Shown here: positions 1 to 38,346 of the stretch, piece by piece | How positions within the stretch are numbered: position 1 is the stretch's first letter | Layout of the letters: each line of letters opens with the position of its first letter | Notes under the pieces: generated by a model | Databases searched by the model: none | What the model was told of the DNA's origin: nothing | The model's input: the letters and a program-made list of their open reading frames with translations, nothing else | Virus record (IMG/VR): IMGVR_UViG_3300043119_000192 | Span: 1-38,346 of that record | DNA: 38,346 nucleotides | Direction: 5' to 3' (one strand) | Source: a virus | Made by a program: the position numbers and the translations under genes

Positions 1-127
1 GATTGACCTTCACGTATCCGGCGCGCTGCAGTCACCAGCACCTTGGCGAAAGCTTCGGCGTGGTCGGGGATGTCATGCACTTTATATGGTGCATCTATGA
101 CTTGCGGGTCGCTCATAGCAAGCGCCC
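1..127. repeat. Terminal direct repeat, left copy, identical to 38220-38346 (circular-assembly overlap or terminal redundancy)
   Basis: Read directly. GATTGACCTTCACGTATCCGG...CATAGCAAGCGCCC occurs at both window ends. The minus-strand ORF MSDPQV... starting at 38335 equals position 116 here. Confidence 0.95.
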
Positions 128-709
128 CTTCTCAAGCGCAAAGTCAAACGGGTCTTTCGCGTGCTTTTCCAAGTTGCAAGTCATGCAGGCGATCACGAGG
201 TTTTTGATAACATGCAGACCGCCCTTGGAAAGCGGCACATAATGGTCAACGTGGAATCGCTTGGCGCATTTCTTTCCGCACCAATGGCAAACCTTGGCCT
301 GCGTTCGCTTCCATGCAAGGAGTTCTCGCCCGGTTAGCCCAGAACGTTCAACTGCACGGCGCTGCGCTTTGGTGTTAGCCTTGTAGGCGCGCGTCCGCTC
401 CGGATTGGCCTTTTGCCAATCTCTGACCCGTTGCTTTACTCGCTCTGGATCGGCGCGATATTTTGCAAGCACCCGCTCGCAATTGTGCTTCTTTCTAGAA
501 GCGTTGTAGGCCGCATCGTAAGCGCGCTTGCGTTCAACTAAAATCTGTGACCGCTCAGGGTCCGCCTCTTTTAGCGCGCGGCGTTTGGCGGAATCGCACT
601 TGCGGCAATACGGGTAAAGCCCATCAGGACGGCCCGTTGATTTAATGAATGCAGAACGCGGCAGGTCTTGCCGACAAACGAAACAGGTCTTAGTCAGACT
701 ATCAGCCAT
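113..709 (-). CDS. HNH endonuclease
   Basis: The C-terminus CHWCGKK...FHVDHYVPLSKGG...NLVIACMTCNLEKH is an HNH motif. There is an N-terminal CxxC...CxxC and helical ANPE-type repeats. The start is ambiguous (ATG at 709, 724 or 784). The stop TGA overlaps the ATG of the next ORF (ATGA). Confidence 0.85.
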   Translation of the reverse strand: MADSLTKTCFVCRQDLPRSAFIKSTGRPDGLYPYCRKCDSAKRRALKEADPERSQILVERKRAYDAAYNASRKKHNCERVLAKYRADPERVKQRVRDWQKANPERTRAYKANTKAQRRAVERSGLTGRELLAWKRTQAKVCHWCGKKCAKRFHVDHYVPLSKGGLHVIKNLVIACMTCNLEKHAKDPFDFALEKGRLL

Positions 710-788
710 GCGATGTCCCAACATCGTTTTGGTTAGGGCCGGGTAGGTGTTAGCGCACCCGCTCGGCCTGCGTTGTTCTAACATTGTT

Positions 789-1952
789 CTAAGCCGCCTG
801 CAACATTTCAGGCGTGACGAACACACGGCCCACCTGACCAAACCGCTTGCTGTACGTGATGCTCTGCACCGCTCGATCCGCAATCCAACCGCCACGGGCC
901 GCATAGGCATCGCGCGCGGCAATGGTCGGATGCTGGACCACCGTGACGCCGTTGTACTCTTTCTCGTCGCAGTGGTGCCGGTGCCCGCAATGGACTGCCC
1001 GCCGAAGGGTGCGGCCCCAAATGTCAGGGAATTGCGCGGCGAACAGGAGCGGGAGTTGCTCGTTCTTGACCTTGTGGCCGTGGTGAAAGCCGAGCATTGT
1101 CTTGCCCCACTCGAACACGTAGAACGGCAGTTCCGAAGCGTTCACCGTGACGCGCGGCTCGTTCTCGTAAAGCGCCTGGAACATCAGCCGCAGCCAAACC
1201 GAGCTTGCCTCGTCGTGGTTGCCCTCGCATATCACCACATGCACTTCGGGATGTTTTTCGAGCGCCATGCCAATTAGCGCGCGGATCGAACGGATTGCCA
1301 CCGCCACGATACGGCTAAAGCGCCCGTCCTGATCTAGAACGTGGCGGTGCGCAGGCGTGACAAGCAACAGGCCATCCGAGTGGAGCATGTCGCCTTGAAT
1401 GTTGATGATGCCGGTATGCGCGGGCGGGGATTGCGCAAGCATCATGGTGAAGCTGCCGACCAGTGTCCGCTCTGCAATCTTGATGTCCCAGTTCGCGCCG
1501 CCTTCCTCCTCTTGGGCCAACATGCCGAGGTGGAAATCGCTGTACGTGTAGAGATTGCAGAGGTCGTCGTTGGCAGCAAGTGGAGCGGGAACAGGCGGCA
1601 GCGGCTCGATAGGCTCTAGAATGCCCGCCACAGCCTCCCTAAGCGCGTCCAGCGCAGCTTCGGTAGTTGGTGACTGCCTTTCCCAAGTTCGCTCTACAGT
1701 GCCGTCCGCTGCCCGCTGGATCGTAACCTTGCCCATTGCAAAGCCCGGTGCGGTGCCGCTCTCGAAGTGCCCCGGCGCATAGCCCTTTTTCGCCGCGAAA
1801 GCCTGAAGCCTTCGCATTGACGAACCGACCTTATCGTTTGCAAGGCCAAGCGCGATGTTGGCTGCCCTTGCCGAGCCGTGTTGCTCTATTGCCTGTAGGA
1901 ACTCCCGCTGGCGGGGCGTGGCGTATTCGAAAAGCGTCTGGTCAATTGGCAC
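789..1952 (-). CDS. Metallophosphoesterase (calcineurin/Mre11-SbcD-like motifs) with an N-terminal HTH-like domain
   Basis: Ordered motifs DFHLG, GDMLHSD, GNHD, HHGH and GHRHH. The N-terminal ~50 aa (TPRQREFLQAIEQHGSARAANIALGL...) look like an HTH. GTG start at 1952 with AAGGA 8 nt upstream. Confidence 0.8.
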   Translation of the reverse strand: MPIDQTLFEYATPRQREFLQAIEQHGSARAANIALGLANDKVGSSMRRLQAFAAKKGYAPGHFESGTAPGFAMGKVTIQRAADGTVERTWERQSPTTEAALDALREAVAGILEPIEPLPPVPAPLAANDDLCNLYTYSDFHLGMLAQEEEGGANWDIKIAERTLVGSFTMMLAQSPPAHTGIINIQGDMLHSDGLLLVTPAHRHVLDQDGRFSRIVAVAIRSIRALIGMALEKHPEVHVVICEGNHDEASSVWLRLMFQALYENEPRVTVNASELPFYVFEWGKTMLGFHHGHKVKNEQLPLLFAAQFPDIWGRTLRRAVHCGHRHHCDEKEYNGVTVVQHPTIAARDAYAARGGWIADRAVQSITYSKRFGQVGRVFVTPEMLQAA

Positions 1953-1981
1953 ATGGATAATCCTTGCCGTTGATCCGGGTA

Positions 1982-2031
1982 TTTGATGATCAAAAATGCC
2001 GTTTGATGATCGACAAACTGCTTTGATGTTA
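1982..2031. promoter_or_regulatory. Three TTTGATG(A/T)T boxes phased at exactly 20 bp; the first lies in a 6-1-6 palindrome TTTGATGATCAAA
   Basis: Boxes start at 1982, 2002 and 2022. They lie between the spanin stop (2029-2031) and the metallophosphoesterase start (1952). Confidence 0.45.
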
Positions 2032-2517
2032 TTCCGTGATAGACAAAGCCCATTCCCGCGCTTGCAGGAGCGTGGCCGTGTTCACTCCGCAGGCTTGCAG
2101 GTCAGCGTCGGAGACAGCCACGAAGGTATCGGCGGGCACGGTTTCAGGAACGCGGGCACCGTCACTTTGGGATGCGGCAACGGCTGCGCTGCTTGCACAC
2201 GAAGGGGCTTTGACGCGCATCCGGCCAGCATAATCGGCAGTAGCAGCACGAGCGGCAGAAACCGCAAGAGCGGTCTTTTCATCAGCGGCATTGGCTTTCT
2301 CCTGATAACGGGCCTCAGTGGCTTCCAGAGCGCGCTGGGCGGTAAGGGTGGCTTCGGACTGCGCTGCCACGTAGGCGGCCCTGTCAGCCTTCCGCAGCGC
2401 CTTCTCATCGTGGTAGGCGTGGCGGTAATGCCAACTGGCAGCGAACAAGCCGAACACTGCCAAAGCGCCAAAGATCCCAAGGCCCACCTTCCAACGGGTC
2501 AGCAGCAAGCCGATCAC
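2029..2517 (-). CDS. i-spanin (Rz-like)
   Basis: GTG at 2517 overlaps the upstream TGA stop (GTGA). N-terminal TM segment VIGLLLTRWKVGLGIFGALAVFGLFAASW, then an Ala/Glu/Arg-rich coiled-coil-like periplasmic part. It fully contains an out-of-frame lipoprotein ORF. Confidence 0.8.
   Translation of the reverse strand: MIGLLLTRWKVGLGIFGALAVFGLFAASWHYRHAYHDEKALRKADRAAYVAAQSEATLTAQRALEATEARYQEKANAADEKTALAVSAARAATADYAGRMRVKAPSCASSAAVAASQSDGARVPETVPADTFVAVSDADLQACGVNTATLLQAREWALSITE
2082..2282 (-). CDS. o-spanin (Rz1-like outer-membrane lipoprotein) embedded in the i-spanin gene
   Basis: MKRPLLRFLPLVLLLPIMLAGC has a signal peptide plus an LAGC lipobox. The mature part is short, Pro-rich and contains Cys. 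It lies in an alternative frame entirely inside 2029-2517. An alternative ATG is at 2291. Confidence 0.8.
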   Translation of the reverse strand: MKRPLLRFLPLVLLLPIMLAGCASKPLRVQAAQPLPHPKVTVPAFLKPCPPIPSWLSPTLTCKPAE

Positions 2518-2690
2518 TTGGCGCGCTTTGCCTTGACCGACCAAACAGCCACCAGCACCGTGGAAATGGTGGCAACCAAAAGCTCTTTGGTCGCATCGTC
2601 GATGCCGGGGAGCCATCCCTTAGCAGCGGCGATACCGAAACCAGCGGCTGCAATAGCGCGCACAACGCCTGCAAGTTCTTCTTTGGTCAT
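2514..2690 (-). CDS. Small membrane protein, holin/antiholin-like
   Basis: 58 aa with a hydrophobic stretch LLVATISTVLVAVWSV followed by a basic KAKRAK tail. It sits between the endolysin and spanin genes. ATG at 2690 has GGAG 8 nt upstream; the track start at 2699 is a GTG without spacing. Confidence 0.55.
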   Translation of the reverse strand: MTKEELAGVVRAIAAAGFGIAAAKGWLPGIDDATKELLVATISTVLVAVWSVKAKRAK

Positions 2691-2702
2691 GTCAGCCACT
2701 CC

Positions 2703-2737
2703 ACAAAAAGAAACAAACCTTCTAGCATTACGAAGGC
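2703..2737 (-). terminator. Weak intrinsic terminator or attenuator after the endolysin gene
   Basis: On the minus strand, CCTTC-GTAATGCTA-GAAGG is followed by TTTGTTTCTTTTTG. The stem is only 5 bp. Confidence 0.35.
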
Positions 2738-2772
2738 GATGAAAACATCGGTTGCAATGGACAGCGCGCGCC

Positions 2773-3285
2773 TCACAAGAGCTTCATCGCTTCAGCGTGC
2801 GTCTCATTTACGCGCCGCAACCAACCCCGCCCGAACGTGTCAAACGTCGATAGCGCGCGGTAATAGTCCCGCCTTGCCTCGCTGTATGCCTCCACCAGTT
2901 TGGCAAGGCCGTGCGCCGTCACGTAAAGTTGGACCGCCTGCCGAGTACCGCGCCCGATCTGGCCATCTGCCACCGCGCCGACAATCCGTTGCAGCATCTT
3001 GGCTGCACGCGACACACCCGCATTTACACCAAAGTCAAACAGCACCAGCGACAAGGCGGGCGGGAAGTCGTCGCCCCTCACCTTGTCCCAATATTGCGCC
3101 TTATAGAGCGGTGCAACCTTGGCAGGGGTCAGGGTGCGCATGTCAACATTAGTGCGCCCCACCCAAGTCTGCCAGACGCGCTTAGTAACGCCTAGGTTGG
3201 TTTCGCCGCCCGGATCACGCGGATGGTTTACGTAACCACCTTCATGCTTGAGGATGATCTTTAAGGCGTGGTCAAAAGCTGTCAT
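2773..3285 (-). CDS. Endolysin, GH108-type lysozyme with a C-terminal peptidoglycan-binding (PG_binding_3-like) domain
   Basis: The N-terminus ILKHEGGYVNHPRDPGGETNLGVT is the GH108 signature. The C-terminal part resembles the associated PG-binding module. ATGA overlap with the upstream holin candidate. Confidence 0.9.
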   Translation of the reverse strand: MTAFDHALKIILKHEGGYVNHPRDPGGETNLGVTKRVWQTWVGRTNVDMRTLTPAKVAPLYKAQYWDKVRGDDFPPALSLVLFDFGVNAGVSRAAKMLQRIVGAVADGQIGRGTRQAVQLYVTAHGLAKLVEAYSEARRDYYRALSTFDTFGRGWLRRVNETHAEAMKLL

Positions 3286-3473
3286 TGCTTTTCAGCCCCG
3301 TTAACAAACCTGTCCCATAATCGGATGCACCACCAGACTAAGGTTGCCATGCCCACGAGGAGCGCCACAATCGGCGTTAACACTTGGCTCCATTGGGACG
3401 CAACCACTAGAGACGCGGTAAAGGATGCCACATAATCCCCTAACGTGTTGAAGTGACTGCTAGGCGTTGACAT
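3282..3473 (-). CDS. Holin candidate (two TM segments)
   Basis: 63 aa with two hydrophobic helices (YVASFTASLVVASQW and VLTPIVALLVGMATLVWWCI) and a charged C-terminus. It lies immediately upstream of the endolysin and is coupled to it. Confidence 0.6.
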   Translation of the reverse strand: MSTPSSHFNTLGDYVASFTASLVVASQWSQVLTPIVALLVGMATLVWWCIRLWDRFVNGAEKQ

Positions 3474-3511
3474 GTTCCAACCTTCGTCCTTGCGCCAGCC
3501 CTAACTGTTTA

Positions 3512-3540
3512 AACCTAACCTTGGCTGGCAAGTGTGTCAA
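3512..3540 (-). promoter_or_regulatory. Sigma70-like promoter candidate upstream of the lysis cassette
   Basis: Minus strand: TTGACA (3540-3535), 17-nt spacer, TAGGTT (3517-3512). A GCCAGCC...GGCTGGC hairpin overlaps the spacer and the -10 box, extending downstream of them. Confidence 0.35.
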
Positions 3541-3567
3541 ATACCATTAAGTGTAAAGACGTATATG

Positions 3568-6018
3568 TTACGCCCCGGTCGTCCCGTTAATGTACGGTCG
3601 CGGCATCGGATTGATGCGCCATGCAACGGAAAGGTTGCCCGTTACGTTGGTATCGGTTTTGATCGTGAAGTTGGTTCCACCGATGGCCCACACTTCCAAT
3701 CCGCCGCCACCCACACCCACGCCGCCATTGGACTTTAGCACCGAAAACGAGCTAATGCGCGGATTGCGAGGCAGGCCGTGAGCGACTGTGATGGAATTGG
3801 TTCCGCTAAGGATCGTCGCTGCACCCGCAGCGTGTTGCCGTTCAGACCAATCGCCATCGAGCAGCAGGTACGGGCAATTGCCGATGCCCGCGAACTGTGT
3901 TGTCGCCCCTGCCATCTTGTTATTCAGGAACTCGGCATAGGTCAGCGTAGCGTTACCAACGGCAATCGGCGTATTGATGCTTCCGAAAGCTCCGGTGATA
4001 ATCTCGTTATCGCGGCACTCGACTTTGCCCACGGCCATAGCCGTTGCGGACGCGCCATAAAACAGCGCGCCGTCGAGAGTGACAGTGCTGGTGATCGTGC
4101 GCGGATTGCGCAGCGTGTTGTTGTTGAATTTGAACTCGGTAATTTGTGCCGCGTTCAGCGGGTCGGTCGCCCTAGTGTAATTGACCACTTCCAGCCCTTC
4201 GGCGTCAAGGATCTGCACCGCAGCGTTTCGGAAGGCAAACAGGTTCTCGACATTGCGGAAGGTCGTATCCCGCAGCTTCACCCACTTGCAGGCGTCATCG
4301 GTGCGATAGACCACCCCGCCACTGGTGTACGTGCCTGAATAGGCCAGCGAGGTAATATCAAACTCTGTCGTAGAGATAACCGTACAATCCCCTGCACCGT
4401 TGGTAATCCCGCCCGCGTCTGCAAGCCTGATGTTTTCGCCAGTGCTATACCCGTGTGCGCTGCTAGTAGTCACGCGCACTTGGCCCGAACCGTTATCGGC
4501 TACAGTCGAGACAATTTTGTTATCGCTGTAAAGCCGGATAGCGTGGATTGAATTGAGGCACCGCGTTGCGGCTGAATAGCTCGCATCCCAGTTTGTCGTG
4601 AGGTCAAACGCAGTCGTTGAAACCAGCGTCGCCACATTGCCTACCGCCCCAACACCCGCACCGCTTTCAAAGCGGATGGCGTTGTTCGCATAATACCCGT
4701 GCGCCGTGGTCGTCGTAATCCGCACCTTGCCCGCGCCGTTATCAGCAATGCTGGCAATCGTAAGCGCATTGTCGCCAACCACGTCAAAATCATTTGCGCC
4801 AATGAAAAAGCTCACAACGCTTTTGGCGAGGATCGCCGCCGTGGTGTTGTTCACCGTTGGCTTGATGCCCTTGCCAACATTGCCGTAGATCAATGCCTGA
4901 TTTGGCCGCGCCGTCCGGTCGAGCGAATAGTTGGCACCGCAGATGAAAAAGATATTAGCGTTATAAATCTGATTGTTGCAGATGGTCTGCCGGTCGTTGA
5001 TGCGGATGCCGCCGCCGCCTGCTTGGGTCAGCGTCCCGCCGACATTGTCATAGGTTACGAATTGGCCGGGGCTAAAAATCACGTTGTCTGCAATCACGCC
5101 CGAAGCGGAGAAAAATGCAACCGCAATGGCGTCGTCGCCAGTAAAATTAATGTAGTTACGGCATACCTGAAAGCCCATGCCGAAATTCGGCACGTATCCG
5201 CGCAAGTCTACCGCCGTTGCGCCGATCCGGTAGAAGCGGTTATCGCAGACGGACCAACCCGCACCGCTGATGTCCGACGATACGGCGAACAAACCAGTGT
5301 CCTCAAAAACACAGTGGTGAACCCGCACGTTAGACGACCTCAGCCCATAGACGCACGACTTGTTCGAACGGTCCACAAAGCCACCCGCAAAGCTATGGCT
5401 CATCCGCAGGCCGCTAATCTCGACATCATCAATGTCGATCAGGGTGAACAAGTGATTGAACTGATCGGCGCGAAAAACTTTGGCCCCACTGCCATAGATG
5501 CGCGCACCCGAACGCAAGGCAACGGGGCTAGTGATTTTGTAATTCTCGCTGGGGCCGCCATACTGCACATAGAGCGAAGCGTTATGCGCCGCCTGAAGCG
5601 CAGCCGTATCGTCTGTGGTGCCGTCACCGGTAGCGCCGAAGTCCTTTACGTGGACAATATCCCGCATCTTGTTTTGAGCGGTGCGAGTAACCGCCCCCGT
5701 GCCAGCCTGCAAGAATGTAAAGTCCGCACTGCTTGCCGAGATCACCACGTTGTTGCCATTCGTCACAACGCGGCTGTTGTCGTCCAGCACCGTAATCGAG
5801 ACGGTGGAGGCAGCGGAATAAATGCCAGCCTTTGCGCCCTGATAAGCAGGATAGCCGTTGACCGTGCGGATCGGCTGCGCCCATGGCAGGGTTTGCGCTA
5901 CGTCACGATAGACCGTGATCGGATTGGTGCGCGCGTCCAGCCCTGCCGAACCGACATAGATGTAGCCGCCCGTACCGGCTTCGGGAAAGTAGGGGAACGG
6001 ATCGAGGATGTCGGTCAT
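3568..6018 (-). CDS. Tailspike / depolymerase with a right-handed beta-helix (pectate-lyase-like) domain
   Basis: VKDFGATGDGTTDDTAALQAA is the signature at the start of pectate-lyase/polygalacturonase-type beta-helices. The N-terminal particle-binding-type segment is GGYIYVGSAGLDARTNPITVY...QPIRT. The central part carries a two-copy internal domain repeat. Confidence 0.85.
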   Translation of the reverse strand: MTDILDPFPYFPEAGTGGYIYVGSAGLDARTNPITVYRDVAQTLPWAQPIRTVNGYPAYQGAKAGIYSAASTVSITVLDDNSRVVTNGNNVVISASSADFTFLQAGTGAVTRTAQNKMRDIVHVKDFGATGDGTTDDTAALQAAHNASLYVQYGGPSENYKITSPVALRSGARIYGSGAKVFRADQFNHLFTLIDIDDVEISGLRMSHSFAGGFVDRSNKSCVYGLRSSNVRVHHCVFEDTGLFAVSSDISGAGWSVCDNRFYRIGATAVDLRGYVPNFGMGFQVCRNYINFTGDDAIAVAFFSASGVIADNVIFSPGQFVTYDNVGGTLTQAGGGGIRINDRQTICNNQIYNANIFFICGANYSLDRTARPNQALIYGNVGKGIKPTVNNTTAAILAKSVVSFFIGANDFDVVGDNALTIASIADNGAGKVRITTTTAHGYYANNAIRFESGAGVGAVGNVATLVSTTAFDLTTNWDASYSAATRCLNSIHAIRLYSDNKIVSTVADNGSGQVRVTTSSAHGYSTGENIRLADAGGITNGAGDCTVISTTEFDITSLAYSGTYTSGGVVYRTDDACKWVKLRDTTFRNVENLFAFRNAAVQILDAEGLEVVNYTRATDPLNAAQITEFKFNNNTLRNPRTITSTVTLDGALFYGASATAMAVGKVECRDNEIITGAFGSINTPIAVGNATLTYAEFLNNKMAGATTQFAGIGNCPYLLLDGDWSERQHAAGAATILSGTNSITVAHGLPRNPRISSFSVLKSNGGVGVGGGGLEVWAIGGTNFTIKTDTNVTGNLSVAWRINPMPRPYINGTTGA

Positions 6019-8720
6019 TGTGTGGGCGCTCCGAATGTCATGGGTTCAGGGCCTGCAACCTTTTCAGCGGTTACTGCACCTGCCGACGCGGCAAGCGTCT
6101 GGTTTAGTCTGTTAATCAACTCTGCCTGCGCGTTGCCACTTGTCTGACCGATCTTTACCAGAAGATTGCGGACAGGCGCACTTTCGTAGAGACTGCGGGC
6201 AGCGCCAAAACCAGCCGCAAGGCCAACACCAGTCCCAAAGTCAAAGCCTAGAAGCGTGGCAAGCTGACCTACTGTCCCGCCCGCAGCGTACGGCACAAGC
6301 TTGGCTCCGGTGTTTGGTACAAAATTAGCATCTTGCGCACGTCGCGTTGCTGTTAGAAGGGCTGTCAGCCCCTTGACCTTTTTGGCATCCTCGCCGCCGA
6401 AGAACATGCGAAACGCGCTGTCTTTGTCGGTAACGGCCTTAGCAAAAGCTTGCGGATTGATCTCGCCGGTCTGCGCGTTGTATGCCTTTTTAGCAGCATC
6501 CTGCAAAAGCAAAAGGCGCGCATTTTCTCGGCCCTTCTTGCCAAGGTTGGTAAAAAGCAGCCTAGCCTCTTGCGGGTTTTTGCTATTAAGCATTTTGCTA
6601 ACTTGTGCCGGGTCAAAGTCGCCCTTATCAAGTACGCGCTTCAGACCCTGCTGTTCAAGTTCACCGACCATTGTGGCCAGCTTGGTGTTAGCCACCTTCC
6701 ATTTGTTGAAGTCCTTCATGTCGCCATTGGCTTTAATGAAGTCACCCATGTCATCATTGAGCGCGTTATAAACTGCGCCGAATGCCTTTTCAGCCTTGCC
6801 TTTGACATTTGACAAAGCCTCATCACCCTTAAGGCCAAAGATGGTCGCGCGATTATCTTCGATCTTGCGAAGCCCCCCCGGACCCTCAAGGCTGCGCTTT
6901 GTGTCCTCAAGGTCATTAATGAGCTTGCCAAGCTGGCGCGACATGTTCTCGCCTTTTAGCTTAGCCAGAAGGCCATCAATGGCGTCAAGCGCCTTGGGTG
7001 CGGAGACATCGCCAAGCGTATTGTAGCGGTCAATCACCTCGTTTTTAAGGCCCGCATACTTCTCAATGTCAGCCGCCCGCTTTTCGGTCAGGCTTTCAAC
7101 AACATCTTTTGCGATGTTTTGGTCAATGGTGACGCCAGCATCGCCAAGCAGTTTTTCAACCGCCTGCACACGCGCTTCCTGCTGCCCGCGCCGCCTACCA
7201 GCAGTGCCAAAAGGCGCAAGTTCGCCAGCCTGCTCCACCGTCTTACCCATGAAGGTTTGAGGCGGTCTAACGTCTGAAGTCATCACCGGCACATCAAACT
7301 GACGGCCTGCCTCAATGACGGTTTCAGGCGTTGCCTGCGGGCCACCAAACCTTGGCGCAGGAGTGGGCGCTTCACCGCCCAGAAATGAACCGGGACCGCC
7401 CGGCAAAAAGCGATTAGCAAGCATCCCACCCGCCAATGCACCACCAGCGCCAATCGCCGCGCCGGTCATCTTCTGGCCTTCAGGAGCCTCGCCCGCACCG
7501 AATGCACCGCCGTAAAGAGTTTCCCCTACCAATGGAGCAGCGCCCGCCAGACGAGAACCTGCGAGCATAGCGCTAGCCCCACGAATGGCGGGGATTGATG
7601 CCATCGCGCCGCCCGTCATTTCGCCAACAAAGGATGACACCGGAGCATTTTCCCGAAGGTATGCCTTAGCTGCCTCTATCCTTTGTGGGTCCAGCCCGAG
7701 GATCGGGGCAAGTTCATCTAGGTTGCCAGCCGTCAGCGCATTGGCCGCACCAAGACCATAGCCCGAAACAGTCTCCTGAAGGGCCGATGGAGCCTCATTG
7801 AACCCCGAAGGCTCTACAATAGCCTTGATGCCCTTAGTGCCTTTGTCACGCGCTTGAATAGCCTGCTCAAGGCCTTGAAATGCGGGCCGGTTATATCGCG
7901 CGGCGAGGGCATTTATTTCTTCTAGGCTCGCACCCCTATCAAAAGCCGCTTGAGCTTCAGCCTGTAGCGCCAAATCCTGCTCAGTCATAAACGCGCCAGC
8001 GCCTACAGACTTTGGCGTTGCTCCGGTTTCAGCCCCGCCTTGAGCAATCGGCATTCCGTTTTCATCAACAAAGCCAAGTGCGCGCAAGTTCTCATCTGCG
8101 CGTCGTGCGCCTTGCTCGCCAGCAAGAGCTTTGAACCCAAGGATTGTAAGTTCACGTTGTTGGCGTTTTGTGTCAATTTCCTTCTGCCCGGCACCGGGTT
8201 GCGGGAAAAAGATACGCGCCTGCTTTTCAAACTCCGAAGGGCCAATAGCCGCACCCGACTCTAGACGTAGCGATGCGGCGATGAAGTTCTCCATCGCATC
8301 AAGCTGCGTACGGCGCTCATCACTTAGGGCCGCGCGGGAGAACGTAGGGGAAATGCGCTGCGCAATAAGTGTTGAAAACCCCTGAGGATCAAGGCCCAAA
8401 CGATTAAGTTGCGTATCTGCCGAACGCATACGCTGATAGAAGTTGACCGCCTTACTTTCGCCTTCGCTCAATTCTTTGGTTGTGATCGGCTCAATCTTGC
8501 CAGCGCCATTAATCTGATAGCGCTGGCCTTCCTGCAAGCCGGCTGCCTTAATCTCATCTGGCGTCATTACGCGCCAGCGCTCAGGCTCGCGCACTGGCGA
8601 GGGAAGGTCAGGCTTTTCAGGCGCGGGCGGAACATAGATAGCGCCGCCAGACGTAGGCGCGGTCTGCGCCGGGTCTGCTACCACCGGGCTATCTGCCCAC
8701 CAATCTTTAGTCTGTGCCAT
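6015..8720 (-). CDS. Large internal virion / DNA-ejection protein (901 aa)
   Basis: Its position is between the ejection-protein genes and the tailspike. It is long, Ala/Gly/Gln-rich and helical in character, with a Gly-rich hydrophobic central stretch. No enzymatic motif was recognised. Confidence 0.55.
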   Translation of the reverse strand: MAQTKDWWADSPVVADPAQTAPTSGGAIYVPPAPEKPDLPSPVREPERWRVMTPDEIKAAGLQEGQRYQINGAGKIEPITTKELSEGESKAVNFYQRMRSADTQLNRLGLDPQGFSTLIAQRISPTFSRAALSDERRTQLDAMENFIAASLRLESGAAIGPSEFEKQARIFFPQPGAGQKEIDTKRQQRELTILGFKALAGEQGARRADENLRALGFVDENGMPIAQGGAETGATPKSVGAGAFMTEQDLALQAEAQAAFDRGASLEEINALAARYNRPAFQGLEQAIQARDKGTKGIKAIVEPSGFNEAPSALQETVSGYGLGAANALTAGNLDELAPILGLDPQRIEAAKAYLRENAPVSSFVGEMTGGAMASIPAIRGASAMLAGSRLAGAAPLVGETLYGGAFGAGEAPEGQKMTGAAIGAGGALAGGMLANRFLPGGPGSFLGGEAPTPAPRFGGPQATPETVIEAGRQFDVPVMTSDVRPPQTFMGKTVEQAGELAPFGTAGRRRGQQEARVQAVEKLLGDAGVTIDQNIAKDVVESLTEKRAADIEKYAGLKNEVIDRYNTLGDVSAPKALDAIDGLLAKLKGENMSRQLGKLINDLEDTKRSLEGPGGLRKIEDNRATIFGLKGDEALSNVKGKAEKAFGAVYNALNDDMGDFIKANGDMKDFNKWKVANTKLATMVGELEQQGLKRVLDKGDFDPAQVSKMLNSKNPQEARLLFTNLGKKGRENARLLLLQDAAKKAYNAQTGEINPQAFAKAVTDKDSAFRMFFGGEDAKKVKGLTALLTATRRAQDANFVPNTGAKLVPYAAGGTVGQLATLLGFDFGTGVGLAAGFGAARSLYESAPVRNLLVKIGQTSGNAQAELINRLNQTLAASAGAVTAEKVAGPEPMTFGAPTQ

Positions 8721-9007
8721 TAGCCCTTAGGCTCCATGTGAATATGATCGCCCTCGTTAATCACATCGAGGCCGGGGTTAAGGCGGCGAAGTTGCGCGGC
8801 GTATGCTGCCATGCTCACACCCGGCGGGGGTACGCTGTCACGCGCGCGGCCAGACAAGTGATAGCTATTCGCCACCCCGCCTACTGCCTTGTTTCGTTCC
8901 GGACTGCGCATTGTCGAAGTCACCTTTTCACCGGGCACACCCTTAGGGGCGAAACCCGCTGGTAGCGTTGCCGCTACCACCTCCCGGCTTTGTGCGGATA
9001 ACACCAT
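8720..9007 (-). CDS. Peptidase M15 (VanY/zinc D-Ala-D-Ala carboxypeptidase-like) domain; either free-standing or a +1-frameshift extension of 8943-9809
   Basis: KVTSTMRSPERNKAVGGVANSYHLSGRARD...EGDHIHME matches the SxHxxGxAxD ... H zinc-ligand pattern of M15. The only in-frame ATG (9007) lacks an SD and lies 65 nt inside the upstream gene. Confidence 0.75.
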   Translation of the reverse strand: MVLSAQSREVVAATLPAGFAPKGVPGEKVTSTMRSPERNKAVGGVANSYHLSGRARDSVPPPGVSMAAYAAQLRRLNPGLDVINEGDHIHMEPKG

Positions 9008-9809
9008 TGGGATCGTAGAACGTTGTTCCCGGCGGCAATGCGTCAAACTCAGCCTTACTCTTTGGCTTGGCAGGGCCACCGCGCTGCGCATTTGCAGGAG
9101 GCTCACCACCAAAGCGACGGCGGAACTCTTCGGCAGGGCCACTAAAGAAACCAATGCGCGGATCGGTGATAGTCACCTTGGTGCGCTCATCCTTCAAGGC
9201 TTGCTTGAACTCCGGCGTTCCAACCGCTTCCGGCCCCATTTCAGCGACAAGGTTCTTAATCAGAGCCGTGTCAAGCTTCATGTCTTGGTTGGCATAAACG
9301 GTTTCGTAAGCCTTCGGATCAAGCTGCTGGATCGTAAGCGCAAGGCCAGCCTTTAAAGCTTCGGGATTGCTATCAAACTGCGCCAAGCCTTCCTCTAGCA
9401 GCTTAACGGTCTGTTCCTGTCCCGGCGTGTTTCTGGTTGCTGTAAGGCGCTCGTTTACCAACTGCTTGGCGTAATCCTTATCGCCGCGATTGAGCGCGCT
9501 AAGGGTCTTGCCGTAAAAGGCAACCTCTTGAGCCTTGCGCTGCTCATTCATAGGCTCATACGCCTGCTTAATTACTTCCGCCATTTGCGGGAACTTAAGC
9601 AAGCCTTGCGCCACGTTCTGCGGAGAAGGGTCTTTCAAAAGAAGCTGCGACCATTGCTGGAACTGCATCTTTTGCTGCTCTTGCGCAACCTGCTGCTGCA
9701 TAGCCTGATCTTCGGCCACGCGAGCGGCGCGGGCCTTTTGGAACGAGTCCATGAACGCCTGCCCCGGATCGGGCATAGCTTGCAGGAAGGGGAGGGGATT
9801 GATTGCCAT
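8943..9809 (-). CDS. Internal virion / ejection protein (288 aa)
   Basis: Gln-rich helical protein ending in a Gly/Ser linker (PGGGSGNATSGFRP). TAATG coupling to the upstream gene. Confidence 0.6.
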   Translation of the reverse strand: MAINPLPFLQAMPDPGQAFMDSFQKARAARVAEDQAMQQQVAQEQQKMQFQQWSQLLLKDPSPQNVAQGLLKFPQMAEVIKQAYEPMNEQRKAQEVAFYGKTLSALNRGDKDYAKQLVNERLTATRNTPGQEQTVKLLEEGLAQFDSNPEALKAGLALTIQQLDPKAYETVYANQDMKLDTALIKNLVAEMGPEAVGTPEFKQALKDERTKVTITDPRIGFFSGPAEEFRRRFGGEPPANAQRGGPAKPKSKAEFDALPPGTTFYDPNGVIRTKPGGGSGNATSGFRP

Positions 9810-10756
9810 TAGAACGTAACCTGCCTGCCGGAAGCGTCAAAAGTTCCACTGCCATAGCCGGTTATAAGACCGGGCATCGGAGGCAATTGAGCAATGGGAA
9901 TGCCGCTAAGGCTACCGAGCGCGCTATTGGAATTGATGCCAGAGCCGTTAAAGCTTGATTGGCCACCCAAAGCCCCGCCAAGGATGTTGCCAAGGCTCGC
10001 CACGCCCTGCCCAAGAGCCATGCCCGAACCTAGCGCGCCATAGCCCCTAGCCTGCCCGGTATCCCGCATCAGCGCGCCAATGGACTGCCCGGTCTGAATA
10101 TCTGCATTACCGACGCCTGCCGCTGCATTCTGCCCCAGCCCTGCGATGCCGCCAAGCGTGGAAAGCTGCTGCTGAATTTGCTGGTTAAGCAATGCGGGAC
10201 GGAACTGGCCTAGTGCCCCCTGCACGTTTCCGCCCCGCAGCCCCCCGGTTGCGCTCGCGTTTTGCAGGATACCCTCTTCACCCTGCCGTGCGAGAGCCTG
10301 AAACATCGGGCTTTGCTCAAGTTGGCTGATAGCCTGCTGCTGTGCATCCATGCCGCCGGTCTGGAACTGCGAGAGATCGGCGCGAGGATCGTTCCGCTGC
10401 TGCCACTGCTGCGCGAACGTCGCCAAGTCCTGCGCTGGCATCCCGAACATGCCCGGTCGGGACTGCTGCTGCTGAAACGCCTGCATCAATGCCGGGTTGG
10501 ATTGCGCGTAGGCCTGCCAGTTGGTCTGCTGCGGTGCCGCCCCTGCCAGCGTGAGAAGCTGCTGGAATGCCCCCGTACCGCCTTGTGCGTAAGGAGCGAG
10601 AAGCTGCTGCACCCGGTCAAACTGGCGGCGCTGTTCCGCAATGGCCTGCGCGTTAGCCTCTGCCTGCGCATTCGCTGCCGACTTCGCACCACCGGAAGCC
10701 AGAAGCCCCCCGCCGATTGAAGCCGCCGCGCCGATAAGGGCTGAAGCTACTGCCAT
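9809..10756 (-). CDS. Gly/Ala/Gln-rich internal virion / ejection protein (315 aa)
   Basis: Hydrophobic Gly-rich N-terminus with low-complexity Q/A/G composition. It sits in the ejection-protein position and its start overlaps the GNAT stop (TAATG). Confidence 0.55.
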   Translation of the reverse strand: MAVASALIGAAASIGGGLLASGGAKSAANAQAEANAQAIAEQRRQFDRVQQLLAPYAQGGTGAFQQLLTLAGAAPQQTNWQAYAQSNPALMQAFQQQQSRPGMFGMPAQDLATFAQQWQQRNDPRADLSQFQTGGMDAQQQAISQLEQSPMFQALARQGEEGILQNASATGGLRGGNVQGALGQFRPALLNQQIQQQLSTLGGIAGLGQNAAAGVGNADIQTGQSIGALMRDTGQARGYGALGSGMALGQGVASLGNILGGALGGQSSFNGSGINSNSALGSLSGIPIAQLPPMPGLITGYGSGTFDASGRQVTF

Positions 10757-11208
10757 TAGTTGAACCTCTTGATGAATGTATGCTCAAAGGGCCGATACCC
10801 GCGCCGCTCGTAAAGCTTCGCCATGCGCTGCCCTTCCAGCCGGTCGATGCACTTCATCTGCCATGTTGAGCAACCTTGCGCCTTGGCCGCGTCCTCGATA
10901 GCGTTAAGCAAGCGAATGCCCGTCATTGCAGGCGCGCCATCCGCAACCCACCAGAACAATTCCTCACCAGACTTGTGCGCGCGGTTGAAGTAGACCGGCG
11001 AAACCATGCCGCCCACCATGCCGACGATACCGTCAGCTTCCGCGACAAAGCACAGGAAAATGTCAAGCGACAGAAGCCACTCAAGCGAGGCGATGCAGTC
11101 CGCTTCCACGTACTCAAATAGATCATCCTGCCGCGCGCTAACGTCAAAGTCCCGACCCATGGCTGCCATGGCGGGAATGTCGTCAATCGTTGCGGGTCTA
11201 ATCTGCAT
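10756..11208 (-). CDS. GNAT-family N-acetyltransferase
   Basis: 150 aa with a typical GNAT layout (IRPATIDDIPAM..., a central beta-strand/helix core, and a C-terminal KLYERRGYRP acetyl-CoA-pocket-type motif). Confidence 0.75.
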   Translation of the reverse strand: MQIRPATIDDIPAMAAMGRDFDVSARQDDLFEYVEADCIASLEWLLSLDIFLCFVAEADGIVGMVGGMVSPVYFNRAHKSGEELFWWVADGAPAMTGIRLLNAIEDAAKAQGCSTWQMKCIDRLEGQRMAKLYERRGYRPFEHTFIKRFN

Positions 11209-11260
11209 CCGGCACCTTTATCAGGTGGCCTACTGGCTGGCCGGAACACTCAGTAACGGC

Positions 11261-11289
11261 ACCATACCACGCCACGCGGCCCTAGTCAA
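11261..11289 (-). promoter_or_regulatory. Sigma70-like promoter candidate directly upstream of the GNAT gene
   Basis: Minus strand: TTGACT (11289-11284), 17-nt spacer, TATGGT (11266-11261). Confidence 0.4.
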
Positions 11290-11295
11290 AAGCCT

Positions 11296-11631
11296 TTAGC
11301 TAATCGTCCGCCCCGACGCGCGGATGTTGATAGCCGTAGCCGTTCCCGCAATCGTGGAGATAAACCCGCCCGAAAGCAGCGTCTGCCCGACAATCTCGGG
11401 GAACGAATACGTCTCCGAAGGCTGCAAGGTTTTACCCTTGACAATCAGGTTCTGGTTGCCCGCCGTATCGCCAGACGTAACAAGGTTGACGCTAATCGTC
11501 GCATTCGATGCCGAGTAGTTGGTAGCGGTAATCTTGTCGATAATCGTGGTCACGCTGGTTGAAGTGTATTGCGTGGTTTGCGAGTTCTCCGCAATCTTGG
11601 CGGGGATAAGAACAGTGTTGATAGCTGCCAT
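11296..11631 (-). CDS. Hypothetical beta-rich virion protein (111 aa)
   Basis: Ser/Thr/Asn-rich sequence in the fibre-gene neighbourhood. ATG start at 11631. Confidence 0.5.
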   Translation of the reverse strand: MAAINTVLIPAKIAENSQTTQYTSTSVTTIIDKITATNYSASNATISVNLVTSGDTAGNQNLIVKGKTLQPSETYSFPEIVGQTLLSGGFISTIAGTATAINIRASGRTIS

Positions 11632-11634
11632 GGG

Positions 11635-11787
11635 TCAATCCTCGATTGGTTGTGGGGCAATATCGGAAGCATCCGGACCGTCCTGCAATTCAGGCGGCGC
11701 AAGTACCAGATCGGCGCGGGTCAATGCGGGATCGGGCGCGGAATCGAACCAGTAGCGACGCCCCTCGCTGTCAACATAGACCGGCAT
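11635..11787 (-). CDS. Small hypothetical protein (50 aa, below the ORF-track cutoff)
   Basis: MPVYVDSEGRRYWFDSAPDP... Its ATG overlaps the upstream TAA (TAATG) and its stop is 3 nt before the next ATG. It fills an otherwise empty 150-nt gap. Confidence 0.5.
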   Translation of the reverse strand: MPVYVDSEGRRYWFDSAPDPALTRADLVLAPPELQDGPDASDIAPQPIED

Positions 11788-12386
11788 TAGGACCAACTCC
11801 CTACTGTTGCGGTGGCAGTCGGAGCCACGCGGCGAATGATAAAGTAGCTGCCTGCCTTTACAACTGCGGTTGATACGGGCGTCGTAAGAATGATTGAAGG
11901 GATAAGCGTTCCCCCTCCACTAGTATCAAATGCGCCATTTATGCGAGACGCGAGGGCCGTGCCCGTCGCCGCAATATGAAGTGGCGTGATGGTTCCAAAT
12001 GTTCCTTGCGTGTTCACGCCGTTCTGGGCAAGGGCGTTGCCCGGTGTATTGTTGTCAACACCTACAGATTGATAAAGCGACCGCGCCGCAGCACCGATGC
12101 CAGCGGTTCCCGCACCCACTGGGCTAAATGAAACGTTGCCGCTGGTGCCCGACATTCCTGTAATAAACATCATCAGTTCAAAGATATAAGTGCCAGACGC
12201 AAGCGACACCGCCCCCGTTGCGGACCCGTTAAAAATGCGCTGCAATGCCCCTGTGTTGGCTAGCGTGTAATCAGCCTGCGTCATAGTGTAAGCGTAATCC
12301 ACGCCCAGCGCAGTGCGGGCTGCATCCGCAGTCGTCGAGCCTGTGCCGCCTTGCAAAATTGAAACAGGGCTAGGAATGTAGCTCAT
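11787..12386 (-). CDS. Tail fibre protein (199 aa)
   Basis: The N-terminal ILQGGTGSTTADAARTALGV motif is common in phage fibre proteins. ATGA overlap with the upstream gene. Confidence 0.65.
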   Translation of the reverse strand: MSYIPSPVSILQGGTGSTTADAARTALGVDYAYTMTQADYTLANTGALQRIFNGSATGAVSLASGTYIFELMMFITGMSGTSGNVSFSPVGAGTAGIGAAARSLYQSVGVDNNTPGNALAQNGVNTQGTFGTITPLHIAATGTALASRINGAFDTSGGGTLIPSIILTTPVSTAVVKAGSYFIIRRVAPTATATVGSWS

Positions 12387-13147
12387 ACGATTACCCAGTT
12401 CGCATTGTCTGAAACGATAGTGATGGCCGTATATTGCACCGCCGTTGAAGCCGTAGCCGCGCCGTCAATCGTCTCAGCCCCCGCGCCGTCCAGCGTCATG
12501 GTTCCGGCCACCATCAGTTTAAACGTAAATCGCGCCGCGTTGCCTACCGCAGTGGGTAACGTAACCGTTACCGCCGCGCCGGTCACGAGAACCACTTGGT
12601 CGCCGCTGGTGGCTGTCTCTGCATAGCTGACCGATTGGCTTGTGACCGTATAGCTATACGATCCGCCACCGCTAGGCGTGGCCCACGTACCATCACCGCG
12701 CCAAAAGGTTGTTCCGCTTGCGCCCGTGCCGCTGTTCAATCTCGCAACCGGCAGATTGCCGATCAAGTCCGCAGCGTCACCCGTTAGACCGACCTTAGCC
12801 ACCGCTGGCACGGCAGGGGATGCCTCAAGCGCGCTTAGGCGGTCAAACACCCCCCCCAGGTCAACCGGCCCCGGCTGAGTTTCCAACGCCCCTAGGCGGC
12901 TTTCCAGCCCCGACAAATCAGCATCGGGCGGCATTCTATCCAAGGCATCAGCCAATGCCTGAATTGCCGCCGCATTCGCATTAACGCCTGCAAGCGCATT
13001 GCCGCCCGTAACGTCAAGCCCGTCGATCATGCCGGAATTAAGGTATTCCTGCACAAGCAAAATCAGCCGCTCAAACTGCTTGATTTGCTCATGATCGCCA
13101 AGGAAGGCGGCAAGCTGATTGCGTGTGAGGGTTAGCTTGCCCGCCAT
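12383..13147 (-). CDS. Tail needle/fibre protein (gp26 position)
   Basis: It follows the gp10-like gene as P22 gp26 does. There is a central coiled-coil-like repeat region (LSGLESRLGALE, FDRLSALE). The fibre motif ARLNSGTGASGTTFWRGDGTWATP is present. ATG at 13147 overlaps the upstream TAA. Confidence 0.65.
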   Translation of the reverse strand: MAGKLTLTRNQLAAFLGDHEQIKQFERLILLVQEYLNSGMIDGLDVTGGNALAGVNANAAAIQALADALDRMPPDADLSGLESRLGALETQPGPVDLGGVFDRLSALEASPAVPAVAKVGLTGDAADLIGNLPVARLNSGTGASGTTFWRGDGTWATPSGGGSYSYTVTSQSVSYAETATSGDQVVLVTGAAVTVTLPTAVGNAARFTFKLMVAGTMTLDGAGAETIDGAATASTAVQYTAITIVSDNANWVIV

Positions 13148-14556
13148 TACCAAGCCAACGGCTCTAGCGTTGCCTCTAGGCGCATGAACGAAGCGTGCGC
13201 GTCACTGGTGCCCTGAAAACGCTGGATGCGCCTATCGGCCATCCTGCCCTGCTTGCTCCACAGAAGGCGCTTTGTCGTGTTGCCAATGGTGCCCAGCGAG
13301 ATAGTCCGGTCAATGGACCATGACAGCCCGTCGATGCTATAGCTTGTCGAGATAGCCGGATCGTCACCCAATGCAACCGAACCTGTCAGCGCCATCAGTT
13401 CCAGCGCATTGAACAAAGCTCCCGAACCGCCGTTGTAGACGATAAGCGTGCCGAACTCCCAACGCACCGTTTGCCCGTAGTGGCTGGAAATATCGCGGCG
13501 CAGATACCCAAGGCGATTGGCCTGCGGATCGGCACACCGCCATGCATTGTAGGCAAAGCAAAAGTGCCGCGCGCGGTATTGCGCAAAGCCTTCGAGAGAG
13601 CTTGTCAGCACCGTCCAGACGGGAGCCTGCAAGTCCCGCGATGCACCGCCGTCATAGACAAGCGTGCGGTCTGGCAAGTGCATGTAGAGGAACTGGTGCG
13701 AGCCTTCGTTACGCGCCTCTAGGATGGCTTCGGACAACTCGGCTTCGGTGTAGGCTTCAAGCAGCGTGTCAATCTCATGCGTGCTGATCTTGACCGCGTT
13801 GGCATTGCCAGCCACGTACACCGCAGGCTGCTCGTTGAAGCCACTGCCGATGAAGGCCACCGCCTCCATGTATATGCAGCAAGCGTCCTTGCCGATGCAA
13901 CCCTTTTCCACTTGCGCGCCTTCAATGCGCTGGAACGGAAACAAGCTGCCGCCGATGTTATCGAACATTTCGATGGTGTGCCGGTTAAGCGCCACCACCT
14001 CATTGCGCAGCTTCAAGATGGCAATGATCGGATCGGGGTCCGCTTCCGATGAACCATACTTGAGCGGATTAACCGCCAGCGGGTCGTTAAGCTCCGTCAC
14101 CACTAGGAACGTGCCGTCCGTGGTCATGTAATACCCGTCAACCCATAGTACATCGTTCACCGTGCCAAGGTCGGGGTCTACGTTCTGCCGCAGCCCGTCC
14201 GTAGGATTGTAAAGGTACAGCCTGCCATCCGACGCAATGGCTAGATCATCAAAGCCATAGTCCAAGATAACCGGCAGGCCGTCGCTGCCAACGTCGCCAA
14301 TCACCGTCTCATTGCCGTTCGCATCCACCCGGCAAAAGCTAGAGCCATTGACCGCGTACAGAATGCCCTTCCATACGATCTGGCCACGGCACACACCAGA
14401 CGTATTACCCCATGCGCTAAGGCCATCAGCAGGCCGCAAGAAGCCGGTTGAAACCCCGTTATCCTTAGGCACGGCAAAAAAATTCACCGGATACGATGTA
14501 CGCAAGGCCGGTGAAGTGTCCGAGTGGATGCCCGAGAGGATCGGGATTTGAACCAT
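13147..14556 (-). CDS. P22 gp10-like head-completion / packaged-DNA stabilisation protein
   Basis: Its length (469 aa) and several blocks resemble my recollection of P22 gp10 (YPVN..PK, HTIEMF, LYMHLPDRTLVYD, KRLLWSKQGR). Gene order supports the call. Confidence 0.75.
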   Translation of the reverse strand: MVQIPILSGIHSDTSPALRTSYPVNFFAVPKDNGVSTGFLRPADGLSAWGNTSGVCRGQIVWKGILYAVNGSSFCRVDANGNETVIGDVGSDGLPVILDYGFDDLAIASDGRLYLYNPTDGLRQNVDPDLGTVNDVLWVDGYYMTTDGTFLVVTELNDPLAVNPLKYGSSEADPDPIIAILKLRNEVVALNRHTIEMFDNIGGSLFPFQRIEGAQVEKGCIGKDACCIYMEAVAFIGSGFNEQPAVYVAGNANAVKISTHEIDTLLEAYTEAELSEAILEARNEGSHQFLYMHLPDRTLVYDGGASRDLQAPVWTVLTSSLEGFAQYRARHFCFAYNAWRCADPQANRLGYLRRDISSHYGQTVRWEFGTLIVYNGGSGALFNALELMALTGSVALGDDPAISTSYSIDGLSWSIDRTISLGTIGNTTKRLLWSKQGRMADRRIQRFQGTSDAHASFMRLEATLEPLAW

Positions 14557-14885
14557 TACAGCCAAGTACCCGGCGTAATGATGATGTTGCCATCCGCTGC
14601 CGTGGCAATCGTGCGCAGAACCGCATTGCCGGGGCCAACGTACACAATCACCTGCTGGTTGGGCAGAACCGGAACGCCGTCCGAAGTCGTGGGCGCGGTT
14701 CCGGTTGGCACTGTATCGCCTTCGCTGAAATACTGCGTCAAAGCAACGTGTGTGCGAGCCGTGGCGCTGGTATTGGTGAGCATCACCGCGTTGCAGTTCT
14801 TGGGAAGCGCAACAGCCGCCGTTGCCGATGTAGCGTTAGATACGCTCGTGGTCGAACCCCATGCCGGGGAGAATTTTTCACTCAT
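14556..14885 (-). CDS. Hypothetical virion protein (109 aa)
   Basis: Ser/Thr/Ala-rich and TAATG-coupled on both sides in the head-to-tail module. Confidence 0.5.
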   Translation of the reverse strand: MSEKFSPAWGSTTSVSNATSATAAVALPKNCNAVMLTNTSATARTHVALTQYFSEGDTVPTGTAPTTSDGVPVLPNQQVIVYVGPGNAVLRTIATAADGNIIITPGTWL

Positions 14886-15217
14886 TAACCAATCCTCCAG
14901 TCTGCACCCGTGCTGAAAACAGGCACCGTGTTAGCGCCGCCGCCAGCTACGACAGAATAGAACGTGGTGGCGTTGGCATCCGATACCGTGGCACGCGCTC
15001 CAGCCCCTGCCGTGGCCGCGCTAGGCAGGTTCGCAACCGTCACCGTAGTAACCTTGACGTAAGACGGCACAGACAGCGAGGTGAAGGCAGTCGAAAGGTA
15101 ACTAACCAGCGTCGTAAGCGAAAAGCGCCGGGCGTCACCTTGCGCTTGCGCATAGACCGGGACAGCATCGCCGCCGCTAAGGCTATCGACCGCAGAGAGT
15201 TGATTGATCGTTGTCAT
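14885..15217 (-). CDS. Hypothetical virion protein (110 aa)
   Basis: The N-terminal TINQLSAVDSLSGGDAVPVY motif is typical of phage fibre/spike N-termini. It is coupled to its neighbours. Confidence 0.5.
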   Translation of the reverse strand: MTTINQLSAVDSLSGGDAVPVYAQAQGDARRFSLTTLVSYLSTAFTSLSVPSYVKVTTVTVANLPSAATAGAGARATVSDANATTFYSVVAGGGANTVPVFSTGADWRIG

Positions 15218-15219
15218 GC

Positions 15220-15693
15220 CTAAAACTCCAAAGTCCCATCGTCGCCAGTTTCAAGCTGATCGACCGGACCCGTGGTGAATACCCGCCCGATCCAATAGCC
15301 CTTGTTCCCCCCGCCAAGGGGCATCTTGCGCGGCTGCACTTCGGAGGGCTGCGCGTGAAGGTTCAAGAGCGCCTGATAGGCCCGGACGAAGTTAGCCCGC
15401 GTGTCCTGCATGACCGTCTTGCCGAAGCTGGGCGCAATCCGCAGCGCGAGGCCGGTAACAATGGCATCCCAAGCGCTGTCCGGTGCCGCCGTCTCGTCTG
15501 TAAGCTCGCCAGTGCCCGGTCCGGATGGAATGGGGTATCCAATGCGAATGCCGCGCGCGTTCCATTCCGCCATCATGCTATCAAGGCGGCGCATGGCGCT
15601 GGTCAGTTCCTCAGCAGTCGCGTCGTAGTTGTACGCGGCAAGGCCGATCTCTTCCATCGCACCATCAATGAAGTCGCGTCTCGTATAGGACAT
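15220..15693 (-). CDS. P22 gp4-like head-to-tail adaptor (tail accessory factor)
   Basis: LDSMMAEWNARGIRIGY resembles the P22 gp4 block LEAMMAEW. The size (157 aa) and position fit. Confidence 0.65.
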   Translation of the reverse strand: MSYTRRDFIDGAMEEIGLAAYNYDATAEELTSAMRRLDSMMAEWNARGIRIGYPIPSGPGTGELTDETAAPDSAWDAIVTGLALRIAPSFGKTVMQDTRANFVRAYQALLNLHAQPSEVQPRKMPLGGGNKGYWIGRVFTTGPVDQLETGDDGTLEF

Positions 15694-16016
15694 TAGGCCC
15701 GCTCCGCAATGCGCTGCGCAAGCACCTTGTCAGTCGTGCGCGCGTTGAACCCAATGCCAAGTTCGCGCGCTTTCTGTTCCAGTTCGTCGCGGGTGGCAGG
15801 CGATACATCGTCAATGGCCTCCATGGCTTCAACAACATCAGCAATAATAGCACCAGCTTCCACGCCTGCCACAGCTTCGGCAAGTGTCAGCCGCCAGCCG
15901 TCAGCCAAAGCCGCGTCAAGCTCATCCTCATTGTTTACGCCAAGATAGCTAAACGTACCGCCGCCGTGCAAGCGATGCTCACCGGGTACGCGATAGACCA
16001 TTTCAGGAAAGGTCAC
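15693..16016 (-). CDS. Hypothetical protein (107 aa)
   Basis: The GTG start overlaps the upstream TGA (GTGA). An alternative ATG is at 16001. The sequence is acidic and helical. Confidence 0.5.
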   Translation of the reverse strand: MTFPEMVYRVPGEHRLHGGGTFSYLGVNNEDELDAALADGWRLTLAEAVAGVEAGAIIADVVEAMEAIDDVSPATRDELEQKARELGIGFNARTTDKVLAQRIAERA

Positions 16017-16150
16017 TTCTTCCGCCCTTTCGCCTTCTTGGCCACGCTCAAAGCGATGGCCACCGCCTGCTTTTGGGGCTTGCTTGCCATCATCTCTTTC
16101 TTGATGTTGGCTGATACGGTTTTAGGTCCGTAACCCTTCTTCATTGGCAT
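16013..16150 (-). CDS. Small basic protein (45 aa)
   Basis: MPMKKGYGPKTVSANIKKEMMASKPQKQAVAIALSVAKKAKGRKK. There is a strong AGGAGA Shine-Dalgarno upstream. The longer track ORF start overlaps the preceding gene. Confidence 0.55.
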   Translation of the reverse strand: MPMKKGYGPKTVSANIKKEMMASKPQKQAVAIALSVAKKAKGRKK

Positions 16151-16205
16151 TCCCTTATCTCCTGCAAGGGTGGGGCGACGGCAGGAGAACCGCCGCCCCG
16201 GATCA

Positions 16206-16799
16206 TCACGACAGGCGGTACGTGACGAAGGTGTTCGCAGCCGTCTTGCGAGTGCGGAAACGGCCCGAAGTGTTGGCCGCAACTGCACCAGCGCCGACAA
16301 CCGTATGGCCAGTCGAGGCCGTCACGGTGAAGGCGTTCGTGCCGCCGGTATTAATCGCAGTCCAATCGACATAATCGTTGATCGCGAACGACTGCGCCGC
16401 GTCAAAGATAGTGCCGGTATCGAGCGTGGCAGCTACGACAGCCGCCGTGGTAGAGGTGACAATGCCGCCAAACACAAGCGCCGCCGTCAGGGTGCCGGTG
16501 GCGTTCAACACGCCCGGCGTGGGCTGCGTCGGCAATTCAGGAATGAATGCCCCCGTGCCGACCGAATAAAGCAGCGGGAAGTCGCTGCCGCCTTCGATCT
16601 TGATGCTTGCCGCCGCCGAAAAGGTGCTAGACGTGTAGGCACCAACGCCACGAAACAGGATCGTGGAATATACCGGGCCATTGGTCGAAGGCTGCGAAAG
16701 CTGCGTTACGGTGTAGTAGCCATCCGAATAAACAGCCAGACGCGACGAAGCCGGAACGGTAACAACCGCAGGGGCGAGGAAAGGAACAATGTTGGACAT
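16206..16799 (-). CDS. Hypothetical capsid-associated protein (197 aa; decoration-protein position)
   Basis: It lies immediately downstream of the coat gene and is Thr/Ala/Gly-rich and beta-type in composition. Confidence 0.5.
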   Translation of the reverse strand: MSNIVPFLAPAVVTVPASSRLAVYSDGYYTVTQLSQPSTNGPVYSTILFRGVGAYTSSTFSAAASIKIEGGSDFPLLYSVGTGAFIPELPTQPTPGVLNATGTLTAALVFGGIVTSTTAAVVAATLDTGTIFDAAQSFAINDYVDWTAINTGGTNAFTVTASTGHTVVGAGAVAANTSGRFRTRKTAANTFVTYRLS

Positions 16800-16844
16800 G
16801 ATGAAACTCCTTGAATCGGCGGGAGCCGAAGCCCCCGCCTTCCC

Positions 16845-18110
16845 TTACGGCTGGCCAAACATCAGAATGCCGTTCATCTCTGGGTTCTTGTTCACGACAC
16901 CGAAAAAGATGTCGAAAGTAAGATCGGAAACGAACGTCGAGCCGCTGAATTGCTTGGTCATAACCAGTTCAATGCCGCCGTCCAGCGTTGCGCGCATGAC
17001 TTCCGCGCCCTGACCGGACGGGACTGCATAGCGGCCCGGCAGCAGTTCAATGCTGTCCTTGTACCAGAACGGATTGATCCCAGCCGCGTTGTCGTTCAGC
17101 CAGTTGATTGCAGCAGTGGCAGACGTAGTGACAACCTCGCAGTTCTTGTACTGGCGCTCTGCATCGGTCGGAGCCGAGTTTGCACCAATGATCGGCGGCG
17201 AGATAATAACATCGGTCGAGCTACCTGCGACAACCGCAATGATACGGTACGTCTTGAGACGGCCCGAACTTTCCTTCGTGACCATATGCACGTTCTCAAT
17301 GCCAGCAATCTCGAAGGCATCGCCCGCGCGCACGTTGGCGTTCGACGAAAGCGTCACGCGCTGATAACGGTTGTCCACATTGCTGCCAGTCGCGTCCGTG
17401 GTGACAGGAACGTAGCGGACCTGCGCACCGTTCGTGGCAATCGTGATCGAACCGCCACCACCAGCGGCAGCAAGACGCTTGCCCGCGTCGGTCTTGAACG
17501 TCGAGAAGCCAGCGACTTCACCGACATACGAACGCTCATAAGCCGAAGTCGGCTTGCCGGTCATGGTCTGACGGCCTGCCAGATTGCCAGCAAGGCCGTT
17601 ATAGTCGCGCGAGGCCAAAACCATGTAACGCTCATCCATCGGAACGCCGGTTTCGTTCATCAGGGAATCAGCAAGAGCGATGTCATCATAGTCGCCAGCC
17701 GCGCCGGTAACAGGGACCACAAGAGTGCCCTGCATTGATGCAACATCGCGGATGGCGACATTCAGATCGGTTGCAAGCTGCGTACCAGCGGCGGTTGCAA
17801 GTCGGCCTTCCTGCGCCGCATCGCGCATTTCAAGCGCGTTGAGAGATAGGTTGACGTTCCTGTTGAAGCCCAGACGCGAAGGCACGGTAAGCTGGTTGGC
17901 CGACTGCTGGCCAATCGGAGTGCCAACAACGCGTTCCTGCGAGGTGACGATGTAGGTCATGGGACGCCAGATCGTATCGTTGGCGCGCTCCATCGAAACG
18001 CCATCGGTGCCGAAGGTGGCAACGTTCTTGAGCATCACAAGCTGGTTTTCGAATGCCGCACCGACACTCTCAAACGCAACAATCTGTTGCTTGGAAAATG
18101 AGTTAGCCAT
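16845..18110 (-). CDS. Major capsid protein, P22 coat-protein family
   Basis: The blocks DTIWRPM and VDNRYQRVTLSSNANVRAGDAFEIAGI parallel P22 gp5 ([34 protein letters not shown]). The size is about 421 aa. ATG at 18110 has GGAGA 7 nt upstream. Confidence 0.9.
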   Translation of the reverse strand: MANSFSKQQIVAFESVGAAFENQLVMLKNVATFGTDGVSMERANDTIWRPMTYIVTSQERVVGTPIGQQSANQLTVPSRLGFNRNVNLSLNALEMRDAAQEGRLATAAGTQLATDLNVAIRDVASMQGTLVVPVTGAAGDYDDIALADSLMNETGVPMDERYMVLASRDYNGLAGNLAGRQTMTGKPTSAYERSYVGEVAGFSTFKTDAGKRLAAAGGGGSITIATNGAQVRYVPVTTDATGSNVDNRYQRVTLSSNANVRAGDAFEIAGIENVHMVTKESSGRLKTYRIIAVVAGSSTDVIISPPIIGANSAPTDAERQYKNCEVVTTSATAAINWLNDNAAGINPFWYKDSIELLPGRYAVPSGQGAEVMRATLDGGIELVMTKQFSGSTFVSDLTFDIFFGVVNKNPEMNGILMFGQP

Positions 18111-18262
18111 GGGTTGTCTCCACATATGGCGAGAACGGAGTAGGCTTTAAGCCCGGTTCAGAACTCGCCTATCAGGGTAAGGCGGAAACCCATGGACTGC
18201 GCATTTATAGCCGCGCGAGGGCTGATAGGGCGGATGCTACCACACAACCGCCCTATATGCAA

Positions 18263-19084
18263 CTAGGCCGCGCGGCTCCGCTTGTAAGCCATCACCTTGG
18301 AAAAGTCGCCGGTCTTAGCCGCATCCTCGCGCAACCGTTCCAGCGTGTTATCCGTGCTGACAACGCCAGTGCCAGACGGTACGCTAACCGAACGCTCCGG
18401 AGAAACGGCAGGCTTGCGGGTTGCTTTCACGCTCATTTCCAATCGTACAGCTTCCGCCACGAACTCGGCGTAATCCTTGATCTTTGCCAGCGCAGCCGCC
18501 TTTGCCGGGTTCTTGCCTAGCGCATAAACGAGCGTCGGCGCGTCCTTAGCCACCTTGATAAGCAGGCCCTGCTGCGTCACATCGAACGTGTCTTGAACGA
18601 AAGCTTCGGCATCATCGTAATCAGGGACGGGCAGCTTGGCCTTGGCTTCCTGATAGCTGGCAACCTTGGCCTGCCATGCATCTTGCTCAGCGCGCTGGCG
18701 TTCTTCTGCTTCGCGCTGCGATGCTTCAACCTTGGCCTTATCCTGATACCATGCCTCAAGCGCGCTCTCGAATGCGCCTTCGTCATAGTCGCAGCCTTCC
18801 AGCGTAGGCTTTGCGCCAAGCTTGGGGGCATCAGGTGCGGGGGTGGTTGCGGCCTCAAGTTCCTTGACGCGGCGCTGAAGCTCGCGCTTTTCCTTCTCGC
18901 GCTCCCGGTCACGCTTGCGAAGTTCCTGCACCCATGCCGGGGCCTTGGCTACTTCGTCCTCAGATACCTCGCCGTCCGGTTCCTCGTCACCGATCTGGAC
19001 GACTAGCGGGCCATCCTCTTCGACCGGCTGCGGTTCCTCTACGGCTTCAATAGTCGGCTCGATTACCTCTTGTTCTTCGTCCAT
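18263..19084 (-). CDS. Scaffolding protein
   Basis: It sits between the portal and coat genes and is a highly charged helical Glu/Lys/Ala-rich sequence of 273 aa. Confidence 0.8.
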   Translation of the reverse strand: MDEEQEVIEPTIEAVEEPQPVEEDGPLVVQIGDEEPDGEVSEDEVAKAPAWVQELRKRDREREKEKRELQRRVKELEAATTPAPDAPKLGAKPTLEGCDYDEGAFESALEAWYQDKAKVEASQREAEERQRAEQDAWQAKVASYQEAKAKLPVPDYDDAEAFVQDTFDVTQQGLLIKVAKDAPTLVYALGKNPAKAAALAKIKDYAEFVAEAVRLEMSVKATRKPAVSPERSVSVPSGTGVVSTDNTLERLREDAAKTGDFSKVMAYKRSRAA

Positions 19085-19097
19085 GCTTTGCGCCCTC

Positions 19098-21158
19098 CTA
19101 AGCGCCTAGTTGCGCGCCAAGCCCTGCCATGATCTCCGCAGTCTCGGCCCGTGTCTTGTCTGCATCCGCGATGGACTTGGCAGTGTCAGCCTGCGCCTTC
19201 TGTGCCAGCGCCTGTTCCTTCTCAGCCGCTGCTGCGAGGTACACCGCGTTAGGATCGGGCTGGCCTTGCGCCTGCGCAGCCGCTTCCATTTCCGCGCGCT
19301 CTTCCTCGTTGGGTTCGATCACGCCCATTTGGACAAGCTGGCGGCGATAGTAGTTATTCACATCACCAAGGCCCTCGCCTTCCACGTTCATGAGGATAAG
19401 CGAGGTAAGCACCTTGGCGTCCTGCGGGTCTTGCGCCATCGGCAACAGGCCAGACAGAGCCCGCACCATCGCATCCCGGCGCGAGGTGAAGGACGGGCCA
19501 ACATCGGACACAACGTCCAAGTCTGCCGCGCTCATGTCGTTCTTAAGGACTTCCTTACCGCTCTCATCAAGCACCGGCTTGGCAAGCTCTACGCTGGAAA
19601 TGTCCCCGCGCTCGCCTACGCTCTTCATCGCGCGGCCTTCCTCGACGTAAATCTCTTTGGCCATTGACAGCCAAATCTCGCCGCAGCGCCTCATGCTTTT
19701 GGCAAAGTTGCTCATGTAGATGAACGACTGCATATCGAGCCGCTGCTGGATCATCTCCACGGCTTTACCGGAGATGTTCGAAACCATCTGTTCCGCGCCT
19801 TGGTTCATGCCCAAGATCTCGTTCATGTCCGCGCCGCATTGCGTAATCAGCGCCGCGAGGGCCTGCGGAATGTCGGGGGCCTCAAGATAGCCAACCGGCC
19901 CCATAGGCTGCGCCATGCCATCAGGGCCAATGATTGAATTGACGCGAAGGAATGGCAGGTTCTTGATGTTCGCTTCGGACCATTCCTGCTGAAGCCCGGC
20001 AATCTGCTCGCTGGCAAAGATGGGCTTGCGGGTTGGCGAGATAGCCGCGATGTCAGCCAACAGGCTGATCATCATGTTGTAGATACGCTGCGCATCCTTG
20101 GCCAAGCGCACGATGCCCATGCAGCGTTCGATGTTATCGACAAACCACCGCTTGCCGTACACCGGAATGATCGGAATGTTCTTGCCCGCGATGTGGCCGC
20201 AATCCTCTAGGATGCGTGCGCCGTTCAGGATATACTTGCGGACCTTACGGCGCTTGACCTTGCGCGCCTTAACCTCGATCACCCCCTTCCCAGCTAGATC
20301 GGCCAGAGCCGCGTCAATCGCGGTTTGGTCGCTCTCCACATCGTCACCGATGATCTTTTCGCCCATGTCGTCTAGTTCGTCGTCGGTGTACTTGACCGGC
20401 TGGCCATCAGGATCGACGAAGGTGCGAACGTTCTCGCGCACCTCTTCGACCTTGTAGTATTCCGCGATGTAGACGCCATCTGGCGTGTTCCAGTCAAAAT
20501 AGGCGGTATTAATATCTTTCGGCCATGAGGCAGGATCGTCGCCCCACTCTGCCTTGTAAGCCTCGCTGGCCATGAAGTAGACCACGAAACAATGCTTGGC
20601 GTCTGCCTTGTCCGCGCGCTTGGCGTTCACGTCGAAGTAAACGCTGGTGTCCGCGTCATAGATCGGCTCAATGCGGATGCGCTGCCGCTCGTTTTCGTCG
20701 TCGTACTCGTCTTCGTAATCAGCCCGCAAACGGAATGCGCCAAAGCCACCGCCTGCCGCTTCCTCAAATGCGTTGTCGTAAGCCTCTTCGGCTGCGCTAT
20801 CCTGTTCGTCTGCCCGGTAAAGCCCGTCGCACACATCGGCCAGCGCGCTATCAGTGCCGTCACGGGCCACGAAGTCCACGCTAATACGGTTGTTGCGGTA
20901 CTCGTTGATGACGCGCATGACAGCCTGATGAACCTTGTTGTTCTCAAGCTTCGGGCGGTTCTCAAATTGCTCGGCTAGATCGCCTTCCCACTGCGCCCCG
21001 ACAATGGAGTAGAAGCGCCGGTCCTCTACGCACTGGCGGCGTACGTCGCGGTTAGCCTTCTGGGTCGCGTCAAACTCGGCGCGGGCCTGTGCCAGCACAC
21101 CTGCATACACTTCGGCTTTGGTTTTGCGCGCCATTAAAACCTCTGGCTCCACTGTCAT
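19098..21158 (-). CDS. Portal protein
   Basis: 686 aa, located after the large terminase. The N-terminal RRFYSIVGAQWEGD block is portal-like. An alternative start at 21134 (MARKTKAE) has an AGAGG SD. Confidence 0.85.
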   Translation of the reverse strand: MTVEPEVLMARKTKAEVYAGVLAQARAEFDATQKANRDVRRQCVEDRRFYSIVGAQWEGDLAEQFENRPKLENNKVHQAVMRVINEYRNNRISVDFVARDGTDSALADVCDGLYRADEQDSAAEEAYDNAFEEAAGGGFGAFRLRADYEDEYDDENERQRIRIEPIYDADTSVYFDVNAKRADKADAKHCFVVYFMASEAYKAEWGDDPASWPKDINTAYFDWNTPDGVYIAEYYKVEEVRENVRTFVDPDGQPVKYTDDELDDMGEKIIGDDVESDQTAIDAALADLAGKGVIEVKARKVKRRKVRKYILNGARILEDCGHIAGKNIPIIPVYGKRWFVDNIERCMGIVRLAKDAQRIYNMMISLLADIAAISPTRKPIFASEQIAGLQQEWSEANIKNLPFLRVNSIIGPDGMAQPMGPVGYLEAPDIPQALAALITQCGADMNEILGMNQGAEQMVSNISGKAVEMIQQRLDMQSFIYMSNFAKSMRRCGEIWLSMAKEIYVEEGRAMKSVGERGDISSVELAKPVLDESGKEVLKNDMSAADLDVVSDVGPSFTSRRDAMVRALSGLLPMAQDPQDAKVLTSLILMNVEGEGLGDVNNYYRRQLVQMGVIEPNEEERAEMEAAAQAQGQPDPNAVYLAAAAEKEQALAQKAQADTAKSIADADKTRAETAEIMAGLGAQLGA

Positions 21159-21202
21159 CGCGACGTTGAGCGCTGCAACCTTACCCTATGCGGCAATCAC
21201 CG

Positions 21203-22657
21203 TCAACGCCTGCCCCACTTAGTGACAATCGGCATGGGCGCGGCTTGTGCCATCGTGATCGGAATAGGCATCCGCTGCACATCGGCAATCGCGTCAAACA
21301 TCGGATCAAGCTGGTCGTCATGCGCGCCGCTTGGGAACGTGCTAGCCTCGCTCAATAAGCCGTCTAGCCAATCAGTCCACTCCGGCAGTGTGACGTTGCC
21401 GCTCTCGATAAACGCAGCCGCATCATAAGCCCGGCTTACCTTGTCCCGATTGCGCTGCACCGCCAAGACTGGAACACCTTCACGCCGCAAGGTCTGAATA
21501 AGCCCGGTACCGCTAACCTTGTCCTCAACCTTCATGCCGCGCAATGGCGGGCCTTGTTCCGCGCTATGCCTAAGCCAGAATGCACGAGCTTGCGCTAGTA
21601 GATCGGGCGCCTCCCATTTGCCGCGTATCTGGTCGAGTAAGACAGCCTGCCCCGTTGTCGAGCGGCCCCAACACTGGAACACGCTGTAATCGTTTTCCTC
21701 GCCAGTCTTTTGCGCCGTGTCAGCGTAGATTTGCCGCCATTCCAGCGCGGGAGTGTCTCGATAGTAGCGAAACCATGCGGTCTTGATGATACCGCCACCC
21801 CGAGGCGCGGGGCGCTGTTGTAGCTGCCCTGCAACGGCATAGCTGCCCATTGCGCGCTCAAGCTCGCTCACTTGTTCTTCAGGAAAGCGCTCAGGGAACA
21901 TCAGTTCGCCTTCACGCGTGCGAGGATCACCAGCACCAATCGCGTGTCTGGAGCGGCCCTTTTCCCAGCGCATGGGGATACACAAGTGATCGTAACCTAG
22001 ATCAATCGCAACCGCCGATACGTCTGCCTCATTAAGGCGCTGCATCACGATAACGACGGCGGATTGATCGTTGTTCACACGGCTAGGTAACGCTTCCTTG
22101 AAGGTCGTTACGGATGATTGCAGCAAGGCGGTGCTGTTTGCATCGTCAACCGAATGCGGGTCGTCCAAGATAACTCTATCGCTGCGAGAGCCGGTCATGC
22201 TTGTGAATGCCATTGCCTCACGAAAGCCGGTGCGGTCGTTCTCGAACTTGGTCTTTGCGTTCTGATCGCTGGTGAGCATGATAGGCCAGCGCTCTTGGAA
22301 CCATGCCGATTGGATCAAGCGGCGGCACTTCATGCTATCACGAACGGCAAGGTCTTGTTTGTGCGCCGTGCCAAGGAAGCGCATTTCTTGCCGGTCAAGC
22401 GGCCCCCATTCCCATGCAGGCCAGATGACACCAGTTAGCAGGGACTTCATCGAACCCGGCGGGACGTTCATCAGCAGGCGACGAATGTCACCACGCGATA
22501 CCGCTTCCAGATGCTCGCATATGGCGTCTAGCGCCCATCCCCAACGCAATGGTGTCGCAGGCTCAAGAACGGGCCAAGCCATGCGCGCAAAGTCTGCAAG
22601 GGAGCGTTTGGCAAGCTCCACCTCACATGCGCGAATGTCAGCCGCCGTTAGCTGCAT
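21203..22657 (-). CDS. terL: Terminase large subunit
   Basis: Walker A-like VPPGSMKS and Walker B RVILDDPH, with a C-terminal nuclease-type DYSV...HDDQLD. Confidence 0.9.
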   Translation of the reverse strand: MQLTAADIRACEVELAKRSLADFARMAWPVLEPATPLRWGWALDAICEHLEAVSRGDIRRLLMNVPPGSMKSLLTGVIWPAWEWGPLDRQEMRFLGTAHKQDLAVRDSMKCRRLIQSAWFQERWPIMLTSDQNAKTKFENDRTGFREAMAFTSMTGSRSDRVILDDPHSVDDANSTALLQSSVTTFKEALPSRVNNDQSAVVIVMQRLNEADVSAVAIDLGYDHLCIPMRWEKGRSRHAIGAGDPRTREGELMFPERFPEEQVSELERAMGSYAVAGQLQQRPAPRGGGIIKTAWFRYYRDTPALEWRQIYADTAQKTGEENDYSVFQCWGRSTTGQAVLLDQIRGKWEAPDLLAQARAFWLRHSAEQGPPLRGMKVEDKVSGTGLIQTLRREGVPVLAVQRNRDKVSRAYDAAAFIESGNVTLPEWTDWLDGLLSEASTFPSGAHDDQLDPMFDAIADVQRMPIPITMAQAAPMPIVTKWGRR

Positions 22658-23078
22658 TCAAAATCTCGCGTAGGGCCTCGGCAGAAAGCTTCGATGCATC
22701 AAGCCCGGACTTTGGCGTCATGCTGCCATCACTTGAACGATGATCGCGCTTTTCGACAATCAGGCCATGCAGTTTTGCCTTGCCCATCGAAGCGCTAACA
22801 GCCGCGCTCGCTTGTGCCTCTTGAAGGGCAAGGGCGCGAGCTTCTTCTAGTTCTTGGGTGATGCTGGCAACGGTTACAATGCAGCGTTCTGCGGCAGCTG
22901 CTTGCAATTCGGAAGCCCTTCCCGCGACCTTCCCGCAAGCAAGTAGCTCGCAAGCCCGCTTCCATACGGTTTCTGGCTTCATGTTTTCCGCATCATAGGC
23001 GCGTCGATAGGCTTCGCTTGCGTTGCCGGTTTCGACATACGCACATGCAAAAGCCTCTTGTTTCGGTGTTAATGCCAT
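22638..23078 (-). CDS. terS: Terminase small subunit
   Basis: LTPKQEAFACAYVETGNASEAYRRAY is the classic Terminase_2-type N-terminal HTH. It overlaps terL by 20 nt. ATG at 23078 has a GGTGGG SD. Confidence 0.85.
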   Translation of the reverse strand: MALTPKQEAFACAYVETGNASEAYRRAYDAENMKPETVWKRACELLACGKVAGRASELQAAAAERCIVTVASITQELEEARALALQEAQASAAVSASMGKAKLHGLIVEKRDHRSSDGSMTPKSGLDASKLSAEALREILNAANGG

Positions 23079-23227
23079 CCCACCACTCGAAACATTTGAA
23101 GTTCGTTTGCCTTTTTGGCAAGGCGCGGCTTCCAAAGCTGCCACCACCGCCGGTCAGGGTTTGGCACCATGCGATAAACGCCTTCAATCGTGAAGGTATC
23201 ACCGATCTTGATTATGCTATCCGCCAT
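23069..23227 (-). CDS. Small hypothetical protein (52 aa, below the ORF-track cutoff)
   Basis: MADSIIKIGDTFTIEGVYRMVPNPDRRWWQLWKPRLAKKANELQMFRVVGWH. It overlaps the terS start by 10 nt. Confidence 0.35.
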   Translation of the reverse strand: MADSIIKIGDTFTIEGVYRMVPNPDRRWWQLWKPRLAKKANELQMFRVVGWH

Positions 23228-23266
23228 GCGTTCAGCCTACCATTTTGCGAGGGCGTGGGCAAGGTG

Positions 23267-23494
23267 TCATGCTTTCCACTCGCCAGTATCAGCCAATGCG
23301 CCAGCGTCTATCGCTAGGGCGAGCATGGCTTCAATGGGATCGTTTCCCTCACCAGTGGCAAGGGAAGGCGCATCATCCGGCGCGTCAACATGGCAAAGCG
23401 CTGCAATCCACTTCCGATCACGCTTCAACCATCCGATGGCAACGTAAGTGTCGCGGGGAAACTTGGTCCGGTCAATTTGCTTTGTCCATGTCAT
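23267..23494 (-). CDS. Hypothetical protein (75 aa)
   Basis: ATG start with an ATGA-type overlap with the upstream ORF. Composition is plausible for a coding sequence. Confidence 0.55.
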   Translation of the reverse strand: MTWTKQIDRTKFPRDTYVAIGWLKRDRKWIAALCHVDAPDDAPSLATGEGNDPIEAMLALAIDAGALADTGEWKA

Positions 23495-23781
23495 GCGCCA
23501 TCATCTCCGTCACTGTCTGCTAGGGTGTCGCGGGGCCAGTTGCGCGTCCAATCCTCCACACACCGTGCGGGAACGGGTTCCCCAAGGTATCGCGCTGGCA
23601 GTTCACCACGGTCTAGCATTTCCAGCATGATTGAGGCGGGGCCGCTGATATTGCGTTCGCCAGTTGCCCAGCGATGCACCGTCGACCGATCAGCAATGCG
23701 AAGGATGCGGGCTACCTGTGCGATAGGCGGATTGCAACAGCTATTTTGCACCCGGCTCAATTTTCTGCACCGCCACAACAT
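23491..23781 (-). CDS. HTH DNA-binding protein (possible late-gene regulator)
   Basis: PPIAQVARILRIADRSTVHRWATGERNISG is a clear helix-turn-helix. The start is uncertain (ATG 23781/23796 or GTG 23751). The longer track ORF overlaps the 68-aa gene. Confidence 0.6.
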   Translation of the reverse strand: MLWRCRKLSRVQNSCCNPPIAQVARILRIADRSTVHRWATGERNISGPASIMLEMLDRGELPARYLGEPVPARCVEDWTRNWPRDTLADSDGDDGA

Positions 23782-23947
23782 CGCCCCCCGATCCATCGTG
23801 CAGCCAAACAATCTGCTTGGCAGTGTAGCGGTTGGTTCGATCTGCAAAGCCACTTCGCAGTTGGATATGATACTCGCTGCCATCGTCGGGGGGATTGCGC
23901 TTGCCGGAGATAAGCTGGAAGCCGGGTGCTGGTATGGGTTCAAACAT
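23741..23947 (-). CDS. Hypothetical protein (68 aa)
   Basis: MFEPIPAPGFQLISGKRNPPDDGSEYHIQLR... with AAGGA 11 nt upstream of the ATG. Confidence 0.5.
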   Translation of the reverse strand: MFEPIPAPGFQLISGKRNPPDDGSEYHIQLRSGFADRTNRYTAKQIVWLHDGSGGDVVAVQKIEPGAK

Positions 23948-24239
23948 TGGCCTGCATCCTTAAGACATAGCCCGGCCCCCGTCGTAGGTGCTCCCAACAA
24001 GGGACGCAAGACGGTTGCCTAGATGCTTCATCCTTGTTTCACTGCACCTGCCCTATACCTCTCGGCGGGGGGCCAGCCCGGTCTCCTCCGATGGTGTACC
24101 AGCTTGACTACTGGATTGCCTGCCGAGGTCGCATTCATCGCCCGCATTGAGCAACGGCATTAAAACGTGGTGCAGTTATACCTAAGCCCACATCAGGCAT
24201 CGGTGGCGCGGGGGTAAACGCCCAAGGTACAGCCCGCTT

Positions 24240-24413
24240 TTACGTGAAACGGGCAAACACGTTGTGAAGCTCGCCATTTGCCGGAATTAACTCGGCGCGC
24301 TGGTTTGCTTCAAGGCAGCTTTTTGGGGTGAGCCGGTACAACGCCAATTCGAACCGTCTTGCAATGACCGATTGAAGGCTGTATAAGGGCCGTGCAAACC
24401 AATCGGGCCGCAT
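24240..24413 (-). CDS. Candidate small protein (57 aa, below the ORF-track cutoff) in the 0.5-kb gap
   Basis: AGGAGGG lies 8 nt upstream of the ATG. The SD sits in the loop of an 8-bp hairpin (24405-24436) that pairs with part of the start codon. GC3 is only moderate by hand count. Confidence 0.35.
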   Translation of the reverse strand: MRPDWFARPLYSLQSVIARRFELALYRLTPKSCLEANQRAELIPANGELHNVFARFT

Positions 24414-24514
24414 AGGATCACCCTCCTGTGCGGCCCAAACTTTGTGTGCGATGCGCGCGTTAAAGTCAAGATTGGCGATTAATCGGAAATTTTTGTCAAT
24501 TAGCGCTGATTAAT

Positions 24515-25096
24515 CTAACCAACCGATTTAAACGGCAACACGTTGCTTTGCAGCTTGGCGCGTATCTCGGCAGCTTCCGCCGTGCGGCCCATGCGCTCGT
24601 ACAAAGATGCTGTCTTTTCCATATGATCGCGGCTGGCAACCATGGGCACGTTTGGCCTGTAATCGCCATCAGCGCGGCGGCTGTTGCGCACCCAGTTCTG
24701 CCAAGTCTTGCGCCAATCGAGTTTACAGGCGTCTTTGCCAGCCTTGGATTGCCAGTAGTTGGCGAATATCTCCGCCTCTTCACGGGCTGCGACAGGCTCC
24801 CAACGGCGCGTGTCGCTGGCCCACTCAATCCAATCGTCTGGCGGCGTCCAATCGTGCGGCAGGCGATGCGCGCGGGCAGTGATCTTAGATCGGCCATCAG
24901 GCAATGCGTCATGCGCCGCCAAGGCTTCCACGATGGCCGTTATGTGGCGTTCTTCAAGCTGGGCGAACAAAGCAAACGCTTGCGGGTGAAAGCCCTTTCC
25001 TGCCTCTCGAAGCGCATGGAACACATGAAACACATGCGGCGGGCGAACCTTAGCTTCTGCGGCGATGATTGTCAGGCGCGGATCGGTCGGCGTCAT
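24515..25096 (-). CDS. Hypothetical early protein (193 aa)
   Basis: It contains FANYWQSKAGKDACKLDWRKTWQNWVRN, a motif style seen in phage replication-organiser/DnaT-like proteins. This is weak recognition only. Confidence 0.5.
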   Translation of the reverse strand: MTPTDPRLTIIAAEAKVRPPHVFHVFHALREAGKGFHPQAFALFAQLEERHITAIVEALAAHDALPDGRSKITARAHRLPHDWTPPDDWIEWASDTRRWEPVAAREEAEIFANYWQSKAGKDACKLDWRKTWQNWVRNSRRADGDYRPNVPMVASRDHMEKTASLYERMGRTAEAAEIRAKLQSNVLPFKSVG

Positions 25097-25320
25097 GCTT
25101 TCCCCCTGATAGCAACGTGGTCGAGGATAATGCGCTTAACCTCGCTCGCTGTCATCCGCTTATCGCGTATCCACTTGTGGTAATCATCCCGCCACTCATC
25201 GGGAAGCCAATCAAGCCCCCGATCGCGCGTGGATGATAGCACGCTCATCCGGCAGGGATGGCAGCGCCCGGACTGGTTGCGAGGGTTAAGCGCCTTGGCG
25301 CAATCCTGACAGTTAGCCAT
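25093..25320 (-). CDS. Small zinc-ribbon-like protein (75 aa)
   Basis: MANCQDCAKALNPRNQSGRCHPC has two CxxC pairs. ATG at 25320. Confidence 0.5.
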   Translation of the reverse strand: MANCQDCAKALNPRNQSGRCHPCRMSVLSSTRDRGLDWLPDEWRDDYHKWIRDKRMTASEVKRIILDHVAIRGKA

Positions 25321-25465
25321 GATACGCCTCCATCCAATCAGCAAACTTCACATGCTTGTTTGCGCGCGGGCGGGTTGCCCAGCGGTCATATGCAACCTCG
25401 TGCAAAGTGCGATGCGGGTAGGGAAACTTGCCCTTGGCCGCGCTAGGTGCTAGATTTTTCTCCAT
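25313..25465 (-). CDS. Small hypothetical protein (50 aa)
   Basis: MEKNLAPSAAKGKFPYPHR... with GGAGAA 8 nt upstream of the ATG at 25465. Confidence 0.45.
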   Translation of the reverse strand: MEKNLAPSAAKGKFPYPHRTLHEVAYDRWATRPRANKHVKFADWMEAYHG

Positions 25466-25619
25466 TGATCGGTTCTCCAGACACGATTGATAGGGCGGGC
25501 GGGTTAATCCTTCCCGCCCAAAGCTGCCTCTACATTGCGCCAGTAGCGCGCTTGACGTTCCGGCGACCATTGCGCCAGCCGACGCACCCGGCTTTCAGGA
25601 TCGGGCCGCATGATACGCT

Positions 25620-26000
25620 CTAGGCGCTTGCGGGCAAAATAGCGTTTAAGCATATCACCACCTCCACACGTCCGGGTCTTTCCGGTTCCATGAACTGATA
25701 CGTTGGCAGAAAACGCCGGTCATCTATCCCTAGCGCTTCGGCTATCCCATCCCTTGCAGCCTTTAACGAGGCAACCATGTTGTCATCGTCCCGCAAACGG
25801 GCATCAGGGGGGTAGAACCGCACCACGATAGGGATGCGCCCATCGCCTGCTGCAATGGCCTTCTTGGCCTTTAAAGAGAGCGCCACGGTCGTTAGCGTGT
25901 GAGCATCTGCCCGAGCTTGTTTCTTGACCTTGGCCAGCACTGCCCAGTGTGTCCGGGCATTGGGGTTTAGGCGCTTATCAGGCCATGGTAGGATGATCAC
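25620..26000 (-). CDS. rusA: RusA-family Holliday junction resolvase
   Basis: ILPWPDKRLNPNARTHW...RLRDDDNMVASLKAARDGIAEALGIDDRRF matches the RusA signature. The GTG at 26000 overlaps the stop of the upstream small ORF (GTGA). Confidence 0.85.
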   Translation of the reverse strand: MIILPWPDKRLNPNARTHWAVLAKVKKQARADAHTLTTVALSLKAKKAIAAGDGRIPIVVRFYPPDARLRDDDNMVASLKAARDGIAEALGIDDRRFLPTYQFMEPERPGRVEVVICLNAILPASA

Positions 26001-26146
26001 TTGCGCACCGAATGCTTGCAGCCAATGTCGCCACGAATGCCGCACTTGGGGCAGGGATCGCGGCTCACATGCACAAGGCTGTCATGGTCGATAACGGGCT
26101 TGCGGACCATGTTACCCCATGGAAGGGATGCTTTTTCGCTGCTCAT
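25997..26146 (-). CDS. Small Cys/His-containing protein (49 aa, below the ORF-track cutoff)
   Basis: MSSEKASLPWGNMVRKPVIDHDSLVHVSRDPCPKCGIRGDIGCKHSVRK. ATGA overlap upstream and GTGA overlap downstream. Confidence 0.5.
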   Translation of the reverse strand: MSSEKASLPWGNMVRKPVIDHDSLVHVSRDPCPKCGIRGDIGCKHSVRK

Positions 26147-26421
26147 GATGGCACCTTGCAAAACTTGCTGGCACAAGCCCGGTCAACACGGCGGTCGCAT
26201 TGCTCGCACCAGATACCGGCCTTAACCTGCACGATAGGTTGATCCATGACGATTTTTCGCGGGTTCGATCCGCCACTACGGATGATCTTCGTCGGAACCA
26301 CGCGGGCGATTAGTTCCCTCACCAGCGCAGCGGCTTGCGGCCTGAGGTCATTGTCGAGGCTCTCCGCCAAAACGTAGGCGTTCGCCACCAGATCGCGCAA
26401 CGGTTCTTCTCGGGGCATCAT
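26143..26421 (-). CDS. Hypothetical protein (92 aa)
   Basis: ATG start overlapping the upstream stop, with C-terminal CxxC...C residues. Confidence 0.5.
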   Translation of the reverse strand: MMPREEPLRDLVANAYVLAESLDNDLRPQAAALVRELIARVVPTKIIRSGGSNPRKIVMDQPIVQVKAGIWCEQCDRRVDRACASKFCKVPS

Positions 26422-27074
26422 GCGTTCAACTCCGACCAGCGCTTAACGATCTCGCGCATCCATGGCGTTGCGTCCTTTTCAAACTTGCGTAAGCCATTGA
26501 TGACGGTGCTGTGATCCCTGCCACCGATCCACCGGCCCACTTGCGCAAGGCTGTTTGTTCCGCGCGAGGAAAGAACCTTGTAGGCCACGAGCCGCGCCTG
26601 CATGATAGGCTTCGACCGCTTGAGGCCGATCACATCCGCTAGCGATACGTCCATGTCGGCAGCAATGGCCGCGACAATCTCGCGATGGCCAGAGGGGATG
26701 TAATCAGGCGATGGCGGAACGTACTGACGAACGGGCTTCGGATCTTCCGGCACGGGCTTTGACACAATCCCCCGCGCCTCGTTCAGCTTTTCAAGCAGCT
26801 TTGCATCAGCCCTAACCGTAGCCTTGAACGTCTCAAAGTCGGTTTGCCGGATGTATTTGTCCGTCACATGCGCCGTCATCTTGGCTTCAAACGGTTCCGG
26901 CTTCGGCTTGCGCAGCTTGGCGATGTCGTCCCGCGTAAGCCCATGCTGGCCGTACTCGCGGTTAAGCTGAGCCATGATAAAGCCCAGATCGGAATGACGC
27001 TGCACCAGCTTTTCGGCATAGGTCTGCGGCATCCCAAGGGGATGGTTTTTAAAGTTCATCGCTGTTGCCCTCAT
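26418..27074 (-). CDS. DnaA domain IV-like HTH protein (putative replication initiation/regulation)
   Basis: The C-terminus SKPIMQARLVAYKVLSSRGTNSLAQVGRWIGGRDHSTVINGLRKFE parallels the DnaA C-terminal DNA-binding domain (…fGgRDHTTV…). Confidence 0.7.
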   Translation of the reverse strand: MRATAMNFKNHPLGMPQTYAEKLVQRHSDLGFIMAQLNREYGQHGLTRDDIAKLRKPKPEPFEAKMTAHVTDKYIRQTDFETFKATVRADAKLLEKLNEARGIVSKPVPEDPKPVRQYVPPSPDYIPSGHREIVAAIAADMDVSLADVIGLKRSKPIMQARLVAYKVLSSRGTNSLAQVGRWIGGRDHSTVINGLRKFEKDATPWMREIVKRWSELNA

Positions 27075-28294
27075 GCTGCCAAATCCTTTCCAAGTTCGGC
27101 TTTTTTGGCTTTCTTGATGTCAAGCCAGCGTCCATAAGCTTCGGACTTTGGCTGCGTTAAACCAAGCCCCTTGCACCACCAGTCATTGCGCAAAAGAACC
27201 TTGCACAAGCGGCGATATGACGGTGCCCAATGCTGATCTTCCAGAAGCTTAGGGGCTTCATCGGGAATGACGGTATAACCCCTTCCGTACCAGCCTTTAA
27301 GCCAGCTACGGAAACGAGCTATGTAATGATCGCGCGTCGGCTTTGGCAGCGACATAAGCAAGAGGTTGCAAAATGATTTCCATGTATGCCCATCAGGCCG
27401 GGCAATTTTGTTATACCCCATGATGTTGCCCATTTCCTGCACATAAATAGCACCGGAGTTTGCGCCGTTGACGCGGGCAATCAGCTTAAACCACGTTTCA
27501 GGCTCAAGCACATGGTAAAGCCAAAGCCCCTTGCGCTGATCGTCACCATAAGGCTGGCAAAGGCGCTGCTGACTAAGCGGCACACCGGCTTGCTGCATTA
27601 GGTCATAAACGTGATTGTGCGGCTTATCAGGAAACTTGGCATGGTAGCGCCAAATGTCCTGCGTCCGCCAATCGTATATTGGGTAGACGTTGTACGTCTC
27701 GCCGATCACGTAAGTTGTGTACCGCTTGCCGCCGTGTATCCGCTTGTCAAAGACGGCGATAGTGCGGAAGCGGTTTAGGCTTTCATCGGCGCGGATGCCG
27801 ACAAAGCCTGCGCACGGCTTACCTTCGCCGTACCATTCGCCAAACAACACGACAAATTCTTCAAATTCCATGCCAGGCTGAAAGAAGGGGTAAAACAGCG
27901 GCGACGTGATGGCCTCTTTGGCAGGCTGGCGCACCCAAATGTCTTGTTTGTCCGGGTCCCAGCATAACCAGCGCGGCTCGTAGTTTGTGACGGCATTGCG
28001 CAGCGACATAGGCAGGCAAACCCAATGCAGGTCTATGTGCGGACGATATAAATCGACCATTTCCTGCAAGTGGGCTTCGGTAGCCTTGTATTGAGCCTCA
28101 AGGTCGATAATCAGCACGCCAACCTTGCGCCCGCGCTTTATGGCTTCATCCATGACAAGGTGAAGCATAACGCTACTGTCCTTGCCGCCTGAGAAGCTGA
28201 CGTAGAGCTTTTCGAAATTGTCAAAGCTGTAGGAAATGCGCTCGCGCGCGGCGTCTAGGACATTCTGGTCCCGATAATGCTTTCTGTCGGTCAT
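27071..28294 (-). CDS. PAPS-reductase-family (PP-loop ATPase) protein, IbrA-like
   Basis: The PP-loop SFSGGKDSSV lies near the N-terminus, with a long C-terminal extension as in IbrA/DUF3440-type proteins. ATG at 28294 overlaps the upstream TAA. Confidence 0.8.
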   Translation of the reverse strand: MTDRKHYRDQNVLDAARERISYSFDNFEKLYVSFSGGKDSSVMLHLVMDEAIKRGRKVGVLIIDLEAQYKATEAHLQEMVDLYRPHIDLHWVCLPMSLRNAVTNYEPRWLCWDPDKQDIWVRQPAKEAITSPLFYPFFQPGMEFEEFVVLFGEWYGEGKPCAGFVGIRADESLNRFRTIAVFDKRIHGGKRYTTYVIGETYNVYPIYDWRTQDIWRYHAKFPDKPHNHVYDLMQQAGVPLSQQRLCQPYGDDQRKGLWLYHVLEPETWFKLIARVNGANSGAIYVQEMGNIMGYNKIARPDGHTWKSFCNLLLMSLPKPTRDHYIARFRSWLKGWYGRGYTVIPDEAPKLLEDQHWAPSYRRLCKVLLRNDWWCKGLGLTQPKSEAYGRWLDIKKAKKAELGKDLAA

Positions 28295-28719
28295 TAGTAA
28301 AGGTCCGCCTGCGTACGGCCTAAGGCATCTTCCATAGAGATAGCTTCGTGGCCTTTGTTTCCCATCCACGCATTAATTGCATCGAGCGCAATCCAATCAG
28401 CGCGCTTTTGCTCAAGTTCTGTCAGCAAGAAGGATCCTCCGCAGAAAAACTTGGATACGCCAGTTTCAATGCACATTGAAGCTTGCCCCATCCATGCGAT
28501 GCGGTTCATTCGCTCGTTGGTTAGGTAGTGCTCCGAACTCATGCGCCATTCGGTAATGACGCGTTCGGCTGCACTTCTAAAACGTATATCATTGCGCAAA
28601 AAATCGGCATACATGCGCTTGCAGTCCTCAATAGACCAATCCTTGCGCGGCGGTTTGGGGTTGTAGAACCCGGCTGGGTAGCATTCCCACTTTTCCCATG
28701 TGTAATAAACGCGCTGCAT
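28294..28719 (-). CDS. Hypothetical protein (141 aa) inserted between the ParB-like and PAPS-reductase-like genes
   Basis: I recognised no motif. It is translationally coupled on both sides (TGATG and TAATG). Confidence 0.55.
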   Translation of the reverse strand: MQRVYYTWEKWECYPAGFYNPKPPRKDWSIEDCKRMYADFLRNDIRFRSAAERVITEWRMSSEHYLTNERMNRIAWMGQASMCIETGVSKFFCGGSFLLTELEQKRADWIALDAINAWMGNKGHEAISMEDALGRTQADLY

Positions 28720-29378
28720 CACACTTCCTCAACCACAAGATCAAAGTCGTCTACATCCCATGATTGGGAAAAATCGTCGTCTGCAAAAAGTTCTGCAAGC
28801 CCGCTAATCTGGCAAAGGCGCAGCACCTCATCCGGCTCCATGCCAAGATTGGTGGCAATCTTTTCGTCTGACCAATTCCGCTTCTTAAGCTCAATTACAA
28901 TGTCAGACATTGCCTCAACCTTGTGCTTGCCACGTGCGCGGTTGTGCCGGATCGTGGAAGCCATACGGTCTGTCTTATCCGATTGGCTTTCGCGGATTTG
29001 AACAAGCGGAAGGTAGCCGTGCACCCGGCTTTGAATGTCTGCGCATTCCTTGCCGACGCGATGCCGGTGAAAGCCGTCGATAACCTCAAAGGTATCATCA
29101 GGATCGGCCATCGAAACGATAGGCTGCGTGTAGCCATCGGCGTCAATAGACAAGCGCAGCAATTCCATTTCTGGCGGCGCAACGCTGTTAGGGTTATAGT
29201 CGTTTGAGTGAACAAGCGTGTTTGGAACCCAACGCACAAAATCGACCGGCTCACTGCGGAATGGGCTAACTTCGTGGATAGCCTCTCGCAACTGATTGAT
29301 GGCTTCAACGCGAGCCGCTAGTGGCATATCCGCAAGCGCAGCGATATATGCCCAAACATCGTTTGGTGTTTCGTTCAT
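28719..29378 (-). CDS. ParB-like nuclease domain protein, IbrB-like
   Basis: The EVIDGFHRH motif (ParB N-terminal DGxHR box) is followed by RHNRARG. AGGAGAA SD. Confidence 0.8.
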   Translation of the reverse strand: MNETPNDVWAYIAALADMPLAARVEAINQLREAIHEVSPFRSEPVDFVRWVPNTLVHSNDYNPNSVAPPEMELLRLSIDADGYTQPIVSMADPDDTFEVIDGFHRHRVGKECADIQSRVHGYLPLVQIRESQSDKTDRMASTIRHNRARGKHKVEAMSDIVIELKKRNWSDEKIATNLGMEPDEVLRLCQISGLAELFADDDFSQSWDVDDFDLVVEEV

Positions 29379-29404
29379 TCCAATTCTCCTATTGGAAGCT
29401 AGAG

Positions 29405-29563
29405 TTATTCCGAAAAATCCGGAGCGACCATATCAGCCGCCCCGGCAGGTTCCGCGCGAAGGGGAGTGGGTGTAGGCGCGCGGGTATCTTCTAGAACACG
29501 GATGGAGTGCGGGAAGCGGAGAGCTTCCAGCCACGCGCCGGGTTCTGATTGGTCGTCAATCAT
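29405..29563 (-). CDS. Small acidic hypothetical protein (52 aa, below the ORF-track cutoff)
   Basis: The ATG immediately follows the MTase TAG stop. MIDDQSEPGAWLEALRFPHSIRVLEDTRAP... Confidence 0.3.
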   Translation of the reverse strand: MIDDQSEPGAWLEALRFPHSIRVLEDTRAPTPTPLRAEPAGAADMVAPDFSE

Positions 29564-30319
29564 CTAAGCCGTCCCTTGTTCGTGGAATGCGGACAAGATG
29601 GCATTGCCGATCAGTTCAGGGATGGCAGGGTCTACCGTGTTTCCGCACAATCCAACTCTGTCCATCCTGTTGGGAACCCTGCAAGCCATTCCGCGAAGCA
29701 AGGGTTTAGGGTGACAATCTCCGTCATTGAACGGGTCTGCGGCGATGTCGAGCAAATGCGCCTGGCCACTCTCCCGCCTTTGTCGAGCCTCGCCAATATC
29801 TTTGCTTGTGAGCAATCGCGCGGCTCGCTTTTCGGAAGGGTTAGCAACAATCCAGATGCGGTCTCGTTCTTGGCTGGCACCAACGCTTGACGCCGGAATG
29901 CAATGCCACTGCGTGTCATACCCGAGCGAGGAAAGCGCCCCGAGAACCGCGCCCATCCCTCGATTAAGCAACTCTGCCACGTTCTCCAGCACAATGTATG
30001 GGCGTCCCACCATGCAAACGGTTCGTAAAATATGCCAGAACAATCCGCTTCGCTCCCCGGCAAGTCCGGCGGCGTTTTGATTTGCGATGGAAATGTCTTG
30101 GCATGGGAAACCTGCCGTAACCACTTCCACGGGTCCGATAAGTTTAAGCGTGGTAACGTCGTCATAACACGGCACTCCCGGCCAATGCTTGGCCAAAACC
30201 TTTTGAGCGTATGGCTCTATTTCACAAAAGGCGCTTGTCTCAAAACCACCTGTGCGCTCAAGGCCAAGGCTAAAACCACCTTGCCCGCTAAACAGATCAA
30301 GGACGCGCAGCTTGCTCAC
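29564..30319 (-). CDS. DNA (cytosine-5)-methyltransferase, compact (251 aa)
   Basis: Motif I DLFSGQGG, IV GFPCQDIS, VI ENV, VIII QERDR and X GNTV. The GTG start overlaps the upstream TGA. Confidence 0.9.
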   Translation of the reverse strand: MSKLRVLDLFSGQGGFSLGLERTGGFETSAFCEIEPYAQKVLAKHWPGVPCYDDVTTLKLIGPVEVVTAGFPCQDISIANQNAAGLAGERSGLFWHILRTVCMVGRPYIVLENVAELLNRGMGAVLGALSSLGYDTQWHCIPASSVGASQERDRIWIVANPSEKRAARLLTSKDIGEARQRRESGQAHLLDIAADPFNDGDCHPKPLLRGMACRVPNRMDRVGLCGNTVDPAIPELIGNAILSAFHEQGTA

Positions 30320-30417
30320 TTGCCAGCCCGATTAATGCAGCGCCCGATCCACATTGCCAGCGGGATCGTAACGGCGAAGTAAGCGAGCGTTGCGCCGATC
30401 ATGATAAGGGCGGTCAT
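30316..30417 (-). CDS. Small hydrophobic peptide (33 aa, below the ORF-track cutoff)
   Basis: MTALIMIGATLAYFAVTIPLAMWIGRCINRAGK is a single TM-like helix. ATGA overlap upstream and GTGA overlap downstream. Confidence 0.35.
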   Translation of the reverse strand: MTALIMIGATLAYFAVTIPLAMWIGRCINRAGK

Positions 30418-30596
30418 ACAGCCTCCACTGCATCAGCGAGCTTGGCCAGCGTTAGCGGGCGCAGCGCGTGTTCTTCATTGCGCCAGCGGTAGAACGCCGA
30501 TGGCGAGACGCCAGCGTTGCGAATGAATGTGGAAAGAGGCAACCGCGCTTTAACCGCCGCCGCCTCTACCTGCTGTGGTGTGAGTGTGTTTTCCAT
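30414..30596 (-). CDS. Small HTH regulator (60 aa), first gene of the leftward early operon
   Basis: LPLSTFIRNAGVSPSAFYRWRN is an HTH. The predicted -10 ends 7 nt before this ATG, so the mRNA may be leaderless. The rest of the 252-aa track ORF is rejected. Confidence 0.6.
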   Translation of the reverse strand: MENTLTPQQVEAAAVKARLPLSTFIRNAGVSPSAFYRWRNEEHALRPLTLAKLADAVEAV

Positions 30597-30603
30597 GCCC
30601 CAT

Positions 30604-30674
30604 TGCATACCGTCGCAGTTTTTTTGCGTCAATGCATTTTTTCGCTTGGCATTGCACATTGTCGCGCTTAGAAG
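30604..30674. promoter_or_regulatory. Back-to-back divergent early promoters with CA(A/T)TGCA operator-like motifs
   Basis: Leftward: TTGACG (30632-30627), N17, TATGCA (30609-30604). Rightward: TTGGCA (30646-30651), N17, TAGAAG (30669-30674). CATTGCA/CAATGCA occurs at 30601, 30630 and 30650. Confidence 0.45.
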
Positions 30675-30701
30675 GGTGGCAACACAACAGGAGATGCCGA
30701 C

Positions 30702-31067
30702 ATGACTACCCCCGACCCATTCACCCAGACGTTTACCACCGAGATGGACTTCTGCCACCCGCGCATCGAGCGCACGATTGCTGATGTAATTGTCCACTAC
30801 ACGTTCGACGGTATCGAGTTTGACACCCAGACCGACTTCGACGCGGATTGGATGAACGAAGGCGCTCACAACGCGATTGCCGACGATCAGTGCGAGGCGA
30901 CCCCGGACCTGTTCCGCGATTGGGCAGACCGCATTGAGGCCGAACACGCACCAGAAGCCCTGCGCCGCCTGCTGGCATGGGCATCTGCTTACGATGGCGA
31001 TGAACTGGTTGCCGAAGCCGTGCAGTACCTCCGCGACGGCATTGCAAGCATGGAGATTGCAGCATGA
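30702..31067 (+). CDS. Highly acidic early protein (121 aa)
   Basis: First gene of the rightward operon, with an AGGAG SD. By hand count it has about 27 Asp/Glu versus about 7 Arg and no Lys. Confidence 0.6.
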   Translation: MTTPDPFTQTFTTEMDFCHPRIERTIADVIVHYTFDGIEFDTQTDFDADWMNEGAHNAIADDQCEATPDLFRDWADRIEAEHAPEALRRLLAWASAYDGDELVAEAVQYLRDGIASMEIAA

Positions 31068-31351
31068 GCGACCATTACGATAGCATGATTGCCTCTCTGC
31101 GCGAGAGCATGGCAGACGCTCAAAAAATGGCGGATGCTGGCGACATTTTCTCAATGGCGCAAGTTGACGCAATCAAGGATGGCATTGTGGACCTTGAACG
31201 GGAGGCCGCAATCTGGCGGGCTAAGACCCCTGAACAACGCGCCGCTGATGACGCCGCGCGCGAAGCTAGGTTGGAGGCTTTTGAAGCCGCTTGTGTCGCC
31301 AAGGAAAGCGAACCAGACGACGACGATGATACAGAGGAGTACGACGCATGA
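31064..31351 (+). CDS. Acidic early protein (95 aa)
   Basis: ATGA-coupled, with a C-terminal EPDDDDDTEEYDA tail. Confidence 0.55.
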   Translation: MSDHYDSMIASLRESMADAQKMADAGDIFSMAQVDAIKDGIVDLEREAAIWRAKTPEQRAADDAAREARLEAFEAACVAKESEPDDDDDTEEYDA

Positions 31352-31596
31352 GCCGCACCGCAACAGCCGCGCGCATGGCCGAACATGCCGCCGCCGACCA
31401 GGACCGCGCCGCGATCATCGGAAAGGCCCGCTCGCATGTTGCATGGGCGCTGGCTGCAGCCGTTTCGGGCGATCTGGACGACATCATCAAGTACCTTGAG
31501 CGCGCTGCCGATGCGCTGGGCGTGACAGAGCCTTCGCCGCTGTACGTGCCGGTCGGTCCCAGCTTCGCCCGCCAGCACAGCGAGGAGGCGTTCTGA
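31348..31596 (+). CDS. Hypothetical protein (82 aa)
   Basis: ATGA-coupled and Ala-rich helical. Confidence 0.5.
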   Translation: MSRTATAARMAEHAAADQDRAAIIGKARSHVAWALAAAVSGDLDDIIKYLERAADALGVTEPSPLYVPVGPSFARQHSEEAF

Positions 31597-31892
31597 TGAC
31601 CACGCAGCACACACCGGGGCCTTGGAAGCCTGTTGAGTTTGGCGGCGTCCAAATTGGGGGCGGCAAGAACTTTGAGGAAGCCGTCTGCACCATGTGGGAC
31701 AGCCGCAGCAAGCGGGGTATTGCCAATTCCCGCCTGATTGCCGCCAGCCCTGAATTGCTGGACGCGTTGGTAGGCGCAATGGACATTCTTGGCCGCGCGG
31801 AAAGCAACGCTAGCGGCAATCCTGAATGGGATTGCGTCGGCCCGCGCGTTGCCGCCGCCCGCGCCGCCATCGCCAAGGCAACCGGCCAGTGA
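31596..31892 (+). CDS. Hypothetical protein with an HTPGPW ... NSRLIAASPELLDAL motif (98 aa)
   Basis: This motif pair recurs in small phage proteins of unknown function. TGATG coupling. Confidence 0.55.
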   Translation: MTTQHTPGPWKPVEFGGVQIGGGKNFEEAVCTMWDSRSKRGIANSRLIAASPELLDALVGAMDILGRAESNASGNPEWDCVGPRVAAARAAIAKATGQ

Positions 31893-31996
31893 TGCCCCGC
31901 ACCACCCTCCGCGACCTTGCAGCCGATTGGCGCACTGGCCTCGTGATCTTCGCAGCCGCCGCGCTCCTGCCCTTCCTTGCCTGTCTGGGAGACTGA
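31892..31996 (+). CDS. Small TM peptide (34 aa, below the ORF-track cutoff)
   Basis: MPRTTLRDLAADWRTGLVIFAAAALLPFLACLGD. It is coupled at both ends. Confidence 0.35.
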   Translation: MPRTTLRDLAADWRTGLVIFAAAALLPFLACLGD

Positions 31997-31997
31997 C

Positions 31998-32882
31998 ATG
32001 AACGATATTCCTTACATCCGTAACGCCAAGTACGAAACAACCGGCGAAACTAAAGACTGGCTTGGCATCACACTATACCGCATCCGCGCCGTAGCTGACA
32101 TCGCCGCGATGGGGATCGTTGCCGGAACGATTGGTGGCTGGATCAGCAGCGAAAAGAATTTGCAGGTCTCCGGCAATGCGTGGGTCTACGGCAATGCGTT
32201 GGTCTACGGCAATGCGAGGGTCTCCGGCAATGCGAGGGTCTCCGGCAATGCGTGGGTCTACGGCAATGCGTTGGTCTACGGCAATGCGAGGGTCTCCGGC
32301 AATGCGAGGGTCTACGGCAATGCGTGGGTCTACGGCAATGCGTTGGTCTACGGCGATGCGAGGGTCTACGGCAATGCGTTGGTCTACGGCGATGCGAGGG
32401 TCTACGGCAATGCGTTGGTCTACGGCAATGCGAGGGTCTACGGCAATGCGTGGGTCTACGGCGATGCGAGGGTCTCCGGCAATGCGAGGGTCTACGGCAA
32501 TGCGTTGGTCTCCGGCAATGCGTTGGTCTACGGCAATGCGTTGGTCTACGGCAATGCGTTGGTCTACGGCAATGCGAGGGTCTACGGCAATGCGTGGGTC
32601 TACGGCGATGCGAGGGTCTCCGGCAATGCGAGGGTCTACGGCGTAAACATCACTGCTACCCGTAGTGATAGCTACACGTTTCTTGTAGCACCCACACCCG
32701 CAGGCCCGCGCATTATTGCCGGTTGCCGATACTTCACTTTTGATGAGGCTCGTGCCCATTGGGCTAGAACTCGCGGTGGTACGCAGCTTGGCGATGAAAG
32801 CCTTGCTTTGGTTGACCACCTTGAACGCATGGCAAAGCTTAACGGGTTTATCGAGCCTGTCGCCGTGAATGTGGAGGCTTGA
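31998..32882 (+). CDS. Hexapeptide-repeat protein (predicted left-handed beta-helix type) with unique N- and C-terminal domains
   Basis: 26 consecutive V-[YS]-G-[ND]-A-[WLR] units. ATG at 31998 (MNDIPY). The C-terminal RSDSYTFLV...IIAGCRYFTFDEARAHW block looks like a conserved phage domain. Confidence 0.8.
   Translation: MNDIPYIRNAKYETTGETKDWLGITLYRIRAVADIAAMGIVAGTIGGWISSEKNLQVSGNAWVYGNALVYGNARVSGNARVSGNAWVYGNALVYGNARVSGNARVYGNAWVYGNALVYGDARVYGNALVYGDARVYGNALVYGNARVYGNAWVYGDARVSGNARVYGNALVSGNALVYGNALVYGNALVYGNARVYGNAWVYGDARVSGNARVYGVNITATRSDSYTFLVAPTPAGPRIIAGCRYFTFDEARAHWARTRGGTQLGDESLALVDHLERMAKLNGFIEPVAVNVEA
32166..32642 (+). repeat. 26.5 tandem copies of an 18-bp unit GTCTMCGGCRATGCGNNG
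   Basis: Read unit by unit. Only 4 nucleotide positions per unit ever vary. All six reading frames are open across it. Confidence 0.95.
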
Positions 32883-33019
32883 CATGCACCACTGCACCCA
32901 CATCCCCCATCGCCAAAGCCCTGACCGCGTGTGGCCTCTGCGCCGCGCTGATGGTTCCAAGTTCCACGAGCCGCGCCGGGATGATGAGCCGCGTTTGCCG
33001 ATCAAGGGGAGCAACTGAC

Positions 33020-33724
33020 ATGAACGCACAAACACCCATCCAGCCGTCCATCGTTTCCGCGCTTGCCGCTGCGCTGCCGGAACTTGAGAGCGCCAAGAAG
33101 AACAAGGCACACCCCGCGTTCAAGTCAAAGTACGCCGATCTGGCGGCAGTGATCGAGGCGCTGGAACCCATCCGCAAGCATGGCCTGTGGTATCTCCAGC
33201 GCGCTATTGAGAACGCGGACGGCGCGCAGATCGAAACTATCTACATTCACACCAGCGGGGTAACACTTTCCGCTGGCACCACGTTTATGCCCGCCACTAA
33301 GAAGGATGCGCAGGGCTTTGGTTCCGCATTGTCCTATTGCCGCCGCTATGGCCTGCAAACAGCATTCGGGCTGGCCACGGAGGATGATGACGGAAACGCT
33401 GCCGTAAAGGCCTCACAGCGCACACAAAGCGATGCAGAGCCTGCCAAGCGTGAAGCGTCCCACAGCGCGCTCAAGACCGCATACCGGCAGTTTGTGCATG
33501 AAGCCAATGGGTGCGGCGATGCAGACGAGCTTAACGCCTATCTCGCAACGCCTGATGCGCTTAAGGTTGTGCGCGAGATCAAGGCCAAGCTTCCGCATAT
33601 CTGGGATGGCACCAATTGGCCTGAAAGCCAGCCGCGCCCGGATGAATGGGAACCGCTGGCCGACTTCATCACCCGCCGCCAGCGTGAATGCGCGCAGGCT
33701 ACCGCAAACTACATGACAGCCTGA
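33020..33724 (+). CDS. erf: Erf-family single-strand annealing recombinase
   Basis: ALPELESAKKNKAHPAFKSKYADLAAVIEAL...GSALSYCRRYGLQTAFGLATEDDDGN matches ERF family blocks. AGGGGAG SD before the ATG at 33020. Confidence 0.85.
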   Translation: MNAQTPIQPSIVSALAAALPELESAKKNKAHPAFKSKYADLAAVIEALEPIRKHGLWYLQRAIENADGAQIETIYIHTSGVTLSAGTTFMPATKKDAQGFGSALSYCRRYGLQTAFGLATEDDDGNAAVKASQRTQSDAEPAKREASHSALKTAYRQFVHEANGCGDADELNAYLATPDALKVVREIKAKLPHIWDGTNWPESQPRPDEWEPLADFITRRQRECAQATANYMTA

Positions 33725-33735
33725 AAGGAAAGAAC

Positions 33736-34002
33736 ATGGCAAGCCGCCGCGATATTTGCACACCACGCAAGAAGTCCGATGGGGGAACCTACTGGGTCAA
33801 GATCGGCACCGCATGGGATAGCGACAAGGGAACGCAGCTTGTGTTTGATGCGCTCCCGATACCTGATGCCGAAGGGCGCTGCGTGGCCAATCTGTTCGAG
33901 CCGCGCGAGAATGACAATCCGCGTGGCAAGTCCGCAGCGGGCGACCGCCAGCAGGCACGGCAGCGGGCGCAGGATGATGACGGGGACTCGATCCCATTCT
34001 AG
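33736..34002 (+). CDS. Small protein (88 aa) with an SSB-type acidic C-terminal tip
   Basis: It ends in DDDGDSIPF (compare the bacterial SSB tip DDDIPF), preceded by a Gln/Arg-rich linker and a short N-terminal beta-type segment. AAGGAAAG SD. Confidence 0.6.
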   Translation: MASRRDICTPRKKSDGGTYWVKIGTAWDSDKGTQLVFDALPIPDAEGRCVANLFEPRENDNPRGKSAAGDRQQARQRAQDDDGDSIPF

Positions 34003-34052
34003 GCCCAACACCGCTGGCAGGCCGGTTGTCTGCCAAACCATAGGAGAATGAT

Positions 34053-34382
34053 ATGTCTACCCCAAGCATTACCCCCGTCACTGTTGTCGCCATGCGCAAA
34101 GTCTTTGCGCTGCTTGAGGACCATTTTGATCCGGTTGAAGGGATGTACAAAAACGCATATTCTGACAAGAAAGTTGCCGCTGAAACTGGCATTTCAGTTG
34201 ATGCAGTCAAAAAGTATCGCGTCGATGGCTTTGGCAAGCTTAAGGCACCCAGCGAACTTGTGACGCTTCGCCAACAGATTGATGAACTTGAAACACTTTT
34301 TCTCAAAACCGAAGCCGAAATGAAGGCTCAAATCAAGGATACCCGCGCGCGCATTCTTCAGCTTCAGAGGGGGTTTGACTAA
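34053..34382 (+). CDS. Hypothetical protein (109 aa)
   Basis: AGGAGA SD, with a C-terminal coiled-coil-like segment. Confidence 0.5.
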   Translation: MSTPSITPVTVVAMRKVFALLEDHFDPVEGMYKNAYSDKKVAAETGISVDAVKKYRVDGFGKLKAPSELVTLRQQIDELETLFLKTEAEMKAQIKDTRARILQLQRGFD

Positions 34383-34684
34383 TGACACCTGTAAAGCAAG
34401 CCCGCGTAATTCGCGATTGGTTCGCCCGTGAAAAGGTCCATGAAAGCGCAGAATATATTATTGCCACGGACGCATCTGTGTTTGTGCAAACAGAATACAT
34501 TCAAAACAAAAAGCGGCCTGAAATGTTCTTACTTTTGATCGAGCATGAAGGCGGAAAAATTTCCATTCCGTTTAACTCTGAAATAATGGGTAAATGGAAA
34601 AAGGAAATTGCTGAATTTAGCCATGCCTTTTGGCTGCAAGGCCAACATTTGCCTTACGCGCAATATGGAAAGCGGAAAGGTTAA
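34382..34684 (+). CDS. Hypothetical protein (100 aa), low-GC island
   Basis: TAATG coupling and AT-rich codon usage unlike the rest of the genome. Confidence 0.5.
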   Translation: MTPVKQARVIRDWFAREKVHESAEYIIATDASVFVQTEYIQNKKRPEMFLLLIEHEGGKISIPFNSEIMGKWKKEIAEFSHAFWLQGQHLPYAQYGKRKG

Positions 34685-34687
34685 GAA

Positions 34688-35020
34688 ATGCTTCCCCCTC
34701 GCAAAGCCAAAAAGCCCAAGGCAGAAACCCGCTGGCGTTCCCAAGCTCACCTTGGGTTCGTCCGCAGCCATTGCTGTTCAGTATGCCATAGCGATGCAGG
34801 GATTGAGGCGGCGCATGTTCGCCTCGGTTCCGGCGCTGGCATGGGGCAGCGTCCTCATGATTTTCTTGCAGTCAGCCTTTGCCGAGATTGTCATCAAAAA
34901 CAGCATACCATAGGCGAAAGAACGTTTTGGGATGGCGTAAATTTGCAAGAATTGATAGAAGCGTTTTGCAAAGCCAGCCCAAAAGCGCGCGAAATAAAGG
35001 ACTTTCGCAATGCAAAATGA
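34688..35020 (+). CDS. Cys/His-rich HNH-like protein (DUF968-like)
   Basis: WRSQAHLGFVRSHCCSVCH...IEAAHVR...LCRDCHQKQH resembles the DUF968/HNH-type pattern of lambdoid prophage proteins. Confidence 0.55.
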   Translation: MLPPRKAKKPKAETRWRSQAHLGFVRSHCCSVCHSDAGIEAAHVRLGSGAGMGQRPHDFLAVSLCRDCHQKQHTIGERTFWDGVNLQELIEAFCKASPKAREIKDFRNAK

Positions 35021-35480
35021 TCGTCGATGCGTAAAGTGCGGAGAACCTCTTTTGCGAAAAGAGGGGGAAAGCCATAGATACTTTGCTGATCGTAAATTTT
35101 GTTCTCGTGCGTGTTATCTTGGCAATAGATCCACAAAGCCCATTTGGATGACTTTTCAAGAAAATACTATCAAGCGAGAAAACGGATGTATTGAATGGCA
35201 GGGGTATGCCGACCGCAAGGGATACGGACGTTTTTCAACACACGGAGGCGAAGTGTTGTGCCATCGCATAGCTTATGCCATTCATTTTGGCATTAGCGTA
35301 GCCGGAAAACAGGTTTTGCATCGTTGCGACAACAGATTGTGCTGCAATCCGCAGCATTTGTTTCTGGGAACGCACAAAGATAATATGGCAGATATGGCGC
35401 GAAAGGGGAGGTCTCCTAAGCGGTTTGGCCAACAAAACCCGAATTATCGTCATGGCAAGAATTGTGTTGTTAATGGCTAA
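35010..35480 (+). CDS. HNH homing-type endonuclease (HNH_3-like)
   Basis: NGCIEWQGYADRKGYGRF...CHRIAY...VLHRCDNRLCCNPQHLFLGTHKDNMAD is the classic HNH_3 pattern. Confidence 0.85.
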   Translation: MQNDRRCVKCGEPLLRKEGESHRYFADRKFCSRACYLGNRSTKPIWMTFQENTIKRENGCIEWQGYADRKGYGRFSTHGGEVLCHRIAYAIHFGISVAGKQVLHRCDNRLCCNPQHLFLGTHKDNMADMARKGRSPKRFGQQNPNYRHGKNCVVNG

Positions 35481-35483
35481 CAA

Positions 35484-35903
35484 ATGACTGATCGCCGCAC
35501 TATCGTCTTGACAAGCCAAACAGCCAAGGACCGGGCCAAGCGTCTCATCGATCTGGCACCCTATGGCTATGTCATGGCGATAGGCGAGGAAACGCGCTCG
35601 CAGTCCCAGAACAAACTGATGTGGCCGCTAATCTCGGACATACAGGCGCAAGTGCCGGGTATGGAGACATTCTCGCCCGATGACATAAAGCTGCGGTTCC
35701 TTCACGCGCTAGGGCAGGAACTGCGCTTTCTGCCGGAGCTTGAAGGGGCAGGCGTTTTTCCCGTAGGGCAACGTTCCTCTACGTTGTCGAAGTCGCAATT
35801 CACGGCGATGATTGAACTGATGTTTGAATACGGCGTTAGGCATGGTGTGCGATGGTCCGCTAAGTCGGAATCAACGCGCGCGGATCAAAACCTAGTCAAA
35901 TAA
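35484..35903 (+). CDS. ninB: NinB/Orf-family recombination mediator
   Basis: The blocks RSQSQNKLMWPLISDI and GQRSSTLSKSQFTAMIELMFEYGVRHGVRWS parallel lambda NinB (RSLDQNRKLWACLGDV, GQSTSRMRVGEFAELLELIQAFGTERGVKWS). Confidence 0.8.
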   Translation: MTDRRTIVLTSQTAKDRAKRLIDLAPYGYVMAIGEETRSQSQNKLMWPLISDIQAQVPGMETFSPDDIKLRFLHALGQELRFLPELEGAGVFPVGQRSSTLSKSQFTAMIELMFEYGVRHGVRWSAKSESTRADQNLVK

Positions 35904-35946
35904 ATAATCCGCTTGCAATGCGCGGAATGCCGCTTATGATGGCGGA

Positions 35947-36090
35947 ATGAACTGGAAAACATACCTTAAGGATCAAGAACGCGACCGGCTTGCAGAGCTT
36001 GCAGCCGATCGCACCACTAACCGCGCTGAATACCGCCGCATCTATGATCGGTGCCGCAAGCGCGCTGCCAAGCTGGAGCAACAACCATGA
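35947..36090 (+). CDS. Small basic protein (47 aa, below the ORF-track cutoff)
   Basis: MNWKTYLKDQERDRLAELAADRTTNRAEYRRIYDRCRKRAAKLEQQP. Its stop overlaps the next ATG (ATGA). Confidence 0.4.
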   Translation: MNWKTYLKDQERDRLAELAADRTTNRAEYRRIYDRCRKRAAKLEQQP

Positions 36091-36311
36091 CTACCACCCA
36101 CGACGACCAGCACGCGCCAAAGCCGGTAAGCGATCCGGTGTTTAAGACGCAAGCCGAGCTTGAGGCTTGGGCGGCAAAAACCGCACGCGATGCCGAAGTT
36201 GAGGTGATGACGGTTAGGCCGATCGATTTCACCCCGCGCCTGATGGCGATTAACCGCATCCGCCGCGTCACTCACGCTCACCTGCATTTGCGTGAAGGAG
36301 AAAGCGCATGA
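36087..36311 (+). CDS. Hypothetical protein (74 aa)
   Basis: The ATG at 36087 (MTTTHDDQ) is coupled to the upstream small ORF. Confidence 0.45.
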   Translation: MTTTHDDQHAPKPVSDPVFKTQAELEAWAAKTARDAEVEVMTVRPIDFTPRLMAINRIRRVTHAHLHLREGESA

Positions 36312-36556
36312 GCAACCCAATCCGTATTGCCACGGCGGTACTGTCTGGCCGCATATTTGCCGGTCGTCCGAGCAGGGACGGCAAGACATTCAAGGAGCCG
36401 CGTTACGATGTGACCAGCGATGTGCTTGTCGCCATCAGGGACAAGATCGGCGTGGGCCACGAAGTCACGGTGGAGAAAGACGGCAAGCCCGATTTTCGCA
36501 TTGCCGTGCTGCCGATCCAATCCACCCTGGCCGATAGCGATGGGGGCGGGGCGTGA
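36308..36556 (+). CDS. Hypothetical protein (82 aa)
   Basis: ATGA coupling with plausible composition. Confidence 0.5.
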   Translation: MSNPIRIATAVLSGRIFAGRPSRDGKTFKEPRYDVTSDVLVAIRDKIGVGHEVTVEKDGKPDFRIAVLPIQSTLADSDGGGA

Positions 36557-36750
36557 GCCAGAAAGCATTTCCCGAATACGGTTGTGATTATGACCTAGAA
36601 CCGGGCGAGCCTCTATCCGATTGCGTTCTGAACGAAGGCTATTGGATGGATTGCAGTTTGGCAGTCACAAGTTTTAGCAAACACGGGAAGCCACGCATTC
36701 GTCAGTCACCCACTTCATGCAAGCATTGGATCAAGGCTCCGCGCCCATGA
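36553..36750 (+). CDS. Hypothetical Cys-containing protein (65 aa)
   Basis: The GTG start overlaps the upstream TGA. Confidence 0.4.
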   Translation: MSQKAFPEYGCDYDLEPGEPLSDCVLNEGYWMDCSLAVTSFSKHGKPRIRQSPTSCKHWIKAPRP

Positions 36751-36841
36751 TCCCCGCCCGCCTCCGCGACTTCCTCCGCCGCGAACTGGGTATCGACCTG
36801 TACGACTGGCAGCCCGGTGAGATCGAGTTTTGAAAGGATAG

Positions 36842-37072
36842 ATGATGGCGACTGACCAGATTGCAGAGATTGCGGCAGGGCTGAGTGAGGCGCAGCGGCG
36901 GGCGATCTTGGCAACTAAGATGATGAACAGCGTCTCCACTACGCGGGGGCTTCCCCCAGTGCTTCATGCTCTCAAGCGCAAAGGCATAACTGAAGGTTTA
37001 AGTGGTTCCCGCCTCACCCCACTCGGCCAGCAAGTCGCGGCCTATCTCAAGGAGCAGAACAGCCATGCGTAA
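36842..37072 (+). CDS. Hypothetical protein (76 aa), possibly winged-helix-like
   Basis: AAGGA SD. LSEAQRRAIL...LKRKGI...LTPLGQQVAAYL. Confidence 0.45.
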   Translation: MMATDQIAEIAAGLSEAQRRAILATKMMNSVSTTRGLPPVLHALKRKGITEGLSGSRLTPLGQQVAAYLKEQNSHA

Positions 37073-37403
37073 ACAGCTTCTCGCCGCAGTGGCTTCACCA
37101 GAGTTTGTCACCCTTAAGCCGAAAGGACCCGCCATGACTGAGACACCGGACCAACTTGCCGCGCTGGATCGGGCGGCTACGCAAACATATGATCTGTGGG
37201 AAGCTGAACTCGCGCACACCAAGCTCGGCGATGCCCTGATTGCTCTTTACCGCGCCGAGCAGCTCGTCCTGATCGGGCCGGATGCGGTGGAGAAGGTGGC
37301 GCGAGCGATGGCAGAATTGCATCTGCCGGAAAGCAAGCAACTGTGGAAGATGTACGTCCCACTCGCCACCGCAGTCATCGCCGCGATTACGGGGAGGGTG
37401 TGA
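37065..37403 (+). CDS. Hypothetical protein (112 aa)
   Basis: The ATG at 37065 overlaps the upstream gene end. An alternative ATG is at 37134. Confidence 0.45.
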   Translation: MRKQLLAAVASPEFVTLKPKGPAMTETPDQLAALDRAATQTYDLWEAELAHTKLGDALIALYRAEQLVLIGPDAVEKVARAMAELHLPESKQLWKMYVPLATAVIAAITGRV

Positions 37404-37564
37404 TGAAACACATATGCCCTGTTTGCAGAGGAAGCGGAAACATCGCCACATTTTCACGCGGGCTTGAGTATTGGCAGTGCGTGGGATGCAATGGAGCAGG
37501 TGTGTCCGCTCAAAATAATCCACCGACTTTCATACAGGCCCGCAAAAAGGTTTCGCGCCCATGA
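37403..37564 (+). CDS. Small zinc-finger protein (53 aa)
   Basis: CPVCRGSGN...CVGCNGAG is a DnaJ-type CxxCxGxG pair. TGATG coupling. Confidence 0.5.
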   Translation: MKHICPVCRGSGNIATFSRGLEYWQCVGCNGAGVSAQNNPPTFIQARKKVSRP

Positions 37565-37926
37565 CCACCCCCACAGAACAATCAATCCGCAAGGCGTGTG
37601 AAGAAGCGGGGGTGGATGATGTAGACCACATGCTTTGGGCTATATCTGTCATTCCTGACGACACCCGCGCTCGCCTTCTCCTCGCCCTAGCGCGCCGCAT
37701 CGAGGCCGATGCTGTGCCGGTATGGGTAGAATATACATCGCGCCTAGAGGTCATGGAAACCGATTGCCTCGATTGGAAAGCCCGCGCCACAGCAGCAGAG
37801 GCTAAGGTTGCGGTGCTGCGTGAGGCTTTGGAACTCGCAGACTGTGCTTTGCGTGGGGCCAACATGAACATGGATGTTGTGGAGCGCAGAGTCCGCGCAG
37901 CACTACAGGAGACGGACAATGGATGA
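37561..37926 (+). CDS. Hypothetical protein (121 aa)
   Basis: ATGA coupling and a helical sequence. Confidence 0.5.
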   Translation: MTTPTEQSIRKACEEAGVDDVDHMLWAISVIPDDTRARLLLALARRIEADAVPVWVEYTSRLEVMETDCLDWKARATAAEAKVAVLREALELADCALRGANMNMDVVERRVRAALQETDNG

Positions 37927-38125
37927 TCTGGTGGAGCGCATTGATCGTCAGATGTGCAACCGGCGTAGCGAGGACCAGTGTGGCTGTCCGCTGTGTGTGA
38001 TCCTTGCCGAAGCAGCCGCCGAAATCCGCAGCCTTCGCGCGCAGGTGGAGCAAGCTGCAGAGTTCATCTGCCGGAAGTGCGGACAGCGGCAGGACGGCCC
38101 TACAGATAACGAAGCGAGGTTCTGA
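37919..38125 (+). CDS. Hypothetical Cys-rich protein (68 aa)
   Basis: MDDLVERID...CGCPLC...CRKC. Last gene of the rightward operon. Confidence 0.45.
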   Translation: MDDLVERIDRQMCNRRSEDQCGCPLCVILAEAAAEIRSLRAQVEQAAEFICRKCGQRQDGPTDNEARF

Positions 38126-38152
38126 CATGACGACTGTAACCGATGCGGACCA

Positions 38153-38335
38153 CTAAATCCGCCCGCTAACCGCCGTCACCACTTCCACCAGACACATCCC
38201 CGCCACCACATCCCGCACGGATTGACCTTCACGTATCCGGCGCGCTGCAGTCACCAGCACCTTGGCGAAAGCTTCGGCGTGGTCGGGGATGTCATGCACT
38301 TTATATGGTGCATCTATGACTTGCGGGTCGCTCAT
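38153..38335 (-). CDS. Hypothetical protein (60 aa), last gene of the minus-strand operon across the circular junction
   Basis: Its ATG (38335, equal to position 116) overlaps the HNH gene stop (ATGA) once the terminal repeat is collapsed. Confidence 0.45.
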   Translation of the reverse strand: MSDPQVIDAPYKVHDIPDHAEAFAKVLVTAARRIREGQSVRDVVAGMCLVEVVTAVSGRI

Positions 38336-38346
38336 AGCAAGCGCCC
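38220..38346. repeat. Terminal direct repeat, right copy, identical to 1-127
   Basis: Base-by-base match to the first 127 nt of the window. Confidence 0.95.

Follow-up and report, generated by a model that had tools for sequence, protein, structure and literature searches.

Two reading frames at an ejection-gene junction

The window analysed here is the complete stretch of 38,346 nucleotides, and the genes of interest lie on its minus strand. ORF1 (8943..9809) encodes a helical ejection-type internal virion protein of 288 aa in the position that gene 20 occupies in P22. It is flanked upstream by a gp7-like ejection protein gene (9809..10756, 315 aa; PF25688; phrog_598, DNA ejection, E 7e-33) and downstream by the gene of a gp16-like DNA transfer protein (6015..8720, 901 aa; phrog_770, E 1.4e-46), and the source phage is a P22-like podophage. 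Pfam and PHROG searches with ORF1 alone returned no matches; the N-terminal part of the protein is helical in the AF2 model, with pLDDT values mostly between 80 and 96. Its C-terminal end GGGSGNATSGFRP is followed by TAA, and the 3' end of the gene reads GGG TTT CGC CCC TAA, with CCC at 8948-8946 and the stop codon at 8945-8943.

The open stretch of the +1 frame extends from 9154 to 8720 and encodes, from 8944 onwards, the 74 aa KGVPGEKVTSTMRSPERNKAVGGVANSYHLSGRARD...EGDHIHMEPKG. Its stop overlaps the ATG of the 901-aa gene in the sequence TAATG at 8720. The initial annotation had described this layout of a 288-aa ORF ending in CCC-TAA with an M15 domain in the +1 frame, and its coordinates and translation are confirmed. 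Within the +1-frame coding extension (8720..8953; F-APKGVPGEK...EGDHIHMEPKG-stop), a minimal zinc peptidase domain of the M15 (LAS) type is predicted at roughly 8932-8723. The Pfam profile Peptidase_M15_3 (PF08291) matches with 30.7 bits versus a cut-off of 23.2 (E 3.6e-7), the match spanning only profile positions 45-107 of 108, and the endolysin family phrog_894 matches with E 6.4e-9. The zinc-ligand residues H-x6-D and H-x-H, already noticed in the initial reading of these 74 aa, are invariant in the family alignment. The AF2 model of the domain has a pLDDT of 93-97 over most of its length, and the best Foldseek match is the Zn DD-peptidase 1lbu. Judged from the profile score, the invariant ligands, the structural model and the fold match, the +1 extension is a genuine domain.

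Conservation of the junction in related phages

A comparison of 124 unique related junctions provides an overview of how the two coding regions are joined. Relative to a long upstream ORF, the peptidase lies in the +1 frame in 61 of them and in the -1 frame in nine; in another 48 it forms a single ORF with the upstream gene. All seven close relatives that were fetched (47-80% identity, independent assemblies) exhibit the same two-frame arrangement as the window. Clustering of the N-terminal parts of the +1 and -1 loci at 40% identity yields 24 groups, and raw locus counts overstate independence owing to phylogenetic relatedness. About 70 distinct sequences of uncultured phages share the same signal; no cultured relative was found in the phage collection, and no prior description of the arrangement in the literature searched. 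An alignment of related phages had been proposed to distinguish a fused ORF from a conserved two-frame layout, and both occur: the latter is conserved in many relatives and the former in others.

The single-ORF homologues are collinear with the window, following frame 0 up to the residues GF and then the +1 frame with zero gap (junction sequence GGASGNAGGNFRPVGIPGERVTST). The residues APKGVxGE of the +1 frame align with these homologues, which carry R instead of A one residue after the Phe (FRPVG). Across loci, nucleotide variability 5' of the Phe codon peaks at the third positions of frame 0, and from the codon directly 3' of it at the third positions of the +1 frame. Frame 0 ends within at most seven codons of the UUU in 61 of 61 +1 loci, compared with a background of 27.5%. 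Seven single-ORF loci (L039, L040, L050, L100, L114, L117, and L129) retain the cassette, and their shifted +1 frame stops after 2-12 codons, which makes them a mirror arrangement; shifting would there yield a truncated isoform.

The proposed slip site and its upstream hairpin

We consider it very probable, from sequence comparison, that the two frames are connected by programmed +1 frameshifting at UUU_C (8951..8954) with a 5' hairpin as stimulator, resulting in isoforms of 288 aa and 362 aa. The core of the initial proposal, a +1 frameshift that joins the ejection-type protein to the M15 peptidase in a 362-aa product, thereby receives strong support from the relatives. Most ribosomes would stay in frame 0 and terminate at UAA 8945-8943, releasing the 288-aa helical protein, and some would shift and read 76 more codons, thus adding a flexible Gly/Ser linker and the C-terminal minimal M15 zinc peptidoglycan peptidase. 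In the proposed slip, the P-site tRNA-Phe (anticodon GAA) would move from UUU (8954-8952) to the overlapping UUC (8953-8951), its better match. TTT followed by C or T is found at an invariant Phe in 61 of 61 +1 loci, while TTT accounts for only 37% of the Phe codons elsewhere. In frame 0, the A site would hold CGC in the window and, in many loci, CCG, which is the most frequent Pro codon here. A hungry-codon pause is therefore not evident, and any stimulation would rest wholly on the proposed effect of the hairpin.

The hairpin UGGUAGCG-GCAA-CGCUACCA (8960..8979) comprises 8 bp and a GNRA-type loop and ends 5 nt 5' of the UUU. An equivalent is present in all 61 +1 loci at a distance of 3-5 nt, the 24-nt core having a mean energy of -14.1 kcal/mol and a mean z of -3.2. 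Its conservation includes covariation: all 200 cells pair (100%), each of the 8 pairs varies on both sides, and compensatory changes are frequent. On four of five measures, none of 500 shuffles came up to the observed values, and on the fifth one did; a second hairpin class gave the same covariation result (0 of 500 on four of the five). The hairpin is under selection. Behind the ribosome it may refold beside the E site and promote the slip, comparable to the internal Shine-Dalgarno duplex of prfB. With UUU in the P site, the 3' arm of the hairpin would fall inside or at the edge of the ribosomal mRNA exit.

Directly 5' of the hairpin lies the Shine-Dalgarno-like pentamer GGAGG (8980..8984), which codes for a conserved Gly-Gly and keeps a constant offset in 69 of the 70 split loci. 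GGA serves as the first of these two Gly codons in 58 of 61 loci, versus 8.4% of Gly codons elsewhere. The pentamer may help the shift if the folded hairpin brings it near the anti-Shine-Dalgarno sequence of the ribosome; without this folding, the 25 nt of linear sequence between it and UUU would be too long for a classical prfB-type effect. The composite motif of GGAGG, hairpin, and TTTY occurs once in the window, and 74 of its 78 occurrences in the 890 kb scanned are located at the junction of ejection gene and peptidase. Hairpin and pentamer had been overlooked in the initial annotation.

In all nine -1 loci, the same Phe is part of the canonical heptamer C_CCU_UUC, and the upstream hairpin is missing. 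By analogy, this fits the logic of a direction-specific element, as experiments with 70S and with 80S ribosomes showed that a hairpin placed upstream, beside the E site, raises +1 and lowers -1 frameshifting (PMC6321510, PMC3639245).

Alternative explanations for the second frame

The alternative that survives best places the +1 shift at CCC_UAA_G (8942..8948), two codons 3' of UUU_C, where the peptidyl-tRNA-Pro would slip from CCC to CCU with UAA in the A site, resulting in ...SGFRP-KGVPGEK.... In the window, the products of the two candidate sites differ by a single residue, A287 for UUU_C and R287 for CCC_UAA, and the R of the single-ORF homologues agrees with a frame-0 reading through CGC. 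In Listeria phages, moreover, +1 shifting at CCC_UGA is proven (PMC5009743). Of the 32 loci with an F-x-P motif, 20 have CCC_UAR, the window among them, but it is missing from 41 of all 61 +1 loci. The enrichment of CCT among +1-frame Pro codons at the site (72% vs 21% background) is explained equally well by selection for an early frame-0 stop. In nine loci with the stop two codons past UUU, the preceding codon is non-slippery (CGC, CAA, GGT, CGT, and others), loci of the FRG type (L007, L032, L085) require the frame change at or before the Phe codon, and the spacing of the hairpin is constant relative to UUU, not to CCC. Given the ubiquity of UUU_C/U and the switch of periodicity at the Phe, CCC-UAA was probably wrongly chosen as the slip site in the initial annotation, and we regard a shift at this place instead of UUU_C as unlikely. 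Beside a main slip at UUU_C, it is possible as a second or back-up site, or it may just serve as an early terminator for unshifted ribosomes.

Expression of the peptidase as a separate small gene without recoding, from a start codon of its own or by termination-reinitiation after the ORF1 stop, is still less probable; the hairpin would then act, e.g., in mRNA stability or translational coupling. ATG 9007 had been reported as the only in-frame candidate, but GTG 8938, GTG 8923, and ATG 8911 are also present 3' of the junction. Two of them are plausible independent starts: ATG 8911 is preceded by AAGGTGA at 8 nt and GTG 8923 by GGTGA at 4 nt. Gene callers predicted ORFs of 51-81 aa in most of the close relatives fetched and none in L003, and L077 harbors a stand-alone M15 gene of 86 aa with a clear start; in other loci the candidate starts lie elsewhere. 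However, no start codon of the peptidase frame, including the three of the window, is conserved across the relatives. Four of 70 loci are devoid of any ATG, GTG, or TTG in this frame, 33 of 70 lack a start with a Shine-Dalgarno-like sequence, and the V codon of VTST, a candidate start, varies between GTG, GTT, GTC, GTA, ATT, ATC, and ATA. The ATG that recurs upstream arises as a side effect of an A-U pair closing the hairpin. Purifying selection on the +1 frame begins right after the Phe, 5' of the post-junction starts and of the frame-0 stop, and the alignment of APKGVxGE with the single-ORF homologues likewise argues against a separate gene. Independent initiation also leaves unexplained why frame 0 has TTT always exactly where the +1 frame has TTC, and why this codon coincides with a canonical heptamer in the -1 loci.

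An indel from sequencing or assembly, or a recent frameshift that inactivated the peptidase and left a dead remnant, might be suspected from the short indel-prone homopolymer runs (GGG TTT C GCCCC) and the existence of single-ORF relatives, but is effectively refuted by conservation: sequencing error, the dull alternative of the initial annotation, is excluded because assemblies made independently from many samples and sources have the identical layout (ORF1 itself is on record in three contigs), the peptidase frame is open with invariant catalytic residues across 61 +1 and nine -1 loci, and the site is accompanied by an RNA structure that covaries.

Comparison with known recoding systems

The closest counterparts of the proposed shift at UUU_C are found in Listeria phages, for which +1 frameshifts at CCC_UGA in the tail-shaft gene tsh (PSA, A118, A500) and at ACA_CCC in the capsid gene cps (PSA) are recorded (Zimmer et al. 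2003, as cited in PMC5009743). In both cases a structural gene of a tailed phage would give rise to two C-terminally different virion proteins via P-site slippage, with a frame-0 stop at or next to the site, as with CCC_UAA in the window. The family-wide slip codon is here UUU_C instead of CCC, the putative stimulator is a 5' hairpin plus GGAGG instead of the stop codon alone or a 3' pseudoknot, and what the shift would add is an enzyme domain, carried by an ejection protein, instead of a capsid or tail decoration. The hosts are here probably Gram-negative proteobacteria, as judged from a few MAG titles. The re-pairing of tRNA-Phe from UUU to UUC before a C-initial A-site codon (UUU_CGC in the window) resembles the amalgavirus-type UUU_CGN and influenza A PA-X, which shifts at UCC_UUU_CGU with no evident stimulatory signal (PMC5009743). 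These systems operate on eukaryotic ribosomes and depend on rare CGU/CGN codons, whereas the present loci have a strong conserved 5' structure and varied A-site codons, of which CCG, at least, is a common one.

E. coli prfB (RF2; AGGGGG-UAU-CUU_UGA) shares a duplex that borders on the E-site codon and lies 3-5 nt from the slip codon in the P site, a Shine-Dalgarno-like sequence (here GGAGG), and P-site re-pairing to the +1 codon. Its duplex is formed between Shine-Dalgarno and anti-Shine-Dalgarno sequences, in contrast to the intramolecular mRNA hairpin proposed here, and the present case is not autoregulatory. Engineered "refolding" hairpins likewise combine a stable stem adjoining the E site with a slip site, and 70S ribosomes showed the effect only in the absence of RF2 at CUU_UGA (Cho et al. 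2013, PMC3639245; Huang et al. 2018, PMC6321510). The direction-specific effect predicted from them agrees with a hairpin in all +1 loci and none in the -1 loci. Upstream-hairpin action has been demonstrated for synthetic constructs only, and no natural bacterial or phage example stimulating a +1 shift was found in the literature searched; the present element is natural, conserved, and covarying. In E. coli dnaX (tau/gamma), a Shine-Dalgarno sequence lies 8-11 nt upstream of the shift site (PMC6321510). The shift leads there to a truncated isoform, as predicted for the seven cassette-bearing single-ORF loci, but it is a -1 shift on A_AAA_AAG with a 3' hairpin, unlike the proposed +1 shift, which would use UUU_Y and a 5' hairpin.

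Virion-borne wall hydrolases are known from podophages, namely, the transglycosylase domain of T7 gp16 and P22 gp4. As the peptidase would be fused to a packaged ejection protein, a few hydrolase copies could travel in the virion and would cut the peptidoglycan locally during DNA ejection. A putative -1 frameshift linking the endolysin and internal virion protein genes is annotated in one line for the T7-like Alteromonas virus H4/4 (PMC5658483). These examples share a peptidoglycan-degrading activity that is physically joined to internal or ejection proteins; the window differs from them in that the enzyme is an M15 metallopeptidase, probably attached by +1 recoding and not by a fixed fusion.

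Organization and distribution of the two-frame junction

ORF1, a gene of 288 codons on the minus strand (9809..8943), ends with ...AGC GGG TTT CGC CCC TAA, and the +1 frame, which is open from 9154 to 8720 on the same strand, reads KGVPGEKVTSTMRSPERNKAVGGVANSYHLSGRARD...EGDHIHMEPKG from position 8944. The window represents a P22-like podophage with genes for terminase, P22 portal, P22 coat, gp10-like, gp7-like and gp16-like proteins and a pectate-lyase-like tailspike. The portal, coat and gp10-like genes are located upstream of ORF1, corresponding to a P22-like late operon. ORF1 itself lies between the gp7-like gene (9809-10756, minus strand; PF25688, phrog_598) and the gp16-like "DNA transfer protein" gene (6015-8720, minus strand; phrog_770), which is the position of the P22 ejection gene 20. 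It has no significant Pfam match (best DUF6735, E 0.062), no PHROG match and no detected homology to P22 gp20, and is assigned as the gene-20 counterpart by position alone. The stop codon of the peptidase frame and the ATG of the following gene overlap as TAATG, so that frameshifted ribosomes would terminate exactly at the gp16-like start codon. Such TAATG overlaps are present on the minus strand at both ends of the ORF1-peptidase unit (8720-8724 and 9809-9813), and between consecutive genes of the ejection module they are typical of translational coupling. Directly upstream of the gp7-like gene, the virion and ejection block also harbors a 150-aa GNAT-family acetyltransferase gene (10756-11208, minus strand; PF00583, E 2.5e-4, barely over the cut-off) with a syntenic 150-aa ORF in two of the related loci (L004, L005). 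No tRNA genes were found in the window.

A search with the putative 362-aa fusion of ORF1, linker and M15 domain retrieved two types of matches. The close homologues (47-80% identity) all have a length of about 282-294 aa and thus correspond to ORF1 alone, while numerous more distant proteins of about 310-350 aa contain PF08291 at the C-terminus of a single ORF. All seven close-homologue contigs that were fetched have the peptidase domain in the +1 frame after the ORF1 homologue. The question raised in the initial annotation, whether relatives encode a fused or a two-frame version, is thereby answered: close relatives retain two frames, and single-ORF versions occur among more distant ones. 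The latter read ...GGASGNAGGNFRPVGIPGERVTSTRRSPAHNKAVGG..., which corresponds to frame 0 of the window as far as G-F and to the +1 frame thereafter, collinear and without gaps. This match locates the junction within GGG TTT CGC CCC TAA, both frames of which encode G-F-(R/A)-P.

Viral, genome and metagenome collections were then scanned with an alignment of the junction and the domain, which yielded 124 unique junctions. The peptidase lies in the +1 frame of the long upstream ORF in 61 of them, documenting that the layout originally described for the window is real, and in the -1 frame in nine (a tenth, L081, was misclassified); 48 are single ORFs and five are truncated or of another type. At a cut-off of 40% identity, the split genes form 24 clusters by their N-terminal portions, indicating that the two-frame arrangement is old and widespread. 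No close relative was found in cultured phages by blastn, tblastn or domain-consensus searches: blastn of 8600-9900 gave no match, tblastn of the fusion one weak match restricted to the N-terminal part, and the domain consensus only distant relatives with about ≤41% identity over the full domain. A scan of viral contigs with ORF1 alone was uninformative and returned only two loci.

The C-terminal domain matches PF08291 (Peptidase_M15_3) with 30.7 bits against a curated threshold of 23.2 (E 3.6e-7) and PHROG 894 "endolysin" (E 6.4e-9). It covers positions 45-107 of the 108 profile positions and is hence a minimal M15 domain without the N-terminal 44 positions. The zinc-ligand pattern H-x6-D ... 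H-x-H, which the initial annotation had recognized, is complete (SYHLSGRARD and DHIH), and its residues H56, D63, H94 and H96 are invariant in our alignment. In the AlphaFold model of the fusion (mean pLDDT 86) a helical N-terminal body is followed by a disordered linker (about residues 277-284, pLDDT below 50), exactly the stretch encoded by the hairpin described below, and by a C-terminal domain with a pLDDT of 93-97 over most of residues 290-360. The top Foldseek match in the PDB is the Zn DD-peptidase of Streptomyces albus (1lbu; probability 1.00, 74 columns, rmsd 2.9 Å, 28% identity), with an E-value of only 0.1 for the full-length query; the PDB sequence search was marginal (E 0.12). Peptidoglycan peptidase activity is a prediction from the family. 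Distant minimal-M15 relatives are found within tape measure proteins of Microbacterium and Curtobacterium phages, in "peptidase" genes of many Microviridae and in endolysins of Burkholderia phages (e.g., NC_073445.1, 12748-12900; PQ007092.1, 5976-6176), annotations that would fit cleavage of peptidoglycan in the course of entry. The domain would most obviously reach the virion by being fused to a packaged ejection protein. These phages likely carry a virion-borne M15 wall hydrolase.

Proposed slip codon and upstream hairpin

The fusion is likely produced by +1 recoding. The comparison of the loci revealed a +1 overlap without a conserved start, a codon that allows re-pairing, a conserved site at which the coding frame switches, and a cis element. 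All 61 +1 junctions exhibit a frame-0 TTT, with C as the next base in 56 loci and T in five (TTT-TAA or TTT-TGA), at an invariant Phe, which terminates the linker motif GG-x8-F; TTT accounts for 37% of the Phe codons elsewhere in the same genes, at 59.6% GC. This invariance implies that tRNA-Phe can slide from UUU onto the UUC or UUU that overlaps it. The window provides UUU_C at 8954-8951 (minus strand), where P-site re-pairing is possible, and an additional re-pairing site, CCC_U, at 8948-8945 (minus strand). When the sequences are anchored on TTT, nucleotide variability peaks at frame-0 third positions upstream and at third positions of the +1 frame downstream, starting with the very next codon; the +1 Pro codon CCN, for example, is conserved, and the overlapping frame-0 codon is variable in its first base. 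A frame-0 stop follows within 0-7 codons of UUU in 61 of 61 loci, compared with a background of 27.5%. Given +1 recoding, we regard UUU_C as probably the main slip site of the window.

The strongest competitor is the site CCC_UAA_G (8948-8942) that was proposed in the initial annotation. Its central claim of +1 recoding is supported by the relatives, but CCC_UAR is present in only 20 of the 61 +1 loci. CCC_UGA serves as the site in Listeria phage tail genes (PMC5009743). The window would offer a slow A-site codon only if CCC_UAA is the site used. The codon after UUU is a stop in five of the 61 loci and otherwise CGC, CCG, CAA and others; CCG is the commonest Pro codon, and a simple "hungry codon" model is weakened by this and by the variety of A-site codons. 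Against the CCC_UAA site, nine loci with a stop two codons past UUU have a non-slippery codon before that stop. Moreover, the junction reads FRG in L007, L032-34, L037, L043, L051, L061, L085 and L086 (FQG in L080), and here the single-ORF homologues read GGF-RG[IL]xGER, so that the frame must already have changed at the Phe. It is therefore unlikely that CCC_UAA is the main site of the window. A small predicted hairpin that encloses this stop codon (GCCCC-UAAG-GGGUG, 8937-8950, minus strand) is not conserved, since L003 and L008 read ...CCCTAAAGGT..., and is probably incidental.

Upstream of the preferred UUU_C site, a hairpin of 7-9 bp is present in 61 of 61 +1 junctions, and 3-5 nt separate the end of its 3' arm from UUU. 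For the 24-nt core, the MFE averages -14.1 kcal/mol (range -9.4 to -17.5) and z averages -3.2. The hairpin of the window (8979-8960, minus strand) is UGGUAGCG-GCAA-CGCUACCA. Stem sequences vary widely by lineage (GGUAGC/GCUACC, GCUAGC/GCUAGC, GCUGGC/GUCAGC, CCGGCG/CGCCGG, CCGACGC/GCGUCGG), and the loops are GNRA-like, UNCG-like or 5 nt long. Pairing is nevertheless maintained in 100% of the 200 cells of class I (25 distinct sequences) and of the 105 cells of class II (15 sequences), in comparison to 17-62% and 29-40%, respectively, in slid controls. Both sides have changed in eight of eight class I pairs and in five of seven class II pairs. On four measures none of 500 shuffles reached the observed values in either class; on a fifth measure one did so in class I and four in class II. 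The motif GGAGG is located directly 5' of the hairpin in 69 of the 70 split loci (8984-8980 in the window). GGA serves as the first Gly codon in 58 of the 61 +1 loci but makes up 8.4% of Gly codons elsewhere. The full covariation together with the conserved GGAGG indicates that both are parts of a cis element under selection. This cassette of GGAGG, hairpin and TTTY occurs once in the 38-kb window, at the junction, and 74 of its 78 occurrences in 890 kb of related loci are at junctions; one of the four remaining matches represents the true junction of L027. As a whole, the region 8900-9000 folds unexceptionally (z -1.0) and only the 20-nt hairpin stands out, for which Rfam contains no matching family.

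Independent initiation and other explanations

The peptidase frame might alternatively be opened by independent initiation. The initial annotation, otherwise correct in its coordinates and description, considered only ATG 9007 as a start, but GTG 8938, GTG 8923 and ATG 8911 follow the junction, the last with AAGGTGA 8 nt upstream. We scanned 70 split loci from the last upstream stop of the peptidase frame to the start of the domain. ATG, GTG and TTG are all missing from four loci, ATG is missing from 22, and 33 lack any start codon accompanied by an SD-like sequence. The potential starts do not share a conserved position among the 70 loci; the V of VTST, a short motif in the +1 frame after the junction, is encoded by GTG, GTT, GTC, GTA or replaced by ATT, ATC or ATA. 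In about 16 loci an ATG occurs in the +1 frame, 11 nt after GGAGG; it corresponds to the AAU-G that arises where A-U replaces G-C as the pair closing the hairpin loop. The two paired positions covary (AU 12, GC 12), and the ATG is a by-product that would be sequestered in the stem-loop. An apparent contrast between loci with CCC-TAA plus a GTG start and loci with an upstream ATG plus SD, a hint at independent initiation, collapsed with more loci, because L090 and L099 exhibit both features and the ATG is a product of the hairpin.

Transcriptional slippage is rejected on general grounds, as the run of three T is far shorter than the long homopolymer runs used by slippage. The hairpin is no intrinsic terminator, because there is no U-tract next to the stem and the gene continues. 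An assembly error or recent lesion is ruled out by the spread of the arrangement over 24 clusters.

Minus-one and single-ORF junctions and known frameshift signals

All nine -1 junctions (L018, L020, L021, L048, L091, L101, L103, L104 and L142) read [G/A]GC CCT TTC G, thereby forming a canonical X_XXY_YYZ heptamer (C_CCU_UUC) on the same Phe, about 10-25 nt before the domain start. Two codons after this Phe, a rare Val codon (GTA-G) gives rise to a TAG; GGAGG is located 18 nt upstream. The upstream hairpin is absent from all nine loci (mean -5.9 kcal/mol, z +0.7), and no convincing 3' stimulatory structure was found in them (weak consensus of -6.9 kcal/mol with little covariation). Hairpins engineered directly upstream of a slip site promote +1 and dampen -1 frameshifting on 80S and 70S ribosomes (PMC3639245, PMC6321510), an effect that fits the presence of the hairpin in all +1 loci and its absence from the -1 loci.

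Single-ORF loci with an internal peptidase lack the hairpin and usually also a Phe at the corresponding position. In contrast, GGAGG, hairpin and TTT[C/T] are retained, 7-16 codons before the domain start, by all seven single-ORF loci that combine a C-terminal domain with GG-x8-F (L039, L040, L050, L100, L114, L117 and L129). Their +1 frame stops after 2-12 codons (FK*, FAP*, FAAL*, FQAAFGG*...), with a background of 28.9% for a stop within 12 codons. The cassette would here yield a truncated isoform without the peptidase and thus a mirror image of the window, which argues that its job is to provide two isoforms, with and without the peptidase. In L027 (1684-2260) the cassette lies about 106 codons upstream of the peptidase, and the +1 extension begins with an additional domain of about 100 aa (...GDGSISTVRTISIGVDGGEVVIPTV...), which the protein P0030 contains in-frame. 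The cassette consequently marks a module boundary rather than the start of the peptidase as such.

In the proposed mechanism, a stable duplex would abut the E-site codon, and the tRNA on the P-site codon that follows would pair more favorably after a +1 shift. The hairpin would act as stimulator of the shift, GGAGG may contribute, possibly brought near the ribosome by hairpin folding, and CCC_UAA may add a second chance to shift in the window. The geometry of duplex and slip codon resembles that of prfB, whose SD:anti-SD duplex is here replaced by an mRNA hairpin. However, GGAGG ends 25 nt before UUU in the linear sequence and the A-site codon is CGC, which does not correspond to a prfB-type site, and the resemblance is functional only. 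Slippage from UUU to UUC is the accepted event in influenza PA-X (UCC_UUU_CGU; PMC5009743). We lean slightly towards the comprehensive view that GGAGG-hairpin-N(3-5)-UUU_Y is a natural modular +1 signal, in which the stimulator would be a 5' hairpin that refolds at the ribosomal exit beside the E site, possibly aided by an SD-like sequence that the hairpin brings close. It would be the first natural case in bacteria or phages of a mechanism known so far from engineered reporters only, with two mirror uses (extension and truncation) by which phages adjust the proportion of ejection protein that bears the wall-cutting peptidase, and with a swap for the -1 heptamer in some lineages.

Utilized +1 frameshifting is rare in bacteria and phages, and the retrieved examples are prfB and structural genes of Listeria phages (PMC5009743). 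Neither this frameshift nor a natural 5' hairpin that stimulates +1 shifts in bacteria or phages turned up in our literature searches. Closest to it comes a single annotation line for Alteromonas virus H4/4, in which a putative -1 site is noted between the genes for endolysin and internal virion protein (PMC5658483). Stimulators of +1 frameshifting are poorly understood. In the present signal, which occurs in about 70 distinct phage sequences, a clear slip codon follows a covarying 5' hairpin at constant spacing, a geometry that engineered constructs predicted would push ribosomes forward. The mirror loci and the -1 substitutes at the same codon represent a natural test set for the effect of 5' structure on shift direction. 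The arrangement suggests translational control over the stoichiometry of enzyme-bearing ejection proteins. Current gene callers either miss the peptidase entirely or annotate the putative fusion as two pieces, a "hypothetical protein" and an orphan mini-ORF. Free-standing versions of the domain exist as well: L077 (1937-2198) harbors a stand-alone gene for an 86-aa M15 mini-peptidase with its own ATG and a different stretch of 20 N-terminal residues, which is not attached to a long upstream ORF.

Follow-up and report, generated by a model that had tools for sequence, protein, structure and literature searches.

A mobile three-gene IbrAB-type cassette and an independently inserted methyltransferase in a phage early operon

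The early operon of the virus analyzed here contains a self-contained, horizontally mobile cassette of three genes of the IbrAB type. We refer to the whole stretch that was analyzed (38,346 nucleotides, IMG/VR record IMGVR_UViG_3300043119_000192) as the window. The cassette encodes an IbrB-like protein (ParB), a 141-aa protein (X) and an IbrA-like enzyme (IbrA), and thus represents a three-component form of the known IbrAB system. X is a previously undescribed partner protein and a system-specific component of the module. A nearby gene for a C5 cytosine DNA methyltransferase (MTase) is separate cargo that was inserted independently and lies outside the module. Our preferred reading of the locus, an orphan MTase cassette next to a separate mobile trio that modifies or shields replicating phage DNA, is held tentatively, with a probability somewhat short of even.

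Gene layout and the inserted methyltransferase

The four ORFs described in an earlier note on this DNA were all confirmed on the minus strand (Table 1), and sequence and profile searches showed that their domains and overlaps are real. The overlaps at the ParB/X junction (TGATG) and at the X/IbrA junction (TAATG) were read directly in the sequence. An AGGAG lies 9 nt ahead of the ParB ATG. Because every gene of the trio has hundreds to thousands of homologues elsewhere that are likewise arranged, this arrangement is more than chance. The coupled chain continues through an ATGA overlap from IbrA into a DnaA_C-like gene, which is a neighbor outside the conserved module; among 80 related loci, it follows IbrA in this manner only in L010 (IMGVR_UViG_3300017778_001501), the closest relative of the window.

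Table 1. Coordinates of the trio and of the features around it in the window
Feature	Position	Strand	Basis
DnaA_C-like DNA-binding protein, 218 aa	26418..27074	-	PF08299 E 7.6e-13
IbrA-like PP-loop ATP pyrophosphatase, 407 aa	27071..28294	-	phrog_2302 E 6e-86
Protein X, 141 aa, third module subunit	28294..28719	-	start overlaps ParB stop
IbrB-like protein (ParB), 219 aa	28719..29378	-	phrog_2159 E 8e-67
Terminator-like hairpin, 11-12 bp G+C-rich stem then T run	29419..29445	-	consensus scan
842-bp insertion relative to L010	29486..30327		blastn; holds entire MTase gene
Compact orphan C5 MTase, 251 aa	29564..30319	-	PF00145 E 9.5e-35
Small HTH-like putative early regulator, operon head	30414..30608	-	translation; conserved in L010

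The earlier note had grouped the MTase with the trio in one island of four translationally coupled genes. Coupling holds for ParB, X and IbrA, which form one translationally coupled unit in the replication and recombination part of the early operon, but not for the MTase, which is 185 bp away from ParB. The single island had to be abandoned as well, because the insertion that carries the MTase is absent from L010 (18 bp at this site) and a C5-MTase occurs near the module in just 3 of ~170 related loci. In the blastn alignment, window positions 30710-30328 correspond to L010 3840-4220, and window positions 29485-26430 to L010 4239-7290. The MTase cassette entered between the early regulator and the terminator-like hairpin, and it may provide ordinary 5mC protection against restriction. 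The enzyme scores 110 bits with TIGR00675 (cut-off 100.65), matches phrog_363 (E 3e-63) and shows the motifs FSGQGG, PCQ, ENV, QERDR and GNTV. By its core motifs and its early-operon position it is an ordinary member of the orphan phage C5 MTases (phrog_363, Dcm-type), from which it differs in its compactness, its short target-recognition region and its lack of linkage to the IbrAB-type module.

The spacer between the MTase and ParB contains a doubtful 52-aa ORF and the hairpin, which precedes the ParB start by 40 nt. The hairpin has an RNA fold of -24 kcal/mol, though with a z of just -0.57, and is kept in L010 with one G-U to G-C change. The small ORF at the head of the operon probably starts at the ATG at 30596, and its role as a regulator is only putative because it has no Pfam match. 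A promoter scan predicted no sigma-70-like promoter inside 26-30.4 kb. The neighbors in the window are replication and recombination genes (RusA, a replication protein, Erf and NinB), and those in all annotated relatives are SSB, RecT, YqaJ, ERF, DnaB and helicase. The module lies within the early/replication operon, in agreement with the early-operon position proposed originally.

Conservation and mobility of the trio

A survey of the X family for co-occurrence with IbrAB-like pairs, an idea of the earlier note, found X accompanied by both partners in all untruncated viral loci sampled (~155). X occurs with ParB and IbrA in 79 out of 80 close IMG/VR loci, the lone exception ending at a contig edge, and in 78 out of 80 more distant viral loci, the remaining two being cut. 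The trio is likewise together in seven Pfam-annotated metagenome contigs. Three cyclic gene orders were observed (B-X-A, X-A-B and A-B-X, with A for IbrA and B for ParB). At least 588 viral contigs carry the X-bearing module, whereas among 185,579 representative bacterial genomes it is almost never seen, occurring in just two small MAG contigs. Carriers of the module include Mycobacterium phage Gaia and Pseudomonas phage Amjad_SA.

The 'Microcystis' phage Mwe-JY13 has a 74.6% DNA match to the window at positions 27109-29276 only, which correspond to the trio, and the flanks are otherwise different. The G+C content of the trio is 0.51-0.53, versus about 0.57-0.60 in its surroundings. Inteins and homing endonucleases also target the module locus (P0250; Nebkiss gp105).

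The three proteins and their known relatives

IbrA carries a PAPS_reduct domain (residues 30-219; PF01507, E 7e-13, 49 bits), with the PP-loop SFSGGKDS at residues 33-40, and a DUF3440 (residues 237-350 and onward; PF11922, E 2e-34, 119 bits). The long C-terminal extension that had been noticed is thus present, but it is an already-known Pfam domain. Because homologues are 398-407 aa long, the ATG at 28294 is favored as the start over the GTG at 28369. Across 147 homologues (33-97% identity), the PP-loop is invariant, R168/E171/S172/R175 and NxYPxYDW are kept, and no cysteine is invariant. In Foldseek comparisons the N-terminal domain groups with PP-loop enzymes, which include adenylyl-transfer and thiolation enzymes; the structure model is poor (pLDDT 67, lowest at the most conserved loops). 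No PDB relatives of this family were found by sequence. Nor did we find a publication or a solved structure in which the biochemistry of the IbrAB-type family is established, in line with what had been supposed for the phage modules.

ParB possesses an N-terminal ParB/Srx domain with DGFHRH at residues 101-106. Its score with Pfam ParB_N is 20.8 bits, under the cut-off of 26.3, and none of the PADLOC models match it. Comparison of 78 homologues revealed a conserved RHNRARGKH motif and a C-terminal HTH-like segment (LGMxxDEVLRLCQISGL).

The presence of DUF3440 and the annotation of the homologues in E. coli phage PhiR5_2 as IbrA/IbrB bear out the assignment to an IbrB/IbrA-type pair. Such systems occur in an E. 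coli ECOR-9 island and in PhiR5_2, have a chromosomal paralogue (YbdN/YbdM) and are represented in many phages by PHROG 2302/2159. The window IbrA is 43% identical to that of PhiR5_2 over 97% of its length, and both systems combine a PAPS_reduct+DUF3440 protein with a ParB/Srx protein containing DGxHR, encoded by adjacent, co-oriented genes. However, the classical systems have two genes in the order ibrA, ibrB, whereas here there are three in the order ParB, X, IbrA. The classical ibrA-ibrB loci that were inspected, in phages of E. coli and S. thermophilus, had no X within the retrieved stretch.

X matched no family in Pfam, PHROGs, NCBIfam or PADLOC. The homologue search retrieved 443 relatives, and the family comprises at least 749 clusters at 50% identity. 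Structure prediction, suggested earlier for this protein, yielded an all-alpha AF2 model (pLDDT 92) but no PDB fold match. Conserved features are an ordered N-terminal segment (WxxWE[CD]YxxGFY) and a SCEHxLTNxxxNRIAWLGQA motif; no cysteine is invariant among the homologues. In-frame fusions join X to ParB in 15 out of 80 close loci and in P0245 and P0250; X is also fused to a Terminase_2-like HTH in P0251, and to a C-terminal sub-domain copy of DUF3440 in P0254, P0256 and P0268. The fusions with ParB and with the DUF3440 copy link X to both partners. Because X has no recognizable fold, the case for a bridging role comes from its fusions and synteny. The suggestion that the 141-aa gene is system-specific is supported by its presence only beside such pairs in all untruncated loci examined and by its ParB fusions.

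Dnd (DndB and DndC), SspD and BrxP of BREX type 4 resemble the trio in that a PP-loop enzyme of the PAPS-reductase fold is combined with a ParB-superfamily DGxHR protein, and the Dnd pairing acts on DNA. The analogy to DNA thiolation that had been drawn from Dnd and BREX type 4 is nevertheless weak, since the IbrA homologues share no invariant cysteine and the model scores of IbrA fall far short of the cut-offs. IbrA cannot be assigned to DndC, BrxP or CysH: DndC reached 22.7 bits (cut-off 290), BrxP matched over 25 residues only, far under its cut-off, and CysH reached 28 bits with TIGR02057 (cut-off 254) and 21 with TIGR00434 (cut-off 165). Unlike this DNA phosphorothioation machinery, IbrA is without a conserved cysteine dyad or Cys-rich region. 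No DndA/D/E, SspA/B/C or PglZ partners lie beside the trio, no cysteine desulfurase was seen among the neighboring genes, and the papers on Dnd, Ssp and BREX that we consulted do not report DUF3440 or X as components. In Dpd, a 7-deazaguanine DNA modification system, the ParB-like ATPase DpdB aids DpdA, and a PP-loop enzyme (QueC) takes part in the pathway (PMC12839542). In contrast to Dpd, there is no TGT/DpdA homologue here, IbrA belongs to the PAPS-reductase branch rather than to QueC, and X is all-alpha without a known fold.

Possible functions of the cassette

For the trio we infer complex formation, DNA as the substrate and a protective role. Most likely, the three proteins would form a ternary complex directed to DNA, and during early replication IbrA would there adenylate and modify nucleic acid, or counter a host defense. 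The ParB/HTH protein would bind DNA, possibly in a nucleotide-gated manner as in other ParB/Srx proteins, and X, tethered at the ParB C-terminus, would bridge it to IbrA. IbrA would adenylate a nucleic acid group at the expense of ATP, and replicating phage DNA may thereby become covalently modified or otherwise shielded against host defense. Since IbrA has no invariant cysteine, it need not insert sulfur and could just as well catalyze an adenylyl transfer or a reaction of the amidation type. ParB-superfamily proteins are known as partners of DNA-modification enzymes, such as DndB in Dnd and DpdB in Dpd (PMC10853773; PMC12839542). As a possible precedent, a Vibrio phage PAPS reductase is reported to let phage evade host Dnd (Piel et al. 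2022, as cited in PMC13551039 and PMC10945359).

Three other explanations are each unlikely, and to a similar degree. The first casts the trio as an accessory of replication and recombination that would process DNA at its ends or at origins, where ParB-type binding or nicking together with adenylation would aid phage replication and no protective modification is made. The trio always has recombination genes on one side and the replicative helicase/primase on the other, it is coupled to the DnaA_C-like protein in the window and L010, and the inteins and homing endonucleases at the locus are typical of replication genes. However, the cassette moves among unrelated backbones and is missing from most related phages with the same replication-module types, which fits an accessory better than a core role in replication. 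We know of no PAPS-reductase-fold enzyme in any known replication pathway.

The second possibility is transcriptional co-activation, with the ParB/HTH protein and IbrA (and X) turning on phage or host genes without lasting DNA modification. The IbrAB name goes back to E. coli ECOR-9, where prophage eib genes are activated (Sandt et al. 2002, as cited in PMC7649339), database entries carry the label 'co-activator of prophage gene expression', the C-terminal segment of ParB is HTH-like, and the module directly follows a terminator-like hairpin in the early operon. Eib activation is the sole genetic phenotype under this name, which counts against the preferred reading, but it may be indirect, via a change in DNA or the nucleoid. 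The ATP-pyrophosphatase active site of IbrA is strictly kept over 33-97% identity, which speaks for catalysis over simple binding to DNA, and the module is found in phages annotated without lysogeny functions, always within replication modules.

Third, the trio could be an offensive or competitive system that marks or attacks the DNA of the host or of rival phages (superinfection exclusion, host takeover), with ParB as an NTP-regulated nickase and IbrA and X as regulators or co-effectors. ParB/Srx domains of conflict systems are reported to be nicking DNases/NTPases (PMC5512222), candidate defense operons in a 2026 preprint include a PAPS reductase, alone or together with Arc- and ParBc-domain proteins, and non-phage pairs exist (chromosomal ybdNM in E. 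coli and one Listeria pair). Against this, PADLOC models match neither ParB nor X, no promoter of its own was predicted for expression of the module in a lysogen, and the X-bearing form is abundant in viral contigs while nearly absent from bacterial genomes.

Far less probable still is that IbrA is an auxiliary metabolic gene, a viral CysH raising assimilatory sulfate reduction: phrog_2302 is labeled 'moron, auxiliary metabolic gene' and a virome study included a clade with DUF3440 in its count of viral cysH genes (bioRxiv 10.1101/2021.01.05.425418), but IbrA scores far below both CysH models, has neither a CC...CxxC or ECGLH motif nor an invariant cysteine, and is obligatorily linked to a ParB-like DNA-binding protein and X.

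The ParB-X-IbrA unit and its distribution

The four minus-strand ORFs that the earlier note had described in 27071-30319 exist as described (see the table): a C5 cytosine methyltransferase (MTase), an IbrB-like ParB protein, a 141-aa protein (X) and an IbrA-like protein. We refer to the last three as the trio. The TGATG and TAATG overlaps reported between the trio genes can be read in the sequence, and no promoters are predicted inside the trio. The translational coupling that had been claimed for all four genes holds for ParB, X and IbrA, whose chain extends to a DnaA_C-like gene, but not for the MTase, which lies 185 bp from ParB across a spacer holding a 52-aa ORF and a terminator-like hairpin.

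Features of the trio, the methyltransferase and their surroundings in the window
Feature	Position	Strand	Matches and remarks
MTase, compact and complete C5 cytosine methyltransferase	29564-30319	-	PF00145, TIGR00675, phrog_363
ParB, ParB/Srx-type protein with DGFHRH box	28719-29378	-	phrog_2159, E 8e-67
X, 141 aa	28294-28719	-	ORF; no family match
IbrA, IbrA architecture (PP-loop, PAPS_reduct + DUF3440)	27071-28294	-	phrog_2302, E 6e-86
DnaA_C-like gene	26418-27074		chained to the trio by ATGA overlap
Terminator-like hairpin, 11-12 bp G+C-rich stem and T run	29419-29445	-	40 nt upstream of ParB start
52-aa doubtful ORF	29405-29563	-	start abuts MTase stop (TAGATG)
33-aa strongly hydrophobic ORF, MTALIMIGATLAYFAVTIPLAMWIGRCINRAGK	30316-30417	-	largely conserved in the closest relative, L010
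301-aa protein, mostly tandem hexapeptide-like GNA(R/L/W)V(Y/S) repeats	31977-32882	+	phrog_7964, unknown function

A word-indexed search retrieved 443 homologues of X, and a profile search of 1.84 billion representatives found 749 clusters at 50% identity; none of the homologues or clusters found carries a name or a Pfam domain. Using a profile of the close family, we examined 80 IMG/VR loci. ParB lies directly upstream and IbrA directly downstream of X in 79 of them, and in the single exception the contig end cuts the locus. For 15 of the 80, ParB and X share one open reading frame. With a profile built on distant members, at least 588 stretches of IMG/VR were matched, and 80 loci were kept. 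Most of these have the order X-IbrA-ParB (66 loci), the others ParB-X-IbrA (9) or IbrA-ParB-X (3), with two loci truncated. The three arrangements are cyclic rotations of one order. Because the close and distant sets have five loci in common, about 155 distinct loci were examined. Apart from contig-end truncations, both partners accompany X in every one of them. The co-occurrence survey that the earlier note had proposed thus bears out its suggestion that the middle gene is a system-specific component.

Five cultured phages were found to carry X: Gaia and Nebkiss (Mycobacterium), XCL1123 (Pseudoalteromonas), Amjad_SA (Pseudomonas) and Mwe-JY13 ('Microcystis'). A scan of 185,579 representative bacterial genomes recovered the close form of X on only two small MAG contigs. 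The DNA similarity to Mwe-JY13 (74.6%) is limited to window 27109-29276, that is, to the trio, and the flanks differ. Across the window and its annotated relatives the placement of the trio is constant, in replication/recombination modules. Together, these data show that the trio is a mobile unit of three coupled genes, which encode a DNA-binding ParB/Srx protein, X and an ATP pyrophosphatase. G+C is 0.51-0.53 across the trio (27001-29000) and 0.48-0.50 at 34001-36000, compared with 0.57-0.60 elsewhere, which suggests that these two stretches are separately acquired segments. An HNH endonuclease and a NinB-like gene are found in the second of them.

The classical ibrA-ibrB operon consists of two genes, ibrA then ibrB. 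The trio, with the order ParB, X, IbrA, does not belong to this type. Its two outer genes fall into the IbrA and IbrB families. The ibrA-then-ibrB order occurs in phages PhiR5_2, CHPC1230 and Nebkiss. Nebkiss has a homologue of X, whereas none was found within the stretch examined around the IbrA-IbrB pair in E. coli phage PhiR5_2 or in S. thermophilus phage CHPC1230. The Nebkiss homologue (gp106, E 3e-32) comes after IbrA (gp103), ParB (gp104) and a GIY-YIG-like endonuclease gene (gp105, 5706-6080 of its locus, L009). The latter, situated between ParB and X, is probably a homing endonuclease that split the module.

Properties of the three proteins

As the earlier note had recognized, X resembles no named family: it has no match in Pfam (2025 copy), PHROGs v4, NCBIfam 20 or PADLOC 2, and 75 diverse members searched against the same four collections gave no family either. 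A sequence-profile search of the PDB found nothing. The AF2 model is confident (pLDDT 92, pTM 0.87) and predicts a domain of seven helices whose N-terminal segment is ordered and conserved. Foldseek found no match to this fold in the PDB (best E 1.4) and one in BFVD, an unnamed 116-aa phage protein (TM 0.65/0.79). Comparison of X with IbrA by hhalign showed no relation. Among the 75 members, W11, E12, G17, W58, L66, N72, A75, G78, Q79 and A111 are invariant or nearly so. C13 and C83 are invariant in close relatives only and are substituted in distant members, where WED variants occur; we therefore rejected X as a cysteine-based sulfur carrier. In GenBank, the X of Mwe-JY13 (PP438406.1) is named 'ParB/sulfiredoxin', a name that none of our searches supports and that was apparently carried over from the annotation of the gene next to it.

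Some metagenomic members of the family are fusions. X is fused to ParB in P0245 and P0250, to a Terminase_2-like HTH that keeps the final ParB segment in P0251, and to a copy of the DUF3440 C-terminal sub-domain in P0254, P0256 and P0268. A small ORF of the DUF3440-C type also stands between X and full-length IbrA in 12 loci, and just after X, behind IbrA and ParB, in four further loci. Given the fusions to ParB and to an IbrA-type sub-domain, we propose that X is the bridge of a ternary complex. The 637-aa fusion P0250 has an intein-like insertion (C...HN, about 260 aa) within its ParB domain, at the conserved DGYTQPIV motif.

The identification of the other two proteins as an IbrB/IbrA-type pair was confirmed. 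IbrA scores 49.3 bits with PF01507 (PAPS_reduct; cut-off 22.5) and 119 bits with the C-terminal DUF3440 (PF11922; cut-off 25), and its phrog_2302 match spans residues 1-387. Its nearest named homologue is from a Rhodocyclaceae MAG, and the best 120 of at least 8000 homologues are at least 74% identical to it. Across 147 homologues of 33-97% identity, the invariant positions are the PP-loop SFSGGKDS (residues 33-40), D64/E66, R168/E171/S172/R175, an NxYPxYDW motif and a number of residues in DUF3440. None of the cysteines is invariant across these homologues: C93, C246 and C374 look conserved in close homologues and are each replaced in some wider lineages, so we rejected an Fe-S cluster held by them. 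The AF2 model of IbrA is poor (pLDDT 67, worst in the conserved loops), and the fold matches of its N-domain (FAD synthase PAPS domain, TtuA, PAPS reductase and CysD, E about 3e-4) therefore show a generic PP-loop fold only. ParB has the N-terminal ParB/Srx domain and DGxHR motif of the IbrB family and is encoded next to IbrA, while Pfam ParB_N by itself is under its cut-off (20.8 vs 26.3). At least 95% of 78 homologues keep DGFHR, and conservation extends to an RHNRARGKH motif and to the HTH-like tail. No solved relatives of IbrA or ParB were found by sequence.

Known systems and possible functions

We compared IbrA with the enzymes of systems that use related domains. Its score with the DndC model TIGR03183 is 22.7 bits (cut-off 290.4), and the PADLOC DndC model matches residues 165-234 only. 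No cysteine that might serve sulfur transfer or an Fe-S cluster, as expected of DndC and SspD, is conserved throughout the 147 homologues, and neither a cysteine desulfurase nor DndD/E or SspB/C occurs among the neighbours in the window and seven Pfam-annotated relatives. The PADLOC match to BrxP of BREX type 4 covers just 25 PP-loop residues, and no BREX genes (PglZ, BrxC, BrxL) lie near the trio. For CysH, the scores are 28 bits with TIGR02057 (cut-off 254) and 21 with TIGR00434 (cut-off 165), and the motifs CC...CxxC and ECGLH are absent from the translation; the CysD model scores far under its cut-off. IbrA is thus not a member of DndC, SspD, BrxP or CysH. With DndC and BrxP scores far under the cut-offs and no invariant cysteine, the analogy to DNA thiolation drawn in the earlier note is not supported. 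Partners of the ParB superfamily do occur in Dnd and Dpd (PMC10853773, PMC12839542), and the trio perhaps resembles these systems in that it, too, combines a ParB-type protein with a PP-loop enzyme. Two papers (PMC13551039, PMC10945359) also cite Piel et al. 2022 for a PAPS reductase of a Vibrio phage that reportedly allows escape from Dnd.

We propose that ParB, X and IbrA would form a complex on DNA in which IbrA would adenylate a nucleic-acid group, and the outcome would be a modification or protection against a host defence. With no cysteine invariant in IbrA, the chemistry may be something other than sulfur insertion. After ATP-dependent adenylation, a non-sulfur group could be transferred, or the adenylylation could itself be the modification, and X, with a fold that has no solved relative, would select or present the target. 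That the trio is a machine of this new kind, by which phages would modify nucleic acid with non-sulfur chemistry and with X in this role, is a speculative and rather unlikely proposition. One rival is a transcriptional co-activator, as in the original IbrAB phenotype, the activation of prophage eib genes (Sandt et al. 2002, as cited in PMC7649339). Others are an offensive or exclusion system and a replication accessory. A fourth reading, in which IbrA is a CysH-type metabolic gene, conflicts with the model scores, the missing motifs and the obligatory linkage of IbrA to ParB and X. The existence of an obligatory third protein, which is fused to ParB in some phages and to part of DUF3440 in others, suggests a ternary complex and argues against annotation as a sulfur-metabolism gene (AMG).

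IbrA/IbrB-type pairs are very common, with at least 8000 homologues, 221 cultured-phage records and the ybdNM pair of E. coli K-12. They are variously annotated as 'co-activators', 'cysH AMGs' and 'partition proteins', and our literature searches turned up no biochemical function for them. Neither X nor a three-component IbrAB system is described in the literature searched. The IbrA and IbrB families are already known, as biochemically uncharacterised proteins; judging from sequence, what appears to be new here is the three-component form with X. Should the module prove to modify DNA, or to defeat a defence such as Dnd, phages would have in it a counter-defence that is widespread and has so far gone unrecognised. 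Were the non-sulfur modification reading true, the entire IbrAB/YbdNM superfamily would gain a function, and with it the two-gene forms of E. coli K-12. The five cultured carriers make the question of function directly testable.

The methyltransferase and its surroundings

The MTase is an ordinary C5 cytosine DNA methyltransferase. It matches PF00145 (121 bits, E 9.5e-35), TIGR00675 (110.2 bits, cut-off 100.65) and phrog_363 (E 3e-63), and motifs I, IV (PCQ), VI (ENV), VIII and X are legible in the translation. The closest relative found in IMG/VR, L010 (IMGVR_UViG_3300017778_001501), has an X 93% identical to that of the window and aligns on both sides of the gene: window 30710-30328 with L010 3840-4220, and window 29485-26430 with L010 4239-7290. 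Thus window 29486-30327 (842 bp, with the entire MTase gene) replaces 18 bp in L010. Of about 170 loci with X, three (L086, L162 and L176) have a C5-MTase homologue in their 5-7 kb flanks, at a different position in each. The seven Pfam-annotated contexts include one with a C5-MTase and one with a Mom homologue, in both cases not next to the trio. The MTase-less site in L010, the rare and shifting MTases in the flanks and the annotated contexts led us to reject the MTase as a module member, and the four-gene island proposed in the earlier note is not one unit. In L176, IbrA is followed two genes downstream, after a helicase, by a close homologue of the window MTase (10469-11305, E 1.5e-70), a placement indicating that the same MTase family moves around in such early regions.

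Upstream of the MTase are a small HTH-like ORF, which has no Pfam match and is therefore only a putative regulator, and then the 33-aa hydrophobic ORF. The latter overlaps the stop of the HTH-like ORF by ATGA and the MTase start by GTGA, and the MTase insertion starts exactly at its 3' end. We rejected the 52-aa ORF as a real gene: L010 conserves no more than the 3' third of it, so the insertion probably created it as a chimeric by-product. The hairpin is kept in L010, with a G-U changed to G-C, and its folding z-score is unremarkable (-0.57). By analogy with lambda tR1, it may divide an immediate-early segment (regulator, small peptide and MTase) from the ParB-X-IbrA-replication genes. L176 also encodes, upstream of YqaJ, a beta-solenoid/bactofilin-like protein at a position comparable to that of the window's 301-aa repeat protein.

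Follow-up and report, generated by a model that had tools for sequence, protein, structure and literature searches.

A tailed-phage gene of the YdcK beta-solenoid family whose near-identical hexapeptide repeats probably evolve in concert

The gene at 31998 to 32882 of the window (the whole stretch of viral DNA analysed here, 38,346 nt of IMG/VR record IMGVR_UViG_3300043119_000192) belongs almost certainly to the YdcK beta-solenoid family. We propose that its repeats would homogenise one another by recombination and that its product would serve the phage as an accessory protein, and we give this explanation as a whole a probability of about 0.6. The gene is one more member of a large, uncharacterised family that is already catalogued in Pfam and the PHROGs, and it does not represent a new kind of element. 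What the analysis adds is that silent sites are uniform and that variety is confined to positions 2, 4, and 6 of the hexapeptide family-wide and across phyla, a combination of which we found no report in the searchable literature.

The window is a segment of a tailed-phage genome. The structural genes, which encode a tailspike-like protein, a DNA transfer protein, a major head protein, a portal, and a large terminase, occupy its minus strand. The solenoid gene lies within a rightward cluster, with small ORFs upstream and, downstream, a 44-codon ORF, an Erf-like gene, and HNH endonucleases. Its product is made of three parts, namely, a YdcK-like N-terminal cap, a beta-solenoid rod of 26 and a half hexapeptides, and a C-terminal domain of 79 aa. 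The features of the locus are as follows.

31892 to 31996, plus strand: predicted 34-codon ORF with a hydrophobic stretch, overlapping the preceding stop (TGATG) and ending 1 nt before the solenoid ATG
31987 to 31991, plus strand: likely ribosome-binding site GGGAG, 7 nt 5' of the ATG (sequence inspection)
31992 to 32003, plus strand: 12-nt direct repeat ACTGACATGAAC, copy 1, at the start of the solenoid gene
31998 to 32882, plus strand: complete CDS of the solenoid protein, 294 aa plus stop (ORF, translation, and Pfam, PHROG, and YdcK matches)
31998 to 32165, plus strand: N-terminal YdcK-like cap domain, aa 1 to 56 (aligned with YdcK residues 15 to 60, kept in 40 homologues, AlphaFold2)
32166 to 32633, plus strand: 26 in-frame 18-bp units, V-[Y/S]-G-[N/D]-A-[W/L/R] (Tandem Repeats Finder, unit-by-unit translation)
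32634 to 32642, plus strand: partial 27th unit GTCTACGGC (V-Y-G, 9 nt), leading into the C-terminal domain
32643 to 32879, plus strand: C-terminal alpha/beta domain, aa 216 to 294, 79 aa (PHROG 20532, AlphaFold2)
32884 to 33018, plus strand: predicted 44-codon ORF, filling the gap before erf (translation)
33014 to 33025, plus strand: 12-nt direct repeat ACTGACATGAAC, copy 2, at the start of erf
33020 to 33724, plus strand: Erf-like single-strand annealing protein (PHROG 2324, E=4e-34; PHROG 155, E=2e-30)

The two nonrepetitive flanks, which the first-pass annotation had put at about 55 and about 80 aa, measure 56 and 79 aa. The predicted 34-codon ORF may be translationally coupled. The erf start stands in the same GGGAG...ACTGACATGAAC context as the solenoid gene start, and the 12-nt sequence occurs exactly twice in the window versus 0 copies expected by chance; the pair brackets the solenoid gene and the 44-codon ORF.

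The protein matched PF18836 (B_solenoid_ydck, the YdcK beta-solenoid repeat) with 141.9 bits versus a gathering cut-off of 30 (E=4.3e-43, 16 matched stretches), as well as both YdcK structures, 2f9c and 2pig (E=4e-22). In the alignment with Salmonella YdcK (2f9c_A, E=4.4e-22), query residues 12 to 215 are paired with chain residues 15 to 218, the N-terminal cap being covered. The beta-helix that had been read from the six-residue periodicity is supported by the Pfam match (E=4e-43) and by the structure alignment over residues 12 to 215. PHROG 5070 (E=2.1e-82) and PHROG 7964 (E=2.7e-77) were matched by the protein and PHROG 20532 (E=1.5e-28) by its C-terminal part, all three being annotated as of unknown function. 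More than 7,900 database proteins matched at E below 1e-5, the top one (P0001) over its full length with 71% identity, while at the DNA level the closest relative reached 75%, over the gene only. Relatives are encoded in 181 stretches of species-representative genomes from many phyla, in at least 594 viral contig stretches, and in 85 records of sequenced phages. The same three-part architecture runs throughout an alignment of 40 homologues, among which the cap motifs L.RIRA and GGW are kept. The searchable literature held nothing relevant on YdcK-repeat phage proteins, on their peptide motifs, or on pentapeptide-repeat anti-defense.

The solenoid might instead belong to a bactofilin-like, polymer-forming cytoskeletal protein, given that PF04519 (Bactofilin) scored 37.5 bits, above its cut-off of 27.9, and that the NCBI pipeline names some homologues "polymer-forming cytoskeletal protein." That match, however, covers residues 41 to 105 only, beneath the stronger one to PF18836, and the conserved globular domains at both ends of the solenoid would be expected to block end-to-end stacking; we therefore regard a bactofilin as quite unlikely.

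Our recount of the array agreed with the first-pass annotation, finding 26 back-to-back 18-bp copies at 32166 to 32633 plus the partial 27th, all in register. Tandem Repeats Finder reported it at 32165 to 32642 (period 18, 26.6 copies, score 732), by far the strongest tandem array of the window. Within the unit consensus GTCT[A/C]CGGC[A/G]ATGCG[T/A][G/T]G (26 units), only columns 5, 10, 16, and 17 vary, as had been noticed, and they give Y/S, N/D, and W/L/R, the last residue being Trp in 5 units, Leu in 9, and Arg in 12. Seven distinct unit types result, with zero synonymous differences across the array, as previously claimed, each variant altering an amino acid. If codons were drawn independently from this phage's own usage, the observed uniformity would have a log10 P of -77, and the array even uses codons that are rare in the phage (Arg AGG, 7%; Leu TTG, 17%; Ser TCC, 17%); hence, codon bias is no explanation for it. 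The alternative codons each lie one base change away from TGG, TAC, or AAT, suggesting that the variants arise by point mutation inside an already uniform unit. According to our calculation, roughly one in four of the single-base changes open to a unit would be silent, so that four nonsynonymous columns out of four carry no significance for the window array by itself (P about 0.35). The nonsynonymous-only pattern becomes compelling only when taken across the family. Exact internal block repeats span 91 nt (offset of 8 units) and 76 nt (offset of 4 units). The variable residues of the window array showed no excess identity at any lag up to 8 units, with lag 3 (one helix turn) among those examined, and this lack of periodicity in their order gives no sign of a structural code. 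As a target of a diversity-generating retroelement, the array was negative, its variable columns being A/C, A/G, T/A, and G/T and thus not limited to template adenines.

Across the family, arrays were extracted by script from the fetched loci, yielding 148 distinct ones with at least 10 units (median of 21, maximum of 46). Synonymous differences between units were absent from 70 of these 148 arrays and below 5% in 103. The majority Val codon was GTC in 60 arrays, GTG in 55, GTT in 25, and GTA in 12, and the majority Ala codon was GCG in 57, GCT in 56, GCA in 27, and GCC in 12. Since codon choice differs among lineages while each array is internally uniform, every lineage would have been homogenised separately, which is concerted evolution, very probably by recombination between repeats. 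The absence of silent drift had been interpreted in this way from the window alone, and the arrays of other lineages bear it out. The comparison of silent sites among homologues, also proposed at that stage, did recover the uniformity but as a feature common to the family, not one particular to this gene.

The same arrays show where variation is allowed. Columns 5, 10, 16, and 17 vary in 99, 98, 100, and 94% of them, respectively, and third codon positions vary in 18 to 28%, with the exception of column 18 (57%). Val occupies position 1 in 98%, Gly position 3 in 92%, and Ala position 5 in 97%; the variable residues are Y/S/C/F at position 2, N/D at position 4, and R/W/Q/E/K/L at position 6, where Trp occurs in 144 of 145 arrays. 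Variety that was merely tolerated at positions 2, 4, and 6 should vanish as silent variety does, so that selection would keep it or keep restoring it. We consider it probable that selection maintains this surface variety.

In the mechanism that we favour, the 18-bp units would misalign during replication or recombination, and slippage, unequal exchange, and short conversion tracts would overwrite units with one another, thereby removing silent differences within each lineage and shifting the number and order of units faster than the flanking DNA changes. Val, Gly, and Ala at positions 1, 3, and 5 would be kept constant, probably as the core of the solenoid. Positions 2, 4, and 6 would probably face outward, their mixture of Tyr/Ser, Asn/Asp, and Trp/Arg/Leu being kept by selection and each variant residue being supplied by one base change from the master codon.

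The first-pass annotation had suggested a variable copy number, and closely related phages do differ in the number or order of their units. Contigs with flanks that are 94 to 99.6% identical carry 14 to 33 units in a largely scrambled order, and one pair of contigs differs at 26 positions in a 378-nt array versus 1 in 600 flanking nucleotides. The arrays compared come mostly from short-read metagenome contigs, in which misassembly of unit order or number could contribute, and cultured isolates were hence compared as well. Among cultured Edwardsiella phages with flanks 99 to 99.9% identical, ETP-1 has 9 units, ZHX about 11, KF-1 9, and IW-1 8, and the 5' half of the array is rearranged among the four. 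Between Streptococcus thermophilus isolates, the 306-bp array accounts for 13 of the 17 and 10 of the 16 differences found over 1,901 bp; Sfi19, SFi18, and CHPC919 have equal unit numbers, so the length is not always unstable. The array is a hotspot of change in cultured isolates too. For this phage itself, an exact search of viral contigs with the flanks returned no close relative for a comparison of copy number, and the complete genomes of Escherichia coli gave no DNA match and so offered no long-read test set.

The warning that short reads may misreport such an array was justified, several related contigs ending inside it and the closest C-terminal relative being a contig-end fragment. The array, or the number and order of its units, could then be an artefact of assembly, with a true gene of far fewer units or another arrangement. 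Its 468 bp of near-identical 18-mers exceed typical short reads, contigs L018, L035, L039, and L071, among others, stop within the array, the fragmentary nearest relative is P0121, and four homologues with only 1 or 2 units (P0124, P0126, P0127, and P0129) could be collapsed assemblies; P0124 consists of the N-terminal cap, 1.5 units, and the C-terminal domain. Nevertheless, arrays of 15 to 46 units are normal for the family (median of 21), and their sources include entries with complete genome or chromosome in the title (for example, Sphingopyxis sp. PET50, with 28 units and zero silent differences) and older isolate records deposited in 1999 to 2000 (such as Sfi19 and SFi18). Moreover, the uniformity of silent sites is not something that an assembler can create, and an intact reading frame joins the two conserved flanking domains. 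We judge an artefact unlikely and retain the array as a genuine feature of the gene.

The repeats could also act mainly as DNA, for instance by binding a protein or by forming an origin of the iteron type within the gene, which would explain why silent sites are conserved; the encoded protein would then be secondary. The silent sites are invariant inside each array, the array sits in a cluster of replication and recombination genes, the iterons of the lambda origin lie inside gene O, and the record of Vibrio phage 1.034.O even annotates the homologous array as a DNA feature by labelling it CRISPR spacers. It is, however, the peptide motif that is kept across phyla and not the DNA, the codons for Val, Gly, and Ala differing by lineage, and in this frame the variation falls on the first or second position of a codon. 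Pfam and PDB matches are found at the protein level and reach into the nonrepetitive flanks, and the gene is absent from most otherwise collinear S. thermophilus phages, whereas a replication origin could not be lost in this manner. A primary role as DNA is on these grounds highly improbable. As for a CRISPR array, the units are contiguous, without spacers, and in frame within a conserved ORF, which rejects this reading.

An AlphaFold2 model of the full protein, built with the alignment of 40 sequences, reached a pLDDT of about 87 to 92 over residues 11 to 50 and about 97 in the C-terminal domain, and the repeat region stayed at 35 to 46, where the model nonetheless places a 4-residue strand about every 6 residues. 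A Foldseek search of the full model, with its repeats at these values, found nothing significant in the PDB (2f9c at E=0.7, TM-score of 0.27). Due to the low pLDDT of the repeats and this lack of a structural match, the left-handed helix and the assignment of residues to the inside or outside are taken from sequence homology alone; the alternation of constant positions 1, 3, and 5 with variable positions 2, 4, and 6 would fit an inward/outward pattern.

The C-terminal domain modelled alone (AlphaFold2, mean pLDDT of 92.5) has four strands and two helices. Foldseek found no PDB fold that matches it (best E=0.6), and no significant Pfam family was found (best E=0.055). Among predicted viral structures, Foldseek matched the domain solely to other phage solenoid proteins, with E as low as 1e-6 and a TM-score of 0.8. 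The conserved core motif is RSD.Y.F...AGCR.FT..EAR.HW..TRGGT.LGDES, and a profile search found the domain in 1,281 cluster representatives, in each case at the C terminus of a protein of 50 to 280 aa. In the 136 top representatives, its fusion partners are pentapeptide repeats in 92, YdcK repeats in 19, decapeptide repeats in 10, and classic hexapeptide repeats (PF00132) in 5, shares that are biased, since pentapeptide proteins contributed to the profile. It looks as though the type of solenoid is interchangeable and the C-terminal domain is the constant part.

These partners also bear on the suggestion that the protein is an acyltransferase of the left-handed beta-helix type. Source names of homologues include "acetyltransferase-like, isoleucine patch superfamily" and "putative transferase," there is a weak structure match to LpxA (4r36, E=0.005), and a few relatives of the C-terminal domain carry PF00132 repeats. 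In the solenoid protein, on the contrary, PF00132 is missing from the Pfam matches at E values up to 1, and its near-perfect unit copies come without loops or insertions to build an active site. The number of units varies freely among close relatives, which is unusual for a catalytic core, and the C-terminal domain is usually joined to pentapeptide solenoids, which have another fold. An enzyme of this kind appears very unlikely.

The tie to the phage's own erf, suggested in the first-pass annotation as a possible source of array turnover, was not supported, the next downstream gene being Erf-like in only about 2 to 4 of 130 related loci. The spacing to erf, given as about 140 bp, measures 137 bp and contains the predicted 44-codon ORF. 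Over the 130 loci, the next downstream genes fall in 203 PHROG families with no fixed partner, and a conserved partner gene was thus rejected. Replication and recombination genes are common near these loci, and the contig of the closest relative has the order methylase, solenoid gene, ERF, SSB, and NinB. The adjacency of Erf is incidental; it is a neighbour and no obligate partner. In S. thermophilus, the Sfi19 locus between the cro-like and Gam-like genes is covered to 80% or more by only 5 of 179 related phage records (three phages), and the other Sfi19-related records, among the matches listed, match the flanks in two pieces with a record span that is about 780 bp shorter. Most relatives of Sfi19 being without the solenoid gene, the latter is dispensable and accessory. 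Its expression would be early, judging from gene position only. Scans for promoters and terminators gave chance levels only, and the window holds no Rfam families and no tRNAs.

Regarding function, a possible though tentative reading is that of a dispensable cytoplasmic accessory protein that binds a macromolecule of the host or of a rival phage. The solenoid would then be a surface or spacer that can be adjusted, and the constant working part would be the C-terminal domain. We arrive at this guess because of the pattern of presence and absence, the place among early and recombination genes, the rapid yet constrained change of the surface, and its aromatic and charged composition. The PADLOC library of defence systems, which models bacterial defence proteins and not phage counter-defence, returned no match. 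DNA mimicry is unlikely, the window array being net positive (12 Arg versus 4 Asp) and the family only slightly negative, with a mean charge of -0.16 per unit. A more elaborate and doubtful proposal is a phage binding scaffold reshuffled by recombination, in which positions 2, 4, and 6 (Tyr/Ser, Asn/Asp, and Trp/Arg/Gln) would form a combinatorial surface; such a mix of residues resembles minimal antibody binding sites. If this were true, recombination would rearrange the order and number of units at a rate above that of mutation elsewhere in the genome, and phage populations would harbour standing diversity in a protein for counter-defence or host targeting. In effect, this would resemble what diversity-generating retroelements achieve, or the modular logic by which TAL effectors work, yet no dedicated enzyme would be involved.

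Among the accessory genes of tailed phages that lack an explanation, this family is one of the more common, and within its carrier phages no other part seems to change as fast as the array. Uniform silent sites together with varied, probably exposed residues form the pattern expected of a protein engaged in an arms race. In practice, such arrays break or scramble short-read assemblies, and annotation suffers as well: for Acidovorax phage AP1, GenBank annotates an antisense ORF, i.e., the wrong strand, and other records call the protein a glycerol kinase, a transporter, or a transferase.

Compared with known systems, bactofilins (PF04519) would have in common with the solenoid protein a beta-helical repeat with small hydrophobic residues turned inward, the match being weak, partial, and secondary; the solenoid protein differs in that both ends of its solenoid are capped by other domains. 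The repeats of TAL effectors and of ice-nucleation proteins also combine near-identical coding DNA, few varying functional residues, and a changeable copy number. The likeness would be one of analogy, since sequences, folds, and unit lengths are unrelated to those of the window array, and no recognition code is evident in the window array, where the order of the variable residues is statistically random. Phage pentapeptide-repeat proteins share the C-terminal domain and the layout of a solenoid followed by a domain but build their solenoid from PF00805 pentapeptides instead of hexapeptides; Qnr and MfpA are examples of pentapeptide proteins that act as DNA mimics. YdcK of Salmonella and E. coli (2F9C and 2PIG), the product of a chromosomal gene of unknown function, has the repeat family and the N-terminal cap in common with the solenoid protein. 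Its repeats are, however, degenerate in the alignment, whereas the solenoid protein has 26 near-identical units, and YdcK (334 aa) goes on as a solenoid without the C-terminal RSD...AGCR...HW domain. The phage relatives in PHROGs 5070, 7964, and 20532 differ in unit number, in the set of residues at position 6, and in C-terminal subtype, and they are placed, as in the window, among early, replication, and recombination genes. Altogether, S. thermophilus phage Sfi19 orf229, Acidovorax phage AP1, and Liberibacter phage SC1 gp24 share both the architecture and the kind of array with the window gene, the array of AP1 being 88% identical to that of the window at the DNA level.

The solenoid gene, which encodes a YdcK-like N-terminal cap, 26 hexapeptide units and a C-terminal domain, is bracketed by a short direct repeat: the window contains exactly two copies of the 12-nt sequence ACTGACATGAAC, where chance predicts 0, and these copies enclose the solenoid gene together with a 44-codon ORF. 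The elements concerned are the following:

31992-32003, first copy of ACTGACATGAAC, at the solenoid gene start, preceded by GGGAG
33014-33025, second copy of ACTGACATGAAC, at the start of erf (the single-strand annealing protein gene), preceded by GGGAG
31892-31996, 34-codon ORF tight against the solenoid gene, encoding a hydrophobic segment and overlapping the preceding stop as TGATG
32884-33018, 44-codon ORF tight against the solenoid gene, with many basic residues and His

Recombination between the two ACTGACATGAAC copies would result in clean loss of the cassette, leaving the erf start intact. Such a loss would fit the presence or absence of the solenoid gene in other phages.

Two further regions of the window stand out, the first of them lying directly left of the divergent region:

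27074-30316, minus strand, cluster of PAPS-reductase-like (PHROG 2302), ParB-like (PHROG 2159) and DNA methyltransferase (PHROG 363) genes
34688-35020, first HNH-endonuclease-like gene
35010-35480, second HNH-endonuclease-like gene

The cluster may constitute a DNA-modification module. Both HNH-endonuclease-like genes fall within positions 34001-36000, where GC content is 0.48-0.50 versus ~0.57-0.60 elsewhere; the low GC and these two genes together suggest that this segment was recently acquired.

Among related arrays, the solenoid gene is found twice on one contig of Symbiopectobacterium sp. RP (loci L046 and L049), with flanks ~97-98% identical and 16 units in each copy, the order of units not being alike. 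At the short end, four homologous proteins of 128-138 aa (P0124, P0126, P0127 and P0129) retain the N-terminal cap and the C-terminal domain, with just 1-2 hexapeptide units between them. They could be either natural minimal versions or collapsed assemblies, and are well suited to structure determination.

Homologues are variously annotated in public records. In Acidovorax phage AP1 (L001, OM049504.1), the GenBank gene is an antisense ORF across the repeat ("RIAVDP" repeat), and the conserved solenoid ORF is left without annotation:

3831-4391, minus strand, annotated antisense ORF UIS65439.1
~3846-4613, plus strand, conserved solenoid ORF

In Vibrio phages 1.034.O and 1.034.X (MG592418.1 and MG592419.1, ~39.6-40.2 kb), "CRISPR_spacer" features are placed on the homologous hexapeptide array, and homologues appear in further records under the names "glycerol kinase," "MFS-type transporter," "acyl-carrier-protein" or "flagellar hook-length control protein." These labels, "CRISPR_spacer" included, all look wrong.

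Finally, the C-terminal domain is joined to pentapeptide repeats more often than to YdcK hexapeptides (92 of the 136 aligned top representatives, a share biased by a search profile built partly from pentapeptide proteins). This points to a broader superfamily of phage proteins in which a beta-solenoid of any type may be followed by this domain. P0134-P0137 provide further examples of the pentapeptide combination.
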